DNA of 64,000 bases from Candidatus Saccharimonadota bacterium (lineage in GTDB: Bacteria > Patescibacteriota > Saccharimonadia > Saccharimonadales > JACDBH01), in the NCBI GenBank assembly GCA_013694995.1, contig JACDBH010000006.1, forward strand, positions 21,435 to 85,434. Direction: 5' to 3'. A program made the position numbers and the translations under genes. Below the pieces are notes generated by a model. The model saw only the letters and a program-made list of their open reading frames with translations, searched no databases and had not been told where the DNA came from. Within the stretch, counting starts at the first letter, position 1. Every line of letters starts with the position of its first letter. Positions 1 to 64,000 of the stretch are shown here, in pieces.

Positions 1-483
1 CTTGGGTACGTTCAGTAGTGGCCTATAGATACCATTGCCGGCTTTCAGTGATGCCAGGCCTTTACGGCCGGTGCCCCTAAGCAGGTTCAAAACCGCCGTC
101 TCAGCGCTGTCGTCTAGATGATGGGCGGTAATAATTCCGTCCGCACCGGCGTGTTTTTGTACTTTACGCAGAAAGTCATAGCGAGCCTCCCGGGCTGCCG
201 CCTCGCTCGCTTTACTACCTAAATTCCCTTCCTTGTACACAAAAGGCAATTTATTTTCTAAAGAAACTTCATGCACCAATTTACGGTCGATATGGGATGC
301 CTCACGGATACCATGGTCAAAATGAGCTACGATAAAAGACAAAGATTGAGGGTGAAGGGTTGAGGGTGAAGGGTTTTTCGCAAGTTTGGTGAGCAAATCC
401 AGTAGCACCATCGAATCGACGCCGCCACTGACGGCGACGACATAGCGCCCAGGCGCCAGCCGGATTGTCTTTGCAATATCCAT
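1..483 (-). CDS. tilS: tRNA(Ile)-lysidine synthase TilS, N-terminal PP-loop part (C-terminus runs off the window)
   Basis: Manual translation from ATG at 483: MDIAKTIRLAPGRYVVAVSGGVDSMVLLDLL...IVAHFDHGIREAS...AREARYDFL...IITAHHLDDSAETAVLNLLRG. SGGxDS PP-loop and HH(L)DD motifs. Absent from the ORF track because there is no in-window stop. Confidence 0.8.
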   Translation of the reverse strand, partial: MDIAKTIRLAPGRYVVAVSGGVDSMVLLDLLTKLAKNPSPSTLHPQSLSFIVAHFDHGIREASHIDRKLVHEVSLENKLPFVYKEGNLGSKASEAAAREARYDFLRKVQKHAGADGIITAHHLDDSAETAVLNLLRGTGRKGLASLKAGNGIYRPLLNVPK

Positions 484-508
484 AGGTTCTATTTTAATCT
501 AATAGTAA

Positions 509-1066
509 ATGAAAAGCTTATACTTTATCCGCCATGGCGAGAGCCAAGCCAATGTCGATGATGTCTGGGGAGGTCAAATTGAAACCCCATTGACCCAAGT
601 TGGCATAGCCCAAGCACAACACGCTGGCCGCAAAGCCAAATTAGAAGGCCTTAAGTTTGATATTATCATTAGCTCCCCCCTCTCTAGGGCTACTGATACG
701 GCAAAATTTGTAGCTCAAGAGATCGGCTATCCTAAGGAGTCAATCGTTTACAATAAACTGCTTCTAGAAAGAAGTTTCGGCATACTGGACGGCACACCAA
801 ATGCTAAAAGTTTCTTTGATTCGCATGAATATAAAGATTTAGACAATGTGGAAGAAGCCGAGACGGTTGAGGAGCTTCAAAATAGAGCCGAAAAATCCCT
901 GCATGTGATAATGAAAAGACCTGAAGATTCCATCTTGGTTGTGGGACACGGAGCTTTCGGTAGGGCATTGCGTCGAGTCGTTAACAAACAGCCTTATACC
1001 GATGAATTCACCAAGGATTGGTCTTCAAGCTATATTCCCAACGCCGAAATCTTTCAGCTGATATAA
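509..1066 (+). CDS. histidine phosphatase family protein (phosphoglycerate mutase-like)
   Basis: N-terminal FIRHGESQAN (RHG catalytic motif) and a distal VVGHGAF motif. 185 aa. Confidence 0.75.
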   Translation: MKSLYFIRHGESQANVDDVWGGQIETPLTQVGIAQAQHAGRKAKLEGLKFDIIISSPLSRATDTAKFVAQEIGYPKESIVYNKLLLERSFGILDGTPNAKSFFDSHEYKDLDNVEEAETVEELQNRAEKSLHVIMKRPEDSILVVGHGAFGRALRRVVNKQPYTDEFTKDWSSSYIPNAEIFQLI

Positions 1067-1151
1067 ATTTGCTAAAACAGGAAATTCAACTCCTCCTTAT
1101 CTAGCCAACAGATAATAACTATGCTATATTGACCCCTGTCTATTGTTTTAC

Positions 1152-1268
1152 CAATCGGCTAAACCAAGAACTTGTTCTGTTTAGACGATTGAGAGGAGCA
1201 ACCGACCAAAAAGTGAAGTTTTGGAACAAACTTGTTACAAAACAAGCTAAATAGTAGGGTTGCGACGA
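1152..1268 (+). repeat. 117-nt conserved tRNA-upstream leader element, copy A
   Basis: Aligns by eye with 41590..41706 with about 5 mismatches. It ends exactly at the 5' end of the tRNA. It contains three hairpins (AATCGgCTAAAC...GTTTAGaCGATT, CCAAAA...TTTTGG, CTTGTT...AACAAG). Confidence 0.85.
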
Positions 1269-1345
1269 GGCGATGTAGCTCAGTTGGTTAGAGCACAGGA
1301 CTCATAAGCCTGGGGTCACTGGTTCAAATCCAGTCATCGCTACCA
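1269..1345 (+). tRNA. tRNA-Met (anticodon CAT), elongator type, CCA encoded
   Basis: Cloverleaf GGCGATG/TAGCTCAGTTGGTTAGAGCA/CAGGA-CTCATAA-GCCTG/GGGTC/ACTGGTTCAAATCCAGT/CATCGCT-ACCA. The D arm and variable region closely resemble E. coli elongator tRNA-Met. There is an A31:G39 mismatch. Confidence 0.8.
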
Positions 1346-1619
1346 AGTCAGCATCAAAAACAACCCCCGCCTATTTTTTGCGCAATCAAGTAGCACAAAA
1401 TTTGACGGGGTCTAATATTGTTCTTCCTTTCCATTTTGCAAATCCTCTCCTAGATTATTATGTAAGAGCTTTTTATTTTCTACACTTTAAGATAAAGTCC
1501 TTCAATTTATTGCCCTACCCCCTTATAATTCCTAGAGTACGGAGCTATATACTTAAATATATGTAATTCGGTTCGCAGCGCTGGGTCAAAGCCAGATTTT
1601 AAAGGGGTTAGTTTTTCTC

Positions 1620-2507
1620 ATGGGACTGTTTGATAAAATCAAAGACAATGCCAAAGATCTTAGTATTAAGGCAATTGAATCTTCTCAGACTGAAGAAGTA
1701 TATGCGCGTCCAGTAACCGAACTTCTTTCTGCTGCTGCCCAAAAAGAAACCGCAACACCGACTCATACTGCCGCTTCTGTAATAGAACCTGTTGAAAAGG
1801 TTGAAGTCAAGACTGCTCCCAAGCCAAAAGAGCCCGAGCACCAAAAACTTGCAACCGTCAAAATTTTCCCGAGTGAAGTTGATGAGCCGGCAGATGAAGA
1901 CAAATTCCTCGAAATGCCCGTTAAGGTTAGGCGGGATCCTGATAATAAAGCTGTGCCCGTCAGTAGAGCCATGATGCGTAACCTAAAAGTAATAGACGTT
2001 ACGCCATTAAGAGGCGTCGATCCTATCAAGCGCATGTCTTATGAGCGCGAGCGAGCCGCCCTAGCTGCACTTAATGCCCAGAGGCGCATGAACGGCACCA
2101 TTCCGCTTTATATCACGAGCCATATGAGTTTTAAAACGCGAATATTCATAAACCGCATCGAATACAGCGGCACTTTTGGCAAAACCGTCATTCCTATCAA
2201 CCAGGTTGGGTGGGTCAAGCTGCGGGCCTCCGGTACCGGAGTCATAGTCGAAACCACAACCGGCAAAAAAGTCGTTATGGTAGTCAAACCAAAAGACCGG
2301 CTAAGCTTTGCAGAGGCCGTTATGAAGGTCCAATCCTTGCAGCCTAAACGTACTAAGCCCAAAGACACTTTGACAATTAGAATTGATGAACTTGACCGCG
2401 TCTCTGAAGGCATTGAAGAAATTGAAAAACTGGCGGGGTTAGTAAAAAAAGGCTACATCACCGAAGAAGAATTCAACACCAAGAAACGTCAAATCCTCGG
2501 ACTATAG
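1620..2507 (+). CDS. SHOCT-domain protein with a bacterial PH-like central region
   Basis: The C-terminus LAGLVKKGYITEEEFNTKKRQILGL matches the SHOCT short C-terminal motif. The middle region resembles bPH/DUF4429-type domains. The N-terminus is disordered. Confidence 0.6.
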   Translation: MGLFDKIKDNAKDLSIKAIESSQTEEVYARPVTELLSAAAQKETATPTHTAASVIEPVEKVEVKTAPKPKEPEHQKLATVKIFPSEVDEPADEDKFLEMPVKVRRDPDNKAVPVSRAMMRNLKVIDVTPLRGVDPIKRMSYERERAALAALNAQRRMNGTIPLYITSHMSFKTRIFINRIEYSGTFGKTVIPINQVGWVKLRASGTGVIVETTTGKKVVMVVKPKDRLSFAEAVMKVQSLQPKRTKPKDTLTIRIDELDRVSEGIEEIEKLAGLVKKGYITEEEFNTKKRQILGL

Positions 2508-2939
2508 ATACTGGGGTACTTTTGGTAAACTGCAGCTTTAGGTACATTGCATACAGTAAGTTTTTTACTATTTCCTAACTTATATTTTCTAATTGCTAAA
2601 AACTCCCCGAGGTTCTTTGGAGAGTTTTTAGGAGAGTTACATTTTACAAACTGGCGATTACTTCATCTATTGCCAAGATTGAATTATCGCTAGTCGGTAA
2701 AAATTCATAATTGATATTGTTGAACATTTTGCTTTTCCTTTTTTACTGTTTGTTTTGTCATGACAGTAATTATCATTATACACGCTTTTGCTTTTTTGTC
2801 AACTTTGTTTATGCTTATTATTTTCAATAACAGGGGTAAAGATTTGAATAAAAACTTGCTCTTTCTGGCTTAACATGCTTTACTTATGCTTGCAGGTAAT
2901 ATCTGTTCTAATCTAGTAATAATGAATGTTCGCCTTTTG

Positions 2940-3011
2940 GTTAAACGCCGTAGGATGAGTTCGGGAACACTAGCGGGACGGAAGAAAGTTGGTCGATCAA
3001 CTGCGTTTAAC
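2940..3011 (+). promoter_or_regulatory. structured 5' leader upstream of the RRM gene (9-bp long-range stem)
   Basis: GTTAAACGC (2940-2948) is the exact reverse complement of GCGTTTAAC (3003-3011). It encloses the small hairpin GTTG-GTCGAT-CAAC. A further hairpin GGTTCT-TAAAT-AGAACC lies just before the SD. Confidence 0.3.
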
Positions 3012-3048
3012 ATAGTGGTTCTTAAATAGAACCGACAAAAGGATTTTA

Positions 3049-3357
3049 ATGTACAAATTATTTGTAGGCGGTTTGCCGTTTTCTACTACCGAAGATGAGC
3101 TTCGCGACATGTTCGCAGCTCATGGTACTGTAGCATCAGCAATCGTCGTCAAAGACCGCGACACCGGTCGTAGCAAAGGATTCGGCTTTGTCGAATTCGA
3201 GAGCGACGACGAAGGAAAAGCTGCTGAAAAGGCCCTAAACGGCTCTGACATGGGCGGCCGATCTATCACCGTTAACGAGGCTCGTCCTCGTGAGGAGCGA
3301 CCTCGTCGTGACTTCGGCGGCGGTGGTGGTGACCGTGGTGGCAACCGAAGCTGGTAA
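3049..3357 (+). CDS. RNA-binding protein, single RRM domain with Gly/Arg-rich tail
   Basis: RNP-2 LFVGGL and RNP-1 KGFGFVEF motifs. C-terminal tail RRDFGGGGGDRGGNRSW. SD AAGGA upstream. Confidence 0.85.
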   Translation: MYKLFVGGLPFSTTEDELRDMFAAHGTVASAIVVKDRDTGRSKGFGFVEFESDDEGKAAEKALNGSDMGGRSITVNEARPREERPRRDFGGGGGDRGGNRSW

Positions 3358-3382
3358 TCCAGTTTTAGGTGCTAACCAAAAA

Positions 3383-3409
3383 CACCCCTCATCCGAGGGG
3401 TGTTTTTTT
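3383..3409. terminator. bidirectional rho-independent terminator between convergent genes
   Basis: CACCCCTC-ATCC-GAGGGGTG stem, flanked by an A-run upstream and TTTTTTT downstream. Confidence 0.8.
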
Positions 3410-3422
3410 ATGAATAGCTAGG

Positions 3423-4364
3423 CTATTGCTTTTTACTAGAAATTACCTTTGCTTTTTCGGCTCTAGCAGCTACAAAACAGCGCTCTAATGACTTTGTAAC
3501 AAATTCAGCATCATGGGTTTTGCCTAAGATACTCTGGACGGCGGCTTCAACCCTAGGGGCAAAGCGGCTGTAATGTCTTACAGCCCTAATAATAAGCTGG
3601 TCATCTAGTTCATCATTAAAAAGTTCTTGGCTAATCTGCTCAACCGGACGCGAGAAAACAGTCATATCACCGCCAGTTAATAACGCTGCTACTCGTCCTA
3701 GTTGGGCGCGGTGTCCATCGTTGCCGACTCCGACAACTTCATAAGTTAATCTATTCAGTACCCTGGAAAATATCCGCTCAGCCGGTGACATTTGGGCGTC
3801 CATCATTTCTGTAACAGTGCGGCTGAAGTCTAGGTGACGGCCTTCTTGCTGTAAAATCCTCGGTCCCGCGGTCTCAACGAAACCAACTTCCCCGTCCGCT
3901 TTTAATTCACTGAATAAACGTCGATAGACTGTAGCGGTTAGGCGCTCATGAGAGGCATGCCTACCAAAAACAAGCTTTGTCTGTGCCCTGCGTATTGAAG
4001 GAATTACAGAAGAGATGCCGCCAATTTTAAACTTGAGGCTCACAACTTCTTTTTCAGGAAGCAGTGGTTCAACACCAATCCGGCGCATAAATTCGCCTGC
4101 TATTCTTTCGTGGCCTGTTTCTTCCTGGACCCAAGGGCCATTTAAGAATTTGGTTATTACTGGGTGCAAATGCGGGCTGATAGTGGTTATTTGCTCGATG
4201 TTCAAGGGAACACTGCCCTCAATCCTATGTATTGTCTGTTGGGTCGGGCCATATTTCTCGGCTAGGTAGTCTGATGAATTTTTAAAGCCAAAGTCTATGC
4301 TATCAATAGGAATAGCGCCATCCATTTTATCGATTTTTCGCTCTAGCTCGGCAATCGTGCTCAT
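3423..4364 (-). CDS. ferritin-like di-iron carboxylate protein (acyl-ACP desaturase-like)
   Basis: Two ExxH motifs about 90 residues apart (QEETGHE and QQEGRHL), as in FA_desaturase_2-type di-iron enzymes. 313 aa. Sits immediately downstream of marR on the same strand. Confidence 0.45.
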   Translation of the reverse strand: MSTIAELERKIDKMDGAIPIDSIDFGFKNSSDYLAEKYGPTQQTIHRIEGSVPLNIEQITTISPHLHPVITKFLNGPWVQEETGHERIAGEFMRRIGVEPLLPEKEVVSLKFKIGGISSVIPSIRRAQTKLVFGRHASHERLTATVYRRLFSELKADGEVGFVETAGPRILQQEGRHLDFSRTVTEMMDAQMSPAERIFSRVLNRLTYEVVGVGNDGHRAQLGRVAALLTGGDMTVFSRPVEQISQELFNDELDDQLIIRAVRHYSRFAPRVEAAVQSILGKTHDAEFVTKSLERCFVAARAEKAKVISSKKQ

Positions 4365-4380
4365 ATATACTGCTTTACTT

Positions 4381-4842
4381 CTAGTCTATAGACTCCAATT
4401 TGAATAATACTTTAACATAAATCTGGAATTCTGACGGATCAACGTGCCGGTAAACGGCCTGGCGCAAGCCGTTTCTAAGCTCTGTTTCAATTTCCTTGGT
4501 TATAGGTATGAACTTGGGGTTTACGGTCACATATTTCGAACGGCTGTCTTCCTCATCAGTTTTACGCGACAGCATTTTTTTTGATTCCAGTAAGTTGATG
4601 GTGTTAGTGAGATAGGGCAGGGTCGTACTTACCTGCTCGGCCAGCTCGCTGATCCGGATGCCTTTTTTGCCGGCATCAAGTACTGTACCGATAATCAGCC
4701 ATTGGGTTTTAGATATTCCGAATGGCTCTAAGATACCATCACTGATTTTTTGCAGCCGGCGATTAACAGAGGCTTGTAAAACTCCAGCCTGATATGTGGT
4801 AATATGAGCTATATCGTAGGTTTGTTTAGGTTTAGATATCAT
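4381..4842 (-). CDS. MarR family transcriptional regulator
   Basis: 153 aa. Winged-HTH pattern: ISKTQWLIIGTVLDAGKKGIRISELAEQVSTTLPYLTNTINLLESKKMLSR...D.R. Confidence 0.8.
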   Translation of the reverse strand: MISKPKQTYDIAHITTYQAGVLQASVNRRLQKISDGILEPFGISKTQWLIIGTVLDAGKKGIRISELAEQVSTTLPYLTNTINLLESKKMLSRKTDEEDSRSKYVTVNPKFIPITKEIETELRNGLRQAVYRHVDPSEFQIYVKVLFKLESID

Positions 4843-4868
4843 GTAGGGAGTCTAACACATTAACTTAG

Positions 4869-4899
4869 TAAAGTAAACTATTATAGTATTTAGTATTTG
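4869..4899. promoter_or_regulatory. AT-rich repeat/palindrome cluster upstream of marR, candidate operator
   Basis: TAAAGTAAACTATTATAGTATTTAGTATTTG contains ACTAT-T-ATAGT inverted repeats and the AGTATTT tandem. It lies 27-57 nt upstream of the marR ATG. Confidence 0.3.
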
Positions 4900-4998
4900 T
4901 ATTGAAAATTCTAAATTTTAAGAAATCAACTCATTACCACTATCGTGGTTATGGATTTTAAAACTTGTTCCCATAACTCTCACAACTAAAACCCCTGC

Positions 4999-5634
4999 TC
5001 AAGCTTGATCTTTTTTCTTCAGCATCAGCGCAAATGCAATTTGCGCAATACCCAAAAGAATAATAAGCAGTACAATAAAAGGCTTGCTGTAGAGTATGGC
5101 GATAAGAGCCGTTACCAGTAAGGCAATACCACTCAGCATGAATGTCTGATAAGGTTTGGGTTCGACAGAAGTCGGTCCAGATTGGATATTGTCTAAAATA
5201 GAGTTGGTCATTGATGATGGTGTATTGTCTTGTGCAAGCGATTCGGCTGGTTGTTCATTTTTCCTAGCTGTCTGCAGCTTATTTGCTTCGGCCATCCTAT
5301 ACTGGGCTTCTTTAAGCTGAGTGTTGGCTTCTTGCTGGGATTTCTGAATCTGTTCAGCCCGCTCCTTAATGGCTTCTAATTGCCTTTTTTGAGACTCGGC
5401 GTTTTTTTTCTGCCTGGCTAAAACTTCTTCTGTCACTGGTAATGTCAGTGGCTGCGCCGGTGTAGACAATGTTTTAATTGGAGTGGATTGAGACGGTGTC
5501 TGATCGATCTGCACCGGGCCAGTCGGTTCGTCTAGCGCAATATGAACAAAACCCTGAGAATCTTGGGTGGGTTGATATGTAGTGTCTTTTTTAGCCATAA
5601 AACTCCTTATTCTTGCCCTGGATTTTACGCTCAA
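4999..5634 (-). CDS. tail-anchored coiled-coil protein, unknown function
   Basis: Disordered Pro/Gln-rich N-terminus. Coiled-coil stretch (QKRQLEAIKERAEQIQKSQQEANTQLKEAQYRMAEANK). Hydrophobic C-terminal segments. Confidence 0.5.
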   Translation of the reverse strand: MSVKSRARIRSFMAKKDTTYQPTQDSQGFVHIALDEPTGPVQIDQTPSQSTPIKTLSTPAQPLTLPVTEEVLARQKKNAESQKRQLEAIKERAEQIQKSQQEANTQLKEAQYRMAEANKLQTARKNEQPAESLAQDNTPSSMTNSILDNIQSGPTSVEPKPYQTFMLSGIALLVTALIAILYSKPFIVLLIILLGIAQIAFALMLKKKDQA

Positions 5635-5896
5635 TAGATTAACATAGCTGTAATGTATTTAACATAAGTTATGGCACTAAAAGGCCAGTGGATTAGCCAC
5701 CGGCTCAAACCTGCTAATTATATAGATAGATATTCTTGCCAGAATTATTTATTATTTATGTAACTTCTTTATCTGGTCTTTGCCGCCAAAATGTAGTTTC
5801 ATGCTGTTCCCTCTTTAGTCCCTACTGTTTACGCTTACAAACTCGCATAAATTATAAGTAAAATAACAAAACATAAGCACTAGATCCAAATAACTT

Positions 5897-7003
5897 TTAA
5901 GTAGGTCTGGAAGGAAGAGTTACGCGAAAAGTAGTACCTACTTTATAGATGCTATGGAAAGTAATTTTGCCGCCGAGGAGTTCTACGAGGTGCTTAACTA
6001 GGTATAAGCCTAATCCAGTACCAGGTCGGGCGGAGTCAACAGCGTTCTCTGCCCTAAAGAACTGTGTAAATATTTTATCTTGGGATTTTTTAGGTATACC
6101 TATGCCGTTATCTTTGACTTCGACAGTTACAACCTTTTGGCTTTGAATTAATGATATGGATACCTCACCTCTATGAGCAGTGTATTTAATAGCATTAGTA
6201 ATAATATTGGAAAATACTTCATGTAGCATGTAAGCATCACTTATTACTGGCTGCAAATCTGTTGGTATTTCAATTTTAATCGCCAACTCTTTTTCTTTTA
6301 CTTTACCTTTATTTTCAGTAAGGATGCGTTGAATAATTTCTTCAATATACACCGACTCCATGTGCCTCACATACCTGTTACTGTCCAGTTTAGATATATC
6401 TATTAACATGCTAAGAAGTTCATTCATATGATTAGCGGCGTCTAAAATGGTTGTGCTTGAATCTTGTTGGACTGTGTTTAGTTTACCCAAGTATCCATCG
6501 CTGAGCATATGGGCGTGTGTTTTTATGGCTGTTAGCGGGGTGCGTAGTTGATGTGAGGCAAGATGGGTAAAGTTACGGCTAATTTCTTCCAATTCAAATT
6601 CGTTTGTTATGTCCTGAAGCATAATTACGACTTGCTGGGTAGGCTCAATATAATGCGTAGTCAACCTAACTGATACAGAGTCTTGGTTTACAATTTGCCA
6701 TTCATAGATACCTAGTACTTTCTCCCTTTTATTCTTAGGTTTTTGTAATGGAAATGGCTTGGGAAAGGAATTAGTTTTAGGTTTTAATAAAAGAACCTTT
6801 TCTATGTTTTGGCCTATCAAGTATAACCTTGGCTTGTTTAGAATTTCAGCGAGGGAATCATTTACAAATATGACTACACCGTCACTATTAACAACGCACA
6901 CAGAATCAGAAATATTAGATAAGACTATATCCATCCAGGCTAAAGTTTGCCTTAACTCCTTAATATTATATTCGTATTCATTTTTTTCCTTTGACACTAT
7001 CAA
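5897..7003 (-). CDS. cytoplasmic sensor histidine kinase (PAS + HisKA + HATPase_c)
   Basis: H-box HLASHQLRTPLTAI. N/G boxes NIITNAIKYT, DNGIGIP, GTGLGLYLV. No TM segments. Confidence 0.85.
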   Translation of the reverse strand: MIVSKEKNEYEYNIKELRQTLAWMDIVLSNISDSVCVVNSDGVVIFVNDSLAEILNKPRLYLIGQNIEKVLLLKPKTNSFPKPFPLQKPKNKREKVLGIYEWQIVNQDSVSVRLTTHYIEPTQQVVIMLQDITNEFELEEISRNFTHLASHQLRTPLTAIKTHAHMLSDGYLGKLNTVQQDSSTTILDAANHMNELLSMLIDISKLDSNRYVRHMESVYIEEIIQRILTENKGKVKEKELAIKIEIPTDLQPVISDAYMLHEVFSNIITNAIKYTAHRGEVSISLIQSQKVVTVEVKDNGIGIPKKSQDKIFTQFFRAENAVDSARPGTGLGLYLVKHLVELLGGKITFHSIYKVGTTFRVTLPSRPT

Positions 7004-7383
7004 TCCATGAGGGGGTTAATTATTGCCGCAAACCGCCACTGCCCATCTTTCTTATCGGAAATAATAAACAGTTCTACATTCATAATTTCATTATTCTTAC
7101 AAACTATCGATACTCGTACAGGCTTGCCAATTATCCTGGGTTGTTCTGTTACTAGGAATCTAGAAAACCCGACCATATGAACATTGCGCATATGTTCCGG
7201 CATAATACGGGTAACGGCCTGACTTAATAGCTCATCCGAAGTCCATCCATAAGTTTTTGTAAACATTTCGTTTACAAATGTAAAAAAGGAATTATGATCA
7301 ATCGCTACAGCTGGCACTTGCTGTAACTTGACTACGTCATCAAAACTATTAGGATAAGCAAACTCCTCGGACATACACGACAT
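7000..7383 (-). CDS. stand-alone PAS domain protein
   Basis: 127 aa with a PAS-like fold pattern (FTFVNEMFTKTYGWTSDELLSQAV...). Its stop overlaps the start of the downstream kinase by 4 nt. Confidence 0.65.
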   Translation of the reverse strand: MSCMSEEFAYPNSFDDVVKLQQVPAVAIDHNSFFTFVNEMFTKTYGWTSDELLSQAVTRIMPEHMRNVHMVGFSRFLVTEQPRIIGKPVRVSIVCKNNEIMNVELFIISDKKDGQWRFAAIINPLMD

Positions 7384-7449
7384 TATAAACTAACTTTGTG
7401 GTAGATGAATATTTAAGAGTTTTTAATTTTTATCTTAACAGTACCTGTG

Positions 7450-7818
7450 CTAGGTTTCCAGCAACTGCTTGACGGCATCAATAAGTTCAGTCGGAGAGGT
7501 ACCAGCCTTCAATAAATACTTGGTTGCCCCTAACTTTTCAATTTGGTCGAGTGTTTTTGGGTCTGAAAGGTTGCTCAGTACCAGTATTTTCATCTTGGGA
7601 TACTTCTTCTTCACATCAACTTTTTCTAAAAATTCAATTCCGCCCATTACTGGCATCAATACATCCAGGATAATGATATCGGGTTTGACGGTATCTAGTT
7701 GCTCCAATGCCAATTTGCCATGAGGCGCTTCATATACTTTGAATTTCTGCATATTAAAGAGCATCACATAGACTTTACGTAATGCGGCTTCATCTTCTAC
7801 AATTAGTACCTTTTTCAT
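7450..7818 (-). CDS. response regulator, receiver domain only (CheY-like)
   Basis: KVLIVEDE..., DIIILDVLMP (phospho-acceptor Asp), LSNL...K. 122 aa with no output domain. Confidence 0.85.
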   Translation of the reverse strand: MKKVLIVEDEAALRKVYVMLFNMQKFKVYEAPHGKLALEQLDTVKPDIIILDVLMPVMGGIEFLEKVDVKKKYPKMKILVLSNLSDPKTLDQIEKLGATKYLLKAGTSPTELIDAVKQLLET

Positions 7819-8945
7819 GTATGCACTTCTATTGGTAAAATCACTGAAAACGTCGTTCCCTTGCCTAATTCTGACGACACGCTGATATCACCCTGGTGTA
7901 ATTCTACGAGTTTTTTTGCCCAGTACAAGCCTAACCCGGTGCCGCTAGTAGTTGAGTTAACATTTTCGATGCGGGTAAATTTAATAAACAACCTTGATAT
8001 ATCTTTAGGATCTATGCCGATACCCTCATCTTTTACCTGAACAATGACTCTATCGGGCTCGGTTTTTAGTATTACACTGACTGTACTATTTGGGGAGCTG
8101 TACTTCATTGCATTATTAATTAGATTTTCAAAAACCATCTGCATCTGGAGCGGATCGATACTACATACAACCTTTTTTTCTTTAGAGATGAACAGTAAAG
8201 TCATATTATTTTTCTTATAATCCGGTTTTTGGCTTGTAACAATCTTGTTAAGTAATTGAACCATATCCGTTTCTTTTCTTACGGCTTTAACTTTATCGGC
8301 ATCAGCTAGGGCGATCTTAAGTAAATCGTTTATGATATCCAACTGATTGTTATTGTGCTCGTAAGCCAGCTTTAACATTTCTGCTTGCTCTTCAGTTATG
8401 TCTCCTATGTAACCGTCGATTATCATACCTAGGTATTGTTTGACTACGGTCGCCGGAGTTCGCAACTGATGCGATGCGATTGAAATAAATTCATCCTTGG
8501 CGTGCTCGAGCTTCATTTCTTCGGTAATATCCCGGAAAATTTCAATTGCCCCCATCGGCCTTTCATTGAGCATCACGGGTGATACTGTCAATGCTACCTG
8601 TACTCGAGAGCCGTCTTTTCTTCGGTAATAAATACGTTTGAATACTGGTTTGCCGCTTAAGAAAACTTCTATCACTGGACGCTCTATGTTAGGTATTTCA
8701 CTGCCGTCTTCATACTCGGCTCTAACGGTATCGGGATACCATTTCCCTATTAAATCCTTCGGGTTGTAGCCTAGAATATCAAGTGCAATTTTATTAACGC
8801 GCGCTATATTTCCACGTTCATCGATTACGATTGCACCCTCCCCAATGCTCATAAATAATACATCGGAAACCGCACTTTTACGGTCTAGCCGATCCTCTTT
8901 GGTTTTGGTTTGGTCTGCAGAGAATAGTAGTTGCTTGCGCGCCAC
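7815..8945 (-). CDS. cytoplasmic sensor histidine kinase (PAS + HisKA + HATPase_c)
   Basis: H-box SIASHQLRTPATVV. NLINNAMKYS, DEGIGI, GTGLGLYWA. Overlaps the receiver gene by 4 nt. Confidence 0.85.
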   Translation of the reverse strand: MARKQLLFSADQTKTKEDRLDRKSAVSDVLFMSIGEGAIVIDERGNIARVNKIALDILGYNPKDLIGKWYPDTVRAEYEDGSEIPNIERPVIEVFLSGKPVFKRIYYRRKDGSRVQVALTVSPVMLNERPMGAIEIFRDITEEMKLEHAKDEFISIASHQLRTPATVVKQYLGMIIDGYIGDITEEQAEMLKLAYEHNNNQLDIINDLLKIALADADKVKAVRKETDMVQLLNKIVTSQKPDYKKNNMTLLFISKEKKVVCSIDPLQMQMVFENLINNAMKYSSPNSTVSVILKTEPDRVIVQVKDEGIGIDPKDISRLFIKFTRIENVNSTTSGTGLGLYWAKKLVELHQGDISVSSELGKGTTFSVILPIEVHT

Positions 8946-8953
8946 GATAAAAA

Positions 8954-9229
8954 TTATTTGCCGTTCAGGATCAACGATCTTAAATCATTTGTAAAAGCTT
9001 CAATAACTTTGGGATTATTAGTAAGCAGAGCAAAAGCAATACTCGACCAATTTATGAGTTTGGGCAGGTTCTTCTTACTAAGCTGTTCTGGCTCTATATT
9101 AAGATGAGTATTAATCTGTCGCCTCAAGAACCGCTCGCCAGCTGGGCCTAGGTATTCTTCGGTCACTAAAACAGCTTTTTCATAAAGGGTAATTCTCTTG
9201 GTGGCTATCATTAACTTAAACTTCTTCAA
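8954..9229 (-). CDS. hypothetical protein in the signalling operon
   Basis: 91-aa ORF, co-directional with its neighbours. The upstream membrane-protein gene overlaps it by 14 nt. No motif recognised. Confidence 0.5.
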   Translation of the reverse strand: MKKFKLMIATKRITLYEKAVLVTEEYLGPAGERFLRRQINTHLNIEPEQLSKKNLPKLINWSSIAFALLTNNPKVIEAFTNDLRSLILNGK

Positions 9230-10115
9230 TCAATTTAAGTTTTATGGACCCGCGAGCAACCAGTCCGTAACCTAGAGCGTACAAAGCTACTAAAAAGTAA
9301 ACGATCCCAAGTAAAGGCGTCAGGTTAAGACGGTTGAGCTGTTCGTTCATGGTTGTAATCATTTGGACAAATACTGAGATGATTATGATAACGCCAATAC
9401 CTTTTGCCAGGTTATCAAATGCGCGTTTGTAGACTATGCCCTTGACACTATCTTTATAGATATATAAATGAAGTGCTGCCTTTAAACCTATACACCACAC
9501 AAATACGTAAGGGATTGCCAGAGTTGCCACTTTCAACCAATCTGGCAGATAATACGCGCTTTTAATCCCTCCGCTGTCTTGGGTCGTTAACAGCCAGGTA
9601 TATATACATGCCAGCACTATGGGCCCCAGTAGCAGTAGTGTTGCAGGAATATTAATCTTCCTATTTTTTAGCGTTCCAAAAAGTCCATCTGCGCCCTTTG
9701 CAATCCAATATAATGCTACCGCTGCAAAAAGCAACGTCAGGTAGTTGCGGAAAATTGTTGTTAGCGGGACGATATCGGGCTGTTTAAATTTCAGATAATT
9801 TATGAGGGAGCCAACTATTGAACCAATCGGCAAATAAAACGCTAGTACCATTAACCCATTGGCCAATTCCTTGAGATGCTTGCCTTCTTTAGTGCGCCGT
9901 ACACTATCGGCGTATAACCTAAACCGCAGGTAACCGTAAAGAGCCGAGAAATAGATGATTGAAAACGGAATGACGATAGTCAGACTCAGCATTTTTGCTT
10001 GGCTCTGTGTGATTTGATACTTCTCAAGTACCGATGGATCGGATGGTAATAATAAAGCCAGCGAGATGTAACCAAGCACCAACAGTACGAATATTATGAC
10101 CTGTGGTTTCTTCAT
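9216..10115 (-). CDS. polytopic membrane protein (about 8 TM), first gene of the signalling operon
   Basis: 299 aa with repeated hydrophobic helices. No catalytic motif recognised. Confidence 0.6.
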   Translation of the reverse strand: MKKPQVIIFVLLVLGYISLALLLPSDPSVLEKYQITQSQAKMLSLTIVIPFSIIYFSALYGYLRFRLYADSVRRTKEGKHLKELANGLMVLAFYLPIGSIVGSLINYLKFKQPDIVPLTTIFRNYLTLLFAAVALYWIAKGADGLFGTLKNRKINIPATLLLLGPIVLACIYTWLLTTQDSGGIKSAYYLPDWLKVATLAIPYVFVWCIGLKAALHLYIYKDSVKGIVYKRAFDNLAKGIGVIIIISVFVQMITTMNEQLNRLNLTPLLGIVYFLVALYALGYGLVARGSIKLKLIEEV

Positions 10116-10310
10116 GCCTGCTCTCTTTTTACTTAAATGACACCAGAGACATTAGTATGAATAGATTATAAACCACATACCTGTTATCAACTACAAAAAA
10201 TTGGTACATACAAGATTTTACTATGATGTTTATTTCAAAATAAAGGTGTGAGAGATTAAATGACTTATCATAGATGTTTCAAAGGTTTATTTAAGTGGTA
10301 AGATTAACAG

Positions 10311-11045
10311 ATGGACCCAACCTTGCCTAAACTTTATACAACCCTATCTGGCTGGTGGCAGCTGTTTTCGCCTACATCTGATTACGCGGACGAGGCTGAG
10401 TTTTTAAAAAAATTGTTTATGGATGCCGGTGTAAAAACAGTTTTGGAATTGGGTGCCGGCGGCGGAAATATCGCCTGGTATCTAAAGAAAGACTTTGAAC
10501 TGACTCTCACTGACTTATCATCTGAGATGCTAAAAATGAGCAAAAAACAGAATCCAGAATGTGAGCACTTTGAGGGCGATATGCGCACTCTCAATCTCAA
10601 CAAATCCTTCGACGCAGTTTTTATCCATGACGCTATCATGTACATACTTAATGAGAAGGACCTACTAACTACATTTAAAAACGCTGCTAAGCACTTAAAA
10701 ACTGGCAGTCTAATAGTTATTGCCCCTGACTGCACCAGAGAAACATTTAAGGAAACGACCGATTACGAAGGCCATGATGATAATGAGCGCAGCGTTCGTT
10801 ATATGCAATGGACTACTGATCCTAACCCGAACGACACTGAATTTAATTATGATTTCATTATTGCACTGAAGGAGCGTGATAAGCTGCGAACCGTCGTTGA
10901 CCGGCAGGTATGCGGCTTGTTCCCACGTCAAACTTGGCTTGATTTGCTTGATAAAACAGGCTTTAAAGCAAAAGCCATTACTGATTCTTCAACCGCCGGT
11001 GAAGCCAATGAACGCATAGAAATTTTTGTAGGTATAAAAAGTTAA
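10311..11045 (+). CDS. class I SAM-dependent methyltransferase
   Basis: Motif I VLELGAGGGN, followed by an acidic loop (LTDLS) and DAVFIHDAIMY. A TAAGAT -10-like hexamer lies 6 nt before the ATG. Confidence 0.75.
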   Translation: MDPTLPKLYTTLSGWWQLFSPTSDYADEAEFLKKLFMDAGVKTVLELGAGGGNIAWYLKKDFELTLTDLSSEMLKMSKKQNPECEHFEGDMRTLNLNKSFDAVFIHDAIMYILNEKDLLTTFKNAAKHLKTGSLIVIAPDCTRETFKETTDYEGHDDNERSVRYMQWTTDPNPNDTEFNYDFIIALKERDKLRTVVDRQVCGLFPRQTWLDLLDKTGFKAKAITDSSTAGEANERIEIFVGIKS

Positions 11046-11285
11046 AAACAACATAATAATCTATCTAATTTGCGCATTGCCCAGCCTGTTAAGCAGCAAG
11101 CACTTGATCGACTACATCTAAAAGCTGCAGAGCCGAAAGAGACGCTTTTATTTCATAGCGACTGACGCCAAGTGCCTTGGCCTCAGTCTCATCAGTCTTT
11201 TCACACACTTAGACTAGCATAAGTTGAGGATGATTCGCTGATAAATTGTCTACTGGTGGGGACAGGTAGCATAGCCATAACGAGG

Positions 11286-11639
11286 CTAATTAGGCAATAT
11301 ATCTGAAACAAAGACGTAATCGTGTTTCATTCTTAGAGCAAATTCCGGATTATTAGCTAGATTAATTATACGTTCACTAATGCGTTTTATGTCGTCTTTA
11401 CGTTCTTCTTCTGCCGTATTTGGACGTGAAGATTGTGCAATAAAAACTGACAATGTTTCAGTATTGGCGACAAGACCGAGCGATATATGCGCTGGATTAT
11501 TTCCTAATATTACTTTATTGAATTGCTCGCCAGTAACAAGCCTAGGTCTCACTTCAATAATTCCAGAGGTAACAGCAAAACCTTCTACAGCTTGCTCTTC
11601 CCAAAATTCTTTTGTTTCACATTCATATATTGCTGTCAT
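11286..11639 (-). CDS. hypothetical protein
   Basis: 117-aa ORF. The antisense ORF 11380..11667 looks like a shadow. No motif recognised. Confidence 0.5.
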   Translation of the reverse strand: MTAIYECETKEFWEEQAVEGFAVTSGIIEVRPRLVTGEQFNKVILGNNPAHISLGLVANTETLSVFIAQSSRPNTAEEERKDDIKRISERIINLANNPEFALRMKHDYVFVSDILPN

Positions 11640-11701
11640 TAATTATAGTATCCCGCAGAAGTCGTAAGTATCGCAAGCATGAGCAAAATTGATTTTCTGC
11701 T

Positions 11702-12085
11702 ATGATATTCTATAGAGGTCAGTTAAACAAAACTACTATGACTAAATATACTAACAAAAAACTAAAACCCAGCCCAGGATTACGAAGGATCGGTCTTTGG
11801 GCGACCTGGTGGTGGACTATTTCTTGGGTCTATCTTCTACTATTAGTCTGGCAAAGCAGAGATTTCTATGTTAATAGAGCCGCCACTATCAGCTCGACTG
11901 GGTTTTTCTCGGATTGGTTAGCCTCAATGAATAGCACATACCGAAGTTCTGCACTTTTGCCTAGTTTGCTGGCACTCATTATTATCGTCTGGGCTATAGG
12001 CGGCTGGATGTGGTTGCGCGAATTAAAACGTTCGAATAATAGCTTCGTGGTGGGTCTGAAAGATTTGTTTTTTACTATTCGTTAA
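11702..12085 (+). CDS. membrane protein, Trp-rich TM helices
   Basis: 127 aa with three hydrophobic segments (IGLWATWWWTISWVYLLLLVW...). Confidence 0.5.
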   Translation: MIFYRGQLNKTTMTKYTNKKLKPSPGLRRIGLWATWWWTISWVYLLLLVWQSRDFYVNRAATISSTGFFSDWLASMNSTYRSSALLPSLLALIIIVWAIGGWMWLRELKRSNNSFVVGLKDLFFTIR

Positions 12086-12138
12086 TAACTAGTCATCTTA
12101 AAGTCAGCTACCCTAAGCAAAAAACAAACTCGATGTTG

Positions 12139-12369
12139 TTAAGGTGTGGCTTTTAGCGTAGCAGCTGTTTCTAAAGGAGTAACAAACTTATCGACAACGC
12201 TATATTTAGTTTTTTTGGATACTACATTTTCAATTGACGGAACTTCATGTTCTGGCATTACTATGAATCGGCTTCTATCTGAATGTATTTCTTTATATTT
12301 ACTAAGAGGTAAAGCTATCCTTTCGTGACAATCTTCATTCGAACATTCACAATAAAAATGTAGTGTCAT
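12139..12369 (-). CDS. hypothetical small Cys/His-containing protein
   Basis: 76 aa. N-terminal HFYCECSNEDCHERI could be a small metal-binding knuckle. Confidence 0.45.
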   Translation of the reverse strand: MTLHFYCECSNEDCHERIALPLSKYKEIHSDRSRFIVMPEHEVPSIENVVSKKTKYSVVDKFVTPLETAATLKATP

Positions 12370-12390
12370 ATCTTCATTTGGTAATAAAGA

Positions 12391-12540
12391 TTACAAATCT
12401 TCTTCTTTGGCCATTTTTTCGATTTTAATAAGTTCGTTTTGTATTTGTTCGTTAGCTTTTCTGAACACGACTTCATTTTCAATCTGACGACGTTCCGTCA
12501 GCGACAATTCCTTAATCTTATGCTTTTTATGAATTTTCAT
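12391..12540 (-). CDS. small charged helical protein (49 aa), below the ORF-track cutoff
   Basis: Manual translation: MKIHKKHKIKELSLTERRQIENEVVFRKANEQIQNELIKIEKMAKEEDL. SD GAGGAA lies 8 nt upstream. The ORF sits 22 nt upstream of 12139..12369. Confidence 0.35.
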   Translation of the reverse strand: MKIHKKHKIKELSLTERRQIENEVVFRKANEQIQNELIKIEKMAKEEDL

Positions 12541-12733
12541 TCATTCTGTTCCTCATTTAGCCACAGACATTGTAGCATTTAACTTAATGTTCCTTGTAAC
12601 TTAGGTAAATCAAAATTGTTAAAAGATGTTCCTTCTAACAGAAATCCATAAACCAGTCAGCTTGACTGCTGTAGGATGAGTCTTAAAGCATATACATATT
12701 GACTTTTAGGGGCCATCGGAGCATTGTAAAATT

Positions 12734-13303
12734 ATGAATGACGAAACTGTTCAATCAACACCTCCGCAAAGTTCAAATGAATTTAAAGTGCCTCCACCGG
12801 CTAAAGAGCGAAAAAGCCCGTTACTGCTCATCCTGGTACTGCTTGTACTACTGGTGCCTATTGCAGCGATAACCGGCTACAAGATGTCCGACCAAAAAGC
12901 TAAAAAAGATATAGCAGTTATTAACAACCAGTTAGCCGTTCTGCAGTCCAACGCCCATGAACTGCCAGAGGGCGCATTTAAAGTCTCCGATTGTATCCCC
13001 AACATGGGTTCTCACTACCTAACCCCTACATCAGATCCAGAATACGGGCCATTCTACCTAGTCAGTAAAGCCGGCAAAGTGATCGGAGTCGAGTATATGG
13101 CTAGTGAAGATATGTACACGGCTATCCCCGAAACAGATCCACCGGTTGAATTGATTACCAAAGACAGCCCTTTATTTGGTTGGAAATTCGACCATACAGA
13201 AGTTAGCCATATGAAAGAGGGCCACGAAGGCCTATTAGAGGACCACGTCGACGTACATTACTATACGGTCAACCCTGAACAACAGTCACAGGCTTGTATC
13301 TAG
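12734..13303 (+). CDS. membrane-anchored extracytoplasmic protein, unknown function
   Basis: N-terminal TM (PLLLILVLLVLLVPIAAITGY), then a soluble His-rich domain. Confidence 0.55.
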   Translation: MNDETVQSTPPQSSNEFKVPPPAKERKSPLLLILVLLVLLVPIAAITGYKMSDQKAKKDIAVINNQLAVLQSNAHELPEGAFKVSDCIPNMGSHYLTPTSDPEYGPFYLVSKAGKVIGVEYMASEDMYTAIPETDPPVELITKDSPLFGWKFDHTEVSHMKEGHEGLLEDHVDVHYYTVNPEQQSQACI

Positions 13304-13400
13304 TAGTTTAGCTTAATTAAATTTTGGAATAGCGTGACGCAATATTAAGAAGTTAGTGCTATTCCCAATTGTTTGCTAATCTTACCGCTTACGTTTACCA

Positions 13401-15668
13401 TTGAAGTATATGTGGTCAAGTCTAGGTATCCGGCAAAAAGTATTTGCATTGTTTTCTGTAATTGCGCTGTTGCCACTAGTTGTCATAAGTATAATATGGC
13501 TGCGTTCCACGCACGATCAACTTAAGCAGGCTGCTGTAAACCGACAGAATATACTTTTGAGTAGCTCTGCTCAAAGGCTAAATGATGCGTTAGAGACAGA
13601 AATAAACAGTGTTATAACTCATTCCCAAGAATCCAGTGTCACTGGGTTAAACATCGACCAGGCCAAAATTAACTTAATGCAGTATGCCAACCAGGATAGT
13701 GATGTGCTCCGTATTACTTTAGTCGATAACAACGGTAATGAAAAAATCGTTATTAATAATCATGAATTTAGCACTAGTTTAAATAACATCAAATCAAGTG
13801 AGGAATTTAAGGTTGTAAGCCAAGTTAGCAATGAAGTGTCAGTTAGTGATGTTATATATACTAACGAACAACCTAGGATTATTATTGCTGTACCCCTACT
13901 TAGTTTTAGCAAACTAGGTGACCAAAACCTAACTTCCGCCGAAGCTTTAGCCCGACGCTTTGGTTCAGACGTTAAAGGCGCACTTATAGTAGATATTAGT
14001 TTGGATAATCCTTTCCAGTCGGTATTAACAAGTGAAATTGGCGGAGATGGCTACACTTATATTGTAGATGCCGAAGGCCAGTTAATTGCCCATCCTGATC
14101 CTGAACTAATCAAAAACAATGCTAATCTAAGTTCTGTAAATCAAGTTTCGAGATTTCTTGCAGCCCCAGCTTCTATAGAAGTGCCTTCAGTAACTCTGTC
14201 TGAAAAAAACTCCGAAGTATTGAGCTCGCACTACCGCATCAAACGCACTGGCTGGGCCATCATCGGCCAGGAGCCGATTAATAGTATTTATGCTCCTTAT
14301 AACCAAGTTGTTAGGCTGGCAGTATTTATTATAATTTTCGCGGGCATTGTCTCCACATTACTTAGCCTCCTATTCAGCCGAAACTTGACTCGTCCTATCC
14401 GTAGCCTAATGGCTGGTACATACCAAGTAGCACAAGGTAACTTAGATCTTCAGATAGCCAAGGAATCCAAAGATGAAATAGGCGTGCTGGCTGAACGCTT
14501 TAATACTATGACCGGCAATCTCAAACAAATGATCACCAACTTAAAAACCGAAGGCACTAAACTAAACGTCGTACTCAACAGCGTCGGTGAGGGTATTGTC
14601 GCAACCGATTCGTTGAACCACGTAGTGTTTGCTAATATATCCGCTGCGGTACTCGCTGGCCAACTGCCAAGCGATTTGACCGGGAAACCATTCAAACAAA
14701 TATTTACGCTTTCTAAAAATAACACTCCATTTCAAGTCGACCCTAATAGCACCGAAATAACCAAAGAGGTCGTATTCATTTCCCCAAACAAACGGCTGCA
14801 TTACCTGGATATTTTCGTGAACAAAATCGAAAACGATCCGGACGGTATAAAAAATATTATTACTCTAAGGGATCAGACGGATGAGCGGGAGCTTGAAATG
14901 ATGAAATTGGATTTTGTTTCTATGGCGGCGCATGAGCTGAGAACACCGTTAACAGCAATACGAGGTTACCTATCGCTATTGAAAACTGATGCTAATTCAA
15001 ACTTTTCTAACAATGGTGTGCAATCAATCGAGCGGGCACAATCGAGCACTGACCAGTTGGCAGGACTAATTAGCAATTTACTGAATGTTTCTAAGATCGA
15101 ACGTGGATCACTTAATTTGAGCTATAGCAAACTGGATTGGGTAAAAACAGTACGCGAAGCACTGGATGGACATAAATTCAGTGCATTGGAGAAGCAAGTA
15201 ACTTTACTATACGAAGGCCCAACTGAAAGTGTTCCACTACTTGCAGATGAGATATCAATAAAAGAAGTCATCAATAATTTAATCGCTAATGCTATTCACT
15301 ACACACCCGAGAACGGTCGCATTATTATTAGTGTAAGAGAAGAAGGTGATAAAGTCATTACCTCCATAAAAGACAGTGGCCTAGGTATTCCGGCAAATGC
15401 ATTGAGTCGCCTATTCGCAAAGTTTTACCGAGTTAAGGGTGGTATGGCAAGTGGTAGTGGCGGAACAGGCCTAGGTTTATACATTTCAAAATCAATTGTC
15501 GAGCTACATAAAGGCAAGATATGGGTGGAATCCGAAGAAGGTCAAGGTTCGACTTTTACATTCTCGCTTCCGAGCTACAATGAGGTACAATACGATGAGT
15601 TAGTAAGAACAAAAGATATGGGAGTAAATAAACGCCGTGGCTGGATTACCAAAAATACTGCTCGTTGA
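13401..15668 (+). CDS. membrane sensor histidine kinase (extracellular Cache-like + HAMP + PAS + HisKA + HATPase_c)
   Basis: Two TM segments flank a ~270-aa extracellular region. HAMP (RPIRSLMAGTYQVAQGNLD), H-box SMAAHELRTPLTAI, GTGLGLYISK. TTG start in the track; ATG at 13410 is an alternative. Confidence 0.85.
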   Translation: MKYMWSSLGIRQKVFALFSVIALLPLVVISIIWLRSTHDQLKQAAVNRQNILLSSSAQRLNDALETEINSVITHSQESSVTGLNIDQAKINLMQYANQDSDVLRITLVDNNGNEKIVINNHEFSTSLNNIKSSEEFKVVSQVSNEVSVSDVIYTNEQPRIIIAVPLLSFSKLGDQNLTSAEALARRFGSDVKGALIVDISLDNPFQSVLTSEIGGDGYTYIVDAEGQLIAHPDPELIKNNANLSSVNQVSRFLAAPASIEVPSVTLSEKNSEVLSSHYRIKRTGWAIIGQEPINSIYAPYNQVVRLAVFIIIFAGIVSTLLSLLFSRNLTRPIRSLMAGTYQVAQGNLDLQIAKESKDEIGVLAERFNTMTGNLKQMITNLKTEGTKLNVVLNSVGEGIVATDSLNHVVFANISAAVLAGQLPSDLTGKPFKQIFTLSKNNTPFQVDPNSTEITKEVVFISPNKRLHYLDIFVNKIENDPDGIKNIITLRDQTDERELEMMKLDFVSMAAHELRTPLTAIRGYLSLLKTDANSNFSNNGVQSIERAQSSTDQLAGLISNLLNVSKIERGSLNLSYSKLDWVKTVREALDGHKFSALEKQVTLLYEGPTESVPLLADEISIKEVINNLIANAIHYTPENGRIIISVREEGDKVITSIKDSGLGIPANALSRLFAKFYRVKGGMASGSGGTGLGLYISKSIVELHKGKIWVESEEGQGSTFTFSLPSYNEVQYDELVRTKDMGVNKRRGWITKNTAR

Positions 15669-16035
15669 AGATACTGTTCAGATTGCCGACATTTATATGC
15701 AGGTGCTAACAAATGGAGGCTTCACTGTAAAACTTGTTAATAATGTCGATGAATTGCTTAAAATAGTCCCAGAATATAATCCCGACATTATCTTCCTAGA
15801 TATTATGCTGCCAGGTGGCAAGACAGGCCTGGATGCATTGAAGATTCTACGTAACGATCCTCAATACGGTGCTGCCAATACCCGTATTGTGTTGGTAACT
15901 AACTTAGGTCAAAATGACGAGACTCAAAAGTTATGGGAAAAATACGCCGACGGCTATGTCATCAAAGCAGAAATAGACCCGCATGAACTATTCGATATCA
16001 TCGAGTCCTTCGGCTATGAAATGCCAAAAGAATAA
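15637..16035 (+). CDS. response regulator, receiver domain only
   Basis: KILLVEDT, DIIFLDIMLP, VTNL...K. 132 aa with no output domain. Overlaps the kinase 3' end. Confidence 0.8.
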   Translation: MAGLPKILLVEDTVQIADIYMQVLTNGGFTVKLVNNVDELLKIVPEYNPDIIFLDIMLPGGKTGLDALKILRNDPQYGAANTRIVLVTNLGQNDETQKLWEKYADGYVIKAEIDPHELFDIIESFGYEMPKE

Positions 16036-16192
16036 GATTATCAAGCTCCCCTGGCTAAATCCACCGGTGTTTGATGCCTCGTTCTCGGTTTGCCGTGCGA
16101 AAGCTGATAAATATATCTGCTCATATAATTGAATCGGGCAAAATAGATAAATTGTAAGATATTTTACAAAAGTATAAATTTAAGTATATTAT

Positions 16193-16654
16193 ATGGTTAT
16201 GGTTACCCCTCATGAGATGTCTGTTTCTGCTGTGGGTACAGTGTTTGATCCAATAAGGCCAGACTATGCCGACTTCAGTATTGACGTGGGGGATAGTTTT
16301 AACTGGCCGGGAATCTTAAGTAACTTAGAAATTAAAATAGGAAAACAAGTTGCATTTTATGCATTTCGCTCAGAACTAAAACCAGATGCTGACCCCGCAG
16401 TGCTTGCGGCTTTGGACGAAAAAGCTCTGATTGCCGCGGAAAATGCAAACGGATTCATTTATTACCAACCACTTAATAGATTATCTTTTTGCTTATGGGA
16501 AAGTACTTTGGACGCCAAAGTCGCAACTAGTAGCCCGGAGCACCGTGAAGCTGCTAAGTATGTCGACAAAGCCTATAAGAGATGGGAACTTGTCAGAAGG
16601 ATGGTAGCCAGAACAGCTGTAAACCAGGTTGAATTTACCGAAGTAGTTAAATAG
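16193..16654 (+). CDS. hypothetical protein
   Basis: 153-aa ORF. No motif recognised. Confidence 0.5.
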   Translation: MVMVTPHEMSVSAVGTVFDPIRPDYADFSIDVGDSFNWPGILSNLEIKIGKQVAFYAFRSELKPDADPAVLAALDEKALIAAENANGFIYYQPLNRLSFCLWESTLDAKVATSSPEHREAAKYVDKAYKRWELVRRMVARTAVNQVEFTEVVK

Positions 16655-16683
16655 CTTCTGGTTTTAAAGTCATATATAGTAAA

Positions 16684-17805
16684 TTGCATATGGTTAAAAA
16701 GAAAAAACCTGTTCAGCAAAAACAGATGCTTAAAGTTTATGTAATTGTCGCCGCACTACTTATTGTAAGTGCTATTGCCGCCAAATCTAGGCAAATCAGT
16801 ACGCCTGGGCTTCCTTCTCCGTCGCTTAAAGATTTGGCAGCCAGGCATGAGATTGCCCTTGGTAATTTCGCCATTCTTAACCATCTTGATGATAAACCGT
16901 ACACCGATATTCTGAGCTCTCAGTTTAATTTTGCTTTGGCTGATAACACACCCAACTGGTACTTTACCGACGGTGGCTTACACCCCAGCCGTACCACCTA
17001 CAACTACAAGCAAATGGATGAAGTTATGGCTTTTGCGGAAGCTCACGGCATGCCGGTGGAAGCCCACCATTATGTGTGGGGCGAGGCAAAGTGGCTGCCG
17101 GATTGGCTGAAAGACGGTAATTTTACTAAACCAGAACTTATGGATATTTTGCGCGATCACATTATGAATGTTGGTAGTAATTATAGGGGTCGGATTGCCC
17201 AATGGACAGTAGTAAATGAAGCCTTTACGCGCGCCCAGCACCTGTATGACTTAAACGATTGGTGGGCGGACAATACCAAGGGCTTGGACTATATTGACCA
17301 GTCGTTTATTTGGGCTCGGCAAGCTGATCCTAGCAGCAAATTAATACTTAATGATTTTAATAATGAAAGCATCAACGATACTTCCAATGCTATGTATGAT
17401 TATTTAAAAGGTGCGCTGGCGCGTGGGGTGCCTATTGACGGCATAGGTATGCAGATGCACCTAGACGGTGGCCATCCGCCTTTTAAAGACGAAGTTATTT
17501 CTAACATGAAACGTTTTGCGGATTTAGGGCTTGAGGTTTACGTTACCGAATTCGACGTTAACATGAACGACGTTAAGGCTGATGCCAAAGACAAGAATAG
17601 AATTCAGGAAAATATTTATTACGAAATGATGCGGGCCTGTATAGAATCAAAAGTCTGCCATAGCTTTGCATTCCTAGGTATTACAGACGATGAAACGTGG
17701 TACAAGCATATTGGCTTGAAAGACCCAAGGCCGCTAATGTTCGACGAAAGATACAGGCCAAAACCGGCTTTTTACGGCGTACGCACTGCGTTAGAACAAG
17801 AATAA
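16684..17805 (+). CDS. glycoside hydrolase family 10 (endo-1,4-beta-xylanase-like), membrane-anchored/secreted
   Basis: N-terminal TM/signal. GH10 catalytic signatures WTVVNEAF (acid/base Glu) and VYVTEFDV (nucleophile Glu). Confidence 0.85.
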   Translation: MHMVKKKKPVQQKQMLKVYVIVAALLIVSAIAAKSRQISTPGLPSPSLKDLAARHEIALGNFAILNHLDDKPYTDILSSQFNFALADNTPNWYFTDGGLHPSRTTYNYKQMDEVMAFAEAHGMPVEAHHYVWGEAKWLPDWLKDGNFTKPELMDILRDHIMNVGSNYRGRIAQWTVVNEAFTRAQHLYDLNDWWADNTKGLDYIDQSFIWARQADPSSKLILNDFNNESINDTSNAMYDYLKGALARGVPIDGIGMQMHLDGGHPPFKDEVISNMKRFADLGLEVYVTEFDVNMNDVKADAKDKNRIQENIYYEMMRACIESKVCHSFAFLGITDDETWYKHIGLKDPRPLMFDERYRPKPAFYGVRTALEQE

Positions 17806-17820
17806 ATTTAAAAACAAAAA

Positions 17821-17843
17821 GAAGCCCTTGCGGACTTCATTTT
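17821..17843 (+). terminator. possible terminator after the GH10 gene
   Basis: GAAGCCC-TTGC-GGACTTC imperfect stem, followed by ATTTT. Confidence 0.35.
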
Positions 17844-18097
17844 GCTCGCAACGTTTCGGCTTTTAACGGCTTCCGGTTGCTGAAACACCTCACGATGTTC
17901 TGATCACTACTTTATGCCATACCCCGAGTCTTGTCAATACAATAATATTATTATATAACATGCTTATGTTTGGTAGCCCTAGTACATTCGAACTGGAACC
18001 TACTTCTTGGGGAACTTAGTCGCTGGGTGAGTCTTCAACGTGTGCAGTAGAGGTTAAATACTCTGCCGGAACAGCATTATCTTACTTAGGGTAAATA

Positions 18098-20569
18098 TTA
18101 ACGGTAAACCGATAGGCTTGCGACACCGGCATTGTTTGCAGCGTCATAAGCCTTAACGGTAATAGTATGGGTGCCCCGGGTAGCTTTTCTAGCATTCCAG
18201 GTTGTGCTGATCACCCCATTCGCTGAGGTAGCTTTTAGGCTGCCATCGATATATATTTCCATTTTAGTAACGCCTATATTATCTGTGGCGCTGGCATTGA
18301 TGGTAAGGTTTCGAGAAACCGTTATACCATTCATGGGTGAGGATATGGAGACAGCTGGCGCGCTAAGATCGCCGGTGGGGGGTGGGGGTGGAGAAGTAAT
18401 CGTCGTGGTGCTACGGTCACCTACGAATATCTCATCAAGGTAGAAGTAGCTGCCTGCAGCGCCGTTACCGGAGCTAAAATCAACGTGGGCAAATGATGCA
18501 CCAACTGGCGCGGTCACATCTGCCTTAGCCTGCTGCCAGGTAGTGCTGAGGCTGGAGATAACTACTTTATCTGTTTGAAGATCAGTACCTGCGGCGTCCC
18601 GCCAACGCACCAACATGGTGGCGCTATTGTTGCCGCTACCGTTTTTGCCCCAGAAACTGATTGTCTTATTGCCGGTAGAAGCGGCAAAGCCGGGATGGGT
18701 GCTTAAGGTAACACCCCAGCCATAAAGGGCATCTACATTGACTCTCAGGCTGTTTGCGCCAGTTTGGGCAGTGTCGGCAGACCGGGCAATCGTGGAAGAA
18801 TACCACGCTGTCCATTTACCGATTGTATTCTCGATAGTCTGCGTGTCGGTATCAAGATGGTTCCCTGAAATTGTCGAACTTGGAGGTGGCGGTAATGTCG
18901 TGCCGCCGCCAGTGCTACCGACGCTGCCGTTAAACGTACTGGAAGCGTCCTGGTTGTATGGGGCAGCTTGCCAGGCCGTAAAGTCGATAGTACGGCTGGT
19001 ATCGTGCACCAGGAACTTCCATGGCCCTTCATAGGAATTGTTGCTGAATACGTTTCCTTGAGAAAATGTTATGGCATCACTGATCTTGAAGGCTTTATAT
19101 GGCGACCATGAAGGATAGGTACCGTAGTTGGAAATGACTGACTGGCGCGAGCAGAAATCATTCGTGCAACCTATGTTCGCTGGGTTAATCTTAAAAATAT
19201 TGTTAAAGACTTTCACGTTCTGCGTTTTCCAACGACAATTCGAGTAGTAAGGCTCTGCGTTGATCTTACCCCCTGTAGCCGGGTCACCACAATCAGTTAT
19301 ATTGGTGATAAGCTTGGTAGTATACCCACCAGAGGTGTTGGCGCTACCGTCATTGCCAAAACGGTCAGCATTTTCCCAAAGGGATATGGTTCCCCAGTTG
19401 TCTTCAAAGTAATTGCCACTTATTTCAAGGTTAGACGTGCCGGTAAGAGTCGAGCCCACCCGGCTGTCCCCACCGGATTCGGAAATGTAAACAGCAGCCG
19501 TAGGGAAGTTATCGCCGCGTGCCGCAAACTGCTTACCCTTGACAATGTTATTCCGTTTGATGGTATTGTTGCGGATGACGGCATTGTAACTAACTTCGTA
19601 AAATATAGCCTCGGCATCATTATCATTGATATAGTTGCCTTCAAATAAGAAGTCGATATCGTTCGTATCTGCCCACAATCCGACACTTTTATTGTGGTGC
19701 ACCCAGTTATTAGTGACCCGCGCGCCTTTGACGTCCCAGAATTTGCCACCACCGGTACAACCGCAGCCACTGATTTTGGATTCCCAATCGAAGGTGTTAT
19801 TACCGGTAATTTCATTATTGTCTAGTGTAATGTTCGTAATAGCTGACTCACCTGCACCAGCAGCGAGCATAGGCTTATACATACTGAAGCCGTACTGGCC
19901 GTTATCTTTGAGGCAGTTACTGCGGACGACATTGTCACTACCCACAAATACTCCTGCTCCAGCACTATTTTGGATAGTATTATTTTCGATTATCCAGCCA
20001 GTTCCACTGTCGTGATTGACCACACTTTCATTGTTATTACCACCGTCAGGACCAAAATTCTGGATAGTCAGATACTTGATCGTTACATTCGGGGCCTTCT
20101 GGGTAAAAGCGTAACGGTTTATCTTTTGCCCATCCAAAATGGCCCCTGGCGCACCGATAAAAGTCGTGCTGCTGGCGGGGATAATTTGCCCATATTCTGA
20201 TGTGCCGAGTGTGTGGATACCACTTTCTAACCAGAAGGTAGCTCCAGGCTGGTTCCAATTAAACATACTGTTATCTCCGGCTGGCACACTGATAGCGCCA
20301 CTTGGTGCGGTGCTTGGGCCAGTCAAAACGCTTGAGTTACCACAAATTACTGCAAGAGGTACCGTTGGGTAGGTAGTCAATGCAAAGCTCCGGTACGTAA
20401 AATAGCTACCTATTACCGCGAATAGAAGTATTAAAGGAATCGTGCGTTTATTGAATAGTTTGGGGCGTGTCAGCAGGCTCCCCCTACTTACCTTTTTAAC
20501 AGGAATTTTACGGCGATTGCTGGTAGCCATCTTAGGTCCTTTATGTATTGGGCGCTTTTTTGAAATCAT
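18098..20569 (-). CDS. secreted right-handed beta-helix protein with CBM4/9-like and Ig-like C-terminal domains
   Basis: N-terminal TM anchor. Repeated NN(T/S)I..N beta-helix turns. PPPP linkers. A CBM-like block (WGVTLS...YFYLDEIFVGD). C-terminal Ig-like block (ATDNIGVTKMEIYIDG). Confidence 0.75.
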   Translation of the reverse strand: MISKKRPIHKGPKMATSNRRKIPVKKVSRGSLLTRPKLFNKRTIPLILLFAVIGSYFTYRSFALTTYPTVPLAVICGNSSVLTGPSTAPSGAISVPAGDNSMFNWNQPGATFWLESGIHTLGTSEYGQIIPASSTTFIGAPGAILDGQKINRYAFTQKAPNVTIKYLTIQNFGPDGGNNNESVVNHDSGTGWIIENNTIQNSAGAGVFVGSDNVVRSNCLKDNGQYGFSMYKPMLAAGAGESAITNITLDNNEITGNNTFDWESKISGCGCTGGGKFWDVKGARVTNNWVHHNKSVGLWADTNDIDFLFEGNYINDNDAEAIFYEVSYNAVIRNNTIKRNNIVKGKQFAARGDNFPTAAVYISESGGDSRVGSTLTGTSNLEISGNYFEDNWGTISLWENADRFGNDGSANTSGGYTTKLITNITDCGDPATGGKINAEPYYSNCRWKTQNVKVFNNIFKINPANIGCTNDFCSRQSVISNYGTYPSWSPYKAFKISDAITFSQGNVFSNNSYEGPWKFLVHDTSRTIDFTAWQAAPYNQDASSTFNGSVGSTGGGTTLPPPPSSTISGNHLDTDTQTIENTIGKWTAWYSSTIARSADTAQTGANSLRVNVDALYGWGVTLSTHPGFAASTGNKTISFWGKNGSGNNSATMLVRWRDAAGTDLQTDKVVISSLSTTWQQAKADVTAPVGASFAHVDFSSGNGAAGSYFYLDEIFVGDRSTTTITSPPPPPTGDLSAPAVSISSPMNGITVSRNLTINASATDNIGVTKMEIYIDGSLKATSANGVISTTWNARKATRGTHTITVKAYDAANNAGVASLSVYR

Positions 20570-20842
20570 ACAAATGTTTTAATTTATCTTGACGTTATAA
20601 TACGATTATGGTTAATCTTTGTCAATTTTCATCGTTCACTTTGGTGCGTGCGCTCAATAACGGCTGTGCATTTCAACTTTTATTGCTTAGGTAGCGTGGC
20701 CAGGGACGGCAACAAGTTACCCATATTGCATGGTGCTCGCCCGCCAGCTGGCGGACTGTGCGCTATGTTTCATTAACGCACTTGGGACTATTGTTCCGCT
20801 GGTTGTTGGACCAAGCACCCGAATCATGTCTTAGCATGTGAC

Positions 20843-20872
20843 CAAAATAAAACCCCCACCTTTCGGTGAGGG
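20843..20872 (-). terminator. rho-independent terminator downstream of tRNA-fMet
   Basis: The minus strand reads CCCTCACC-GAAA-GGTGGGGG followed by TTTTATTTTG. Confidence 0.6.
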
Positions 20873-20880
20873 ACTTATTT

Positions 20881-20955
20881 TGGTAGCGGGGCTAGGACTC
20901 GAACCTAGGACCTCTTGGTTATGAGCCAAGCGAGCTGCCGCTGCTCCACCCCGCG
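20881..20955 (-). tRNA. initiator tRNA-fMet (anticodon CAT), CCA encoded
   Basis: The reverse complement is CGCGGGGTGGAGCAGCGGCAGCTCGCTTGGCTCATAACCAAGAGGTCCTAGGTTCGAGTCCTAGCCCCGCTACCA. It has a C1:U72 mismatch and A11:U24. The 5' half is nearly identical to E. coli tRNA-fMet. Only two of the three G-C pairs in the anticodon stem are present. Confidence 0.85.
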
Positions 20956-21000
20956 TCATCGTCGCGAACGACGGTCGGCTTTTGCAAAAGAGCAATTTGT

Positions 21001-21029
21001 ATCTTATCCTAATCTGTTAAGTATGTCAA
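21001..21029 (-). promoter_or_regulatory. sigma-70-type promoter for tRNA-fMet
   Basis: The minus strand reads TTGACA (21029-21024), a 17-nt spacer, then TAAGAT (21006-21001). It lies about 45 nt upstream of the tRNA 5' end. Confidence 0.55.
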
Positions 21030-21105
21030 CGAGGCTCTGCCATAGCTAGTATTCATGGATGCTTTGATTTATGCTTAGTTTAGCTAAATAAAGCGAGGTG
21101 TAATT

Positions 21106-21867
21106 ATGAATCCGGATTCTCTTTCATTCATTCAACGCAGAAAAGTAATGCTTGGCGTTGTCGGCCTAATTATTCTACTGTGGCTCGTGTTTGCAACCAC
21201 CGTAACAATCGGTACCGGAAAGATAGCCGTAATGACACGCTTTGGCAAAGTTACGGGCCAAGAGCTTGGTGAAGGCTTTCATTTTAAAAGTCCGCTTGAT
21301 ACTGCTAACGAATACGACATCAAGGTTTTGAAAGAAGAGACCAAGGCCGCTGCCGCATCAAAGGATTTGCAAGACGTTGCCTCGACGCTTGTTATCAATT
21401 ACCGCCTTGAAGCTGGCAAAATCAGTGAGATCCACCGCACCGTCGGCGTGCTTTATAAGGAAAAGTTGATTGACCCTGCTGTGCAGGAAGTATTTAAGGG
21501 TGCGACCGCCAAATTTGACGCAACACAACTCATTACCGACCGCCCATCTGTTAAAGCCGACGCCTTCAATGAGCTTGTCAACCGTCTTGAGCGCTATGGC
21601 ATAATCGTCCAAGATCTTTCCATCACCGACTTTAGCTTTAGCCCGGAATTCACTAATGCTATCGAGGCCAAGCAGGTAGCCGCCCAAGAGGCCGAGCGCG
21701 CCAAGTTCAATTTGGACAAAGCTAATCTCGACGCTCAGTCCCAGAACGCCCAGAAAACCAGCCTCAGCCCAGAACTGCTGCAAAAATACGCCATAGACAA
21801 ATGGGACGGCAAAATGCCGCAGTACGTCGGCGGTGGCAGCGTTTTTAATATCCCCTTAGGCCAATAA
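21106..21867 (+). CDS. SPFH/Band-7 (prohibitin-like) membrane protein
   Basis: N-terminal TM, then an SPFH pattern (GKIAVMTRFGKV...GFHFKSPLD...) and a coiled-coil AQQ/EAER region. SD GAGGTG. Confidence 0.8.
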   Translation: MNPDSLSFIQRRKVMLGVVGLIILLWLVFATTVTIGTGKIAVMTRFGKVTGQELGEGFHFKSPLDTANEYDIKVLKEETKAAAASKDLQDVASTLVINYRLEAGKISEIHRTVGVLYKEKLIDPAVQEVFKGATAKFDATQLITDRPSVKADAFNELVNRLERYGIIVQDLSITDFSFSPEFTNAIEAKQVAAQEAERAKFNLDKANLDAQSQNAQKTSLSPELLQKYAIDKWDGKMPQYVGGGSVFNIPLGQ

Positions 21868-21998
21868 TAAATTCCTTGAGCTACCCTGTTATCTGTTAAT
21901 CATCTACTCATGGCTTAAAAGCATAAGAAGTGTAAGATTTTTTATATTTTTAAGTCAAACATAAGCATAAAGTAGGTGTTAGTAAATAGGGAGATAAC

Positions 21999-22082
21999 AT
22001 GAAATTGATTTTTAGAAGAAAGACAGAAGACCGCCAAGACATCAGCGACCGCGAATTCTGGCAAGAATTCATAACTATCTAA
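21999..22082 (+). CDS. possible 27-aa small protein
   Basis: MKLIFRRKTEDRQDISDREFWQEFITI. SD AGGGAG lies 5 nt upstream. A terminator hairpin follows directly. Confidence 0.35.
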   Translation: MKLIFRRKTEDRQDISDREFWQEFITI

Positions 22083-22095
22083 GAACCGTCGGTTT

Positions 22096-22134
22096 AAGAC
22101 CAGTAGTTAAAAATTAAGAACTGCTGGTCTTTTT
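22096..22134 (+). terminator. rho-independent terminator
   Basis: AAGACCAGTAG...CTGCTGGTCTT forms an 11-bp stem with one G:U pair, followed by TTTT. Confidence 0.5.
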
Positions 22135-22289
22135 GATTTCCTTAACCTACGTCTTTGGCGCATTTCCGGCAAAGCCTGCGACTTCGGTACTCAACGTATC
22201 TGGAGTACGCTTCCGTTCTGGTGCTCGGCTTTCGCCGGAACTACATCAAAAATGCATAAGGTTATTGTTTTATATTTGCAGTTACGTGT

Positions 22290-22802
22290 CTAAAGCACGG
22301 CCGGAGTATCTGGCAGGATATTAGTGCCAGCTTCAACTTCTATATCTTGCAATTCCAACTCCGGGGTGCAACCCTTGGCGGTAATAGCTTGTTCGTATAT
22401 TCGGTAGGCGGCACCAATTAAGTGGTTATAGGCCTCGACTTCGCCATTGTTTTTAGGGGTGCCAAATGAAGTTCTAGCTTTTTCTAGTAGCTTCCTGGCG
22501 TTGTTCTCAATCGCCTCGCAGCTTACGTTCGCACCTAAAGAACTTCCCTCTTGTTCGGGCTGCGAACTACTAGGGCTTTCGTTAGAATCAGGAACGGCCT
22601 CCTCCTGGGCCAGCGGCCGGTGTTCCTGGCTGGTAGATATCTCATTAGCATCGTTAGCCACCGTAATTTGGCCACGGCCTCTGTTGTAAGCGTATGACAG
22701 CGAGCCTGCCGCTGCCAGCAATAATAAAATAGTAACCAATATCGTCACGATATTGGACTTAATCCAGGATAATAATGAATCTGCTTTGGTTTTTTCCCGC
22801 AT
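22290..22802 (-). CDS. membrane-anchored protein, unknown function
   Basis: N-terminal TM (IVTILVTILLLLAAAGSLSYAY), a Ser/Glu/Pro-rich linker and a small C-terminal domain with 2 Cys. Confidence 0.5.
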   Translation of the reverse strand: MREKTKADSLLSWIKSNIVTILVTILLLLAAAGSLSYAYNRGRGQITVANDANEISTSQEHRPLAQEEAVPDSNESPSSSQPEQEGSSLGANVSCEAIENNARKLLEKARTSFGTPKNNGEVEAYNHLIGAAYRIYEQAITAKGCTPELELQDIEVEAGTNILPDTPAVL

Positions 22803-22872
22803 AGGTAAAATAGATTATGCCTATGCTCTAAAGAAAATGCAATATTAGTCTGCTCTAGTGAAACTACCCTTG

Positions 22873-23070
22873 TTAGACTTTGCGGCCACGCATAAGGGCA
22901 AGATATACACCTGCAAGTCCAACTAGTCCGAAAATAACTCGCGCAAATGTGCTGCCAAAGCCGAAAATTTCACTTACAAGATCATACTCAAAGAATGCAA
23001 TTAGACCCCAGTTGATTGCACCGACGATTACTAGAACAAAAGCTATCAGCTCTAAGTTTTTAGGTTTCAT
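22873..23070 (-). CDS. DUF378-like small membrane protein
   Basis: 65 aa with two TM helices. The INWGLIAFF..DLV pattern is typical of DUF378. Confidence 0.65.
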   Translation of the reverse strand: MKPKNLELIAFVLVIVGAINWGLIAFFEYDLVSEIFGFGSTFARVIFGLVGLAGVYLALMRGRKV

Positions 23071-23171
23071 GTTAACTCCTAATTTTAAAATTACTTAAGA
23101 TGCGAACCGTTGCTGCTTTTAAGACCCTCCCTTCGGCAGGTTTATACCTACCATTATGGTATTAATTGCTT

Positions 23172-23213
23172 CAATAATCAAACCCCTTGGTGAAGCCAGG
23201 GGTTTGATTATTG
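23172..23213. repeat. perfect 16-bp inverted repeat (hairpin) in an intergenic region
   Basis: CAATAATCAAACCCCT - 10 nt - AGGGGTTTGATTATTG, located between two minus-strand membrane-protein genes. No clear U-run on either strand. Confidence 0.8.
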
Positions 23214-23226
23214 AAACGTGTAATCT

Positions 23227-23622
23227 TTAGGAGTGTATAGCGTAACGCTGAGAGTCACGGGCACCAACGTAGGCCGCAAAAGCGCCGCTTAATAGATGGG
23301 ACATGATATCCAGTCCCGTAAACCCAGAAGGCAACACGCCGACTAAAGTAGGACTGATAAGGCCAAGGATTGCAAAGCCGATATAAATCAAGCCGACACT
23401 CAGCAGTGCAGTTTTGGCCATAATCGGATCTTTGGCCATAAATCCGACATATAGCAGATAGCCGGCCAAAACCAAGCGCAGAATATCAATTGCTATATCA
23501 GAATTCACAAGCTGAAGTATCTGACCGCTTAGAAATAAGCCAACTAGCCCAGTAGCTGCAATCAAAATCCCGTAAATTCTAACTAATCTAAGTTTCATAA
23601 TATTTCTCCCTACACGACTCAA
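23227..23622 (-). CDS. membrane protein (4 TM)
   Basis: 131 aa, hydrophobic throughout. Confidence 0.55.
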   Translation of the reverse strand: MSRVGRNIMKLRLVRIYGILIAATGLVGLFLSGQILQLVNSDIAIDILRLVLAGYLLYVGFMAKDPIMAKTALLSVGLIYIGFAILGLISPTLVGVLPSGFTGLDIMSHLLSGAFAAYVGARDSQRYAIHS

Positions 23623-23726
23623 TATAGCGCTTAAAGCAAAAAATCTCTGTCAAAAATGATACAGCCCGATGCAGCTTCGATTGCCTAGTAACTGCAGAGT
23701 CACTGGGCATCTGGTATCATGGCTGC

Positions 23727-24272
23727 ATGCTTAAGAGAATCTCAGGCCTTTATACTAAAAAACCAGCCTTTAGTTTCCACCCTGATTTTATTGCCGGTAC
23801 AGTAGAGGAAATTGATTTTATAAAGCTGTCTGAATACGGTATTAAAGCTTGTTTTGTCGATTTGGACGGCACGGTCGTACATAGGGGTAATTTTGAGGTA
23901 AGCCCGAAAGTTATTAGTGTCTTGCGCTCCGTCAAGCTCAAGGTCTATATAGCTACCAACCGCCCCAAAGGCCGTGACCTAAAAAACCTTAAAGAAGACT
24001 TGGCCGCCCAAGGTGTAGCCCATCCGCACGGCATATTCGCCAAACCAACCAAGCGCTATTTTGTGAATGCCCTACAAGACAAAAATTTAAATCCGCATGA
24101 AGCCGTCATGATCGGTGACCGTTTTATCCAGGATATCTTGGGTGCAAACCGCGCCGGCATGTATTCCCTGCTGGTTTACAAGCTCGATAAGCCTATCGGG
24201 CTGCCGGACAGGATATTATCGACAATTGAGCGACGGCTGACCCTGTGGATATCAAAAAAGTACTTCAAATAA
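23727..24272 (+). CDS. HAD superfamily phosphatase, YqeG-like (subfamily IIIA)
   Basis: DLDGTVV (motif I), ATNRP (motif II), MIGDRFIQDILGANRAG (motif IV). An extended -10 TGGTATCAT lies 6 nt before the ATG. Confidence 0.75.
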   Translation: MLKRISGLYTKKPAFSFHPDFIAGTVEEIDFIKLSEYGIKACFVDLDGTVVHRGNFEVSPKVISVLRSVKLKVYIATNRPKGRDLKNLKEDLAAQGVAHPHGIFAKPTKRYFVNALQDKNLNPHEAVMIGDRFIQDILGANRAGMYSLLVYKLDKPIGLPDRILSTIERRLTLWISKKYFK

Positions 24273-26673
24273 GACGTTTGCGACTCATATACTGATAGGC
24301 AATTAGGCTGAATGGAATCGGCAGCCAAAAAGTTGCCAACCGGTAGAGTACAACTACTGACAAGGCTTCTGGCTTGGCTGTACCTAGTCCTAGCATGGCA
24401 CTAACCATGGCGATTTCAAGTGGCCCCAGCCCACCGGGCGTCGGCACCACGCTTTTAGCGATGACGGCGGAGGCATACACCAGCACCGCTTCGGCAAATC
24501 CTAGGTTTAGTCCAAAAGCTTTAAAACAAGCGTACAAACATACTACATAAGCCAGCGAAAACGCTAATGCTGATGCACAGGCCAATGCTACTTCAAAAGG
24601 CGAGTTGGTAAATTCCCGGATACTGGTTGCAAAACTAGATACCGCCGATACGACTTTTCTTTTTATTTTTTTATTCATGGCAAGTATAAAGATGGCTACT
24701 AGCAGCAATATTACAGCAATAACCGCCTGTCTGAGAGTTATATTGATAGCTATAACCGATGAAATACTCTCACCTTTGAAGAGCAGGAAAATACTGAGCG
24801 GCACAATGAACATCGCAAAACCAATAACATTGCCGGCAGCCAATATAGCAGCGGAATCCGCCCGATCGTTGCCTGCGCGGTAAAGGTAGCGAGCATTCAG
24901 ACTGGCGCTGCCGACCCCACCAGGAATGATTTTACTCATAAACGAAGCCGCCAACTGGGCAATAGTAGTTTGGATTACCTGCAAAGGCACGCTGGAGAGA
25001 ATTACGAAGACAATGGCCGCAAGAATGTAGGTCACTGCTGAGGAAATTAAAATCGGCACCAGCCAAGCGGCGTTTAATGAGGATAATGAACCTAAGGCTC
25101 CACGGAACAAATTGAACTGCGGGATTATAACGTACAATAGTACGCCGACAAGTACGACGTTAAAGACTTTACGCCTGTTAATACGGATAATATCCGCATC
25201 ATCAAGGTCTTCTTCTATGGCCAGGCGGTCTTTTATTTCCGTCTTCAAATCCTCCAGGAGCGATTTGTGGGATTTAAGGCTTTTCGCGGTTGCACCGCTA
25301 AAGACTTCTCGTTTTAGGTAAGGCAGCACCCGGGTCATCCGTTCCGGGTCAACCACTTCCATAGCAGCGTCCACTGTTCGCTCGACACCGACCACTAATG
25401 ACATCGACATTAATAGCTCAGCAATGTCCATATGTTGACGTTGTTTTCGCGGCGATACTTCGGCAAAGCCGAAATCAATTATCCAGGCTTGTCCCTGTTT
25501 GTCTATCATAAGATTAGCCGCACGCAGATCGCGGTGGGCCATATTGGACTCATGCATGAGGTTGACCTGGCTCCAGGCGTCGACCAGGCTTTTTTGCAGT
25601 AGTTTGCCGTGACTGGATAGCGAAGTAGCCTCAATTTTTTCCTGAATCAGCATCCATGACGAACGGACCTTAACTAAATCAACAATAACAGGAACTCTGA
25701 CACCGGCATTGCGCGCCCACAAAGTCGCGAGCGATTCCATTTCTATGTTGCGCCGGCTGCTGATAAACGGTTCTTCGGCCTGCAAGTTTTTAAAACGGAA
25801 AAACCTATAGGTCTTAAATAGCCAGTCGGCAGCATGCTCCTGGACGCCAAAAATCTTAGCAAAATATTTCTGGCCCTCAAGACCGGTCAAAAAATACGGC
25901 CGTGATCCCCTGGCATCGACATCAGCCAGTTGGATGTGCCTCATTTTATAGCCCTTTTTCCGGAGCGCTGTCTTAATCTGCCTAATAGTCAGAGACTGGA
26001 CAGATACGCCAAACAACAGACAGACTGTTGCGCCGAGTAATGCACCAAGCGCCCAGCCGCCAATAACGTCCAGTGGAAAATGCGCGCCCAAATACATACG
26101 GCTGAAACCGACGGCAAAAACTGCCAGCAGCAAATATTTGCGGTATGCCCGGTCTAATTGGAAGTACAGCACAGTTACGCAAGCTGCCACGAAAGTCGAA
26201 TGCCCTGACGGGAAGCCGTAACCGCCGAACTTTTCATCGCCGAACAGGCGTAAGCTATCCAGCAGCTCTTCCGGCCGGCCGCGTGCCACCAGCGTCTTCA
26301 TAAGTCGGGCTATGTTCCAGGCAAATATACCTGTGCCGGCAACGGTTAAAGCTGCCCGGCGGTTGATGAAAAACCAGGCAATGCCAACCCATAAGAATAA
26401 TGCCCCGACACCACCTAGCTGGGTGATAGCATACATCGTACTATCCAAGAATGTCGGCAAGTTATTAACAGCATCGAATAGCGGCCGCTCGAGGCTGTCA
26501 AATAATCCAGCGTCTAGAGCTTGGAGCGTACTGATAATTAATACGGCCAAAGCAAAAATAAATACGAATACATAGCGCGTGTCGCGTGTCTGGTTAGCAA
26601 AATACTTCTTGAGCCTTCCTAATTTTTTAGAAGTGCTCCTAAAAAGCTTCTTCAGTGCACTAGTAACTGTCAT
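24265..26673 (-). CDS. triple-domain membrane protein: PAP2 lipid phosphatase + protein-kinase-like domain + LPG-synthase-TM/flippase-like domain
   Basis: PAP2 motifs KTLVARGRP, PSGHS, SRMYLGAHFPLDV. Kinase-like HRDLRAANLMI and IIDFGFAE. The C-terminal ~290 aa is polytopic with the IPGGVGS/PTPGGLGPLE motifs typical of UPF0104/LPG_synthase_TM. Confidence 0.75.
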   Translation of the reverse strand: MTVTSALKKLFRSTSKKLGRLKKYFANQTRDTRYVFVFIFALAVLIISTLQALDAGLFDSLERPLFDAVNNLPTFLDSTMYAITQLGGVGALFLWVGIAWFFINRRAALTVAGTGIFAWNIARLMKTLVARGRPEELLDSLRLFGDEKFGGYGFPSGHSTFVAACVTVLYFQLDRAYRKYLLLAVFAVGFSRMYLGAHFPLDVIGGWALGALLGATVCLLFGVSVQSLTIRQIKTALRKKGYKMRHIQLADVDARGSRPYFLTGLEGQKYFAKIFGVQEHAADWLFKTYRFFRFKNLQAEEPFISSRRNIEMESLATLWARNAGVRVPVIVDLVKVRSSWMLIQEKIEATSLSSHGKLLQKSLVDAWSQVNLMHESNMAHRDLRAANLMIDKQGQAWIIDFGFAEVSPRKQRQHMDIAELLMSMSLVVGVERTVDAAMEVVDPERMTRVLPYLKREVFSGATAKSLKSHKSLLEDLKTEIKDRLAIEEDLDDADIIRINRRKVFNVVLVGVLLYVIIPQFNLFRGALGSLSSLNAAWLVPILISSAVTYILAAIVFVILSSVPLQVIQTTIAQLAASFMSKIIPGGVGSASLNARYLYRAGNDRADSAAILAAGNVIGFAMFIVPLSIFLLFKGESISSVIAINITLRQAVIAVILLLVAIFILAMNKKIKRKVVSAVSSFATSIREFTNSPFEVALACASALAFSLAYVVCLYACFKAFGLNLGFAEAVLVYASAVIAKSVVPTPGGLGPLEIAMVSAMLGLGTAKPEALSVVVLYRLATFWLPIPFSLIAYQYMSRKRLI

Positions 26674-26705
26674 TAACTATATTATACCATTATTATTTAA
26701 TTTTG

Positions 26706-27449
26706 CTAATTTATCAGACGCCGCTCTAAGTTAGCAACCGGATCATACCACCCCTGTTCCAGTACATAAGCTTGCAGCTTTTTATCTAGGCCAAAGATAA
26801 CCATGAGCCCAACGACAATAAATAATACGCCAATTACCCGCTTAAACCAGCTTTTTGGGTTGCTAAGACGACGAAGATGGGATGTAAAGGCCTGGCCAAT
26901 ATATGCAATCGATAGCAGCGTCGCGCTCATGCCGACAGCGTACGCCACCAGATAAATAAATCCTTGGATAAATGAGGCCGGCAGAACTGTGGCAACAATA
27001 AAGGCATAGGTTGGGCTACAGCTAGAGAATACCGGCCCCAGTGCCGCCCCAATCAGGACAGCTCCTGCCAAGCCTTTTTGTTTGTAGGCCCTACTTAATA
27101 CTCTATTGGAGCCGGTAAATAAGCCAGATCGGGCCGACAACACTTCCCAGCCGTGAGGCCAAACAAAATAAATGCCAAGCCCCAACACTATAAACCCCGA
27201 TATAATCTGCCAGACAATTTGCGGCACGCCAATTAGCGCCGTCGTGGCTTTTATTAACAGCGTAAAAACTATCACTGACGCTGCTAAAGATAGGGCGATG
27301 ACAAAAGGCCGTAGCCACTGTCGTTCGGGCTTGTCCGAATCATCTCGCAGTAGCGAGCCGCCAATGATAACTGGCAGCAGAGGCAATATACACGGAGCCG
27401 CCACGGTCAAAGCACCAGCCACAAACGCTAGGATTAGTAGCGCCGTCAT
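26706..27449 (-). CDS. ccdA: cytochrome c biogenesis CcdA/DsbD-like thiol-disulfide transporter
   Basis: A Cys in TM1 (APCILPLLPV) and a second Cys (FSSCSPT). 6 TM. Confidence 0.75.
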   Translation of the reverse strand: MTALLILAFVAGALTVAAPCILPLLPVIIGGSLLRDDSDKPERQWLRPFVIALSLAASVIVFTLLIKATTALIGVPQIVWQIISGFIVLGLGIYFVWPHGWEVLSARSGLFTGSNRVLSRAYKQKGLAGAVLIGAALGPVFSSCSPTYAFIVATVLPASFIQGFIYLVAYAVGMSATLLSIAYIGQAFTSHLRRLSNPKSWFKRVIGVLFIVVGLMVIFGLDKKLQAYVLEQGWYDPVANLERRLIN

Positions 27450-27934
27450 CGGCTAAAGATACCGGCTTCAACCGCCTTCAGTGTCGGGTCGTTATAGGCA
27501 ACATGTTTACTTACCTCCTCGCCCTCATCGTTTACATGCACAATCGTCGTCTGGATAGTCACGCCATATTTTTTTCGAAGCGCTTGGTTGCTGTCGTAGT
27601 CGACTTTAATTATCGTCATTCCGTCGGGCACGCCTTTGGCTTCAATATCGTCTTCCAGGTCCCGGCACTGCGGGCACCATGGTGCGTGGAAAAATAATAG
27701 CTTGGTGCCTTGGGTCTCGGCAACAATACCCTCCCGGTAATCAACATACTGGCCCTTGCGGGTTGAACTGTCACTAGGCGCTACCGTCGACGACCCATCG
27801 GATGAAGTGTTTAGCGTAAAGCTTTCTTGCATGCCATTACGGGCCGTTTCGCCGCCGCTGCCAATTAAATAAGCTATTCCGCCCATAACGGCAACCAATA
27901 TAACTGCAATGATTATTAATGTTTTTTTACCCAT
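27446..27934 (-). CDS. membrane-anchored thioredoxin-like protein (TlpA/ResA-like)
   Basis: N-terminal TM and the WCPQC active site (FHAPWCPQCRDL). Overlaps ccdA by 4 nt. Confidence 0.8.
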   Translation of the reverse strand: MGKKTLIIIAVILVAVMGGIAYLIGSGGETARNGMQESFTLNTSSDGSSTVAPSDSSTRKGQYVDYREGIVAETQGTKLLFFHAPWCPQCRDLEDDIEAKGVPDGMTIIKVDYDSNQALRKKYGVTIQTTIVHVNDEGEEVSKHVAYNDPTLKAVEAGIFSR

Positions 27935-28138
27935 TCTTGCTTAATTATAATTCTAATTATGCAAAAACCATATACCATCCACATATTAAAACGGTGTTCT
28001 TAAGATAGCAAAAAATGGCCATTTAGAGTATAATAAGGAGTAACCGAGGCACTTCGACATTTATTATCTCTTGATACATCAAAAAATTGTTGTCGTGCTA
28101 GCAGTTGCAGTTAACATTTTATAGAAAGGGCAAAAATC

Positions 28139-28201
28139 ATGTCCAAAGACAGAGGCCGCAAAGAAACTAAGAAACCAAAAACACAAAAGCCGAAGGTCTA
28201 A
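28139..28201 (+). CDS. possible 20-aa Lys-rich peptide
   Basis: MSKDRGRKETKKPKTQKPKV. SD-like GAAAGGG lies 8 nt upstream. Below the ORF-track cutoff. Confidence 0.3.
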   Translation: MSKDRGRKETKKPKTQKPKV

Positions 28202-28205
28202 ATTT

Positions 28206-28454
28206 ATGCCGACATTTAAAAAGCGAGTCAATTTTTATCTCTCCGAAGAAGGCATCCAAATCCAAGAAATACTGCGCACTATGGCCTTGGACGAGAAATA
28301 CAATACGGTTTCAAGCTATAGCGCCAACACCGAATCGTACCCCGATAACCTCATTCCTTTCGTTAATAAGCACATGGATTACCTCAACGCCCACCCGACC
28401 ACCGACCCGCAGCACTACCTGTCAAATCTGCGCCTGATGTGCCGCATCAAGTAA
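28206..28454 (+). CDS. hypothetical protein
   Basis: 82-aa ORF. A further 73-codon open frame without an ATG follows in another frame (28460..28681). Confidence 0.5.
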   Translation: MPTFKKRVNFYLSEEGIQIQEILRTMALDEKYNTVSSYSANTESYPDNLIPFVNKHMDYLNAHPTTDPQHYLSNLRLMCRIK

Positions 28455-28677
28455 CGTAACTTTGTAATATTCTTAGCACCCACTACAGCCCGCTTACCGG
28501 CCAAGAAGACAATCCAAAGAACTACCATAAGATAGTGATTGAACTACTTAAAGAAGACCAGCGGACTATATTGAAACTAAGCCAGACTAATAATCCTGAT
28601 GCGGTCACAACCAGTCAGGTTACTGCTGTCTGGAACACGATTTTGCACAGGCTAAAAAAAACCGTCGAAAAGAAAGC

Positions 28678-29211
28678 CTAGACCCCATACTGTGTTGGGT
28701 CAATAGCCCGGATTGGAAATTCAGTCGCATTGCTAAAGAACCCAATTATTCTATTAAAAATTCTCGGCGGGCTTAAGCTCATATCAATTTCTGGTTTCTC
28801 GTTGAAATAACTCTTCACTTCACCCATTCTGCCGTAGACGTCGGCTACAAACTGGGCCGGCCGTAGGTCGTTTTCATACCAGAACTGTACATACCAAAGC
28901 ATTGGTTTATCCCAGCCCTGTAGCTCAAAACCGTCCTCAGAGTATCGGACTACACAGCGGTATTTCGAAATATCCTTATCGGGGACATAACCTTCGGACG
29001 TTTCCGTTTCGAAGGCGTATATTCGCGAATCAGAAAGCTGCAGGCCTTGGGTTGTCAGCGTATCGAGCTGTACATTCAGCGCCAAAACAGCAAAAGGGAT
29101 TGTATCGGAATTATAAAATTCAGGTTTATCAAACATGCTGTCGCGCAAGAACTCTATAAAATTCTGGAAATCCTTAATATCGTCTTGGGGACTCTCAAGT
29201 TCCGGATGCAT
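28678..29211 (-). CDS. hypothetical cytoplasmic protein
   Basis: 177-aa ORF. No motif recognised. Confidence 0.5.
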   Translation of the reverse strand: MHPELESPQDDIKDFQNFIEFLRDSMFDKPEFYNSDTIPFAVLALNVQLDTLTTQGLQLSDSRIYAFETETSEGYVPDKDISKYRCVVRYSEDGFELQGWDKPMLWYVQFWYENDLRPAQFVADVYGRMGEVKSYFNEKPEIDMSLSPPRIFNRIIGFFSNATEFPIRAIDPTQYGV

Positions 29212-29289
29212 AAATATATTTTACAATCTAACTAATTACATATCAAAAGAGTCGCTTAGTGGTTTGCCGGGCAGCCTCGTTGCAAACCA

Positions 29290-30459
29290 CTAGTCTGGGT
29301 GAATTAGGTTATCGTTAGGCGGGAGTTCAGGCTCGGGTTCAAGTGGGGCTGATTCGTCGCCCTGGAACTCTGGCTTTTCTATGTCAGGTACTATGAGCGT
29401 CGGCTGGGGAACATAAGTACTCTCTGATGTTTGGTATTGGGATTCCGGGGGTGCTAACGGCTGAACCAAAGTTTCAGGAATACCGGGGGTAGAAACGGCA
29501 GCATTACTTAGGGTAGTCAAAGCCATATGGCTTTTGACACGCCTATGCATTACTACGATTACCGCTGCAATAATAATAAATAATATGACTGGCAGAGCGA
29601 CAAACAAAAGTATTTTACTAGCGGTTTTCTTTTGGTTAAGTATCGGCTCGGCCGTAAGTGGCTTATAGAATTCCACTTCCCCACTTATAGCCGTCCCATC
29701 GGCAGTTGTGGCAGTCAACTTAGCTCTATAAACTTTAGTATTGTCTAAAGGATTTGCAAATGTTATGGCGTACTTGCGCGTTGTTTGGGGCAATATACCA
29801 CCGGTATTATTAGCGTCGATTTCGGTTACTACAGCGCCTCCTTCATCTAGAATTGCCAGTGTCAATTTTGGCACCGAATAGCTATTATCGGTATTTTTTA
29901 TCCTGGCACCAAATTCATACTCGGTTGTGCCGTCAGGGTTCAGGCTTAACCTATCGACAAGCAAGCTTTCTATTGCTATTTTTTCGGTAACGGCTCCGAC
30001 ATTTACGAATATCGGGCTCGAGGAGGAGCTGTCCACGACAGTCTTGTTATTTAGTACTACCCTACCCCAGTAGGTTCCGGCCGCTGCGTCTTTTGGTATA
30101 GTCACAGTTACTTTGTACTCTTTAGAGGCTTTAGCGCCCAGGCTTATTGTTGCGCTACCTTTCAGCCACGACTTGAGGCCGCCTTTTAGATTCGGGTCAT
30201 TATTAACTATCGGCTCGCCCGTTTCGCCTATCGTACCAAAATTTTCAAAGACAACGGCAAAATCATTCTTTTTATCAGCAGCATTAGACAGGTTAATCGT
30301 AACTGTTTTAGTTTCTCCTGGGTTGGCACTGATAATTGTTTGAGCCGGTGTAACTAACAAGGAGACACCTTGGGCGCTACTGTGCAACGGATGGCTGATT
30401 AGTACCGGTAACACCAAACTTAATAAGGCAAATGTAGCACTAGCCCACTTTGAAATCAT
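29290..30459 (-). CDS. cell-surface protein (signal peptide, Ig-like-fold region, C-terminal TM anchor, Pro-rich tail)
   Basis: N-terminal signal sequence ...SSAQG. A beta-rich body. TM ILLFVALPVILFIIIAAVIVV. Pro/Glu-rich C-terminal tail. Confidence 0.55.
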   Translation of the reverse strand: MISKWASATFALLSLVLPVLISHPLHSSAQGVSLLVTPAQTIISANPGETKTVTINLSNAADKKNDFAVVFENFGTIGETGEPIVNNDPNLKGGLKSWLKGSATISLGAKASKEYKVTVTIPKDAAAGTYWGRVVLNNKTVVDSSSSSPIFVNVGAVTEKIAIESLLVDRLSLNPDGTTEYEFGARIKNTDNSYSVPKLTLAILDEGGAVVTEIDANNTGGILPQTTRKYAITFANPLDNTKVYRAKLTATTADGTAISGEVEFYKPLTAEPILNQKKTASKILLFVALPVILFIIIAAVIVVMHRRVKSHMALTTLSNAAVSTPGIPETLVQPLAPPESQYQTSESTYVPQPTLIVPDIEKPEFQGDESAPLEPEPELPPNDNLIHPD

Positions 30460-30496
30460 AAGTTAATTTTAACATGTTTATGTTTGACTATTACAT

Positions 30497-30697
30497 TTAC
30501 TCATCTGGGACAACATCAGTTTCGGTTTGTCTTGCTTCCATGATATTTTCACATTCTTTGTCGCCAAACTCCTGTATGTATTGCAAGCTGCACTCCCTAT
30601 AGGTTTCGGGAGACTTTTTCCAAAAATAATTGAGCGCAAAATACGCAGCCACGGCTAGGACAATTAGAATTAAAAACTTTTTAAAATAGCTATCCAT
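30497..30697 (-). CDS. small membrane-anchored acidic protein
   Basis: 66 aa. N-terminal TM (FLILIVLAVAAYFALNYFW). Acidic C-terminal half ending ...TETDVVPDE. Divergent from the PafA/Dop-like gene. Confidence 0.45.
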   Translation of the reverse strand: MDSYFKKFLILIVLAVAAYFALNYFWKKSPETYRECSLQYIQEFGDKECENIMEARQTETDVVPDE

Positions 30698-30844
30698 GCA
30701 ATCAGTATACGCTTAAGCTTAATAAGCACTTCAATTCAGCTACTCTTAAGGTTGTATTACATAGAACCCATATCAGTACTACCTCTACTCCGGCTAATTT
30801 GCTTGTGCTTGCAAATTTAAAATTTTTATAGCAGGCTAAAGTCT

Positions 30845-32251
30845 ATGACTGAGAGAAATAACAGCCCTAACGTTTATGGTATTGAAACCGAATATACCTG
30901 CATGCTCACACTCCCCAATGATGTTGTTCACGAACTGGTTGGGAGCTGCCACTCGGTTGACGCGCGGATTGGGCTTTATGAAGCGCCGTCTGATAAAGGC
31001 AGCTCCGCAATACAAAGTCTAAGTATATCTCGCGCCCTAGAAAAAGTGGGAATATTCAGGAACTCAACCGGCATGCTCTCAAATGGTGGTAGGTTATACA
31101 TTGATCCAAGTGGCCCGGAGTACGCGACCCCCGAGACAACCACTGCCAAAGAAACCGTTTATCGATCGTTTGACGGTGATAAGATTTTACTGGGAATTTT
31201 TGACCGATTTCGCAACGACGGGATTCTCAAAGACTTCCAAGTTAACCGGCGGATCGTGGATCATAACCGTACTTCAAGAGGCATCCACTTGAATACTTTG
31301 ACTTCTTTAAACAACAGAGGACCCGATGACCTTGTGGCTAATTGGATTGCCACACTCAATGTCGTTAAGGGTGCAATGTTCGGATCGGGGGGATTGTTAG
31401 TTGACGATAAGGGTAAGACTGCCTACCACCATTCACCTAGGCTTTCTATAACAACCGATACGACCGCTAACTACAACAAGTATAAGCAAAGACCCCTGGT
31501 TAGAGGCCCGTTTAAAGGTGATGGTAATCAGTTTGCGCGGATAGAAACCGTAACTAGTGACGCCCTTAACTTTGGGTGGCCACTGCGCGCAAGCCTGGTT
31601 GCAACCAATGCTTTTGTCGGGATATTAGAGCTGGGATATGGTGATAAGTGCCCTCGCCTTAGGAATCCAGTTAGTTCCGCGCATTTTGTAGGCAGGCTTG
31701 GTAGTGAAGGTAAGGTAGAAATTATAAAAGGCGAAAGCACTGCCACTGCCCGCCCATTAGATATAATGCGTCAAATTTGTGAAATAGTTTTAGAAGTTGA
31801 TGATAAAGAAAAGTATTTAGATAAAGAGTCGGATCAGGTAATCGGCGAGATAATCGATACGGCAGACAAAATGAGCACCGATATTTATAGCGTTGCCGAC
31901 CAAGTAGAATCCGTGGGCAGATTGGTCGCAATGCAGAGGAAAATGGATAAAGCCAAGATCGCACTAGATTCAGAAAGAATGTGTCGGTTTGATTATGCGT
32001 GGGACTGGTTAAGGGGCGGCATAGCCGAGACTTTAAGAGATAAGAGGTTAGCTGGCTGGCAGGGCTTTGGGGACACTCCGTCTGTGGCGACTGTACGCAG
32101 GAGGCTAACTACCCCTCCTCAAGACACACGAGCTAAAGTCAGGGGCGAAAATATAAAATTGAGTCATGGTACTAATGATTCCACATGGGATCAGATCGAT
32201 TTTGGTACCCACCAGCAATACGTTCATCCGTTAGATTCCCACAGATCTTAG
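30845..32251 (+). CDS. Pup ligase/deamidase (PafA/Dop) family carboxylate-amine ligase homolog, divergent
   Basis: N-terminal VYGIETEYTCM (the GxETE[FY] signature) and NGGRLYIDPSGPEYATPE (compare NGARLY.D..HPEY[AS]TPE). The GCHENY-type motif is degenerate (RGIHLNT). 468 aa. Confidence 0.7.
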   Translation: MTERNNSPNVYGIETEYTCMLTLPNDVVHELVGSCHSVDARIGLYEAPSDKGSSAIQSLSISRALEKVGIFRNSTGMLSNGGRLYIDPSGPEYATPETTTAKETVYRSFDGDKILLGIFDRFRNDGILKDFQVNRRIVDHNRTSRGIHLNTLTSLNNRGPDDLVANWIATLNVVKGAMFGSGGLLVDDKGKTAYHHSPRLSITTDTTANYNKYKQRPLVRGPFKGDGNQFARIETVTSDALNFGWPLRASLVATNAFVGILELGYGDKCPRLRNPVSSAHFVGRLGSEGKVEIIKGESTATARPLDIMRQICEIVLEVDDKEKYLDKESDQVIGEIIDTADKMSTDIYSVADQVESVGRLVAMQRKMDKAKIALDSERMCRFDYAWDWLRGGIAETLRDKRLAGWQGFGDTPSVATVRRRLTTPPQDTRAKVRGENIKLSHGTNDSTWDQIDFGTHQQYVHPLDSHRS

Positions 32252-32320
32252 ATTAGGTGCTGTACAAAAAAACTGCTACTTAGCATAACTTTTTCGTAAA
32301 AGACTTAGCCTCGTGCACTC

Positions 32321-32683
32321 TTATTCGTGAGAGTCTTGCGTGACATCGGCTTCATAACCCCAATCACTTTGCCACTGTTTCATTTGGGCGATTTCTTGTT
32401 CTTGTGCGGTAATGATATTGCGTGACAATTCTTTGATTTCTTCATGCTTTGCCTGCCCTTCGGCTAATTTGGCCATTCCTACCGCGCCTTCGTGGTGGGC
32501 AATCATAGAGTTAATAAATTCTTCATCAAATTCATCGCCGCGCTTATTAGTTAAAGACTCTGTCATGGACTGCATGCTATCGCTGCTAGCAACCGGTTTT
32601 TCGATTGTGGTTGCAACAATTGAGACTAGTAGACCGCCTGCCATAAAGCTGATGATTCCGATAAGCAAAGACTTGGTATTCAT
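32321..32683 (-). CDS. DUF305 family protein (copper-stress associated), membrane-anchored
   Basis: N-terminal TM. FDEEFINSMIAHHEGAVGMAKL and ITAQEQEIAQMKQW match DUF305 repeats. Confidence 0.75.
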   Translation of the reverse strand: MNTKSLLIGIISFMAGGLLVSIVATTIEKPVASSDSMQSMTESLTNKRGDEFDEEFINSMIAHHEGAVGMAKLAEGQAKHEEIKELSRNIITAQEQEIAQMKQWQSDWGYEADVTQDSHE

Positions 32684-32704
32684 TTCTGTTTCCTCCTGAT
32701 TAAG

Positions 32705-32989
32705 TTAACGTGACAGCATCCGGCTGACGGCCGTTACTAGTTCTTCGGCTTTGGCTTCAGTTCCCTTTGGCCCGATGTTGTCGTTAGCAAGACAATGCCG
32801 GGCGTGTTCGCCGAGCAACTCCAAGGCGACTTTATCAAGGGCAGCCTGGGCAGCGTTGATTTGGGTCAGAATATCCACGCAGTATTTATCTTCCACGACC
32901 ATCCGAGTTACGCCGCGCACTTGGCCTTCTACCCGGTTTAACCGCTTCACTATCTGCTCTTTGTTCTTGGTGTAACCGTATGTGTTCAT
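32705..32989 (-). CDS. csoR: CsoR/RcnR family metal-sensing transcriptional repressor
   Basis: RLNRVEGQVRGVTRMVVEDKYCVDILTQINAAQAALDKVALELLGEHARHCL contains the Cys...His-x3-Cys Cu(I) ligand pattern. Confidence 0.85.
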   Translation of the reverse strand: MNTYGYTKNKEQIVKRLNRVEGQVRGVTRMVVEDKYCVDILTQINAAQAALDKVALELLGEHARHCLANDNIGPKGTEAKAEELVTAVSRMLSR

Positions 32990-33474
32990 GCTGTTTCCTT
33001 ATGAGTGTGGTGATGGGCTTCAGCTTCGTCAAGCTCATGCATTTCATGCATTAGTGCGTGGCCTTTGCCGCGTTTTAGCAAATATAAGTTTACTGGGTAC
33101 GAGGCAAAGTACGCTGCCGTTAACGCTAAGGCCATCCCTAGCCAAAAGATAGGGTTAACCAGCCCAGCTTCCATGGCGCCGGGTATAACTGCCATAACGG
33201 TATTATCGACCAGCTCCATAGTCGCAATTGATAAAGTATCGGCCGCAAACACTAGGCTTAGAGCTGCCCCCAAAGCTATGCCCGATTTAACCAGCGGCAA
33301 AGCCGACAGCGAATAACCAAAGATAAATGACAACCCAACTGCCAGAGCAATTGTAGGCAGTGTGCTAAGTCCTATGGCCGTGCCGATAATTAGACCCAGT
33401 ATTTCGCCGATAGCACACCCTGTCAGACAGTGGAGAGTAGCGCTTTTTGCTAAAGATTGGATGTTATTATGCAT
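32986..33474 (-). CDS. DUF4396 membrane protein, first gene of the CsoR operon
   Basis: LHCLTGCAIGEILG motif. 4 TM. His-rich C-terminus (EAEAHHHTH). Overlaps csoR by 4 nt. Confidence 0.7.
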   Translation of the reverse strand: MHNNIQSLAKSATLHCLTGCAIGEILGLIIGTAIGLSTLPTIALAVGLSFIFGYSLSALPLVKSGIALGAALSLVFAADTLSIATMELVDNTVMAVIPGAMEAGLVNPIFWLGMALALTAAYFASYPVNLYLLKRGKGHALMHEMHELDEAEAHHHTHKETA

Positions 33475-33486
33475 GTTAATTCTCCT

Positions 33487-33526
33487 TATACCCCCCTAGG
33501 GTATACAAAAACAAAAATCGTGTCAA
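33487..33526 (-). promoter_or_regulatory. promoter of the copper operon with an overlapping CsoR-type operator
   Basis: The minus strand reads TTGACA (33526-33521), 17 nt, then TACCCT (33503-33498). The inverted repeat TATACCC-N5-GGGTATA (33487-33505) covers the -10. SD GGAGAA follows. Confidence 0.6.
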
Positions 33527-33558
33527 TAAAAAAGAGTCCCTGAATCAAAGACTCTTTT
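33524..33558 (-). terminator. rho-independent terminator after the 41-aa ORF
   Basis: AAAAGAGTC - 11 nt - GACTCTTTT forms a 9-bp stem. The minus strand continues TTTTTATTG. Confidence 0.6.
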
Positions 33559-33575
33559 GTTTAGTAAACTTTTAT
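33557..33575 (+). repeat. 19-bp direct repeat, copy A (TTGTTTAGTAAACTTTTAT)
   Basis: Identical to 34646..34664. Both copies sit between a minus-strand stop codon and its terminator hairpin. The core GTTTA-G-TAAAC is palindromic. Confidence 0.7.
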
Positions 33576-33590
33576 CTTATTAGGTTGGCT

Positions 33591-33716
33591 TTATTCCTCG
33601 TTAAAAGACCTGTTTTCAGACTGTTTTATCAATTGCTCCAGGCGGGCTTGGTCTTCGCTTTTCTTTACATAAGCCGTGGTTTCAATCTTGTTATATTTTC
33701 TTTTTTTGTCAGCCAT
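33591..33716 (-). CDS. small highly charged protein (41 aa), below the ORF-track cutoff
   Basis: MADKKRKYNKIETTAYVKKSEDQARLEQLIKQSENRSFNEE. Strong SD AAGGAG lies 7 nt upstream. A terminator lies downstream. Confidence 0.5.
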   Translation of the reverse strand: MADKKRKYNKIETTAYVKKSEDQARLEQLIKQSENRSFNEE

Positions 33717-33862
33717 GGTAAAGCTCCTTTTACTTACTACTCTTTTACCATAAACTTTTAATCATTATCAAACAGTAAGGAATCTAACATATAGCAATCC
33801 CAAAACAAAATGACGCTTTTTGGCCGCGACCAAAATGAATGGTTTCTTATAATGATTACAAT

Positions 33863-33934
33863 TTAGAAAACGAACATTATAACTGCTATCAAACCTATCA
33901 CCGCAAGAATGGTAATAATTGTGCTGCGACCCAT
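33863..33934 (-). CDS. 23-aa hydrophobic mini-ORF (type I toxin-like or small membrane peptide)
   Basis: MGRSTIITILAVIGLIAVIMFVF. SD-like GAAAGG lies 8 nt upstream. A TACAAT -10-like box lies about 30 nt upstream. It sits just downstream of the terminator at 34011-34046. Confidence 0.35.
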   Translation of the reverse strand: MGRSTIITILAVIGLIAVIMFVF

Positions 33935-34010
33935 ATAGTTGGCCTTTCGTTATTAATTTCACTCCCAATTGTAGAAAAATTAAAAGCTAATAACCGTAAA
34001 ATAGCTTACA

Positions 34011-34046
34011 TTAAAAAACCTTGCGGAGGTCAGACCTCCGCAAGGT
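34011..34046 (-). terminator. strong rho-independent terminator (minus strand)
   Basis: ACCTTGCGGAGG-TCTGA-CCTCCGCAAGGT forms a 12-bp stem, followed on the minus strand by TTTTTTAA. Confidence 0.6.
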
Positions 34047-34618
34047 ACTACGGTTAGTAAGTATATGAATACTTAAATAAAATAGAACCATATGTCATCA
34101 GTTAGGTCATTTCGCGCATTCCTTCGGAATGCCGAGCGAGTATCTTTTGGACCGCCAAAAGATACCAAAAACTCTCTGGCTGCGTTTTTTCTTGATAGAG
34201 CCACCAGTCATAGCAAACAACAGGGCTTCGGAACTCGCTAGCGCTCAAACAGCCTAGCCCTATTTTGTTGTTTGTATGACGTGGCTCTTCAGGAAAAAGC
34301 CGATGCCAAGTAGCCCCCATGGATACGGCCCAACTGGCCGATATTTTATACGTGCTCGCTCCAAGGAGCGAGCTTCTGCTTTAAACCCCAGCATCTGAAA
34401 AGTCCGGTGAATATTGTGGCAAAAGGAGCGAATCAAGCAAAAGTGTGCTCGAATGCCTACTTAAAGTTAAAGTATTCGAGCCGCTTGCCGTTCTTTTGCG
34501 CGCTCTCTTTTGCTACAATTTTCAGCCGTGACTTTTCAGCCGCTGGTCAGTTTTTTGGCTTCTTTTTTGCTGAACCAAAAAAGAAGCGACTTGGTTCTTG
34601 GTCGCAAGAACAAATAAA
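34047..34618 (-). ncRNA. candidate structured non-coding RNA region, unclassified (strand tentative)
   Basis: About 570 nt between two minus-strand terminators, with no credible ORF. Stable helices: 34116-34132 (7 bp), 34140-34165 (11 bp), 34214-34274 (9+3 bp enclosing), 34354-34373 (8-9 bp), 34388-34546 (rod), 34558-34587 (12 bp). Confidence 0.3.
34388..34546. repeat. 159-nt imperfect long hairpin (rod-like inverted repeat)
   Basis: Nested complementary pairs: CCAGC/GCTGG, CTGAAAAGTC-CGG/CCG-T-GACTTTTCAG, ATTGTGGCAAAAGGAGCG/CGCTCTCTTTTGCTACAAT, GCAAAAG/CTTTTGC, CTCGAAT/ATTCGAG. Confidence 0.7.
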
Positions 34619-34646
34619 ATAGAGCCCCTGTACTGTGGGGCTCTAT
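34611..34646 (-). terminator. rho-independent terminator after 34667..34975
   Basis: ATAGAGCCCC - 8 nt - GGGGCTCTAT forms a 10-bp stem. The minus strand continues TTTATTTG. Confidence 0.6.
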
Positions 34647-34664
34647 TGTTTAGTAAACTTTTAT
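34646..34664 (+). repeat. 19-bp direct repeat, copy B (TTGTTTAGTAAACTTTTAT)
   Basis: Identical to 33557..33575, 1089 bp away, in the same position relative to a stop codon and terminator. Confidence 0.7.
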
Positions 34665-34666
34665 AT

Positions 34667-34975
34667 TTAGAAAATGCTACGTAGCAAGTTTGCGATTGGA
34701 TTGCCCCTAGCTTTGCCTTGGCTTGCAATGAAGCTTACACAATCACCTTGATTCTTGAAGGTTGGGTTATTAAATGTCTTCCAACCATCCTTTTTACACT
34801 GATCTTTGTTAGTGGGAGTAGTAAGCGATTCCTGTAGTTCAAAATCGAATGTTGTGCTATTGAACGTTACAGAGTCTAGGTAAGTAATATAGCTAGGATT
34901 GTACGTGCCCTGAAATACTCCATACTCTGTCACAACACCTTGGGGTGCTTGCACTTTTGCATCGGTAAGGTTCAC
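34667..34975 (-). CDS. C-terminal part of a secreted protein (possibly split from 34972..35520)
   Basis: GTG start overlapping the upstream stop. Contains the Cys-motif DQCKKDGWKTF...FKNQGDCVSF. Its frame stays open upstream of the GTG to about codon -14. Confidence 0.5.
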   Translation of the reverse strand: MNLTDAKVQAPQGVVTEYGVFQGTYNPSYITYLDSVTFNSTTFDFELQESLTTPTNKDQCKKDGWKTFNNPTFKNQGDCVSFIASQGKARGNPIANLLRSIF

Positions 34976-35520
34976 TGTAGGAGGGCCAGCGATGTTACAT
35001 GTAACGCGCCGAATGGACTAGTACACCAAAGCATACCTGTAGCAACGTCACCGGTTTGCCAAATATTACGCTCCACAGGCGCATTGTTGGGCGATCCATC
35101 GCTCCAATATGGCTCATAAACTAAATATGTACTATCGGATGTAGTTAGATTGCCATCTATATCAATCTTAAGGTAAAAGCTTAATGCCCCAGCGTCCACA
35201 TTTGCTGTTTCTACTTTTGATACATACGACACATTATTTAAAGCCCCTAAAGCAAGTGGGGTAGACAATGCATAGGATAGTGCAGCGTTTGATTCGTTTG
35301 TTTCGTTTGTTGTTAGTCTAGCAGAACCCACTCCCATAGGCGCAGTGGCGTCAGCGACAAAATTTACTACGCCCCCTGCACCGACATCAATTACCCAACC
35401 ATTTGGATTTGTTGGCGTGACAACTGTAGTTGCAGCACTTGCCATTGGCGCGAAGGCCAAAATTGGTAGAGCGAGCAAAGCCGATAAACCAGCTGCCAGC
35501 CTTTTTATTGTTTTTATCAT
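34972..35520 (-). CDS. secreted protein, N-terminal part (signal peptide)
   Basis: Signal peptide MIKTIKRLAAGLSALLALPILAFAPMASA. SD AGGAGA. Ends within the palindromic TTACATGTAA region next to the start of the following ORF. Confidence 0.6.
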   Translation of the reverse strand: MIKTIKRLAAGLSALLALPILAFAPMASAATTVVTPTNPNGWVIDVGAGGVVNFVADATAPMGVGSARLTTNETNESNAALSYALSTPLALGALNNVSYVSKVETANVDAGALSFYLKIDIDGNLTTSDSTYLVYEPYWSDGSPNNAPVERNIWQTGDVATGMLWCTSPFGALHVTSLALLQ

Positions 35521-35840
35521 GCATTCTCCTAATTAATTTTTTGACAAAAAAAATAAACTGCCGGGGTGCGACAGTTTATAGACTACTTACCTACTGTTAC
35601 GTGTACTTGCGATAGGTACAAGAACATAAGCTGGTTTACGTGAAAGGCTAACCATGTATCTTTTCAATAAGTTTCTTAACATAAACCCCCTTATATTCTT
35701 AATAGTCATAACCAGTATAAGTCCGTCCTAAAACCAATACTACCGCCATCACCTTAGTGCGATGTTAATAACACATCAATAACACTTTAGGAGAATTGTC
35801 GAATTTCTTACACAACAACAGCTTTGGGAGAGGTTTGGGG

Positions 35841-36005
35841 TCACAAAGAGCGGCGGTATTTGCGTATAACGATGGCGCCCAAAATGACGGCCAACAGCAA
35901 TATACCAAACACCAACGTAAAGTCCACCGGGTTTTCTTTCTTAAGGGACAGGGTCTCGCCCTCGCTGGTCTGGATTTCGTAACCGGCTGTTTGTTCTTCT
36001 GTCAT
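35841..36005 (-). CDS. possible 54-aa tail-anchored membrane protein
   Basis: Manual translation: MTEEQTAGYEIQTSEGETLSLKKENPVDFTLVFGILLLAVILGAIVIRKYRRSL. The antisense track ORF 35796..36008 looks less protein-like. No clear SD. Confidence 0.4.
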   Translation of the reverse strand: MTEEQTAGYEIQTSEGETLSLKKENPVDFTLVFGILLLAVILGAIVIRKYRRSL

Positions 36006-36034
36006 TAATGTCAGTATACTCGTCTAATTAACAG

Positions 36035-36847
36035 ATGGGTAATACTTATGCTTTAATGGGCACCACCTATAAATTACTTGCTTTCTTAAAAATAGAGGAC
36101 TATGTTGGAATTATGAATAATTATCCCGGGGTAGAACCTGGGAAGTTTCGATCCGCTGCAATCGAGAGCGGAGATCACATAGAACAGCTACCGGAAGCTG
36201 TTTATAATGAATTACTGGAAAATCCCAGGACTGTTTCTCCGGTACGCGAACAACTTGCCGTTTCTATACGAGCTGACGCCGTACGGATAAAAGATCGTCT
36301 TGTAAACTACAATATCCAGCCTAATGCGGTGCTTGTCCTGAGTGAAACCCAAACTGTTACCCGTTCCAAGAAGTTAATAAAGCGTTTAATGGATATACCG
36401 GACGTCGAAATAAAAACTGAAACGGTAAGAGCGTGGGTTGTAAATGCACGAGCTAAGCGCGAAGCAGTACAGACAAATAACTTTTGGGATTATGGGGCTC
36501 TGCCTCAGATAAAAATTAGTCATAACGGCTTAGCAATCGATGAAAATGGACTAATCCATTATTATACGGATAAGCCGCATATAATTAGGCAGGATCAATC
36601 TGCTAATGGAGAACCGAGGCAACAGTATTTTTCTCAGGTACCTGCATCAACATCAGAATTACAAACCCCCTTACGATCACTACAGCTCGCAAGCGATTAC
36701 AATCTTATAGGTCTGCACGCTATTAACTCCTCTATCCCGGATATGTTTTTTCAGCCTGCCTATATGGAATGGCACCGAGATACAGCAAGATTGTTTAACT
36801 CTATCCCGTTAAGCGCTGGGCATACTAGACCTCAAGACGCGGCGTAA
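36035..36847 (+). CDS. hypothetical protein
   Basis: 270-aa ORF (an internal ATG at MNNYPG is possible). No motif recognised. Its 3' end overlaps a convergent gene by 23 nt. Confidence 0.5.
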   Translation: MGNTYALMGTTYKLLAFLKIEDYVGIMNNYPGVEPGKFRSAAIESGDHIEQLPEAVYNELLENPRTVSPVREQLAVSIRADAVRIKDRLVNYNIQPNAVLVLSETQTVTRSKKLIKRLMDIPDVEIKTETVRAWVVNARAKREAVQTNNFWDYGALPQIKISHNGLAIDENGLIHYYTDKPHIIRQDQSANGEPRQQYFSQVPASTSELQTPLRSLQLASDYNLIGLHAINSSIPDMFFQPAYMEWHRDTARLFNSIPLSAGHTRPQDAA

Positions 36848-37319
36848 CACCCGGCTCGTAGACAATAACTGTAACAAACAGGTCGGGATTGTAGTGGTCG
36901 TGCATGTAAAAGACGCCGGTTTGATTAAACTGGACGCGCCAAGCCTCGTCGGCCTCGAAATCGCCAGATTGGTATTCGCCTTCGTGTTGGTGCGATACAT
37001 CGGCGTGGGCTCCGTGGCCATCATCTTCTTGGCCGTGCTTGCCCTCACCCAGTGACATGTTGTGCACCCTGCCATCGGCTGAATTAAACTGGACGAATTC
37101 GCCTAATTTAACACTGATGTTATCGGGCTTTATGCCAGTTTCGGTGAGTGCAAGGCAAACATTGGCATTGCAGTTCTGGTTACTTACTTGCTTGTTCTGG
37201 TTGTTACTTAGCGCTTGGACACCGGCAAATCCAGTGCCAAGGGCCATTAGTGCCACCAGGCCGAAGACTAAAAAACTGTTTTTGCTGGCCTTTTTAACTG
37301 AATCTTTTATACGGCTCAT
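36825..37319 (-). CDS. secreted His-rich cupredoxin-like protein (no Cys ligand)
   Basis: Signal/TM at the N-terminus. Beta-rich. His cluster KHGQEDDGHGAHADVSHQHEGE and YMHDHYNP. Directly follows the cupredoxin gene. Confidence 0.5.
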   Translation of the reverse strand: MSRIKDSVKKASKNSFLVFGLVALMALGTGFAGVQALSNNQNKQVSNQNCNANVCLALTETGIKPDNISVKLGEFVQFNSADGRVHNMSLGEGKHGQEDDGHGAHADVSHQHEGEYQSGDFEADEAWRVQFNQTGVFYMHDHYNPDLFVTVIVYEPGVTPRLEV

Positions 37320-37724
37320 TTATTCGGTAACCTCGACTACGCCCTTCATGTACGGGTGTGGAGAGCAGTTATAGCTGTAGCTACCTACTGTATTGAAGGT
37401 AACACTGTATGTTTCGCCTTTAGCAAGCAGTGGGCCTTCTTTGAAATCGTCTGTGGCATCTTCGGGAGTTACGTTGTGCTTGGCATCATCGTTATTGGTC
37501 CAGGTAACAGTAGTGCCCTTTTTAACTGAAATGTTGGCTTGCTTGAAGGCAAAGTCTTCGATTGATACTGCGTTCGGGGCTGTTGCTGTCTCTGTATCTG
37601 CTGTCTCGCTGCTGTTCATGTTCATTGTGCTCATGTCATCGCTGCCTTTATCTTTTTTGAGAAGACTTGAGATGCCAACCACAGCTATGACAGCGATGAG
37701 TGCAATAATAATAAATTTTTTCAT
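37320..37724 (-). CDS. type-1 copper (plastocyanin/amicyanin-like) cupredoxin, membrane-anchored
   Basis: N-terminal TM. VTWTNNDDAKHNV (His ligand) and YSYNCSPHPYMKG (Cys-x2-His-x2-Met ligands). Confidence 0.8.
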   Translation of the reverse strand: MKKFIIIALIAVIAVVGISSLLKKDKGSDDMSTMNMNSSETADTETATAPNAVSIEDFAFKQANISVKKGTTVTWTNNDDAKHNVTPEDATDDFKEGPLLAKGETYSVTFNTVGSYSYNCSPHPYMKGVVEVTE

Positions 37725-37804
37725 GGTTGCTCCTTTTTTAGTAGATTTATGGTGTGGAGCACCCGCTTATATCGGGTGCTCCACTAATATTTTTTTTAAG
37801 TTAC

Positions 37805-38488
37805 TTAGAACTTTTCTGGGTATTGCTTGACGATAGCACCGGCTAACGTGTCAGCGACCTTGGTTGTAACCTGGGTACGCGTACGCATTTGGGCATCGTA
37901 TGAACCAGCATAGTCACCAGCACCGTGCTTGTCGACTGTTTCTTTAAGCAAACCGACGTGCTCAGTAATCAAAGCTGCAACCGCTTCTTTTGGAAGATTT
38001 GGGTTAGCACCGCTTAGAAAAGCAGAGATGGCTTCAACGTAACCGTTGAGGTTCTCGACAGCCTTGGCCATACCAGCCGTGTTACCAGCTTTTGCAGCGA
38101 CAGTGTAGTCTACAAAGAATCCGATGTGGCTAGCCCAAATTTCTTTGAACTGAGCACCGGCTTCTTCGCCGTAAACACTAGCAACTGCTGCTGACAAATT
38201 GTCAGTGTTGGTGCCAAGTGATGCGGCAGCGGCCGTAAACATTGGCGAGCCATCAAAGCCTGCCCTTGTGGCTGCAGACGCCAAATCAACGTGCTCTGCC
38301 TCTAGGTTGTTAAGGACGGCCCGCAAATCTGCAGGTTTCGTATCTGTTGCTTTTATAGATGACTGCGCAGAGTTTTCCTGGCCATCATCATTATCGTTAC
38401 TGTTCATGGCATAACCGATTCCACCACCGACTAACAAGCCGACGGCAAGAGTAACGGCAGCCATACCGAGTCTGGATTTATTCTCCAT
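37805..38488 (-). CDS. membrane-anchored helical protein, first gene of the cupredoxin operon
   Basis: N-terminal TM, then an Ala-rich helical domain. No motif recognised. SD GGAGGA. Confidence 0.5.
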   Translation of the reverse strand: MENKSRLGMAAVTLAVGLLVGGGIGYAMNSNDNDDGQENSAQSSIKATDTKPADLRAVLNNLEAEHVDLASAATRAGFDGSPMFTAAAASLGTNTDNLSAAVASVYGEEAGAQFKEIWASHIGFFVDYTVAAKAGNTAGMAKAVENLNGYVEAISAFLSGANPNLPKEAVAALITEHVGLLKETVDKHGAGDYAGSYDAQMRTRTQVTTKVADTLAGAIVKQYPEKF

Positions 38489-38522
38489 ACTATTGTCCTC
38501 CTTAGAACTTATTTATAATTGT

Positions 38523-38565
38523 GAGGTTTACTTAATAAAGTAAACTATTAATTAATATAAACCTC
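38523..38565. promoter_or_regulatory. nested palindromes upstream of the cupredoxin operon, candidate operator
   Basis: GAGGTTTA...TAAACCTC (8-bp arms) encloses TTTACTT-AATA-AAGTAAA (7-bp arms). It lies 35-77 nt upstream of the ATG at 38488. Confidence 0.35.
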
Positions 38566-38744
38566 CAGATACTATATGTCAACACTTTTTGCTTTGATGT
38601 CATAATTCTTACAATATGTTAGACGATTATCACCTAATTATAGCTAATTATGTTAGCCTTTATTTGCTACGCCGGACTTATCCTTCTCTGTGGAAAGCCT
38701 AATGACTTACCCGTTAGTCATGCCAACTTTGCTATACTGCTGAC

Positions 38745-39155
38745 ATGAACAGCTATACGCTTTGGGAGAACGATATTTTTATCGTAAGCACCCCCTATAA
38801 CCCACACTTACCTTACCGTGAAGGCATGCATATCGTAGCCGCACCAAAAAGAAAAATGGCTAATGCCTGGACAGATGTAGACCTAGCTGCAGATACTTTT
38901 AGACTGGCGGCTATGGTCTGCAAGTTGATTGAAAAGTTGCAACTTTCTCCGTGGTTTAATCTGCAGGCAAACGGGAACTGGGGATTATTGCCTGGTGCAG
39001 AGCCATTTTTTCACATCCACATTTATAGCAGAAACAAGACGGAGACATGGGCCAAACCCCTGGTCTTGCCCGAAGCACCGCGAACCTACCAAAACGACCC
39101 AATGCCAAAGGCAGACCGCATAATACTCATAGAAGCATTCAAAGCCTTAAAATAA
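38745..39155 (+). CDS. HIT-like (histidine triad superfamily) protein with a degenerate triad
   Basis: FFHIHIYSR resembles HxHxHxx with the last His replaced by Tyr. 136 aa. TATACT lies 6 nt upstream of the ATG. Confidence 0.55.
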   Translation: MNSYTLWENDIFIVSTPYNPHLPYREGMHIVAAPKRKMANAWTDVDLAADTFRLAAMVCKLIEKLQLSPWFNLQANGNWGLLPGAEPFFHIHIYSRNKTETWAKPLVLPEAPRTYQNDPMPKADRIILIEAFKALK

Positions 39156-39160
39156 GATGC

Positions 39161-39613
39161 CTACCCCTCCCGGCGGAAGAGAAACTCTAGCCAAGCGTTG
39201 AAGTTGCGCTCGTACCACGGGCCGGTGTCCTCGAGACCGGTACTTTGGCCTCTGACCTCCGGAAGCTCAACGTCGACAGTATGTGACATAGCAACGGTTT
39301 TGGGTACAATTAAAAGCTTTTCGCCAGGGCTAGCCTTATTGTATTGGCGGCGCACCACCAGCTCGATATATTGGTCGGTCTCTAAGTAAAGGTTTTTGAG
39401 CGCTAAGTTAGAATTCTCCAGCTGACGGACCTGATTGCGCTGTTGCATGGCCGACATCTGCTTTTGCAGGTCATAATTAGTCTGGACCACCTTAATGCCA
39501 CTCCAGGTAACTAGCAGCGCCATAATCGTAAATACAATCAGACCCAAAGTACGGACGTCAGTGAGGGTGTAATACAGGGAAGATTGTTGTAGTTTTTTTA
39601 TTTTTGATAACAT
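39161..39613 (-). CDS. septum formation initiator family protein (FtsB/DivIC-like)
   Basis: N-terminal TM, a coiled coil (NYDLQKQMSAMQQRNQVRQLENSNLALKN), then TDQYIELVVRRQYNKASPGEKLLIV, typical of DivIC/FtsB. Confidence 0.65.
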   Translation of the reverse strand: MLSKIKKLQQSSLYYTLTDVRTLGLIVFTIMALLVTWSGIKVVQTNYDLQKQMSAMQQRNQVRQLENSNLALKNLYLETDQYIELVVRRQYNKASPGEKLLIVPKTVAMSHTVDVELPEVRGQSTGLEDTGPWYERNFNAWLEFLFRREG

Positions 39614-39628
39614 TTTGTAATGCTAGTA

Positions 39629-39643
39629 TAGCAAACTTTGCTA
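39629..39643. promoter_or_regulatory. perfect palindrome in the ftsB-like/wbl divergent region
   Basis: TAGCAAA-C-TTTGCTA, flanked by GTATAG direct repeats (39626-39631, 39648-39653). Confidence 0.3.
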
Positions 39644-39705
39644 CTCTGTATAGTAAGAGTAAGTGGAGGAGTCTTAATATTTATTTAATCGGAGATTTGT
39701 AATTA

Positions 39706-40182
39706 ATGGGAATTAGAGCAACCAGCGGCCACGAATTTGGTGAACCCACCCCGCATGTAATGCGCGCGGCGGCATTTGCGCAGATAAACCAGTTTGTCCT
39801 AAATTCGGGACGCAAAGAGCAAGTTACTGAGATAATCCCGCTCGAAACCGAGCCAGAAATTGATATTGACCGACCCCCTATTAATACCGCATCGTCAACG
39901 GCACTACCGCCACTCAATTGGGACTCTGAAGCAATACAAAAACTGCGTAACTGTATTGATAAGCCACGTGGGCTATTTTTCCCCGAACCTGGCCCTAACC
40001 TCAAGGATCGTCAAAAGCTGGCTAAAGCCATCTGCGCGGAGTGTATCATTAACGACCTTTGCCTTGATGAAGCCCTGAAGAACAGTCAAAATGTTGGCAT
40101 TTGGGGCGGTACAACAAAAGGCGAACGCAAAAAGATTATCAATGCTCGCAGCCAAGCCGCCCAGGAAACTGAGGTGGCATGA
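39706..40182 (+). CDS. WhiB-like (Wbl) Fe-S transcription factor paralog 1, long N-terminal extension
   Basis: Four Cys: RNC...AKAICAECIINDLCLDEAL...VGIWGGTTKGERKKI (C-x2-C-x5-C, GIWGG turn, basic tail). SD GGAG upstream. Confidence 0.8.
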   Translation: MGIRATSGHEFGEPTPHVMRAAAFAQINQFVLNSGRKEQVTEIIPLETEPEIDIDRPPINTASSTALPPLNWDSEAIQKLRNCIDKPRGLFFPEPGPNLKDRQKLAKAICAECIINDLCLDEALKNSQNVGIWGGTTKGERKKIINARSQAAQETEVA

Positions 40183-40198
40183 ATATTAGGTATATCAA

Positions 40199-40711
40199 AT
40201 GAGCATTGAGACAGTGAACGATTGGCAGAGCAAGGAACCGACTGCTGAGGAGCTTCAACAAGTCGAATTACAAGCAATACTCGAAGCCAGGATAAAACAA
40301 ATGGATCCCGGAGACTTGAGGTATTGGCACAGCGCAATTTTGGATAGAGATTTCGAGGCAGACATTGAATTTGAAACTGAGGATCGTGTTAAGGAAGCCG
40401 CTGTATATTCAGATAATCCAATACCTACTGGAAAAACCACTGACTCCTACTGGAGGAGTAAGGGTTCTTGCCTAGGAGCAAACCTAAAATTATTTTATCC
40501 CGATAAAACCGGCAGATACGCTAGAGCAAATAACTACAACATAGTGTTACAAGCAAAAGCAATCTGCGAGACATGCGTGGTTCGTGTTGAATGCCTGGAA
40601 AATGCGCTAGAAAACAACGAGCAGTACGGCATATGGGGCGGGAAGACTGAAGATGAGCGTGACGAGCTTCTTAGGCGACAAGGTCATTCTGAACGAAACG
40701 TAAGTGCATAA
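40199..40711 (+). CDS. WhiB-like (Wbl) paralog 2
   Basis: GSCLG...AKAICETCVVRVECLENALENNEQYGIWGGKTEDERDELLRRQ. The ~100-aa acidic N-terminal extension is unrelated to that of paralog 1. Confidence 0.8.
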   Translation: MSIETVNDWQSKEPTAEELQQVELQAILEARIKQMDPGDLRYWHSAILDRDFEADIEFETEDRVKEAAVYSDNPIPTGKTTDSYWRSKGSCLGANLKLFYPDKTGRYARANNYNIVLQAKAICETCVVRVECLENALENNEQYGIWGGKTEDERDELLRRQGHSERNVSA

Positions 40712-40730
40712 ATAGGTATAATATGGCTTA

Positions 40731-41120
40731 ATGAGCCCAAACCGGATCCCAAGAGGTGATTATTACCTAGAAACCAACCCAAATGGCGAAATAAAGCCCG
40801 ATAGTTCTCAGGTGTCGATAGGCAACAGCGACAGGCGTTTAGGAGAATTTGCTTTAGGGTTAGGGCTTTGGGCTTTCGAGGAGTGGCGGGCTTATGCGGC
40901 CTGCGCGGGGCTGAATCCTGATATATTTTTCCCTACGACAGATTATGACATAGAAGTAGCAAAAGCAATTTGTGCCGACTGTGGCGTTAGTCAAGAGTGC
41001 CTCAACTATTCCCAAGAACGCCCAGAGGTATACGGCATATGGGGGGGTAAAAATAAAGCTGAACGTCGGGCCTTACGGCACAGAGAGTCCGGCCATCCAC
41101 CTGAGAAATTGGTTGTATAA
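40731..41120 (+). CDS. WhiB-like (Wbl) paralog 3
   Basis: AACAGLNPDIFFP...AKAICADCGVSQECLNYSQERPEVYGIWGGKNKAERRAL. TATAAT (40717-40722) lies 8 nt before the ATG. Confidence 0.8.
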   Translation: MSPNRIPRGDYYLETNPNGEIKPDSSQVSIGNSDRRLGEFALGLGLWAFEEWRAYAACAGLNPDIFFPTTDYDIEVAKAICADCGVSQECLNYSQERPEVYGIWGGKNKAERRALRHRESGHPPEKLVV

Positions 41121-41129
41121 TATATCCTA

Positions 41130-41453
41130 ATGAGGAAAGAAACCCCATCTTCAATCGAAGCAGATCCGCCGCTTCATCCAGCCCAGGCAGCAGAACTTGC
41201 AAATGCCAGAGAGGCCTTTGAACTAAATAAAACTGATGAGTTGTGGAAGGAATTTGGATACTGCGCAGGCAAGCAAAAAGAGTTTATGAAAAACAGTATA
41301 GCCGCAACAGCTATGTGCGATGTCTGTTTGGTCAAAGTTGAATGTCTGGAATTCGCAATTGAGAATAATCAGAATTTTTATATTTGGGGCGGCAAAACAC
41401 CTTCAGAACGCAAACGCCTGATCAAACGGCGTAACCAGGCCCCCAAGAAGTAA
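41130..41453 (+). CDS. WhiB-like (Wbl) paralog 4
   Basis: GYCAG...ATAMCDVCLVKVECLEFAIENNQNFYIWGGKTPSERKRLIKRR. TATAAT (41116-41121) lies 8 nt before the ATG. Confidence 0.8.
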   Translation: MRKETPSSIEADPPLHPAQAAELANAREAFELNKTDELWKEFGYCAGKQKEFMKNSIAATAMCDVCLVKVECLEFAIENNQNFYIWGGKTPSERKRLIKRRNQAPKK

Positions 41454-41589
41454 ACTTCTGTCCATACCAGACCTAATCTGCTATAATTTCCCTGTTAAAA
41501 ACAGCTTTTAGCCAAAATACCAAACCAGTTCGCTTGTCGAATGTTTTTGGATTTTGAGAGGAGATGGCTTGTAGGGTCTGTAGTTTTAA

Positions 41590-41706
41590 CAATCGGCTAA
41601 ACCAAGAACTTGTTCTGTTTAGACGATTGAAAGGAGCAACCGACCAAAAAGTGAAGTTTTGGAACAAACTTGTTACAAAACAAGCTAAAAGGTCGGGTTG
41701 CGACGA
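41590..41706 (+). repeat. 117-nt conserved tRNA-upstream leader element, copy B
   Basis: About 95% identical to 1152..1268 and ends exactly at the tRNA 5' end. The track ORF 41473..41667 (minus) lies within it and is rejected. Confidence 0.85.
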
Positions 41707-41782
41707 GGGGGCGTAGCTCAGTGGTTAGAGCAGAGGACTCATAATCCTTTGGCCGTTGGTTCAAGTCCAACCGCCCCCACCA
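41707..41782 (+). tRNA. tRNA with CAT anticodon, probably tRNA-Ile2 (lysidine-modified), CCA encoded
   Basis: GGGGGCG/TAGCTCAGTGGTTAGAGCA/GAGGA-CTCATAA-TCCTT/TGGCC/GTTGGTTCAAGTCCAAC/CGCCCCC-ACCA. The D arm, anticodon loop, variable loop and T arm closely resemble E. coli ileX. The Ile2-versus-Met assignment is inferred only. Confidence 0.8.
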
Positions 41783-41839
41783 AGCATAAGCACAATGGCT
41801 TCAGAGACTGGAGTCATTTAATTTTGTTATAGTTAGCAT

Positions 41840-42754
41840 ATGAATAAAGACCAGTATTTTATAAGCGAAAAGATGCTTGATGTTGGTGAAGGTCACACGC
41901 TGTACATTCAAGAGTGGGGCAAGCCCGATTCATCTAACCCTATTGTCTTTCTACACGGCGGACCAGGAAGCCAAGTTAAAGATAAGCATAAAGGGGCGTT
42001 TGACCCGAAAACCCAGCGCGTAATCTTCTTTGACCAGCGCGGCTGTGGCAAAAGCACTCCTTATGGCTCACTTGAGAACAATACTACCGACAAGCTGATT
42101 GAAGACATATCAAAAATAGCAGACACTTTTAATGCAAAAACTTTTGTTCTTCACGGCAGCTCTTGGGGGTCAACGCTCGCGCTGGCTTACGCGCTTGCAC
42201 ATCCTGAGCGCGTACACGCCTTAGTCATCGGTGGCATATTTACTGGCTCAAAAGCAGAGGCAAACTGGATTGATAAAGGGCATTTCAAAACATTCTTTCC
42301 TGATGTCTGGCAAGACTACCTTGATAGAACCCCAGCCGAACACCACAATGACCCAAGCAAATACCACTTTGATAAAGTCGTTAATGGTACGACTAAGGAA
42401 CAGAAGTTATCGGGTTACGCGTATGATTGTCTTGAGGCGGGCGTTATCCAGCTTAGTGACCGATACGAGGCAGAGGATTTCGGGGAATACGACCCCACAG
42501 GTATACGACTTGAGATGCACTATCTATCAAATGGATGCTTTCTACCAGACCGTCACATACTAGATAAGGCTGACAAGCTAAGTATGCCCGTTCATATTGT
42601 GCAAGGTCGCTATGATATGGTCTGCCCACCTCATACCGCTTACGAACTAAATGCTAAGTTACCAAACAGTAAATTGTATTGGACCTTGAGCGGTCATAAG
42701 CACGAACACGAAGGCGAGAATATCTTTAGAAGTATCTTTGCCTCTCTTGTCTAA
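41840..42754 (+). CDS. pip: prolyl aminopeptidase (proline iminopeptidase), alpha/beta hydrolase
   Basis: HGGPGS oxyanion motif, the GSSWGS nucleophile elbow and a C-terminal GH. 304 aa. Confidence 0.8.
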   Translation: MNKDQYFISEKMLDVGEGHTLYIQEWGKPDSSNPIVFLHGGPGSQVKDKHKGAFDPKTQRVIFFDQRGCGKSTPYGSLENNTTDKLIEDISKIADTFNAKTFVLHGSSWGSTLALAYALAHPERVHALVIGGIFTGSKAEANWIDKGHFKTFFPDVWQDYLDRTPAEHHNDPSKYHFDKVVNGTTKEQKLSGYAYDCLEAGVIQLSDRYEAEDFGEYDPTGIRLEMHYLSNGCFLPDRHILDKADKLSMPVHIVQGRYDMVCPPHTAYELNAKLPNSKLYWTLSGHKHEHEGENIFRSIFASLV

Positions 42755-42997
42755 TGGAGGTATAGTAGTTAGCTGTTTCAAACGCTTTCGTCTTATACAC
42801 TAGCCACCTTAGAGTACATAGCTAACCTCAGTTAGCGTACTGGCTCTAATCCTTCCCAGACAACGGCGTGTACTGTCCCAGCCCTCTGCAATATCTGCTA
42901 GGATATCTCAAGCGGGCGTGTTTCAAATAAGCTAAGATCATTCCCACCATAACCAATTTCAAACGATTTAACGAGTCTCGCTTCGGGTAAAATTCAC

Positions 42998-43960
42998 TTA
43001 AATTCGGGCTTGGCGGCGCTTGCGGTAGAACATTGTCAGTACGCCGTTTGCATAGACAATAGTAATGACTGCCATGATGCCAAAAGACAAGACTTTGTGT
43101 ATGCCAACTGAGTGTTGAATCGCGCGAGATAGTAAAAATTCCGCGGTTAATACAACGGATAAAATCCCATATACAGCTGTTAGAAACAGTTTGCCTTTGC
43201 TGCTAAGGAGTTGGCGGGTGCGTTTAATAACCTGCTTGTAGGACAAGTTTCGTTCAAACAGCGCGACCAGAGGCATAAGGCCATAATTTACAAGTACATA
43301 AAAGCTGATAGCTACGGCCGCAATAATGTAATAAGGCAACAGCTTAAGCGTTTCCTCTTGAGTAGTTTTGAACGCAAGGAAGTGTATCAGCCCAATAACA
43401 GCTATAGCCAATACCGGTACGGCAATCATCGATAAAAGCATCAGCCAAGAAACGGTGGTCCTGCCAATATTGTGCAGGCCGTCGTAAAGAGTGGCGCGAA
43501 CAGAGCGGATTCTTTTACTATTTGCACCCTGCATGATGGCAACCGACATAGAGTTAAGGATAAAAGCCAGGACCCACGCGAAGGCTGCGGTTAGCGAGCT
43601 GGCGGCAATAAGTGAAATTAAAAACATGTTTGCCCCGCTGGCTTCGGATATGAAGTAAGCTGTCATGAAGAATGCATAAGTCATCTCTGTGGCAATCATG
43701 ACATAGACATAGCCTAAGATTGCGGCAATTACGGTAACCGCTATAAATATATCCTCATTACGACGGATTGACTGCTTTAAATCACCGTTGGCGGTAGCTA
43801 GAAAATACTGGCGGCGATACCACGACAAACTTAGGCGTTTTGTTCTACGGACGTTGGCTTTAGTTAACCGCTGAGCCCGCAATTTGAGCGCTTTAATATT
43901 ACGGCTTGTGGGCAGCCGGGTTAACCTGGTTAGATATTCAGCTTGTAACTGCGTGATCAT
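42998..43960 (-). CDS. polytopic membrane protein, unknown function
   Basis: 320 aa with a basic N-terminus and about 7 TM helices. Confidence 0.55.
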   Translation of the reverse strand: MITQLQAEYLTRLTRLPTSRNIKALKLRAQRLTKANVRRTKRLSLSWYRRQYFLATANGDLKQSIRRNEDIFIAVTVIAAILGYVYVMIATEMTYAFFMTAYFISEASGANMFLISLIAASSLTAAFAWVLAFILNSMSVAIMQGANSKRIRSVRATLYDGLHNIGRTTVSWLMLLSMIAVPVLAIAVIGLIHFLAFKTTQEETLKLLPYYIIAAVAISFYVLVNYGLMPLVALFERNLSYKQVIKRTRQLLSSKGKLFLTAVYGILSVVLTAEFLLSRAIQHSVGIHKVLSFGIMAVITIVYANGVLTMFYRKRRQARI

Positions 43961-44159
43961 CTATTTTTAGTCTCCTTAGGTGGAGATGCTTGTAAGTTGC
44001 TTACAAGAACCCACACCAATTGTTCCACATTATTTTGATACATTATAGCATATATTGTTACTAGAGTCAATATTAACTGATCACAATGTTCCCTGCAGCT
44101 ATTCAAATATGAAATAAGGGAATATAATAGCTGCAATATTTAAACAAAGGCTCATTAAA

Positions 44160-44480
44160 ATGGGTGAAAAAGCAGAATTTCCTAAGGAAATGTATTATCC
44201 AGAGGAGATAAAGGAATATCAAGCTATTGTAGACGAAAGAATTGCATCGGGTGCACCAACCTGGATAGAAGAAGGGATTGGCGACAATGAAGGACGCATC
44301 TTATATTTTTTCAAAAATAAGGATCTCCAGGGTTGTATAGCTCAATTAAATGAATCCAGGAAGTGCGAAGTCTATAGAACTATAGTCCGCGACGACAGTA
44401 TAATTAGAGAGTCTCTTAGCGAAGAGCAGGTTGTATTTGAAGAGGCTGTGCGGCTTTTACAGGATGCTATAGCTGCCTAA
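44160..44480 (+). CDS. hypothetical cytoplasmic protein
   Basis: 106-aa ORF. No motif recognised. Confidence 0.5.
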   Translation: MGEKAEFPKEMYYPEEIKEYQAIVDERIASGAPTWIEEGIGDNEGRILYFFKNKDLQGCIAQLNESRKCEVYRTIVRDDSIIRESLSEEQVVFEEAVRLLQDAIAA

Positions 44481-44498
44481 AAGACTTGTGTTGGTAAC

Positions 44499-45332
44499 TT
44501 AAACGTTTTTAATCGTACCGGCGAGTTGCTGAAGAATTAAAAAGCGTGAGTCGGTTTTCTTGAACAATTGGCTCAGGTCGGCGTCTTCGAGCTTTTCGTA
44601 ATCGGTCAGGCCATCTTCGGTTTCAAACTCTGCACCCAGCGGGTCGCCGTCTTGGTAGAACTGTATGACTTCATAGACAGTGTTGCCAGGAATTGTAACC
44701 GTATATAGCAGTCTGGTTTTCGGGACATCACTGCACATATCAGCACAGTACGTTACATATGCAAATTGAGTATTGGTGTCTACGAAAATATTAGTAGCAG
44801 GTGCGTTTTCTTTTGCCTGTTTAGCATCATCGAGACTTTTGATTCCGGCTTCACCAAAACCACCATGGCCCATCTCAGGGTCATGCGTCCAGTCAACCGA
44901 CATAATTCCTGCTACAACCGTATCATTTTGGCTGAATGTTAATATTTTCTGACTGCCCTTGGTTAGGTGTTTCATCCGCTCTTCTTCACCTTGCTTAAAT
45001 ATAACTTCACCCCATGTTTCTGGGTAGGCAAAACTTAGGCTAGCGGCTTCGTTTTTGTACTCCTTAAAGCCGGCGGGAATTGTATCGGCTTCTATTAGGG
45101 GCAAGTCTGAAGCATTCTGTTCGGACTGGTTAGCTGCCGGTGGTACTTCATCATCTTGCTTAACTGCCAGCACGGCGATAAATGCTCCGGCAATAAAGAG
45201 CACAAAAAGCACAAGGGCTATGATTAACGGTGTTAGGAAGCTTTTCTTCGGGGGCAGTATTACTTGTTTGGGTTCTACGGGCGGTGTTGCCGGCTCTACC
45301 GGACGACTTGGTTCATGTTCATCGGGGTTCAT
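44499..45332 (-). CDS. membrane-anchored extracytoplasmic protein, unknown function
   Basis: Pro-rich N-terminus, a TM (LIIALVLFVLFIAGAFIAVLAV) and a soluble domain. Confidence 0.5.
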   Translation of the reverse strand: MNPDEHEPSRPVEPATPPVEPKQVILPPKKSFLTPLIIALVLFVLFIAGAFIAVLAVKQDDEVPPAANQSEQNASDLPLIEADTIPAGFKEYKNEAASLSFAYPETWGEVIFKQGEEERMKHLTKGSQKILTFSQNDTVVAGIMSVDWTHDPEMGHGGFGEAGIKSLDDAKQAKENAPATNIFVDTNTQFAYVTYCADMCSDVPKTRLLYTVTIPGNTVYEVIQFYQDGDPLGAEFETEDGLTDYEKLEDADLSQLFKKTDSRFLILQQLAGTIKNV

Positions 45333-45382
45333 TAGATTCTCCTCACTTATACTTAAATTATACGCTAAAGCTACTAGCTAAT

Positions 45383-46267
45383 TTAAATAATCGTCGCCAG
45401 GGCCTTATGGGCGGATTCCACAGTTACTTCACTGCCGCCTTTGAGTTCCATGACTTCCCCATCCAGCTGCATCGGCATCTTGCGGATAGCGATAAACACG
45501 TAGCTAGTCTCCCGCCGAGTGGTATTTAGGTTACTAACAGCGGCTTTCACCAGTTTTTTGACCAGTTTACGTTTGTGGCTGCTGGGGAATGTCACCACCT
45601 CGAACTTACCATCATCTGGGCGGTTTTCTGGTGCAAGTGTCAGGACTTTAGCCATCTGATTAATATTGCCAAATAGCAAACTGTCTAGCCGAAAAACCTT
45701 GCCTTTATGCTTGATCCTAAAAGGACGGTACTTGCGGAATGTTTTTAGAACCAAAAGTATTTCTTTGAATGCATTCAGTGTGTGCTTATTGAGTTCAGTT
45801 GCAATCACAGGCGTCAGGCCAAGTCCAACGTAGGAATGCGCGTAACGGGTTACCGGTTCCAGTTTTGGACCTTTGGCAGTGACTTTTATGAGATCTATTT
45901 GGGTGACTATACCCTTTTTTATTTCCACCGAAAGGGGATTATCCTGCATGGTACGGCTATGGTCATTGGCATTGCCGGCAGGTAGTACAGCCGTGATTGC
46001 GCTCGGGTTGCCAGCGTCCATGACGCCGTTCACCACCTCGTTATAGCCACCGTCGCCGCTTGATGAAACGATAAGCGGGCATTTTGCCGACTTGGCAATT
46101 TGGCAGGCCAGCTCGCGGGCATGGCCGACATACTTGGTTGGTATCCGCTCAATTTTAAGATCGGGGAATTTAGGCCGCAACGATTTTTGCAGTTCTGCGG
46201 CCATTGCTTTGCTGTTCCCGGTGCTGTTGGGATTATAAATAATACTGATACGCGAATAATTTACCAT
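45383..46267 (-). CDS. diacylglycerol kinase family lipid kinase (YegS/DagK-like)
   Basis: The DAGK_cat pattern: IIYNPNS..., PLIVSSSGDGGYNEVVNG (a GDG[TG] motif variant) and LPAGNANDHSR. Confidence 0.75.
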   Translation of the reverse strand: MVNYSRISIIYNPNSTGNSKAMAAELQKSLRPKFPDLKIERIPTKYVGHARELACQIAKSAKCPLIVSSSGDGGYNEVVNGVMDAGNPSAITAVLPAGNANDHSRTMQDNPLSVEIKKGIVTQIDLIKVTAKGPKLEPVTRYAHSYVGLGLTPVIATELNKHTLNAFKEILLVLKTFRKYRPFRIKHKGKVFRLDSLLFGNINQMAKVLTLAPENRPDDGKFEVVTFPSSHKRKLVKKLVKAAVSNLNTTRRETSYVFIAIRKMPMQLDGEVMELKGGSEVTVESAHKALATII

Positions 46268-46324
46268 TACCTCAACATAATAGCTGTGATTTGTACAGAT
46301 TAATAGGGTAAATCTTACTTTCCA

Positions 46325-47080
46325 TTAATTAGCGTCGCGTTTCAAAAAGAGATACCAGCCAATTGCCCAGCCGACTATAAGATATACCGCAAATAGCGCT
46401 GCAGCCCTAAGCGGCGTCATTGCGCCATCCTCAATACGGGCAGAACCTAAAACTTGATGGAGTGTTGTGAGTGGCAAATAGATATTGTTGTGTTTTAGTA
46501 GCAGACCTAGCAGGGCCTCGACTGTTCCTAGCCCAAAGAGCAATAGGACAATAGCAGCGGCAAGATTGCGGGTAAGAACTGCAAATAGTGCGCCAAGAAG
46601 ACTGTAACCTACCGTATAGAATACCGACTTACCAATGGTTGCGAGTGGCGAGAAAACTTGTGGCGCCAATGTGCCGCCACGCAGAGACACGCCAAGCAGA
46701 TACATCAGTAGTCCAACTCCAATCATAAGTAGGGCAAAAACGGCGCTGTAGGCAGCTGCAGCTAGTAATTTTGCAGCCAGCGCCTTGGTGCGGCTGTTGG
46801 TAGCAGTCAAAGTGTGCATAATGGTGTTATAGCGATATTCGTGGACAAAGAATAAGATTAAAACAACGGCTGCAAAGCTGGCGGTAATATTACCGACATT
46901 TGGGATAAGTTCTGTAAAAGCGTCCTTACTCAAAGCCGATGTGGCCATTTCGCCTTCACCCTTGTACCCTTCTACATACAGGGCAAAGAAAGTGGTTATA
47001 ATTGCTGCGATAAGAGCCAAAACATAAGTTGAGCGGACAGTTGCAAGCTTCAGAAATTCTGATTTTAAGCTGTTGCGCAT
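46325..47080 (-). CDS. ABC-2 type transporter permease
   Basis: 251 aa, 6 TM. Its start overlaps the stop of the ATPase gene. Confidence 0.7.
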   Translation of the reverse strand: MRNSLKSEFLKLATVRSTYVLALIAAIITTFFALYVEGYKGEGEMATSALSKDAFTELIPNVGNITASFAAVVLILFFVHEYRYNTIMHTLTATNSRTKALAAKLLAAAAYSAVFALLMIGVGLLMYLLGVSLRGGTLAPQVFSPLATIGKSVFYTVGYSLLGALFAVLTRNLAAAIVLLLFGLGTVEALLGLLLKHNNIYLPLTTLHQVLGSARIEDGAMTPLRAAALFAVYLIVGWAIGWYLFLKRDAN

Positions 47081-47991
47081 TACGCGTTGACCTTTCCTTT
47101 GCCCTGGTATTCCTGTGCTCCAGCTGTGAGTTCCAAGAAAGCTTCCTCTAGAGTGGCAGTATGCTTAGTTAATTCCAGAATTGGTACACCAGATTCATAT
47201 GCCAATTTGCCGATGTCGTCTATCTTCATATTCTGAACAGTAAAACCGCCATTTAGCTTTTTGTATAAAGCCTTTTGCTGTTTAAGTACTCTCTCCAGCT
47301 TGGACTCGGCACTGGTTCGGACAAACACGCCGGCATGACCACTGCCAGAAACTAGACTGTCCATCGAAGTGCTTGCAATCAGTTTGCCTTTGCCGATGAC
47401 AACGACGTCGTCAGCCATTTGCGCCATTTCGCTTAATAAGTGCGACGAAACAAAAACTGCGTTGCCCTTATCGGCGTAGCTTTTTAGGAATTCGCGCAGC
47501 CAAGCAATACCCTCTGGATCCAAGCCGTTGGCGGGTTCATCTAATACTAGGTACTTGGGGTTGCCGAGGATTGCAGCCGCAATACCAAGCCGCTGGCTCA
47601 TGCCCAAGCTAAATTTGCCGGGCCTTTTTTTGGCTACTTCCGTAAGGCCAACTAGTTCCAGCACGTCATCAACGCGTTTTTCACTGACACCTCCGGCTGC
47701 GGCTAATACTCTCAGGTGGTTTCGGGCGGTACGGGTCGGATGAAAGGCTTTGGCTTCCAGCAAAACACCAACGACATGGGCCGGATTTGCAAACTTATGC
47801 AATCGCTTGCCGTCAAAAGTCGTCCGACCTGGGCCGTTGTCGAGTCCAAGCATTAGGCGCATTGCCGTAGATTTACCGGCACCGTTGGGACCCAAGAACC
47901 CCGTGACTTTTCCAGTAGCAACTTCAAACGACACGTCATCGACCGCCTGCTTTTTGCGGTAGCGTTTACTGAGGTGTTCCGCCTTGATCAT
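47080..47991 (-). CDS. ABC transporter ATP-binding protein
   Basis: Walker A GPNGAGKST, signature FSLGMSQRL, Walker B LVLDEP. Start reassigned to MIKAEHLSKRY (ATG at 47991). The track's longer ORF to 48153 overlaps dus. Confidence 0.85.
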   Translation of the reverse strand: MIKAEHLSKRYRKKQAVDDVSFEVATGKVTGFLGPNGAGKSTAMRLMLGLDNGPGRTTFDGKRLHKFANPAHVVGVLLEAKAFHPTRTARNHLRVLAAAGGVSEKRVDDVLELVGLTEVAKKRPGKFSLGMSQRLGIAAAILGNPKYLVLDEPANGLDPEGIAWLREFLKSYADKGNAVFVSSHLLSEMAQMADDVVVIGKGKLIASTSMDSLVSGSGHAGVFVRTSAESKLERVLKQQKALYKKLNGGFTVQNMKIDDIGKLAYESGVPILELTKHTATLEEAFLELTAGAQEYQGKGKVNA

Positions 47992-48008
47992 TTGTATTAA
48001 ATTATAGC

Positions 48009-49043
48009 TTATTGCTGCAGATGTTGGTATAGCTCGGTGATTGTTTGGCAGTTCATGAGTTTTTCGCGCATTTCCTTGGCACCGTCGAAGCCACTGATGT
48101 ACACCTTGCAGAATTTGTTGAGGGTGTGGAGAGGCCGCTCGCCTTCTCGCCACGTATCAGCAAACAGCTCAACATGCTCCCTAAACAACTTAATTTTACC
48201 TATTACATCATAATTTTCCCATTTCCGAGGTCCGTCCTCGGAAAGACAGAAGGGGTTTTCGAAGAGGCCGCGGCCGATCATAATTCCGTCCAAGTCATAC
48301 TCTTTTGCAAGTTTACGGCCTTGTTGCTTAGTTAGAATGTCCCCATTACCAATAATAAGTGTGTCTTTTGCAATTTTGTCGCGAATCTTGACGATTTCGC
48401 CTATAGCATCCCAGTGCGCTGGTACTTTGCTCATTTCCCTTCTGGTACGGCCATGGATTGTAAGCATATCAAGATTGTGGCCAAGTAAAAATTCATGCCA
48501 GCTATAATCAATCTCACTCCATCCGAGCCGTGTCTTGACCGATACGGGCATCTTGCCCGCCCCACGCTTGGTGGCTTTGATGATTTCGTGCGCTAAGGGT
48601 CGGTTATTCATAAGGGCGCTGCAGGTGCCATTTTTTACTTCTGATTTGGCAGGACATCCCATATTTAAATCGACACCCTTAAAGTTGATGCCACTAGGCA
48701 AACCAAGTTCGCGCGCAAATGTGCCGTCGGCAATCTCACTGGCTGTTTTCTCAAAGTTTTCAGGTATAAGTCCCCACAGCTGGGCAATAAGCGGGCCTTC
48801 TGTTGCTGCAAACCTAAGCTTTTTGAGCAATTTTGGACGACCTGGAGATTGCAAGCCGTCAACATTCACAAACTCTGTAAAGTATAAATCGGCGGGCGCA
48901 TTGGTATGAACTACCTGGCGGAAAACTGTATCCGTCACGTCATCCATCGGAGCCAATGCGAAGAATGGCTTAGGCAATGTATTAAGTATCAACTTACTCT
49001 GTTTTGGCACGGCCAAGAATATCGTCAAACCCGCCTTCAACAA
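48009..49043 (-). CDS. dus: tRNA-dihydrouridine synthase
   Basis: FALAPMDDVTDTVFRQ, DLNMGCP (catalytic Cys) and the HGRT motif. A TTG at 48992, just after the upstream stop, is a plausible alternative start that avoids the 50-nt overlap. Confidence 0.8.
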   Translation of the reverse strand: MLKAGLTIFLAVPKQSKLILNTLPKPFFALAPMDDVTDTVFRQVVHTNAPADLYFTEFVNVDGLQSPGRPKLLKKLRFAATEGPLIAQLWGLIPENFEKTASEIADGTFARELGLPSGINFKGVDLNMGCPAKSEVKNGTCSALMNNRPLAHEIIKATKRGAGKMPVSVKTRLGWSEIDYSWHEFLLGHNLDMLTIHGRTRREMSKVPAHWDAIGEIVKIRDKIAKDTLIIGNGDILTKQQGRKLAKEYDLDGIMIGRGLFENPFCLSEDGPRKWENYDVIGKIKLFREHVELFADTWREGERPLHTLNKFCKVYISGFDGAKEMREKLMNCQTITELYQHLQQ

Positions 49044-49788
49044 TTGGTTTAAGTTTTGGATAGTGCTTGCTTATCTCTGATAGCCGCTCGGCAAAAAATA
49101 TATACCGATTTGCTTCAGATTCTTTTGCGTAGCTTAGAACCTTTTTGGCCTGGTGCACTCGCCAACTGGCAATTGCTTCATCGACATAGAACATTATGCC
49201 GCCATTCTCTGAATCATATACCACGCTTTGTGGATCGTAGCCAATCTCCTTGATACCGTTCATGCCAGAATGTCTTAGCATTGCTAAATCATAAAATCTT
49301 AATAACGGTAAAAGACCTGACTGATCCCTCGAAACAACAAGGTTGAGAACGAGCTCAGGGTTTGCAACCTCGAGTATAAGGTCAAGTTCGTACAGTGACG
49401 CCCCGCTACACTGCGCATCTTTAGCGTAATTAATATAATCTCTTGTCAGTTTGCGAGCTGTCCGCATGGGATCTTCCATTTTTATTTTTCTTTGACGAGC
49501 AACGACTTCTGCAAGATGCTTAGCGGCTCCGCCCGGCTTGCCAATAAAACTCTCCAGTCCCATCGCTTCGACTTGTTCAGGCTTTGAGGCAGGCAAAAAA
49601 CCCTCTACCCTATAAATAACCTCAATCCGCTGAAATCTATCTAGTTCAGAATAACCATAAAATGGTAAGGCAGGCTCAAGAGTTATGCCAGCCTTCGCTG
49701 CTACACCCATTTTAAAAGGACGATCCAGGATTGGATGAATATCTGGTGCAATATCAAAAAGTTGGGGGTCAGTATTTGGTGACGCCAT
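48994..49788 (-). CDS. hypothetical protein
   Basis: 264-aa ORF in a co-directional block. No motif recognised. Confidence 0.5.
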   Translation of the reverse strand: MASPNTDPQLFDIAPDIHPILDRPFKMGVAAKAGITLEPALPFYGYSELDRFQRIEVIYRVEGFLPASKPEQVEAMGLESFIGKPGGAAKHLAEVVARQRKIKMEDPMRTARKLTRDYINYAKDAQCSGASLYELDLILEVANPELVLNLVVSRDQSGLLPLLRFYDLAMLRHSGMNGIKEIGYDPQSVVYDSENGGIMFYVDEAIASWRVHQAKKVLSYAKESEANRYIFFAERLSEISKHYPKLKPIVEGGFDDILGRAKTE

Positions 49789-49797
49789 ATTTATTCC

Positions 49798-50247
49798 CTA
49801 CTTGTTACGAGGATTTTTATAGGCAGATGGGTGGCGTGGGCGGGCATCAGCGGCACGGCGAGCGCGCTCTGCAGCATATAAATCTGCGCTCAAGACTTCA
49901 TGCTCCCGTCGACGTGATGGATTGCTCCGTTTAGGATCACCAAAGTTGGCATTATAATCAACTACAGCATCGGTAGACGCCTCGCCTACTTCAAACCTAG
50001 CTTGGCCGGCTTTTGCTCGACTGCCAAGTTCAGCTCGTTGTGGGATAATCTCAGGCTCTAAATGGGTAACTGCGACTTCGCCTATCGTGCCATATTCATC
50101 ATGAATTAATCTTAGTGCCCGCTCATTCGCCTTTTTTTGCACAAAGCTTAACTCTGTATCATGGGGTATATCATCAAGGTGCACGACATCACCATCCTCA
50201 TTGACGGGGACCTTGCTTGGATCAAGATAAAGGGGATTTTCAGCCAT
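49798..50247 (-). CDS. hypothetical protein with a basic C-terminal tail
   Basis: 149-aa ORF. Arg-rich C-terminus (RRREHEV...ERARRAADARPRHPSAYKNPRNK). Confidence 0.5.
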   Translation of the reverse strand: MAENPLYLDPSKVPVNEDGDVVHLDDIPHDTELSFVQKKANERALRLIHDEYGTIGEVAVTHLEPEIIPQRAELGSRAKAGQARFEVGEASTDAVVDYNANFGDPKRSNPSRRREHEVLSADLYAAERARRAADARPRHPSAYKNPRNK

Positions 50248-50295
50248 ATATAACCATTATATCACACTTATGGCTATTTGTCTATAGATGACGAG

Positions 50296-51396
50296 CTACT
50301 CCCAGCGAAAGACATGGAAAGCAACGATATAAATTACCACTGTCCAGACCGCGATCAGTCCAAGCTGTGGAGTAATGTCAACTAGGTGCTTGCCTTCTGT
50401 CGCAATCAAACGTATACCATCAATAATAGGTGTTAGCGGCAAATAGTCCGACACTTTTTGCAACCAATCGGGCATAGCGTAACGCGGGAAAAAGGTGCCC
50501 GATAAAAACATCATCGGAAAGACAATTATATTAGCTAAAGGAGCAGCCTGACGCTCGTTCTTAGCCCAACCACCAATGGCAAGGCCAATACCGTAGATTG
50601 AAATGATGCCTAGGGCGATAAAGGCAGCAAGCTCAAGCCAGTTACCAACTACATTCAGGTCAAAAACCACTATAGCCACGATGAAAGAAACACTTATAGT
50701 TATCAGGCCGACTATAGCCTGTGACAGTACATTGGAGATAAAATACTGGGATACTTTGAGCGGCGTAGTGTGCAGACGGCGCAAAATACCCTGTTTCTTA
50801 AGTTCCGGAAAGACATTGATAGGACCAAAAATACCCAAGCCAATAATCGAAAAGCCGAGCAGCCCGGCAAAGGTGTAGTCGAAGCGCGACAAGCTGCGCT
50901 CGTTTAGCTGCTCAGTCTCTACCGTAAATGGTTCGCTAACAGCCACTAACTGACTGTTGATAGCTTTAAACTGGCCTTCGAGCACGGAAGTTAGCGCCCG
51001 GACGGATTGCTCATTATTGGCAGTATAAATTACCCGCGCCTGCCCATTAGGCGACCCACCACTTACTGCTCCAAAGTCGGCCGGCAACAAAATGGTGGCG
51101 TCAATTTCACTTCGTTTCATTTTCTCATTGGCCAACTCAAGGTTCTGCACTTCTTTGTCTATCTTAAATAGCTTGTTATTATTGGCATCTTCGACATATT
51201 GTTTGGCAAACTCGGACTGCGACTCATTAATGATGGCAACCTTAAACGACAAGTCACCCCCGCGGCTGATAGCGCCAAAGATGAAAAGGAAAATAAGTGG
51301 GAAGATTACTGTAAAAAATAGCGCCAGCCGGTCACGGAAGAAGCGTCGGGTGTTGAGTTTCGCAAAAGTCAGAATAGTGAAAAGATTCTTCTTCAT
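50296..51396 (-). CDS. ABC-2 type transporter permease with a large extracytoplasmic loop
   Basis: 366 aa. TM1, then a ~150-aa loop, then 5 TM, the typical ABC-2/YadH-like layout. Confidence 0.75.
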   Translation of the reverse strand: MKKNLFTILTFAKLNTRRFFRDRLALFFTVIFPLIFLFIFGAISRGGDLSFKVAIINESQSEFAKQYVEDANNNKLFKIDKEVQNLELANEKMKRSEIDATILLPADFGAVSGGSPNGQARVIYTANNEQSVRALTSVLEGQFKAINSQLVAVSEPFTVETEQLNERSLSRFDYTFAGLLGFSIIGLGIFGPINVFPELKKQGILRRLHTTPLKVSQYFISNVLSQAIVGLITISVSFIVAIVVFDLNVVGNWLELAAFIALGIISIYGIGLAIGGWAKNERQAAPLANIIVFPMMFLSGTFFPRYAMPDWLQKVSDYLPLTPIIDGIRLIATEGKHLVDITPQLGLIAVWTVVIYIVAFHVFRWE

Positions 51397-51398
51397 TT

Positions 51399-52166
51399 TT
51401 AATCCCTTAGATGCTTCCCTGTTAAGTCTATAAAAACATCCTCTAAGTTGGCTTGCTCGACAAGCTGTGTCTTCTTGAAGCCCTTGCCTAGTAGCTGTTT
51501 TACGAGGTTTTTAGGTGTATCGATAGCTATTATCTTACCGTTGTCCATAATAGCTACGCGGTCGCAAAGCAGCTCGGCCTCTTCCATATAGTGAGTAGTC
51601 ATGATAACCGTAATACCCCTGTCTCGGATATCAGAAACCAACTCCCACAAATTACGGCGGGCCTGCGGATCCAAGCCAGTGGTCGGTTCGTCCATAAAGA
51701 ATACCTTCGGGTTATGTACGAGGGCGGCGGCAATGCTGAAGCGCTGCTTTTGGCCACCGGAAAGCTGCTCGATATAACTATTGGCCTTATCAAGCAAGTT
51801 AACATCCTCCAAAAACTCCTTGGCATTAACCCGCTCACCATAAGCCGCAGCAAACATTTCCAACAGTTCAGTTAGCTTTGTCTTATCCTGGAAGGCCGGG
51901 CTCTGTGGCTGCACACCAATAATCTGGCGGATGCGGTCCGGGTCTTCGGCTACATTTATACCGTCAAGCAAGGCCTTGCCACCGTCAATCGGGCGCATAG
52001 CTTCAATCATCTCGAGCGTGGTTGTCTTGCCCGCGCCATTAGGGCCAAGGATTCCAAATATCTCTCCTTGCTTAACCTCAAAACTGATACCTTTAACGAC
52101 CGTTTTAGAGCCGTATTTTTTAGTCAGCTTATCAACCTTAAGAATATAGTCCGTTTTCTTCACCAT
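51399..52166 (-). CDS. ABC transporter ATP-binding protein (DrrA-like)
   Basis: Walker A GPNGAGKTT, signature LSGGQKQRF, Walker B FFMDEPTTGLD. Confidence 0.85.
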   Translation of the reverse strand: MVKKTDYILKVDKLTKKYGSKTVVKGISFEVKQGEIFGILGPNGAGKTTTLEMIEAMRPIDGGKALLDGINVAEDPDRIRQIIGVQPQSPAFQDKTKLTELLEMFAAAYGERVNAKEFLEDVNLLDKANSYIEQLSGGQKQRFSIAAALVHNPKVFFMDEPTTGLDPQARRNLWELVSDIRDRGITVIMTTHYMEEAELLCDRVAIMDNGKIIAIDTPKNLVKQLLGKGFKKTQLVEQANLEDVFIDLTGKHLRD

Positions 52167-52208
52167 GTATTAGCTTTAGTATAGCCTACAACATCAGTCA
52201 TTAGCCAA

Positions 52209-52236
52209 ATAAAAAAGCCCCAGGACGGAGCCTTTT
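52209..52236 (-). terminator. rho-independent terminator after 52252..52449
   Basis: The minus strand reads GGCTCC-GTCCT-GGGGCT (the stem includes G:U pairs), followed by TTTTTTATTTGG. Confidence 0.5.
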
Positions 52237-52251
52237 TATAAAAAACTAACC

Positions 52252-52449
52252 CTAGACTTTGCGCTTGACTGTCAAGAAACCATTGCGTGGGTTTTCGTTG
52301 ACTTCCATACCGTTAGGAAGGTCTGTTGCCTCTGGGCGCTGGTCTTTGCTGAAGTAATAGATTGTCTGCTCTTTACCGCCACGAAGAACAACTGCCTTTG
52401 AATTAAGATGATATGTTACACCTTTTGAGTTTGTGTGCTTATATGCCAT
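52252..52449 (-). CDS. small basic hypothetical protein
   Basis: 65-aa ORF, followed by a terminator. No motif recognised. Confidence 0.45.
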   Translation of the reverse strand: MAYKHTNSKGVTYHLNSKAVVLRGGKEQTIYYFSKDQRPEATDLPNGMEVNENPRNGFLTVKRKV

Positions 52450-52703
52450 TGTTGTTTAACTCCCTCTCTTTAGCATTACTGATGGTACCCCTAACATACG
52501 CCTGAGAGAAATTGTTTGTCAATAGGTTATAGTTGCTTTTATAACTCTTTTCAATCAGTTAACAGGGGTAGAGAAAATAAAATAAAAATAAATCCACATG
52601 CTTAAGCACCTGACAGAAAAAGCAGGTTGATTCTTTATATATTTTTGCGATACACTGGTAAGCGTAACAATTATCAGATAAATAATAAGGTGGAAGAGGG
52701 TCT

Positions 52704-53249
52704 ATGGATTTTACTACTCGCGGTGGCCAACAGCCAGCTGCACCAGTTGCCACTCCGCAACAACCAAAAACATCTAAAAGGTTCCGAGACAGCAGGGGTA
52801 TGCGTATTATTTCGTCAGTACTTTTGGTTTCGGTCGCATTACTATTAGCAGCACTGGCGGTGTTCGTCGCAACCGGCGGCAGCAACCCCCAGAGCAATTT
52901 CATTAAAAAAGACAAGTTCCAGGCTGTCTTCTTAAACGGCGGCCAAGTGTATTTTGGCAAGATTAGAAATTTGAACGACAAGTATCTAACTATGGATAAC
53001 ATCTATTACTTGCGCGTCAACGAACAGGTCCAGCCGAATACCAACACCGACGCCAATGCCGCACAACAAGACATCAGCCTAGCCAAGCTTGGCTGTGAGT
53101 TGCACGGTCCTGATGACGCTATGGTAATAAACCAGGATCAGGTTACCTTCTGGGAGAACCTCAAGGACGATGGACAGGTTGTAAAAGCAATCACCGAATT
53201 CGTCAAAGCCAATCCAGATGGCCAGAAGTGTACTGAAGCTACTACCTAA
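52704..53249 (+). CDS. membrane-anchored extracytoplasmic protein, unknown function
   Basis: Disordered N-terminus, a TM (IISSVLLVSVALLLAALAVFVA) and a soluble domain with 2 Cys. SD AAGGTGG. Confidence 0.55.
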   Translation: MDFTTRGGQQPAAPVATPQQPKTSKRFRDSRGMRIISSVLLVSVALLLAALAVFVATGGSNPQSNFIKKDKFQAVFLNGGQVYFGKIRNLNDKYLTMDNIYYLRVNEQVQPNTNTDANAAQQDISLAKLGCELHGPDDAMVINQDQVTFWENLKDDGQVVKAITEFVKANPDGQKCTEATT

Positions 53250-53265
53250 AGTCTAAGTAGTTATT

Positions 53266-53297
53266 AAAAACAACCCCGGTCAAACGGGGTTGTTTTT
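53266..53297. terminator. bidirectional rho-independent terminator
   Basis: AAAAA-CAACCCCG-GTCAAA-CGGGGTTG-TTTTT, located between convergent genes. Confidence 0.75.
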
Positions 53298-53925
53298 AAT
53301 TATGTAGGCGGAGTTGCTGGTGCAGAATATATTCACTGACTATCCAGATTACAAATAATCCGAAAAACAATGCTGCTAATACCAAGCTCCAGCCGGCTAG
53401 ATCCGGTGACCAGCTTGGGGAAGCAAAGTCGAACTTGTAGGCATCCTCAGGGATAGTAACTGCCTTACCTTCCGGGGTGCCGTGAGTATCGACGTACTCC
53501 TGGATGCATGGGATACGGCCGCGGCCTGAGAATCCCGAGGCTATCTGTTGCTCGCAATAATCCTGGGCATCTGTATAGACTTGGTCATTCGTATTTTGAT
53601 TCTTGGCTTTTTCAGCCGCTACCAGCCGCTCATAGCGGTATTTGAGCTGTATCGGAGGCTTGATAGCATTATCACCAGCGGCCAAATCGGTGTTCATGTG
53701 TTTATAGACATGCTCCCTTAACGCCCGTAAAGCGCCTTCTACGTCACCGTCCTGCTCATCGGCGACAAATACTGCCGCCCGCAGTTCGATCATACGCTGG
53801 TTATTAGCCCTCAGCGCAAAAACGGCAATGATTAAGAAGAATATACTGGCTGCAAGCAGGATCCAGTTGGGTAGCTTGCGTAAAAAACCAAGCAAATGCT
53901 GCGCTTCGCGCTTATCCATAGCCAT
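53296..53925 (-). CDS. membrane protein (N- and C-terminal TM), unknown function
   Basis: Start moved to MAMDKREAQ (ATG at 53925). The track's 12 extra N-terminal codons fall in the GTAC-repeat region and read LCTLYYLLCTI, so they are probably non-coding. Confidence 0.55.
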   Translation of the reverse strand: MAMDKREAQHLLGFLRKLPNWILLAASIFFLIIAVFALRANNQRMIELRAAVFVADEQDGDVEGALRALREHVYKHMNTDLAAGDNAIKPPIQLKYRYERLVAAEKAKNQNTNDQVYTDAQDYCEQQIASGFSGRGRIPCIQEYVDTHGTPEGKAVTIPEDAYKFDFASPSWSPDLAGWSLVLAALFFGLFVIWIVSEYILHQQLRLHN

Positions 53926-54011
53926 AATAGTACAGAGTAAATAGTACAGAGTACATAGCATGGTTGCAGGCTGCTCTGTACTTTGTACTCAGTACTTTGT
54001 ACGCTAGTAGT
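53926..54011. promoter_or_regulatory. divergent control region with GTAC-core direct and inverted repeats
   Basis: ATAGTACAGAGTA occurs twice (53927-53939, 53941-53953). The inverted CTCTGTAC lies at 53974-53981. GTACTTTGTAC occurs twice (53978-53988, 53992-54002). Confidence 0.45.
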
Positions 54012-55319
54012 ATGCATATTTTCTTTTCTGGGATAGGGGGTACGGGCATCGGCCCGCTGGCACTAATTGCCAAGCAAGCCGGGCTTACGGTCAGCGGCTC
54101 CGACAAACAAGACAGCCAATACATCCAGTACCTTAAAAAACACGGCATAGAAGACATTTACATCGGCCAATCTCGTGAAGCCATCGAGAATTACCATAAC
54201 GTTAAGCCCATCGATTGGTACGTGTATTCGTCAGCTATCCAAAAAGAAAATCCTGACCATCCTGAGCTTCTGTTTGTTACTGAAAAAAATATTAAAAACA
54301 GCAAGCGCGACACTTTGCTTAATTACATAATTGAAGACAAGCAGCTTAAGCTGATTGCCGTTGCCGGCACCCATGGCAAGACCACGACCACGGCCATGAT
54401 GATATGGCTGATGAAGTCCTTAGGCCTGCCACTAAGTTATTCGGTAGGTGCCAAGATTGATTTTGGTGATATGGGGCACTACGATACCAGGAGCGAATAC
54501 TTTGTACTGGAGTGCGACGAGTTCGACCGCAACTTTCTTTCTTTTAAGCCTTACATGGCGTTAATAAGCGGCATCGGCTACGATCACCACGAGATTTATC
54601 CGACAATCCAAGCTTACCGCGAAGCTTTCCGCGAATTTTTGGGTAAGAGCGCCTGGCGATTCTTATGGCAAAGCGACATGGATCAGCTGACCCTAGACCT
54701 CGACTCTTCTTACATCCCCCTTGATGACAAATCGCCTGAGCTTCAGAAGCTGCACCTCTATGGCAGCGTCAACCGGCGTAATGCCTGGTTAGTCATTCAG
54801 GCAGCCAACAACATCACCAAGGAGCCGGTGGAGCGCCTAATAGGCATCATGAACAGGTTCCCCGGCGTCTCACGCCGCATGGAGCCCATTAAAAAACGCT
54901 TGTTTACCGATTACGCCCATACGCCGGACAAAATTAAAGGCGCCGTAGAAATTGGCTTGGAAATAGCCCGTGAACAAGGCCGCGACCTTGTGGTTGTTTA
55001 TGAACCACTGACTAACCGCCGCATGCACCACACACGCGAGGAGCACCGCGATATATTTAATGGCGTAAGTAAGCTCTACTGGGTGCCAAGCTACCTGGCG
55101 CGCGAAGATCCCGCCCTACCCGTGCTGACTCCTACAGAACTAATTACGAACCTCTCACCTGAACTTCAGGCGATTGCAGAGCCGGCTGAACTCAACAGTC
55201 AGCTTAAAAAAGCTATCAAACATCACCGCCGGCACAATATTGTCGTTTGCTTAAGTGGAGGCGGAGGTGGGTCTTTGGACGAATGGTTGAGGAAAGAATT
55301 CTCGGGCTTATTCAGCTAA
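54012..55319 (+). CDS. murC: Mur ligase family, UDP-N-acetylmuramate--L-alanine ligase-like
   Basis: MHIFFSGIGGTGIGPLA (MurC-type N-terminus), the GTHGKTTTT P-loop and the GVSRRME motif. Start placed at ATG 54012 rather than the track's TTG at 53964. Mpl-type ligase is not excluded. Confidence 0.65.
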   Translation: MHIFFSGIGGTGIGPLALIAKQAGLTVSGSDKQDSQYIQYLKKHGIEDIYIGQSREAIENYHNVKPIDWYVYSSAIQKENPDHPELLFVTEKNIKNSKRDTLLNYIIEDKQLKLIAVAGTHGKTTTTAMMIWLMKSLGLPLSYSVGAKIDFGDMGHYDTRSEYFVLECDEFDRNFLSFKPYMALISGIGYDHHEIYPTIQAYREAFREFLGKSAWRFLWQSDMDQLTLDLDSSYIPLDDKSPELQKLHLYGSVNRRNAWLVIQAANNITKEPVERLIGIMNRFPGVSRRMEPIKKRLFTDYAHTPDKIKGAVEIGLEIAREQGRDLVVVYEPLTNRRMHHTREEHRDIFNGVSKLYWVPSYLAREDPALPVLTPTELITNLSPELQAIAEPAELNSQLKKAIKHHRRHNIVVCLSGGGGGSLDEWLRKEFSGLFS

Positions 55320-55387
55320 CCAGCCTAATTCCCCATACATCTCGCCTTTAGAAATAGGGACGCGCGGTATTGTAAATATCCTTGAAT

Positions 55388-55732
55388 TTATCGGTTATCA
55401 CCGCTGCCGTGGGAAGCGCCGCGGGCTTTTCGATCGAGCACTTTGTCCAGATTTAATTGGGCGACTTCCTCGAGTGACAAACCCAAGTAATTACACATCG
55501 CTTGTAGGTACCATAAGACATCTCCCAGTTCTTTTTCTATGTCTTTTAATTGTCCTGCATCAAGATTACTCTGGTTGTCACGGTATATTTTTTTGAATTT
55601 TTCTGCAACTTCCCCACACTCACCAACCAAGCCGAGTAATTTGCTAATAAAAGCCGGCGAAGTAATTGGCTGCGACTTGCCACCAAATGTGTCAGTTGTG
55701 ATTGCCAGCTTTTGATAATCATCAAATGTCAT
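55388..55732 (-). CDS. MazG-like nucleotide pyrophosphohydrolase
   Basis: ECGEVAEKFKKIYRD and ELGDVLWYL (ExxE...ExxD). Start moved to the second ATG (MTFDDYQ) because GGAGG lies 5 nt upstream of it. Confidence 0.75.
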   Translation of the reverse strand: MTFDDYQKLAITTDTFGGKSQPITSPAFISKLLGLVGECGEVAEKFKKIYRDNQSNLDAGQLKDIEKELGDVLWYLQAMCNYLGLSLEEVAQLNLDKVLDRKARGASHGSGDNR

Positions 55733-55767
55733 AAAAACCTCCATTCAAACCTAATTGTACCGCGCCG

Positions 55768-57477
55768 TTAGCGAAGGATGCCGACAACAAACAAAAGCAC
55801 AACAACTACTAGGGCAGCAACCCATGTCAGCGGCCGAGTGGTGTAATGAATGACCTGCTGCGCAGCAGGATTCTGTAAGAGTGACTGGACGGGTGTTTTA
55901 GGCTTGGTTTCTTTGAACGGGCTTACAGTAACAGACTGAGCTGGCATAGAATTATCCTGTAAAACCGTTTGCCCAACCTGGAAGGCAATTTGTGGCTGCA
56001 AAGCCTCACGCTGCAATCGTTCCTGGCGCTGTTCATTGATGAATTCCTTGCCGTATGCAAGTTCCGGATTTTCAACGACTTTGCCGGTTTTTGCATCTTT
56101 TTCGATGCGGTGCCAGACACTGGTTTCTACCCGATGGCCGGGCTGAGTTTCGTAGGTTTCTTCGGTGATTGGCTGGTCTTCTGGTAGTTTTTTAGACTGT
56201 AGTTCGGGTTTTTCGGCATAAATTGTAGATTTCTCAGATCCGTTAGACCTCGCCTTTTCTGTAAGGGCTATTGGCTTTTCGACATTTGCAGCCGCGCCCA
56301 TTGTTTCAAAAGGCTTCGCAAGCGCACTAAACCCTCGCCGAGGCATTTCATAAACTAGTGGTGGTGGAACGCTTGGCGCGGCTTCATTGGTGTGCACCTT
56401 AGGTGCTTCCTGGCCGTTTTTAAAGAATTTTAAGCGCTCATCAACTGTTGCTAGGTTGGATTTTAGTTGTTCGAGCTTATTGTCTCGTTTCTTAAGCTCA
56501 ATTTTTGCCTTGGTTTCAGCTCGACGTTCACCGCGACGCCTACCTAACCACAAACCAACTAGGCCGCCGGATAGCACTCCACGCCTGAGGCCGCCTCGTT
56601 CGGCACGATATAAATCATCACTAGTATATTCATACTCTTTACGATCGCTAGAGGCACCGGCAACAGCGGCCCGTTCATAGCCGGCGTTTTCAATAGCTGG
56701 GTGGTTCAGACGGTCGATAACCTCAGTTTCAAGCGTAGTTTTATTAATGGGTTCAGTCGGCAAAGCTTCAGGAGTAACGGGCGCGCTAGAACTAGATACT
56801 GGTACTTCAGTAGGGTTTGCATCTACAGTTTCATTGGGAAATTTTTCGGCATGAGTTGGGCTATCCAGTTTAAAGGATTCGGGCTTTTTTGTTTGGTCAG
56901 GACCAACTTCGGTTGCCGTTAGCTGCGGATTCTCTTCCGCGCTTGAAACCGGTTCGCTTTCTGTGACCTTGCTAGCCTCGGGTACTTCAGGCAGCGTTAA
57001 TTCGGGCAGGCGAGCAGACTGAGCCTCCACAGGGGACTGAAAATCTGCATCCTCCTGCCTATCAGTTTCCGGCTGAGTTTCGGCCCGCGTTATAATCACG
57101 TCTTCTTCTGCAAATTCACCTTCCAGGTTTTGGGGGAGAGTTTTTTCTAATTTGAATTTATTCTTATCTAGATCCTTGTCTAGATCTTCTGCTCTAGTCT
57201 CATCTTCTAATTTAGTGTCAAGCTTATATGCTGGAGCTTTGAGCGATTTTTTATCTTTAACTTCTGGAGTTTCTTCTGCTTTTTTTCCGAATAATTCATC
57301 AAGTGGCTTTTCTTTAATATCCGCTGATTTTTTATCCGGTTTCGCAGACTCAGTTTTAACAGGCAACGGAATACGGGTGGTTTTCTTTTTCTTTTTTTTG
57401 CCCGTTTCGCTATCACCAGTTTTTTCTGGTTTTATACTTGATTCTGATGGTGACAACGGAAAATTTTCCATAGGCAT
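55768..57477 (-). CDS. large low-complexity (Lys/Glu/Pro-rich) tail-anchored protein
   Basis: 569 aa, mostly disordered and charged. An internal GLVGLWLGRRRGERR segment. C-terminal TM LTWVAALVVVVLLFVVGILR. Confidence 0.55.
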   Translation of the reverse strand: MPMENFPLSPSESSIKPEKTGDSETGKKKKKKTTRIPLPVKTESAKPDKKSADIKEKPLDELFGKKAEETPEVKDKKSLKAPAYKLDTKLEDETRAEDLDKDLDKNKFKLEKTLPQNLEGEFAEEDVIITRAETQPETDRQEDADFQSPVEAQSARLPELTLPEVPEASKVTESEPVSSAEENPQLTATEVGPDQTKKPESFKLDSPTHAEKFPNETVDANPTEVPVSSSSAPVTPEALPTEPINKTTLETEVIDRLNHPAIENAGYERAAVAGASSDRKEYEYTSDDLYRAERGGLRRGVLSGGLVGLWLGRRRGERRAETKAKIELKKRDNKLEQLKSNLATVDERLKFFKNGQEAPKVHTNEAAPSVPPPLVYEMPRRGFSALAKPFETMGAAANVEKPIALTEKARSNGSEKSTIYAEKPELQSKKLPEDQPITEETYETQPGHRVETSVWHRIEKDAKTGKVVENPELAYGKEFINEQRQERLQREALQPQIAFQVGQTVLQDNSMPAQSVTVSPFKETKPKTPVQSLLQNPAAQQVIHYTTRPLTWVAALVVVVLLFVVGILR

Positions 57478-57522
57478 GATATAGAGTAAATACTATACAA
57501 CTTTTTAGTATTTAATACAATA

Positions 57523-58176
57523 CTATTCTAGTGTTAGACTGATTGTTTGGCCATCGGTAGGCTTTAGAAAAGATATACCCTTGCCGGCGAAGTAAACCTC
57601 ACAACGCTCGTACATACTGATACGCCAATGGTCATTCCACATCCAGTCGTGGATTGGCATAATATATTTGGGATGCAGTTTATCGGATAATTTTATTCCA
57701 TCAATAGCAGAACCCCAGGGCCCCGCTAGAGGTAGAGCAAAAATTGCTTTGGATTTATCAACCTGGTAACTATCGCCAGGATGCGTCAATACCCCTAGTA
57801 CATCAACCAGAATATTATCCGCTGTAACGCCGCCACTTAGTGGTTCCATGCTTTCATGTTGGGCATGCTGGGCATGAATAAGTTGCGTGCTGTTATCGAC
57901 GTGGATGCCGCTGGCTGTCAGCTGGGCTTTTAAGGATGATGGGCTAACAATCTTTACATGCGGAAACCACTGAACCAGCTGCTGCACGAAGGGCAAGTAA
58001 AAATGGTCGAAGTGCTCATGAGTGATGGCGATTGCATCCAGGCGCTGCAAAGAGTTAGCCGTAAACAGCCCGGATTCAAAAGACATCTGGCCCGGGTCAA
58101 TCAGTACCGTGGCTTTCTCTGACTCCAATAACAGGCAGGCATGGACGTATTTGGTCAGCTTAAACTGTAGTGGCAT
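57523..58176 (-). CDS. MBL-fold metallo-hydrolase
   Basis: The ITHEHFDH (HxHxDH) motif plus downstream His/Asp ligands. 217 aa. Confidence 0.75.
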   Translation of the reverse strand: MPLQFKLTKYVHACLLLESEKATVLIDPGQMSFESGLFTANSLQRLDAIAITHEHFDHFYLPFVQQLVQWFPHVKIVSPSSLKAQLTASGIHVDNSTQLIHAQHAQHESMEPLSGGVTADNILVDVLGVLTHPGDSYQVDKSKAIFALPLAGPWGSAIDGIKLSDKLHPKYIMPIHDWMWNDHWRISMYERCEVYFAGKGISFLKPTDGQTISLTLE

Positions 58177-58181
58177 TATAC

Positions 58182-58490
58182 TTACCCGCCAAAGGCAAAA
58201 TAAGCAGCAGCAGCCAGTACCACGACTATAACGATAACTAGCATGATAAGCATAGCGGGACCTTGCTTTTTAGCTGTAGCAACCGGTGCAGCTACGGGAG
58301 CTGGTGCTGACGAAATGGCAGTCTGGTCCCCTTCAGGAGCTTCTGGTGCCGGAGCTGGCGCAACCGGTTCGCTGGTGACAGGTGGCTGAGGGCCTTCTAC
58401 CGAAGCTTCTGTTGGTGCTGGTGCCACTGGTGGCACAGTAGATTCTGGTGGGTTGTTATTTTCCGATGGCGTGTTGTTGGATGGATCCAT
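58182..58490 (-). CDS. Pro/Ala-rich tail-anchored protein
   Basis: 102 aa. Repeats of the PAPxPEAP type. C-terminal TM MLIMLVIVIVVVLAAAAYFAF. Confidence 0.45.
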   Translation of the reverse strand: MDPSNNTPSENNNPPESTVPPVAPAPTEASVEGPQPPVTSEPVAPAPAPEAPEGDQTAISSAPAPVAAPVATAKKQGPAMLIMLVIVIVVVLAAAAYFAFGG

Positions 58491-58629
58491 ATATTTTCCT
58501 TATAGTTATATTGATTATTATCTTCTTACATTATACAGCATAAGCGTACCTCGAAGAGTCTGTAGATATAGCTTATGCAGTCGGAATTTTAATAGCTGCA
58601 TCTGTTATGCTATTAGGTAAGTATTAATC

Positions 58630-59466
58630 ATGATAGCTTGGTTTATCCGCCTCCTGAAACGTTTGGTCGTCCTGCTACTCGGTGGGGTATTTGTTTACGT
58701 TGCAGTCCGGAAAGTCTTCCCATTTTTTGACAACCGGGCTCCGGCCGCCTTGGCATTATTCGCAACCTATGTATTTACCGCCTATTTTCTCATTCCTGCA
58801 ACTGCACGCGTGTACCGGATCTTTGTGCGTGCCAAACATATTCCGCTGTACTGTGTTACGCCCGACGGCTATGCCAGCGACCCGATTAATATTGGCTTGA
58901 TTGGCACGCACGAACAGATTGAGAGCTCAATGCAAAAGGCTGGCTGGTTCACGACTGATAAGCGTACTATCCGCAGTTTAAGCCGCATGCTTATGGCATT
59001 GGTATTCCGCCGCCCTTACCCTACAGCACCTTTTAGCAACTTGTATTTGTTTGGCCGAAAGCAAGACCTGGGCTTCCAAAAACCAGTCGGCAGCAGCCCT
59101 TCTCATCGACATCATGTGCGTTTTTGGGCTTGCCACTTGGAAGGTCCCGAGGCTTTTCATCAGGATGTACGGTTCTGGCAGCGATTTCACCGCCCTAGTC
59201 GGGACAAAAGTAGCCGCCAGCTATGGGTTGGGGCAGCATCGCGGGATATCGGCATCGTACCGATCAGGCATAACGCCCAGCTGACTCACTCGATTGCGCC
59301 CGACACCAACGCTGAGCGCGAATTGATAGTGGAGGACCTACGCAACGCTCACAAGGTCGAAAAGACCCTCACTGAGCGGTTAGGAGAAGCCTACAAGCTC
59401 CGCAATAGAGCCTTCGGCGGCTACCTCCACACCGACGGCAAAATCCGAATTTGTATTTTGAAATAA
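58630..59466 (+). CDS. LssY-C-terminal-domain-like membrane protein
   Basis: Two N-terminal TM helices, then a domain with PSHRHHVRFW and RQLWVGAASRDIG that resembles the LssY_C family. Recognised from memory only. Confidence 0.45.
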   Translation: MIAWFIRLLKRLVVLLLGGVFVYVAVRKVFPFFDNRAPAALALFATYVFTAYFLIPATARVYRIFVRAKHIPLYCVTPDGYASDPINIGLIGTHEQIESSMQKAGWFTTDKRTIRSLSRMLMALVFRRPYPTAPFSNLYLFGRKQDLGFQKPVGSSPSHRHHVRFWACHLEGPEAFHQDVRFWQRFHRPSRDKSSRQLWVGAASRDIGIVPIRHNAQLTHSIAPDTNAERELIVEDLRNAHKVEKTLTERLGEAYKLRNRAFGGYLHTDGKIRICILK

Positions 59467-59532
59467 AATGAGAGAACCATTCCAGAAAATACCTTAAGCT
59501 TTGCTTGGGCCGCGCATGTCTGTCTCAATTAT

Positions 59533-61713
59533 TTAGTAGTAGAACCAACGGTCGACGCCATTCGTGTCAGTGACATCCCCAATCTTCCTAGCCTCGCCGC
59601 CATCAGTATTCAGAACATAATCTGCTGTCTCTTTACCGTCATTAATCCTATAGATGATGTACTTTTCATTCAACCAATAGACCGGCGTCTTGAGTCCACT
59701 CCGGTTGGCAATTGTTATTTCATTCTTTGTGGACTTGTCATAGTTTAGTAGCACGCCTTTGCCGTCACGAGTGTCTACCCAGAGACTAAAGTTATTACTG
59801 GGGTTATCGGCAAACACCCGGCTGTACTGCGAACTCGGGGCCGTGCCTACTTTAGCCCCTTCGGCTGAACCGATTGTGTAGGTGTACCAGGACGCGCCGG
59901 TGCTGATATCGAGAATATCGTATGAACTACGGAAGATGTTATAGACTTCTTTATCGAGGATAGTCTTAAGATTTGCTCCGTCCGGGTCGGCTACATAAAG
60001 CCCAGTGGCAGTATTTTCCTGGAAGATGTTCGACGGGGCGTAATACACCTTGTCTGCCACCATCATAACGTCATTGAAGGAATTTGAACTGGCTAGCTCT
60101 TTGACATCAGTGTAGTCCTTGTTATTAAAACTCATCAGCCGGTGGCGCTTAGGATCGGATCCGCTCGCCCCAGCCGCTATTTTTACATAAACCAATTGTC
60201 CAACTTTTGACCAGCCGACTATCTGTATCTGCTCCGACTGGTCAATCTTGACCAGTTCACCGTCTTTTGTGTCAACAACATAAAGTGTTGATAGTAGATA
60301 TCCACTGCCATTACGGACGTTCTCCCTCGAGGCTACGAATGCAGCGATGTTATCCTGCTGGTGCGACACCAGCGTAATGTCGTCGCGTTCCAGTCCGGTG
60401 CCAGGGACGATCTTGGTTTCGTTCTTGCCGTCGATATGGGCAGTGTAGACATCATACTTGCCGGAGCGCTTGGATACGAAGACGTGCTTACGATCCGGCA
60501 CCATATTGACACTCTGGGCTTCTTTATTGCTGACAGTTAGTTTGACGGTTTCGGTCCGATAATCCTTAGCGCTCAGATCTACAGAAATCTCGGCATCGTC
60601 CGCTTCTTCCCCCGTATCAAGTGTCAGAACAATTTTGCCTTCATTATCGGCGCTAGCATTACCATCACCCGATGTAGCTTCGACATTCTCGAGCGGTTTG
60701 TCGCTTAAATAATCTTTAACGTAAAAGGTATACTGGCTACCGACAGCACTAACCGTAAAGTCGCCAATCGGGTTGCTACCCCAGCCAACTATAATAAACT
60801 GCTCGCTGCTTGAAAATGCCCGCTTTTCAATTAAAAGCTTCGTGCGGCCTAGGCGAAGGTTTTCGAGTTTTACTTGGCCGTCACTGTCAGTCTGCCCACT
60901 GACCCGTGCGGCGCTGACCTTAACATTCTTGAGTGGCTGCATCGTACCGCCGTCAATCACCCGGACCTGCAACGATGACCTGACGCCCACTGTATTAAGG
61001 ACAAAATACCGGCTGTATGGCACCACAATTACTGCCAGAAGTAAGATAATAACGCTACTGATTACTCCCCAGCGTCCCGCCGGATTGGCCCAGATACTTC
61101 TAAAAAAGTTTCTAAGTCGGCCCTTTTGGGGCGACTTAGGCTCTACCTCTTCTTCGTCCAGGGCTTTTTCTAAATCGTCGGCGTCGAGTAACTTGTCACT
61201 CTCTTCGGCTACGATGTCGTCAATCGCCTTATCAGTAACGGCATCTTCTAAGACGTTGGCTTCATTATCCTCAGGAATAGGCTGTTCGGCCGGCTCTTCC
61301 TGGCCTATACCCTCAGCATCTTCAGTTTCATCAGTGTTTACAAGCCCGTCTGCTTCGTCAGATTCAGCGAGTTCTGTCTCTCCTGCCTCATCTAACTCTT
61401 CCGTTGCCTGCAAGGCATCTATAAGTTCATCACTAACCGGCGCATCGGGGTCAATGGCTTCTTCCAAAGCCTCGTCTTGATTGTTGCCAATCGGAATTTC
61501 GGTTTCAGTTTCCTCAGCACTCTCCACAGTTATTTTGGTCTTGCCTAAATCTGGAGCCATCTTTTTAAGCGACTCGTTGGTTTCTTGGGCAACAGCCGAA
61601 ATATCCTTCTCCGCTTCATCAAGGGACGAGGTAACTTTGATTGATTTAGGGGGCTTTATTGCTTCCTGAGCGTCTTTATCCGGCAACTCAGGAGTGCTTG
61701 CTGCACGTTTCAT
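59533..61713 (-). CDS. large single-pass membrane protein: acidic cytoplasmic N-terminus, extracellular beta-sandwich and beta-propeller-like regions
   Basis: A ~200-aa Asp/Glu-rich N-terminus, a TM (WGVISSVIILLLAVIVV), carboxypeptidase-regulatory-like segments, then TolB/PD40-like repeats. Confidence 0.6.
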   Translation of the reverse strand: MKRAASTPELPDKDAQEAIKPPKSIKVTSSLDEAEKDISAVAQETNESLKKMAPDLGKTKITVESAEETETEIPIGNNQDEALEEAIDPDAPVSDELIDALQATEELDEAGETELAESDEADGLVNTDETEDAEGIGQEEPAEQPIPEDNEANVLEDAVTDKAIDDIVAEESDKLLDADDLEKALDEEEVEPKSPQKGRLRNFFRSIWANPAGRWGVISSVIILLLAVIVVPYSRYFVLNTVGVRSSLQVRVIDGGTMQPLKNVKVSAARVSGQTDSDGQVKLENLRLGRTKLLIEKRAFSSSEQFIIVGWGSNPIGDFTVSAVGSQYTFYVKDYLSDKPLENVEATSGDGNASADNEGKIVLTLDTGEEADDAEISVDLSAKDYRTETVKLTVSNKEAQSVNMVPDRKHVFVSKRSGKYDVYTAHIDGKNETKIVPGTGLERDDITLVSHQQDNIAAFVASRENVRNGSGYLLSTLYVVDTKDGELVKIDQSEQIQIVGWSKVGQLVYVKIAAGASGSDPKRHRLMSFNNKDYTDVKELASSNSFNDVMMVADKVYYAPSNIFQENTATGLYVADPDGANLKTILDKEVYNIFRSSYDILDISTGASWYTYTIGSAEGAKVGTAPSSQYSRVFADNPSNNFSLWVDTRDGKGVLLNYDKSTKNEITIANRSGLKTPVYWLNEKYIIYRINDGKETADYVLNTDGGEARKIGDVTDTNGVDRWFYY

Positions 61714-61755
61714 CTAAGAGTTAGCATAACAGAAATCAACCTCTGTTAGCTAGTG

Positions 61756-62208
61756 CTAGCGGCGTTTTGCTGACTTCTTGCGCTTTTTACCGGCCGCGGA
61801 TTTTTTGCCGGAAGTTTTCTTTACTGGTTTCTTGGCAGCTATAGCTTTAGTACTTGCCTGGCTTGCGGGAGCCGCAACGACAGCGTCAGAAGATACACCG
61901 GCTTCATCCTGGATTAGTTTCCTAGCTACTAGTATGACAAAAATAAGGACGGCCAAGGCAATACCGCCCCACATGAATGCAGAAGAGAAGTTATTGTCGA
62001 CAGCTCGGTTTACACCTGTAACCCGTTCGCCGGTTTCGGTAACGTTCAGATCGGTTGCTTGCTGCTGGTTCAATACTTCATCGGTTGCGGCTGACTGGAA
62101 ATCACTTGCATTAGAGGAGCCGGGGTATTCGGTTGCGGCTTGAGGATTATCAGTCTCGGTGACGTTCTGAGTACTGTAAATTGCATCGTTAGATTGATTT
62201 TGTTCCAC
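61756..62208 (-). CDS. single-pass membrane protein with a Lys-rich histone-H1-like C-terminal tail
   Basis: A central TM (GIALAVLIFVILV). C-terminus AAKKPVKKTSGKKSAAGKKRKKSAKRR. Confidence 0.5.
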   Translation of the reverse strand: MEQNQSNDAIYSTQNVTETDNPQAATEYPGSSNASDFQSAATDEVLNQQQATDLNVTETGERVTGVNRAVDNNFSSAFMWGGIALAVLIFVILVARKLIQDEAGVSSDAVVAAPASQASTKAIAAKKPVKKTSGKKSAAGKKRKKSAKRR

Positions 62209-62233
62209 TTTATATAATTCCTTTTACTTGCCC

Positions 62234-62695
62234 TTATTGTACCGTAAGTATGCCTTCATGTGAGGATAATAAATGATTATGGAAACCCCACTCCCCAGTT
62301 TTCTCCACACTAAAGGTCATTGTCTGGCCAGCCCTTACAACACCAACATTCAGTTCCGAGTTGCCGGTGTGGATAGGGTGCTCGTCGGATGCGAAATCAA
62401 GTGAGCGAGAAGAATCGTTCTTTATAGTAATCGTCTTGCCTGCAGTGACCGAATATGTATCCTCCTCAAAACCGCTATCGGTGTAGATTATGGTCAAGGC
62501 AGCCATTTCGGTGCTTGTCTCGGTGGATGTTTCGGCTTCAGATCCAAGTTCCTGGCCGTCGGCAGATTGTTCCGCCGTTTCAGTATTGATTGTAGGCGTT
62601 ATGCTTGCATCATCATTGTCATCTGGGCGCAGGGCAAAAACAGTCACCGCGCCTATAATAATTAGCCCGGCGATAATTATAACTGCTTTTTTCAT
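62234..62695 (-). CDS. membrane-anchored cupredoxin-fold-like protein
   Basis: N-terminal TM, an acidic linker and a beta-domain (KTITIKNDSSRSLDFASDEHPIHTG...GFHNHLLSSHEGILTV) with His residues but no Cys. Confidence 0.5.
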   Translation of the reverse strand: MKKAVIIIAGLIIIGAVTVFALRPDDNDDASITPTINTETAEQSADGQELGSEAETSTETSTEMAALTIIYTDSGFEEDTYSVTAGKTITIKNDSSRSLDFASDEHPIHTGNSELNVGVVRAGQTMTFSVEKTGEWGFHNHLLSSHEGILTVQ

Positions 62696-63399
62696 GTCTT
62701 CTCCTTTATTGTTCTATTATTCATTTGCTTAAAATTATGAAAGTACTGATACATTAGGCAACTTAAAAGAATAATCGCGTAGAAAATCCATACAACTCGA
62801 AACCAGCCGGACTGGAGATGTTGCCCCAAGGCAAAGCCATGGATAAGAATCAGCACCATGGCTAAATCGCTCAAGGCTTGCAGCCACGGCTTCCAACGCT
62901 TACCGATATCAAACCGCGTCAATTCGTAACTGAGAAACAAAAAGAAGCTTAAAGTCCCAAGTAATGCCGCCCACTTCAGCATTGGGTCGACATAATTATT
63001 AAGGAAACTGCCCGGAGGCGGACCGAATCCATCGAGAAATAATCGGCCTATTAACAAGCTGGGGTGCAGCAGCAGGACTGCCAGCGCAACCCAACTTGTA
63101 ATTTTAAAGTACTGTTTAGTCAGTCCTTTTTCCATCCCTAAAACTTGGCGCAAAACCGAAACAATATAGTGGCTCAAAAAAATACTAAAAGCCAGCAGTC
63201 CAAATAGCGGGAAAAGTTTATACGCACTGAGACGGCTCAAATCCCAATCAATTCCTTGCAGAAAAACCAATACAGCAACCAGGCACAACGTGCTAGTAAT
63301 AAACCATGCTGTCCTCTGGAATTGGCTTGCGGTAAGTCTCATACCTACAAGGTATAATATCAAAGATAATGGTAAGAAAGGTGAAAAACGCAGTTGCAT
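62692..63399 (-). CDS. polytopic membrane protein with conserved-looking intramembrane His residues
   Basis: About 6 TM. His residues in FLSHYIV, LLLHPSL and LILIHGFALGQHL, reminiscent of ferric-reductase/cytochrome-b-like heme ligands. Overlaps the downstream cupredoxin-like gene by 4 nt. ATG at 63342 is an alternative start. Confidence 0.5.
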   Translation of the reverse strand: MQLRFSPFLPLSLILYLVGMRLTASQFQRTAWFITSTLCLVAVLVFLQGIDWDLSRLSAYKLFPLFGLLAFSIFLSHYIVSVLRQVLGMEKGLTKQYFKITSWVALAVLLLHPSLLIGRLFLDGFGPPPGSFLNNYVDPMLKWAALLGTLSFFLFLSYELTRFDIGKRWKPWLQALSDLAMVLILIHGFALGQHLQSGWFRVVWIFYAIILLSCLMYQYFHNFKQMNNRTIKEKT

Positions 63400-64000
63400 C
63401 AGAAGACACAGCCCGCCTGGCTGCCAATCATCTTGCTAAAAACGACCCCGTGTTAGCGCCGCTCATCGAACAATTTGGGCTGTGCACCATCCGCCCGCAT
63501 CAGGATTATTACCGAGAACTGGTCGAGAGTATTGTCGGACAGCAACTTAGCGTCAAGGCTGCCGCTAGCATTCGTAAGAAGTTCCTAGAGCTGTTCGGCG
63601 GCACATTCCCAGAACCTGAACTTTTATTACAAAAATCCGTTGAAGAGCTACGATCGGTCGGCTTTTCGGGCGCTAAAGTCCGATATGTGCAGGACCTGGC
63701 CCAGAACGTCTTGGAGGGCAAAGTGAAATTCGAAGAGATAGATGAATTAAGCAACAAGTCTGTCGTGAGTGAACTGACTGCCGGTAAAGGCATTGGCGAG
63801 TGGACGGCACATATGTTTTTGATGTTCTGCATGGGACGTTTGGACGTACTCCCAGTTGGTGACTTAGGTATCAGAAACGGCATCCAGCGGCTGTATGGAT
63901 TATCCACCTTGCCTGGCCCAGACGAGATTAAAGCGGTCGCCATTCAAGGCAATTGGCACCCTTATGAGTCCATAGCTGCTTGGTATATCTGGCAGTCGCT
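63369..64000 (+). CDS. alkA: DNA-3-methyladenine glycosylase II (AlkA-like, HhH-GPD), 3' end runs off the window
   Basis: Manual translation: ...LIEQFGLCTIRPHQDYYRELVESIVGQQLSVKAAASI...GKGIGEWTAHMFLMFCMGRLDVLPVGDLGIRNG... (HhH motif plus catalytic Asp). Start uncertain (ATG 63369 or GTG 63381). Confidence 0.75.
   Translation, partial: MVRKVKNAVASEDTARLAANHLAKNDPVLAPLIEQFGLCTIRPHQDYYRELVESIVGQQLSVKAAASIRKKFLELFGGTFPEPELLLQKSVEELRSVGFSGAKVRYVQDLAQNVLEGKVKFEEIDELSNKSVVSELTAGKGIGEWTAHMFLMFCMGRLDVLPVGDLGIRNGIQRLYGLSTLPGPDEIKAVAIQGNWHPYESIAAWYIWQS

Follow-up and report, generated by a model that had tools for sequence, protein, structure and literature searches.

The Wbl (WhiB-like) family is said to be exclusive to Actinobacteria and their phages (PMC6282962, PMC10243135). 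Its class II members, which include WhiB of Streptomyces, WhiB2/WhmD of Mycobacterium and WhcD of Corynebacterium, activate cell-division genes together with WhiA (PDB 8DY7/8DY9; PMC10243135, PMC6282962). DNA binding by class II proteins involves a loop (K37–K45) and contacts made by R67, S75, R77, E78 and R80, and on the sigma side Wbl binding involves a His-Pro-Ser motif in region 4 (PMC10243135). In WhiB1, binding to region 4 of sigma is driven by the aromatic residues F17, F18 and W60, and the turn motif of the family is G[I/V]W[G/A]G (PMC10245118). Wbl proteins occur as sets of paralogues: M. tuberculosis has seven, and S. coelicolor has 14 when the copies on plasmid SCP1 are counted (PMC6282962).

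The window analysed here, a stretch of DNA of 64,000 nucleotides (64 kb), contains four WhiB-like genes, wbl1 to wbl4, arranged head to tail in 1.75 kb with intergenic gaps of 16, 19 and 9 nt and divergent from a divIC/ftsB-like gene (Table 1). An earlier note had recognized the four adjacent open reading frames as WhiB-like from the sequence, and a search with the Pfam WhiB model PF02467, which it had suggested, bears this out, with all four products scoring above the gathering score of 23.6 bits. Each protein has exactly four cysteines in the arrangement C-Xn-C-X2-C-X5-C, and in an alignment all 16 cysteine ligands, the Trp-Gly-Gly of the turn and the Glu-Arg that follows it are invariant across Wbl1–4. 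The four reading frames are genuine Wbl-family genes. Their products would be expected to be transcription factors with a [4Fe-4S] cluster, both assignments being made from family membership. No fifth Wbl module was found in the 64 kb window beyond these four.

Table 1. Features of the wbl array and its flanks (positions within the 64 kb window).
Feature	Position	Strand	Description
divIC/ftsB-like	39161-39613	-	Septum-formation-initiator gene, 150 aa, divergent from array
divIC extended -10	39625-39635	-	Reads TTTGCTATACT; ends 11 nt before divIC ATG
Palindrome TAGCAAA-C-TTTGCTA	39629-39643		Perfect; in 92-nt divergent region
Candidate wbl1 -10	39649-39654	+	TATAGT; inferred, read from sequence
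wbl1 Shine-Dalgarno	39691-39694	+	GGAG; in leader of ~45 nt after candidate -10
wbl1	39706-40182	+	158 aa; PF02467 59.7 bits; GIWGG; C83, C110, C113, C119
wbl2	40199-40711	+	170 aa; PF02467 69.2 bits; GIWGG; C91, C123, C126, C132
TATAAT before wbl3	40717-40722	+	8 nt ahead of ATG; candidate internal promoter
wbl3	40731-41120	+	129 aa; PF02467 71.8 bits; GIWGG; C58, C81, C84, C90
TATAAT before wbl4	41116-41121	+	8 nt ahead of ATG; overlaps wbl3 stop; candidate internal promoter
wbl4	41130-41453	+	107 aa; PF02467 42.1 bits; YIWGG; C45, C63, C66, C72
TGcTATAAT	41479-41487	+	Promoter-like; directly past array; conserved right border of slot
tRNA-Met (CAT)	41707-41782	+	Right flank of slot; ARAGORN and Rfam

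The shared module is more variable than first described. A separation of 25–35 residues between the first cysteine and the CxxC pair holds for Wbl1 (27) and Wbl2 (32), but the distance is 23 in Wbl3 and 18 in Wbl4, the latter falling below the main range of 21–38 among 267 other Wbl proteins, which show single outliers at 12 and 45. The turn, given as G(I/Y)WGG, is indeed GIWGG in Wbl1–3; in the YIWGG of Wbl4, however, it is the first glycine that is replaced while the second position is unchanged, and the invariant Trp and Gly-Gly are kept. A basic tail is present in Wbl1, Wbl3 and Wbl4 (strongly basic in Wbl4, with a pI of 12) but not in Wbl2 (pI 5.6; five Lys and Arg versus six Asp and Glu). 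The aromatics after the first cysteine that correspond to the sigma contacts are FF in Wbl1 and Wbl3, FY in Wbl2 and FM in Wbl4, and the Trp of WGG is present in all four. The Trp equivalent to W3 of WhiB1 is present in Wbl2–4 and is an Ile, six residues before the first cysteine, in Wbl1. Wbl2, Wbl3 and Wbl4 have a Lys directly after WGG, a residue otherwise seen there in 2 of 118 other Wbl proteins.

The modules are preceded by N-terminal extensions of 36–82 residues (74 in Wbl1 and 82 in Wbl2, both acidic). As the earlier note had observed, the N-termini are acidic (pI 4.2–5.0) and have no detectable similarity to one another. They are very likely coding in all four genes, since their 241 codons are free of stops, which has a probability of ∼1e-6 by chance. 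For the N-terminus of Wbl2, the one N-terminus searched, a set of 1.84 billion representative proteins contains no relative: below 1e-30 the search with Wbl2 returned only the protein itself, and the next matches span the module alone.

AlphaFold2 models of Wbl2 and Wbl4 support a Wbl fold for these two proteins as predicted. The Wbl2 model has a mean pLDDT of 78.9 and a predicted helical hairpin at the N-terminus (residues 11–40 at 85–92), and its module matches WhiB3 and WhiB1 with target-normalised TM-scores of 0.83–0.89 (0.72–0.89 when WhiB is included). The Wbl4 model (pLDDT 76) matches S. venezuelae WhiB and WhiB1 with target-normalised TM-scores of 0.64–0.70, and superposes on S. venezuelae WhiB with an rmsd of 1.7–1.9 Å. 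By sequence, the closest solved protein is WhiB for Wbl1 (S. venezuelae WhiB, 38.3 bits), Wbl3 (S. venezuelae WhiB, 52.9 bits) and Wbl4, by a lead of only 3–9 bits, and WhiB3 for Wbl2.

These features also bear on whether the extra copies could be decaying duplicates without a function of their own. Their very high divergence, the loss of a conserved Trp in Wbl1 and the atypical character of Wbl4 (a short spacing after the first cysteine, YIWGG, and FM in place of FF) would be in keeping with decay. However, four intact frames with 241 stop-free N-terminal codons, the retention of all 16 cysteine ligands, of WGG and of ER, the tight gene spacing with its start-site signals, and the Wbl fold adopted by the Wbl2 and Wbl4 models make decay very improbable.

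The proteins of the window are labelled at NCBI as belonging to a Candidatus Saccharibacteria metagenome-assembled genome (GCA_020063845.1; Patescibacteria/CPR), and two other independent assemblies with relatives of the window DivIC go under the name of Saccharibacteria or Saccharimonadales, no such assembly being assigned to Actinobacteria, in agreement with the earlier impression that the window is not actinobacterial. An alternative is that the contig was mis-binned and belongs to an ordinary actinobacterium with low GC and a small genome, in which several wbl genes would be expected. The window does have traits associated with Actinobacteria, namely the wbl genes themselves, a gene of the Pup-ligase family and frequent leaderless promoters, and its taxonomy rests on the labels of the submitters, there being no rRNA or ribosomal protein marker in the window. 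However, the three independent assemblies in which this DivIC family occurs carry Saccharibacteria or Saccharimonadales labels, and orthologous loci, whose GC content ranges from 39 to 51%, sit on contigs of up to 0.90–0.94 Mb, these long contigs having 44% GC. The Pup-ligase-like protein is not the actinobacterial enzyme, since its score of 75 bits lies well below the Dop cut-off of 492, and searches with the window Wbl proteins returned no close actinobacterial homologue of any of them. We consider mis-binning extremely improbable. The restriction of Wbl to Actinobacteria is a claim about distribution and is not an argument against family membership, and the status of the family as a hallmark of Actinobacteria and their phages, as the earlier note had it, is not borne out: wbl genes are present in the window and in 9 of the 11 related loci, in assemblies labelled Saccharibacteria or Saccharimonadales.

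The main new result comes from synteny: this window has four copies where its relatives keep one WhiB-type gene beside divIC. Twelve orthologous loci were compared, comprising this window and 11 others (given L numbers) found through DivIC relatives that are 55–74% identical to the window DivIC (52–74% among all loci). In the interval from divIC to tRNA-Met or its neighbours, here called the slot, two of the 12 loci have no wbl gene (L179 and L184, in which tRNA-Met lies directly upstream of divIC), seven have one, L185 and L190 have two, and this window alone has four. At L178, the closest locus by DivIC, a single wbl stands between divIC and tRNA-Met, and the sequence on either side can be aligned with that of the window; the same tRNA-Met follows the single wbl of L186 as well, and the promoter-like TGcTATAAT site past the array aligns with the sequence that follows the single wbl of both loci. 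At L189 the wbl gene is followed by the same 304-residue alpha/beta hydrolase as in the window. A single wbl gene is the usual content of the slot. Horizontal acquisition had been suggested; the pairing of wbl and divIC is, however, no one-off event but is conserved across a clade of Saccharibacteria (10 of 12 loci).

The canonical slot gene is of the class II WhiB/WhiB2 type and is 58% identical to WhiB of Streptomyces venezuelae. Against S. venezuelae WhiB the L186 protein reaches 105.7 bits, compared with 64 bits for WhiB1, and it keeps the loop RGASTREAK and residues S75, R77, E78 and R80; class II DNA-binding features are present at L186, L187, L189 and L190, with a slightly different loop at L188. 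Since the slot of the relatives normally holds one class II gene, the ancestral state is a conserved whiB–divIC pair. The array shares with class II proteins the four-cysteine module, the GIWGG turn, the sigma-contact aromatics and, like the slot gene of the relatives, the position next to a division gene. It differs in its organism, which is not an actinobacterium, in the N-terminal extensions and in the residues that contact DNA. The DNA-binding loop is extended by 4–9 residues in Wbl1 and Wbl2, is acidic in Wbl3 and is missing from Wbl4. None of the four retains R67, S75 or R77, whereas all keep E78; R80 is kept in Wbl3 only, with a conservative Lys in Wbl1 and Wbl4 and an Asp in Wbl2. Hence none of the four proteins keeps the DNA-binding loop and the basic contacts through which class II WhiB acts as a division activator.

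No copy is clearly orthologous to the canonical slot gene, and close relatives of Wbl1–4 were found in none of the collections searched. The window modules are 28–40% identical to each other and 29–47% identical to the Wbl proteins of the related loci, while the canonical relatives are mutually mostly 50–77% identical (43–77% counting L181, the most divergent). The proposal of a local amplification stands as regards place, as the aligned flanks of L178 show that the array arose at this locus, but at 28–40% identity over the module it is an old expansion and not a recent amplification. The array is thus most likely an old, locus-specific expansion with fast divergence. A neighbour-joining tree of the module (∼89 columns, 200 bootstraps) is unresolved, never places the four together as a monophyletic group, and joins Wbl3, at a low bootstrap value (32%), to two proteins of unknown origin. 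The phylogeny that had been advised thus does not separate duplication from independent acquisition, and with the tree unresolved and Wbl3 placed apart, some copies may be of independent origin. There are nevertheless hints of a common origin in the Lys after WGG, in the similar 20-nt start regions of two of the genes (see below) and in the matching GC content (0.465 in the array, 0.446 in the window).

The same data have to be weighed against xenologous replacement, in which some or all of the copies were imported separately from actinobacterial hosts or phages, beside tRNA-Met, and displaced a native class II whiB instead of descending from it. At 28–40% mutual identity the copies are as distant from one another as they are from actinobacterial (35–47% over the same columns) or phage Wbl, Wbl3 is grouped apart in the tree, and the slot is bordered by a tRNA gene, a frequent site of integration. 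Moreover, cultured Saccharibacteria live on Actinobacteria (PMC12369343). However, there is no integrase, phage or transposon gene nearby, the composition of the array matches the rest of the window, and no donor-like sequence exceeds 54% identity in any collection searched. L185 and L190 each have a second, divergent copy in this slot too, which fits a duplication-prone locus, and the rare Lys after WGG is common to three copies and some Saccharibacteria relatives. Actinophage Wbl, such as the WhiB family transcription factors of mycobacteriophages, share the module at up to about 44–51% identity (tblastn) but are no closer than cellular Wbl, and the surroundings of the array are not those of a phage; the WhiB families of PHROG match the array proteins at 47–77 bits, no better than Pfam does. 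We regard separate import as rather unlikely, though it deserves more weight than the other alternatives considered here.

Tandem wbl genes are not confined to this window. Among 160 comparison loci chosen by Wbl similarity (80 viral and 80 metagenome), adjacent same-strand pairs occur in 21 viral and 20 metagenome loci (41 of 160), so the generalization that wbl genes are dispersed single genes does not hold there. L185 and L190 likewise have two in the divIC slot, and two proteins from the phage and metagenome contigs (P0242 and P0256) each contain two fused Wbl modules. In contrast to the four copies of the window, these tandem loci have at most two, and no sampled locus except the window has more than two; a four-gene array, which the earlier note did not know from elsewhere, is absent from all 171 other loci (160 found by Wbl similarity and 11 by DivIC). 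The paralogue sets of Actinobacteria are comparable in having several Wbl per genome with 30–50% identity, and their members are believed to be distinguished by their partners, by how sensitive the cluster is and by how they bind DNA. They belong, however, to five conserved classes at separate loci, whereas here four unclassifiable copies occupy one slot in another phylum.

The product of the divergent gene scores 28.5 bits against the DivIC model PF04977, slightly under the cut-off of 28.9. It has 225 relatives at E ≤ 0.001; among the best 120 of the 225, which extend down to 51% identity, nearly all have a precomputed PF04977 assignment, and the source names are FtsB or septum formation initiator. 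Septum formation initiators of this family are small bitopic proteins in which a coiled coil comes after an N-terminal membrane helix; in the window protein, by inspection, residues 24–41 are hydrophobic (LGLIVFTIMALLVTWSGI) and are followed by a Gln/Leu-rich segment. The position of the extended -10 so close to the ATG implies a leaderless or near-leaderless divIC mRNA, and TTTGCTATAAT or TTTGCTATACT precedes the start of divIC by 8–13 nt in the window and at L178, L181, L183, L186, L187, L189 and L190; a promoter scan also detects this element. The palindrome noted earlier in the divergent region is indeed perfect and occurs once in the window, but its right arm is the conserved extended -10, and the palindrome is largely that divIC promoter. 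Of the relatives, only the closest, L178, retains the other arm, as TAGCAAGGTTTGCTA. The palindrome is not rare in itself, as the 64 kb contain 32 perfect ones whose arms span 7 nt or more. It also covers the expected -35 position of the candidate wbl1 promoter. Class II proteins and WhiA act at promoters that contain GACAC; this sequence is absent from the 92-nt divIC–wbl1 region, as read from the sequence.

The perfect TATAAT boxes exactly 8 nt ahead of the wbl3 and wbl4 start codons are as had been reported. Of 71 window genes, 16 show this layout of -10 and start, compared with a background of 4.9% (P = 3e-7), so that the two boxes fit a leaderless pattern widespread in this genome, and separate internal promoters with leaderless mRNAs for wbl3 and wbl4 are plausible on this basis. 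The start regions of these two genes are identical at 17 of 20 nt (8 of 11 outside the -10 and ATG, P ∼0.002). The copies probably do not form one simple operon, wbl1 having a leader with a Shine-Dalgarno sequence and wbl3 and wbl4 their own -10 boxes.

Taken as a whole, the likely explanation is that these are genuine Saccharibacteria wbl genes whose slot has expanded to four copies that then diverged. We propose that this lineage expanded the slot from the conserved whiB–divIC pair, and that all four copies would then have diverged strongly, gained unrelated acidic N-termini and lost the DNA-contacting loop of WhiB. By analogy with the family, each protein would hold an O2- or NO-sensitive cluster on its four cysteines, use the FF pair after the first cysteine and the Trp of GIWGG to dock on region 4 of the primary sigma factor, and alter promoter use while the cluster is intact. 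The basic tails of Wbl3 and Wbl4 could touch DNA, and Wbl2, acidic at DNA-contact positions, may occupy sigma without binding DNA, as a competitor. Wbl1, like WhiB7, is without the Trp that shields the cluster, so its cluster may be more exposed. The 64 kb window contains no sigma factor or whiA gene.

A protein that retains the sigma contacts but not the basic DNA-contact residues, as Wbl2 does, might also serve outside the cell, the copies being dominant-negative mimics that, instead of controlling genes of the bacterium itself, titrate the sigma factor or a WhiA-type partner of an actinobacterial host. WhiB of mycobacteriophage TM4 reportedly interferes with host WhiB2 in this manner. The fast divergence and the relative-less N-terminus of Wbl2 resemble those of proteins under conflict, and epibiotic life on Actinobacteria is documented for cultured relatives (PMC12369343). 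However, inspection of the four N-termini revealed no signal peptide or known secretion signal, and no secretion system genes are adjacent, so that we hold a host-directed role to be quite improbable. An equally slim chance is given to its most far-reaching form, in which a captured host WhiB was kept beside divIC and the extra copies, which radiated in this lineage, serve as weapons that jam the sigma A/WhiA division circuit of the host, in the manner of a phage WhiB; it would explain the fast divergence, the relative-less N-termini and a Wbl2 that binds sigma but is blind to DNA.

For the preferred reading, an expanded and diverged slot within Saccharibacteria, the conserved neighbourhood together with the role of class II WhiB in Actinobacteria suggests a possible link to cell division, and redox control of division by the array, which the earlier note envisaged as a multi-channel redox/NO-responsive module, is plausible as a hypothesis. 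The Wbl family is real in Saccharibacteria, contrary to the exclusivity stated in reviews.

The four head-to-tail genes wbl1-wbl4 are separated by 16, 19 and 9 nt, and their order, strand and product lengths are as the earlier note had described (Table). All four products score far above the gathering score of the Pfam WhiB model (PF02467, 23.6 bits), and each contains exactly four cysteines in the arrangement C-Xn-C-X2-C-X5-C, followed by a Trp-Gly-Gly turn and a Glu-Arg pair. The distance from the first to the second cysteine, given in the earlier note as about 25-35 residues, is 27 and 32 in Wbl1 and Wbl2 but 23 in Wbl3 and 18 in Wbl4, the last falling below the main range (21-38) of 267 other Wbl proteins. 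Similarly, the G(I/Y)WGG turn ascribed to all four is YIWGG in Wbl4, and the basic tail does not extend to Wbl2. The AlphaFold2 model of Wbl2 (mean pLDDT 78.9) matches solved WhiB3, WhiB1 and WhiB chains with target-normalised TM-scores of 0.72-0.89, and that of Wbl4, the most atypical copy (pLDDT 76), matches Streptomyces venezuelae WhiB with a TM-score of 0.64-0.70 and an rmsd of 1.7-1.9 Å. By each criterion of sequence and fold that was applied (the latter from the models of Wbl2 and Wbl4), Wbl1-Wbl4 are members of the Wbl family. A profile built from the four modules found no fifth module in the 64-kb window. Since the public automatic annotation of NCBI already calls all four WhiB family regulators, what is new is their context and arrangement rather than recognition of the domain.

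Features of the window discussed in the text
Feature	Position	Strand	Remarks
wbl1	39706-40182	+	158 aa; PF02467 59.7 bits
wbl2	40199-40711	+	170 aa; PF02467 69.2 bits
wbl3	40731-41120	+	129 aa; PF02467 71.8 bits
wbl4	41130-41453	+	107 aa; PF02467 42.1 bits
DivIC/FtsB-like gene (divIC)	39161-39613		divergent from wbl array; 28.5 bits vs DivIC model cut-off of 28.9
Palindrome	39629-39643		
Spacer after wbl4	41454-41706		
Promoter-like site TGcTATAAT	41479-41487		within spacer; conserved in L178 and L186
tRNA genes, CAT anticodon (three in 64 kb)	1269-1345, 20881-20955, 41707-41782		
Gene neighbouring divIC	38745		136 aa; -10 near start
Copper-handling cluster	32321-37724		DUF305/DUF4142, CsoR-like repressor (PF02583), DUF4396, cupredoxin
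Pup_ligase-family protein	30845-32251		468 aa; Dop/PafA 75 and 62 bits vs cut-offs of 492 and 551
Apparent fusion protein	24265-26673		802 aa; PAP2-type phosphatase, Bud32-like kinase and MprF-like flippase domains; -10 near start
Surface protein	18098-20569		823 aa; beta-helix and Big_7
Further examples of -10 near start	27446-27934, 41840, 49798-50247		

The regions upstream of the modules comprise 74, 82, 49 and 36 residues in Wbl1-Wbl4, respectively. All are acidic and have no detectable similarity to one another, in agreement with the initial description, and they are very likely translated since 241 stop-free codons would arise by chance with a probability of ∼1e-6 at this base composition. 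When Wbl2 was searched exhaustively with HMMER against 1.84 billion representative sequences, nothing but the protein itself fell below 1e-30, and its N-terminus has no known relatives because the next matches (74.7 bits or less) are confined to the module. Residues 16-51 of Wbl2 are predicted by AlphaFold2 with high confidence to form a helical hairpin, for which there was no match in the PDB. Word-index searches with Wbl3 and a mixed profile yielded no orthologues of the array, only distant and mostly unnamed Wbl proteins. The representative search also contained two proteins of 177 (P0242) and 260 (P0256) residues with two complete tandem Wbl modules each. The extensions of Wbl1-Wbl4 have no detectable similarity to the long Wbl proteins of two related loci, L183 (5323-5868, 181 aa) and L185 (4874-5449, 191 aa). 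These two have a common N-terminal motif, DYDP[FM][VI]AMA[SG]IR, that is absent from Wbl1-Wbl4 and points to a separate conserved family of N-terminal extensions.

The suggestion that the window is not actinobacterial was borne out. Its proteins are labelled "[Candidatus Saccharibacteria bacterium]" by NCBI (JAITZI010000001.1, a contig of 340.5 kb in GCA_020063845.1). The DivIC protein has 225 relatives at E ≤ 0.001, named FtsB or septum formation initiator in their sources, with identities down to 51% among the 120 listed; those from other assemblies include P0224, labelled Candidatus Saccharibacteria, and P0391, labelled Candidatus Saccharimonadales, and no Actinobacteria label occurs among the matches listed. 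Genomes of this group are roughly 1 Mb in size, with which the 0.90 and 0.94 Mb contigs (GC about 44%) of two orthologous loci agree. The window contains no rRNA or ribosomal protein marker, and its placement, which rests on the labels of independent submitters together with genome style, fits Saccharibacteria. The base composition of the array matches that of its surroundings (0.465 compared with 0.446).

Using DivIC as an anchor, the window was compared with 11 orthologous loci in which DivIC is 55-74% identical to that of the window. Genes for cupredoxin, Dus, an ABC transporter, a 304-residue alpha/beta hydrolase and tRNA-Met recur around divIC. Among these 12 loci, the slot between divIC and tRNA-Met or its neighbours contains four wbl genes in the window, two in L185 and L190, one in L178, L181, L183, L186, L187, L188 and L189, and none in L179 and L184, where tRNA-Met is directly upstream of divIC. 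The locus nearest to the window by DivIC identity (72-74%), L178, consists of divIC, then a single wbl gene and then tRNA-Met, and its divIC promoter region, the TGcTATAAT site following the wbl stop codon and the tRNA all align with the window. Downstream of the single wbl gene in L189 is the hydrolase that is also present in the window. Synteny therefore places the four-gene array exactly where relatives have one gene beside divIC. Across a clade of Saccharibacteria, a WhiB-type gene is kept paired with divIC, and this slot, which is prone to duplication, reaches its extreme in the window.

Several other features of the region were noted. About 215 nt between the promoter-like site downstream of wbl4 and tRNA-Met are unannotated and give no match in Rfam, and the corresponding spacer of L186 contains a tRNA-like fragment. 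The cupredoxin gene adjoining divIC is syntenic in L179, L184, L185, L186, L188 and L190. Dop and PafA of the Pup_ligase family are hallmark enzymes of Actinobacteria, and the 468-residue protein is a distant and odd relative of them in a CPR genome. The best relatives of the 823-residue surface protein are from Parcubacteria, Kribbellaceae, Chitinophaga and Acidimicrobiales (45-54% identity), a patchy distribution that looks like horizontal transfer; scanning a genome collection with this protein gave no taxonomic placement.

The single gene usually found in the slot (the canonical gene) belongs, judged by sequence, to class II of the Wbl family. Against S. venezuelae WhiB (8DY9/8DY7), the L186 protein scores 105.7 bits with 58% identity over 81 residues, compared with 64 bits for WhiB1 and lower scores for WhiB3, WhiB4 and WhiB7. 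It retains the minor-groove loop (RGASTREAK versus KGGSTREAK in WhiB) and the contact residues S75, R77, E78 and R80. In contrast, none of Wbl1-Wbl4 keeps the class II DNA-contact features. Wbl1 and Wbl2 have a longer loop, that of Wbl3 is acidic, and in Wbl4 it has been deleted. All four have other residues in place of the contacts R67, S75 and R77, and only Wbl3 retains R80; this position is Lys in Wbl1 and Wbl4, and Wbl2 has Asp both here and at R77. The four proteins thus probably lie outside class II. Mutagenesis has shown that F17, F18 and W60 of WhiB1 drive binding to sigma region 4 (PMC10245118). The equivalents of F17/F18 are FF, FY, FF and FM in Wbl1-Wbl4 and the W60-equivalent Trp is present in all, so the residues predicted to contact region 4 are largely kept. 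The cluster-shielding Trp of WhiB1 is replaced by Ile in Wbl1.

The region between divIC and wbl1 (92 nt), read towards divIC, ends in TTTGCTATACT 11 nt upstream of the ATG, and TTTGCTATAAT or TTTGCTATACT is found 8-13 nt upstream of divIC in seven relatives; the same element precedes the neighbouring 136-residue gene. This is an extended -10 element (TGn-TATAAT), and because it is so near the start codon the divIC mRNA is predicted to have little or no leader. The palindrome noted earlier in this region is present and consists of the divIC extended -10 element and its mirror image. Its reading as a dedicated operator was downgraded, since one arm belongs to the conserved promoter and, of the relatives, L178 alone retains the mirror arm; 32 perfect palindromes of this size occur in the window. 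It may be an operator common to both divergent promoters, and seems mostly explained by the divIC promoter. More generally, a -10-like hexamer is located 5-13 nt before the start of 16 of 71 window genes compared with 4.9% of random positions (P = 3e-7), and only 22 of 71 have a Shine-Dalgarno-like site, so leaderless mRNAs appear to be common in this Saccharibacterium. The perfect TATAAT 8 nt upstream of both wbl3 and wbl4 matches this pattern, which supports the proposed internal promoters as candidates. The wbl1 gene has GGAG 11 nt upstream of its ATG, and wbl2 has no clear Shine-Dalgarno site and no well-placed -10 box. No terminator-like site of good quality was found on the plus strand between wbl1 and wbl4.

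The modules of Wbl1-Wbl4 are 28-40% identical to one another in the HMM alignment (local BLAST gives 32-48%), and their identities to Wbl proteins of Actinobacteria and phages lie in the same range. They are only 29-47% identical to the canonical genes. For comparable DivIC distances, the canonical genes are mostly 50-77% identical among themselves, or 43-77% when L181 is included. A bootstrapped neighbour-joining tree (89 module columns, 131 sequences), the phylogeny that the earlier note had called for, did not resolve the origin of Wbl1-Wbl4: in the best tree Wbl1, Wbl2, Wbl4 and a divergent L185 copy fall beside the canonical Saccharibacteria group with 24% support, and Wbl3 is placed elsewhere with 32%. 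Weak signs suggest common descent. A Lys after WGG is present in Wbl2, Wbl3, Wbl4 and some Saccharibacteria relatives but in only 2 of 118 other Wbl proteins; the start regions of wbl3 and wbl4 are identical at 17 of 20 nt (8 of 11 outside the -10 box and ATG, P about 0.002); and L185 and L190 have second, divergent copies in the same slot. The main rival, replacement of the resident gene by imported copies, is improbable in our judgement. An origin from a phage or mobile element was rejected as the main explanation because the array has no such genes near it and the PHROG families score no higher than Pfam. We favour, as the likely history and with the family assignment included, an expansion that took place at this locus long ago and was accompanied by accelerated divergence. 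The core reading, a Wbl family expanded in place in a non-actinobacterial genome, is upheld.

Wbl proteins are described in reviews and structural papers as exclusive or confined to Actinobacteria (PMC6282962, PMC10243135), and the literature searched contained nothing relevant on Wbl or WhiB in Saccharibacteria, Patescibacteria, CPR or TM7. The wbl genes, described in the earlier note as usually dispersed and single, are not always so: tandem pairs are common, being present in 41 of the 160 viral and metagenome loci that had been selected for their similarity to the window modules. No sampled locus other than the window has more than two copies. Scanning viral and metagenome sequences with a profile of the four modules revealed no related array; the best matches had 40-51% identity, except for some short stretches (about 40 residues) with up to 63%.

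The analysis shows the family, ligands, fold, conserved sigma-contact residues, divIC-linked slot and separate start-site signals of the array. By analogy with solved actinobacterial complexes, each protein would carry an O2/NO-labile [4Fe-4S] cluster that becomes buried when the Wbl binds region 4 of the primary sigma factor (PMC10243135, PMC10245118). Wbl3 and Wbl4, and to a lesser degree Wbl1, would use their basic tails for non-specific DNA contacts upstream of -35. With acidic residues both at the DNA-contact positions and in the tail, Wbl2 would bind sigma but not DNA and might act as a competitor of the other three, and the differing N-termini may recruit different partners or gate access. 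A link to division is suggested by the conserved neighbourhood and by what class II WhiB does together with WhiA in Actinobacteria, and the functional account of the array as a whole is likewise proposed by analogy.

These results widen the known range of Wbl to a class II WhiB-type gene conserved beside divIC across a Saccharibacteria clade. Since cultured members of the phylum live on Actinobacteria (PMC12369343), gene transfer between epibiont and host becomes a concrete question. In compact form, the array provides a natural experiment in the divergence of Wbl paralogues in their N-termini, DNA-contact residues and cluster shielding. To our knowledge, WhiA is widespread outside Actinobacteria and has no known function there, and Saccharibacteria offer a natural non-actinobacterial setting for asking what WhiB does with WhiA. 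The conserved pairing of a WhiB-type gene with divIC in Saccharibacteria is of more interest than the four-gene array itself.
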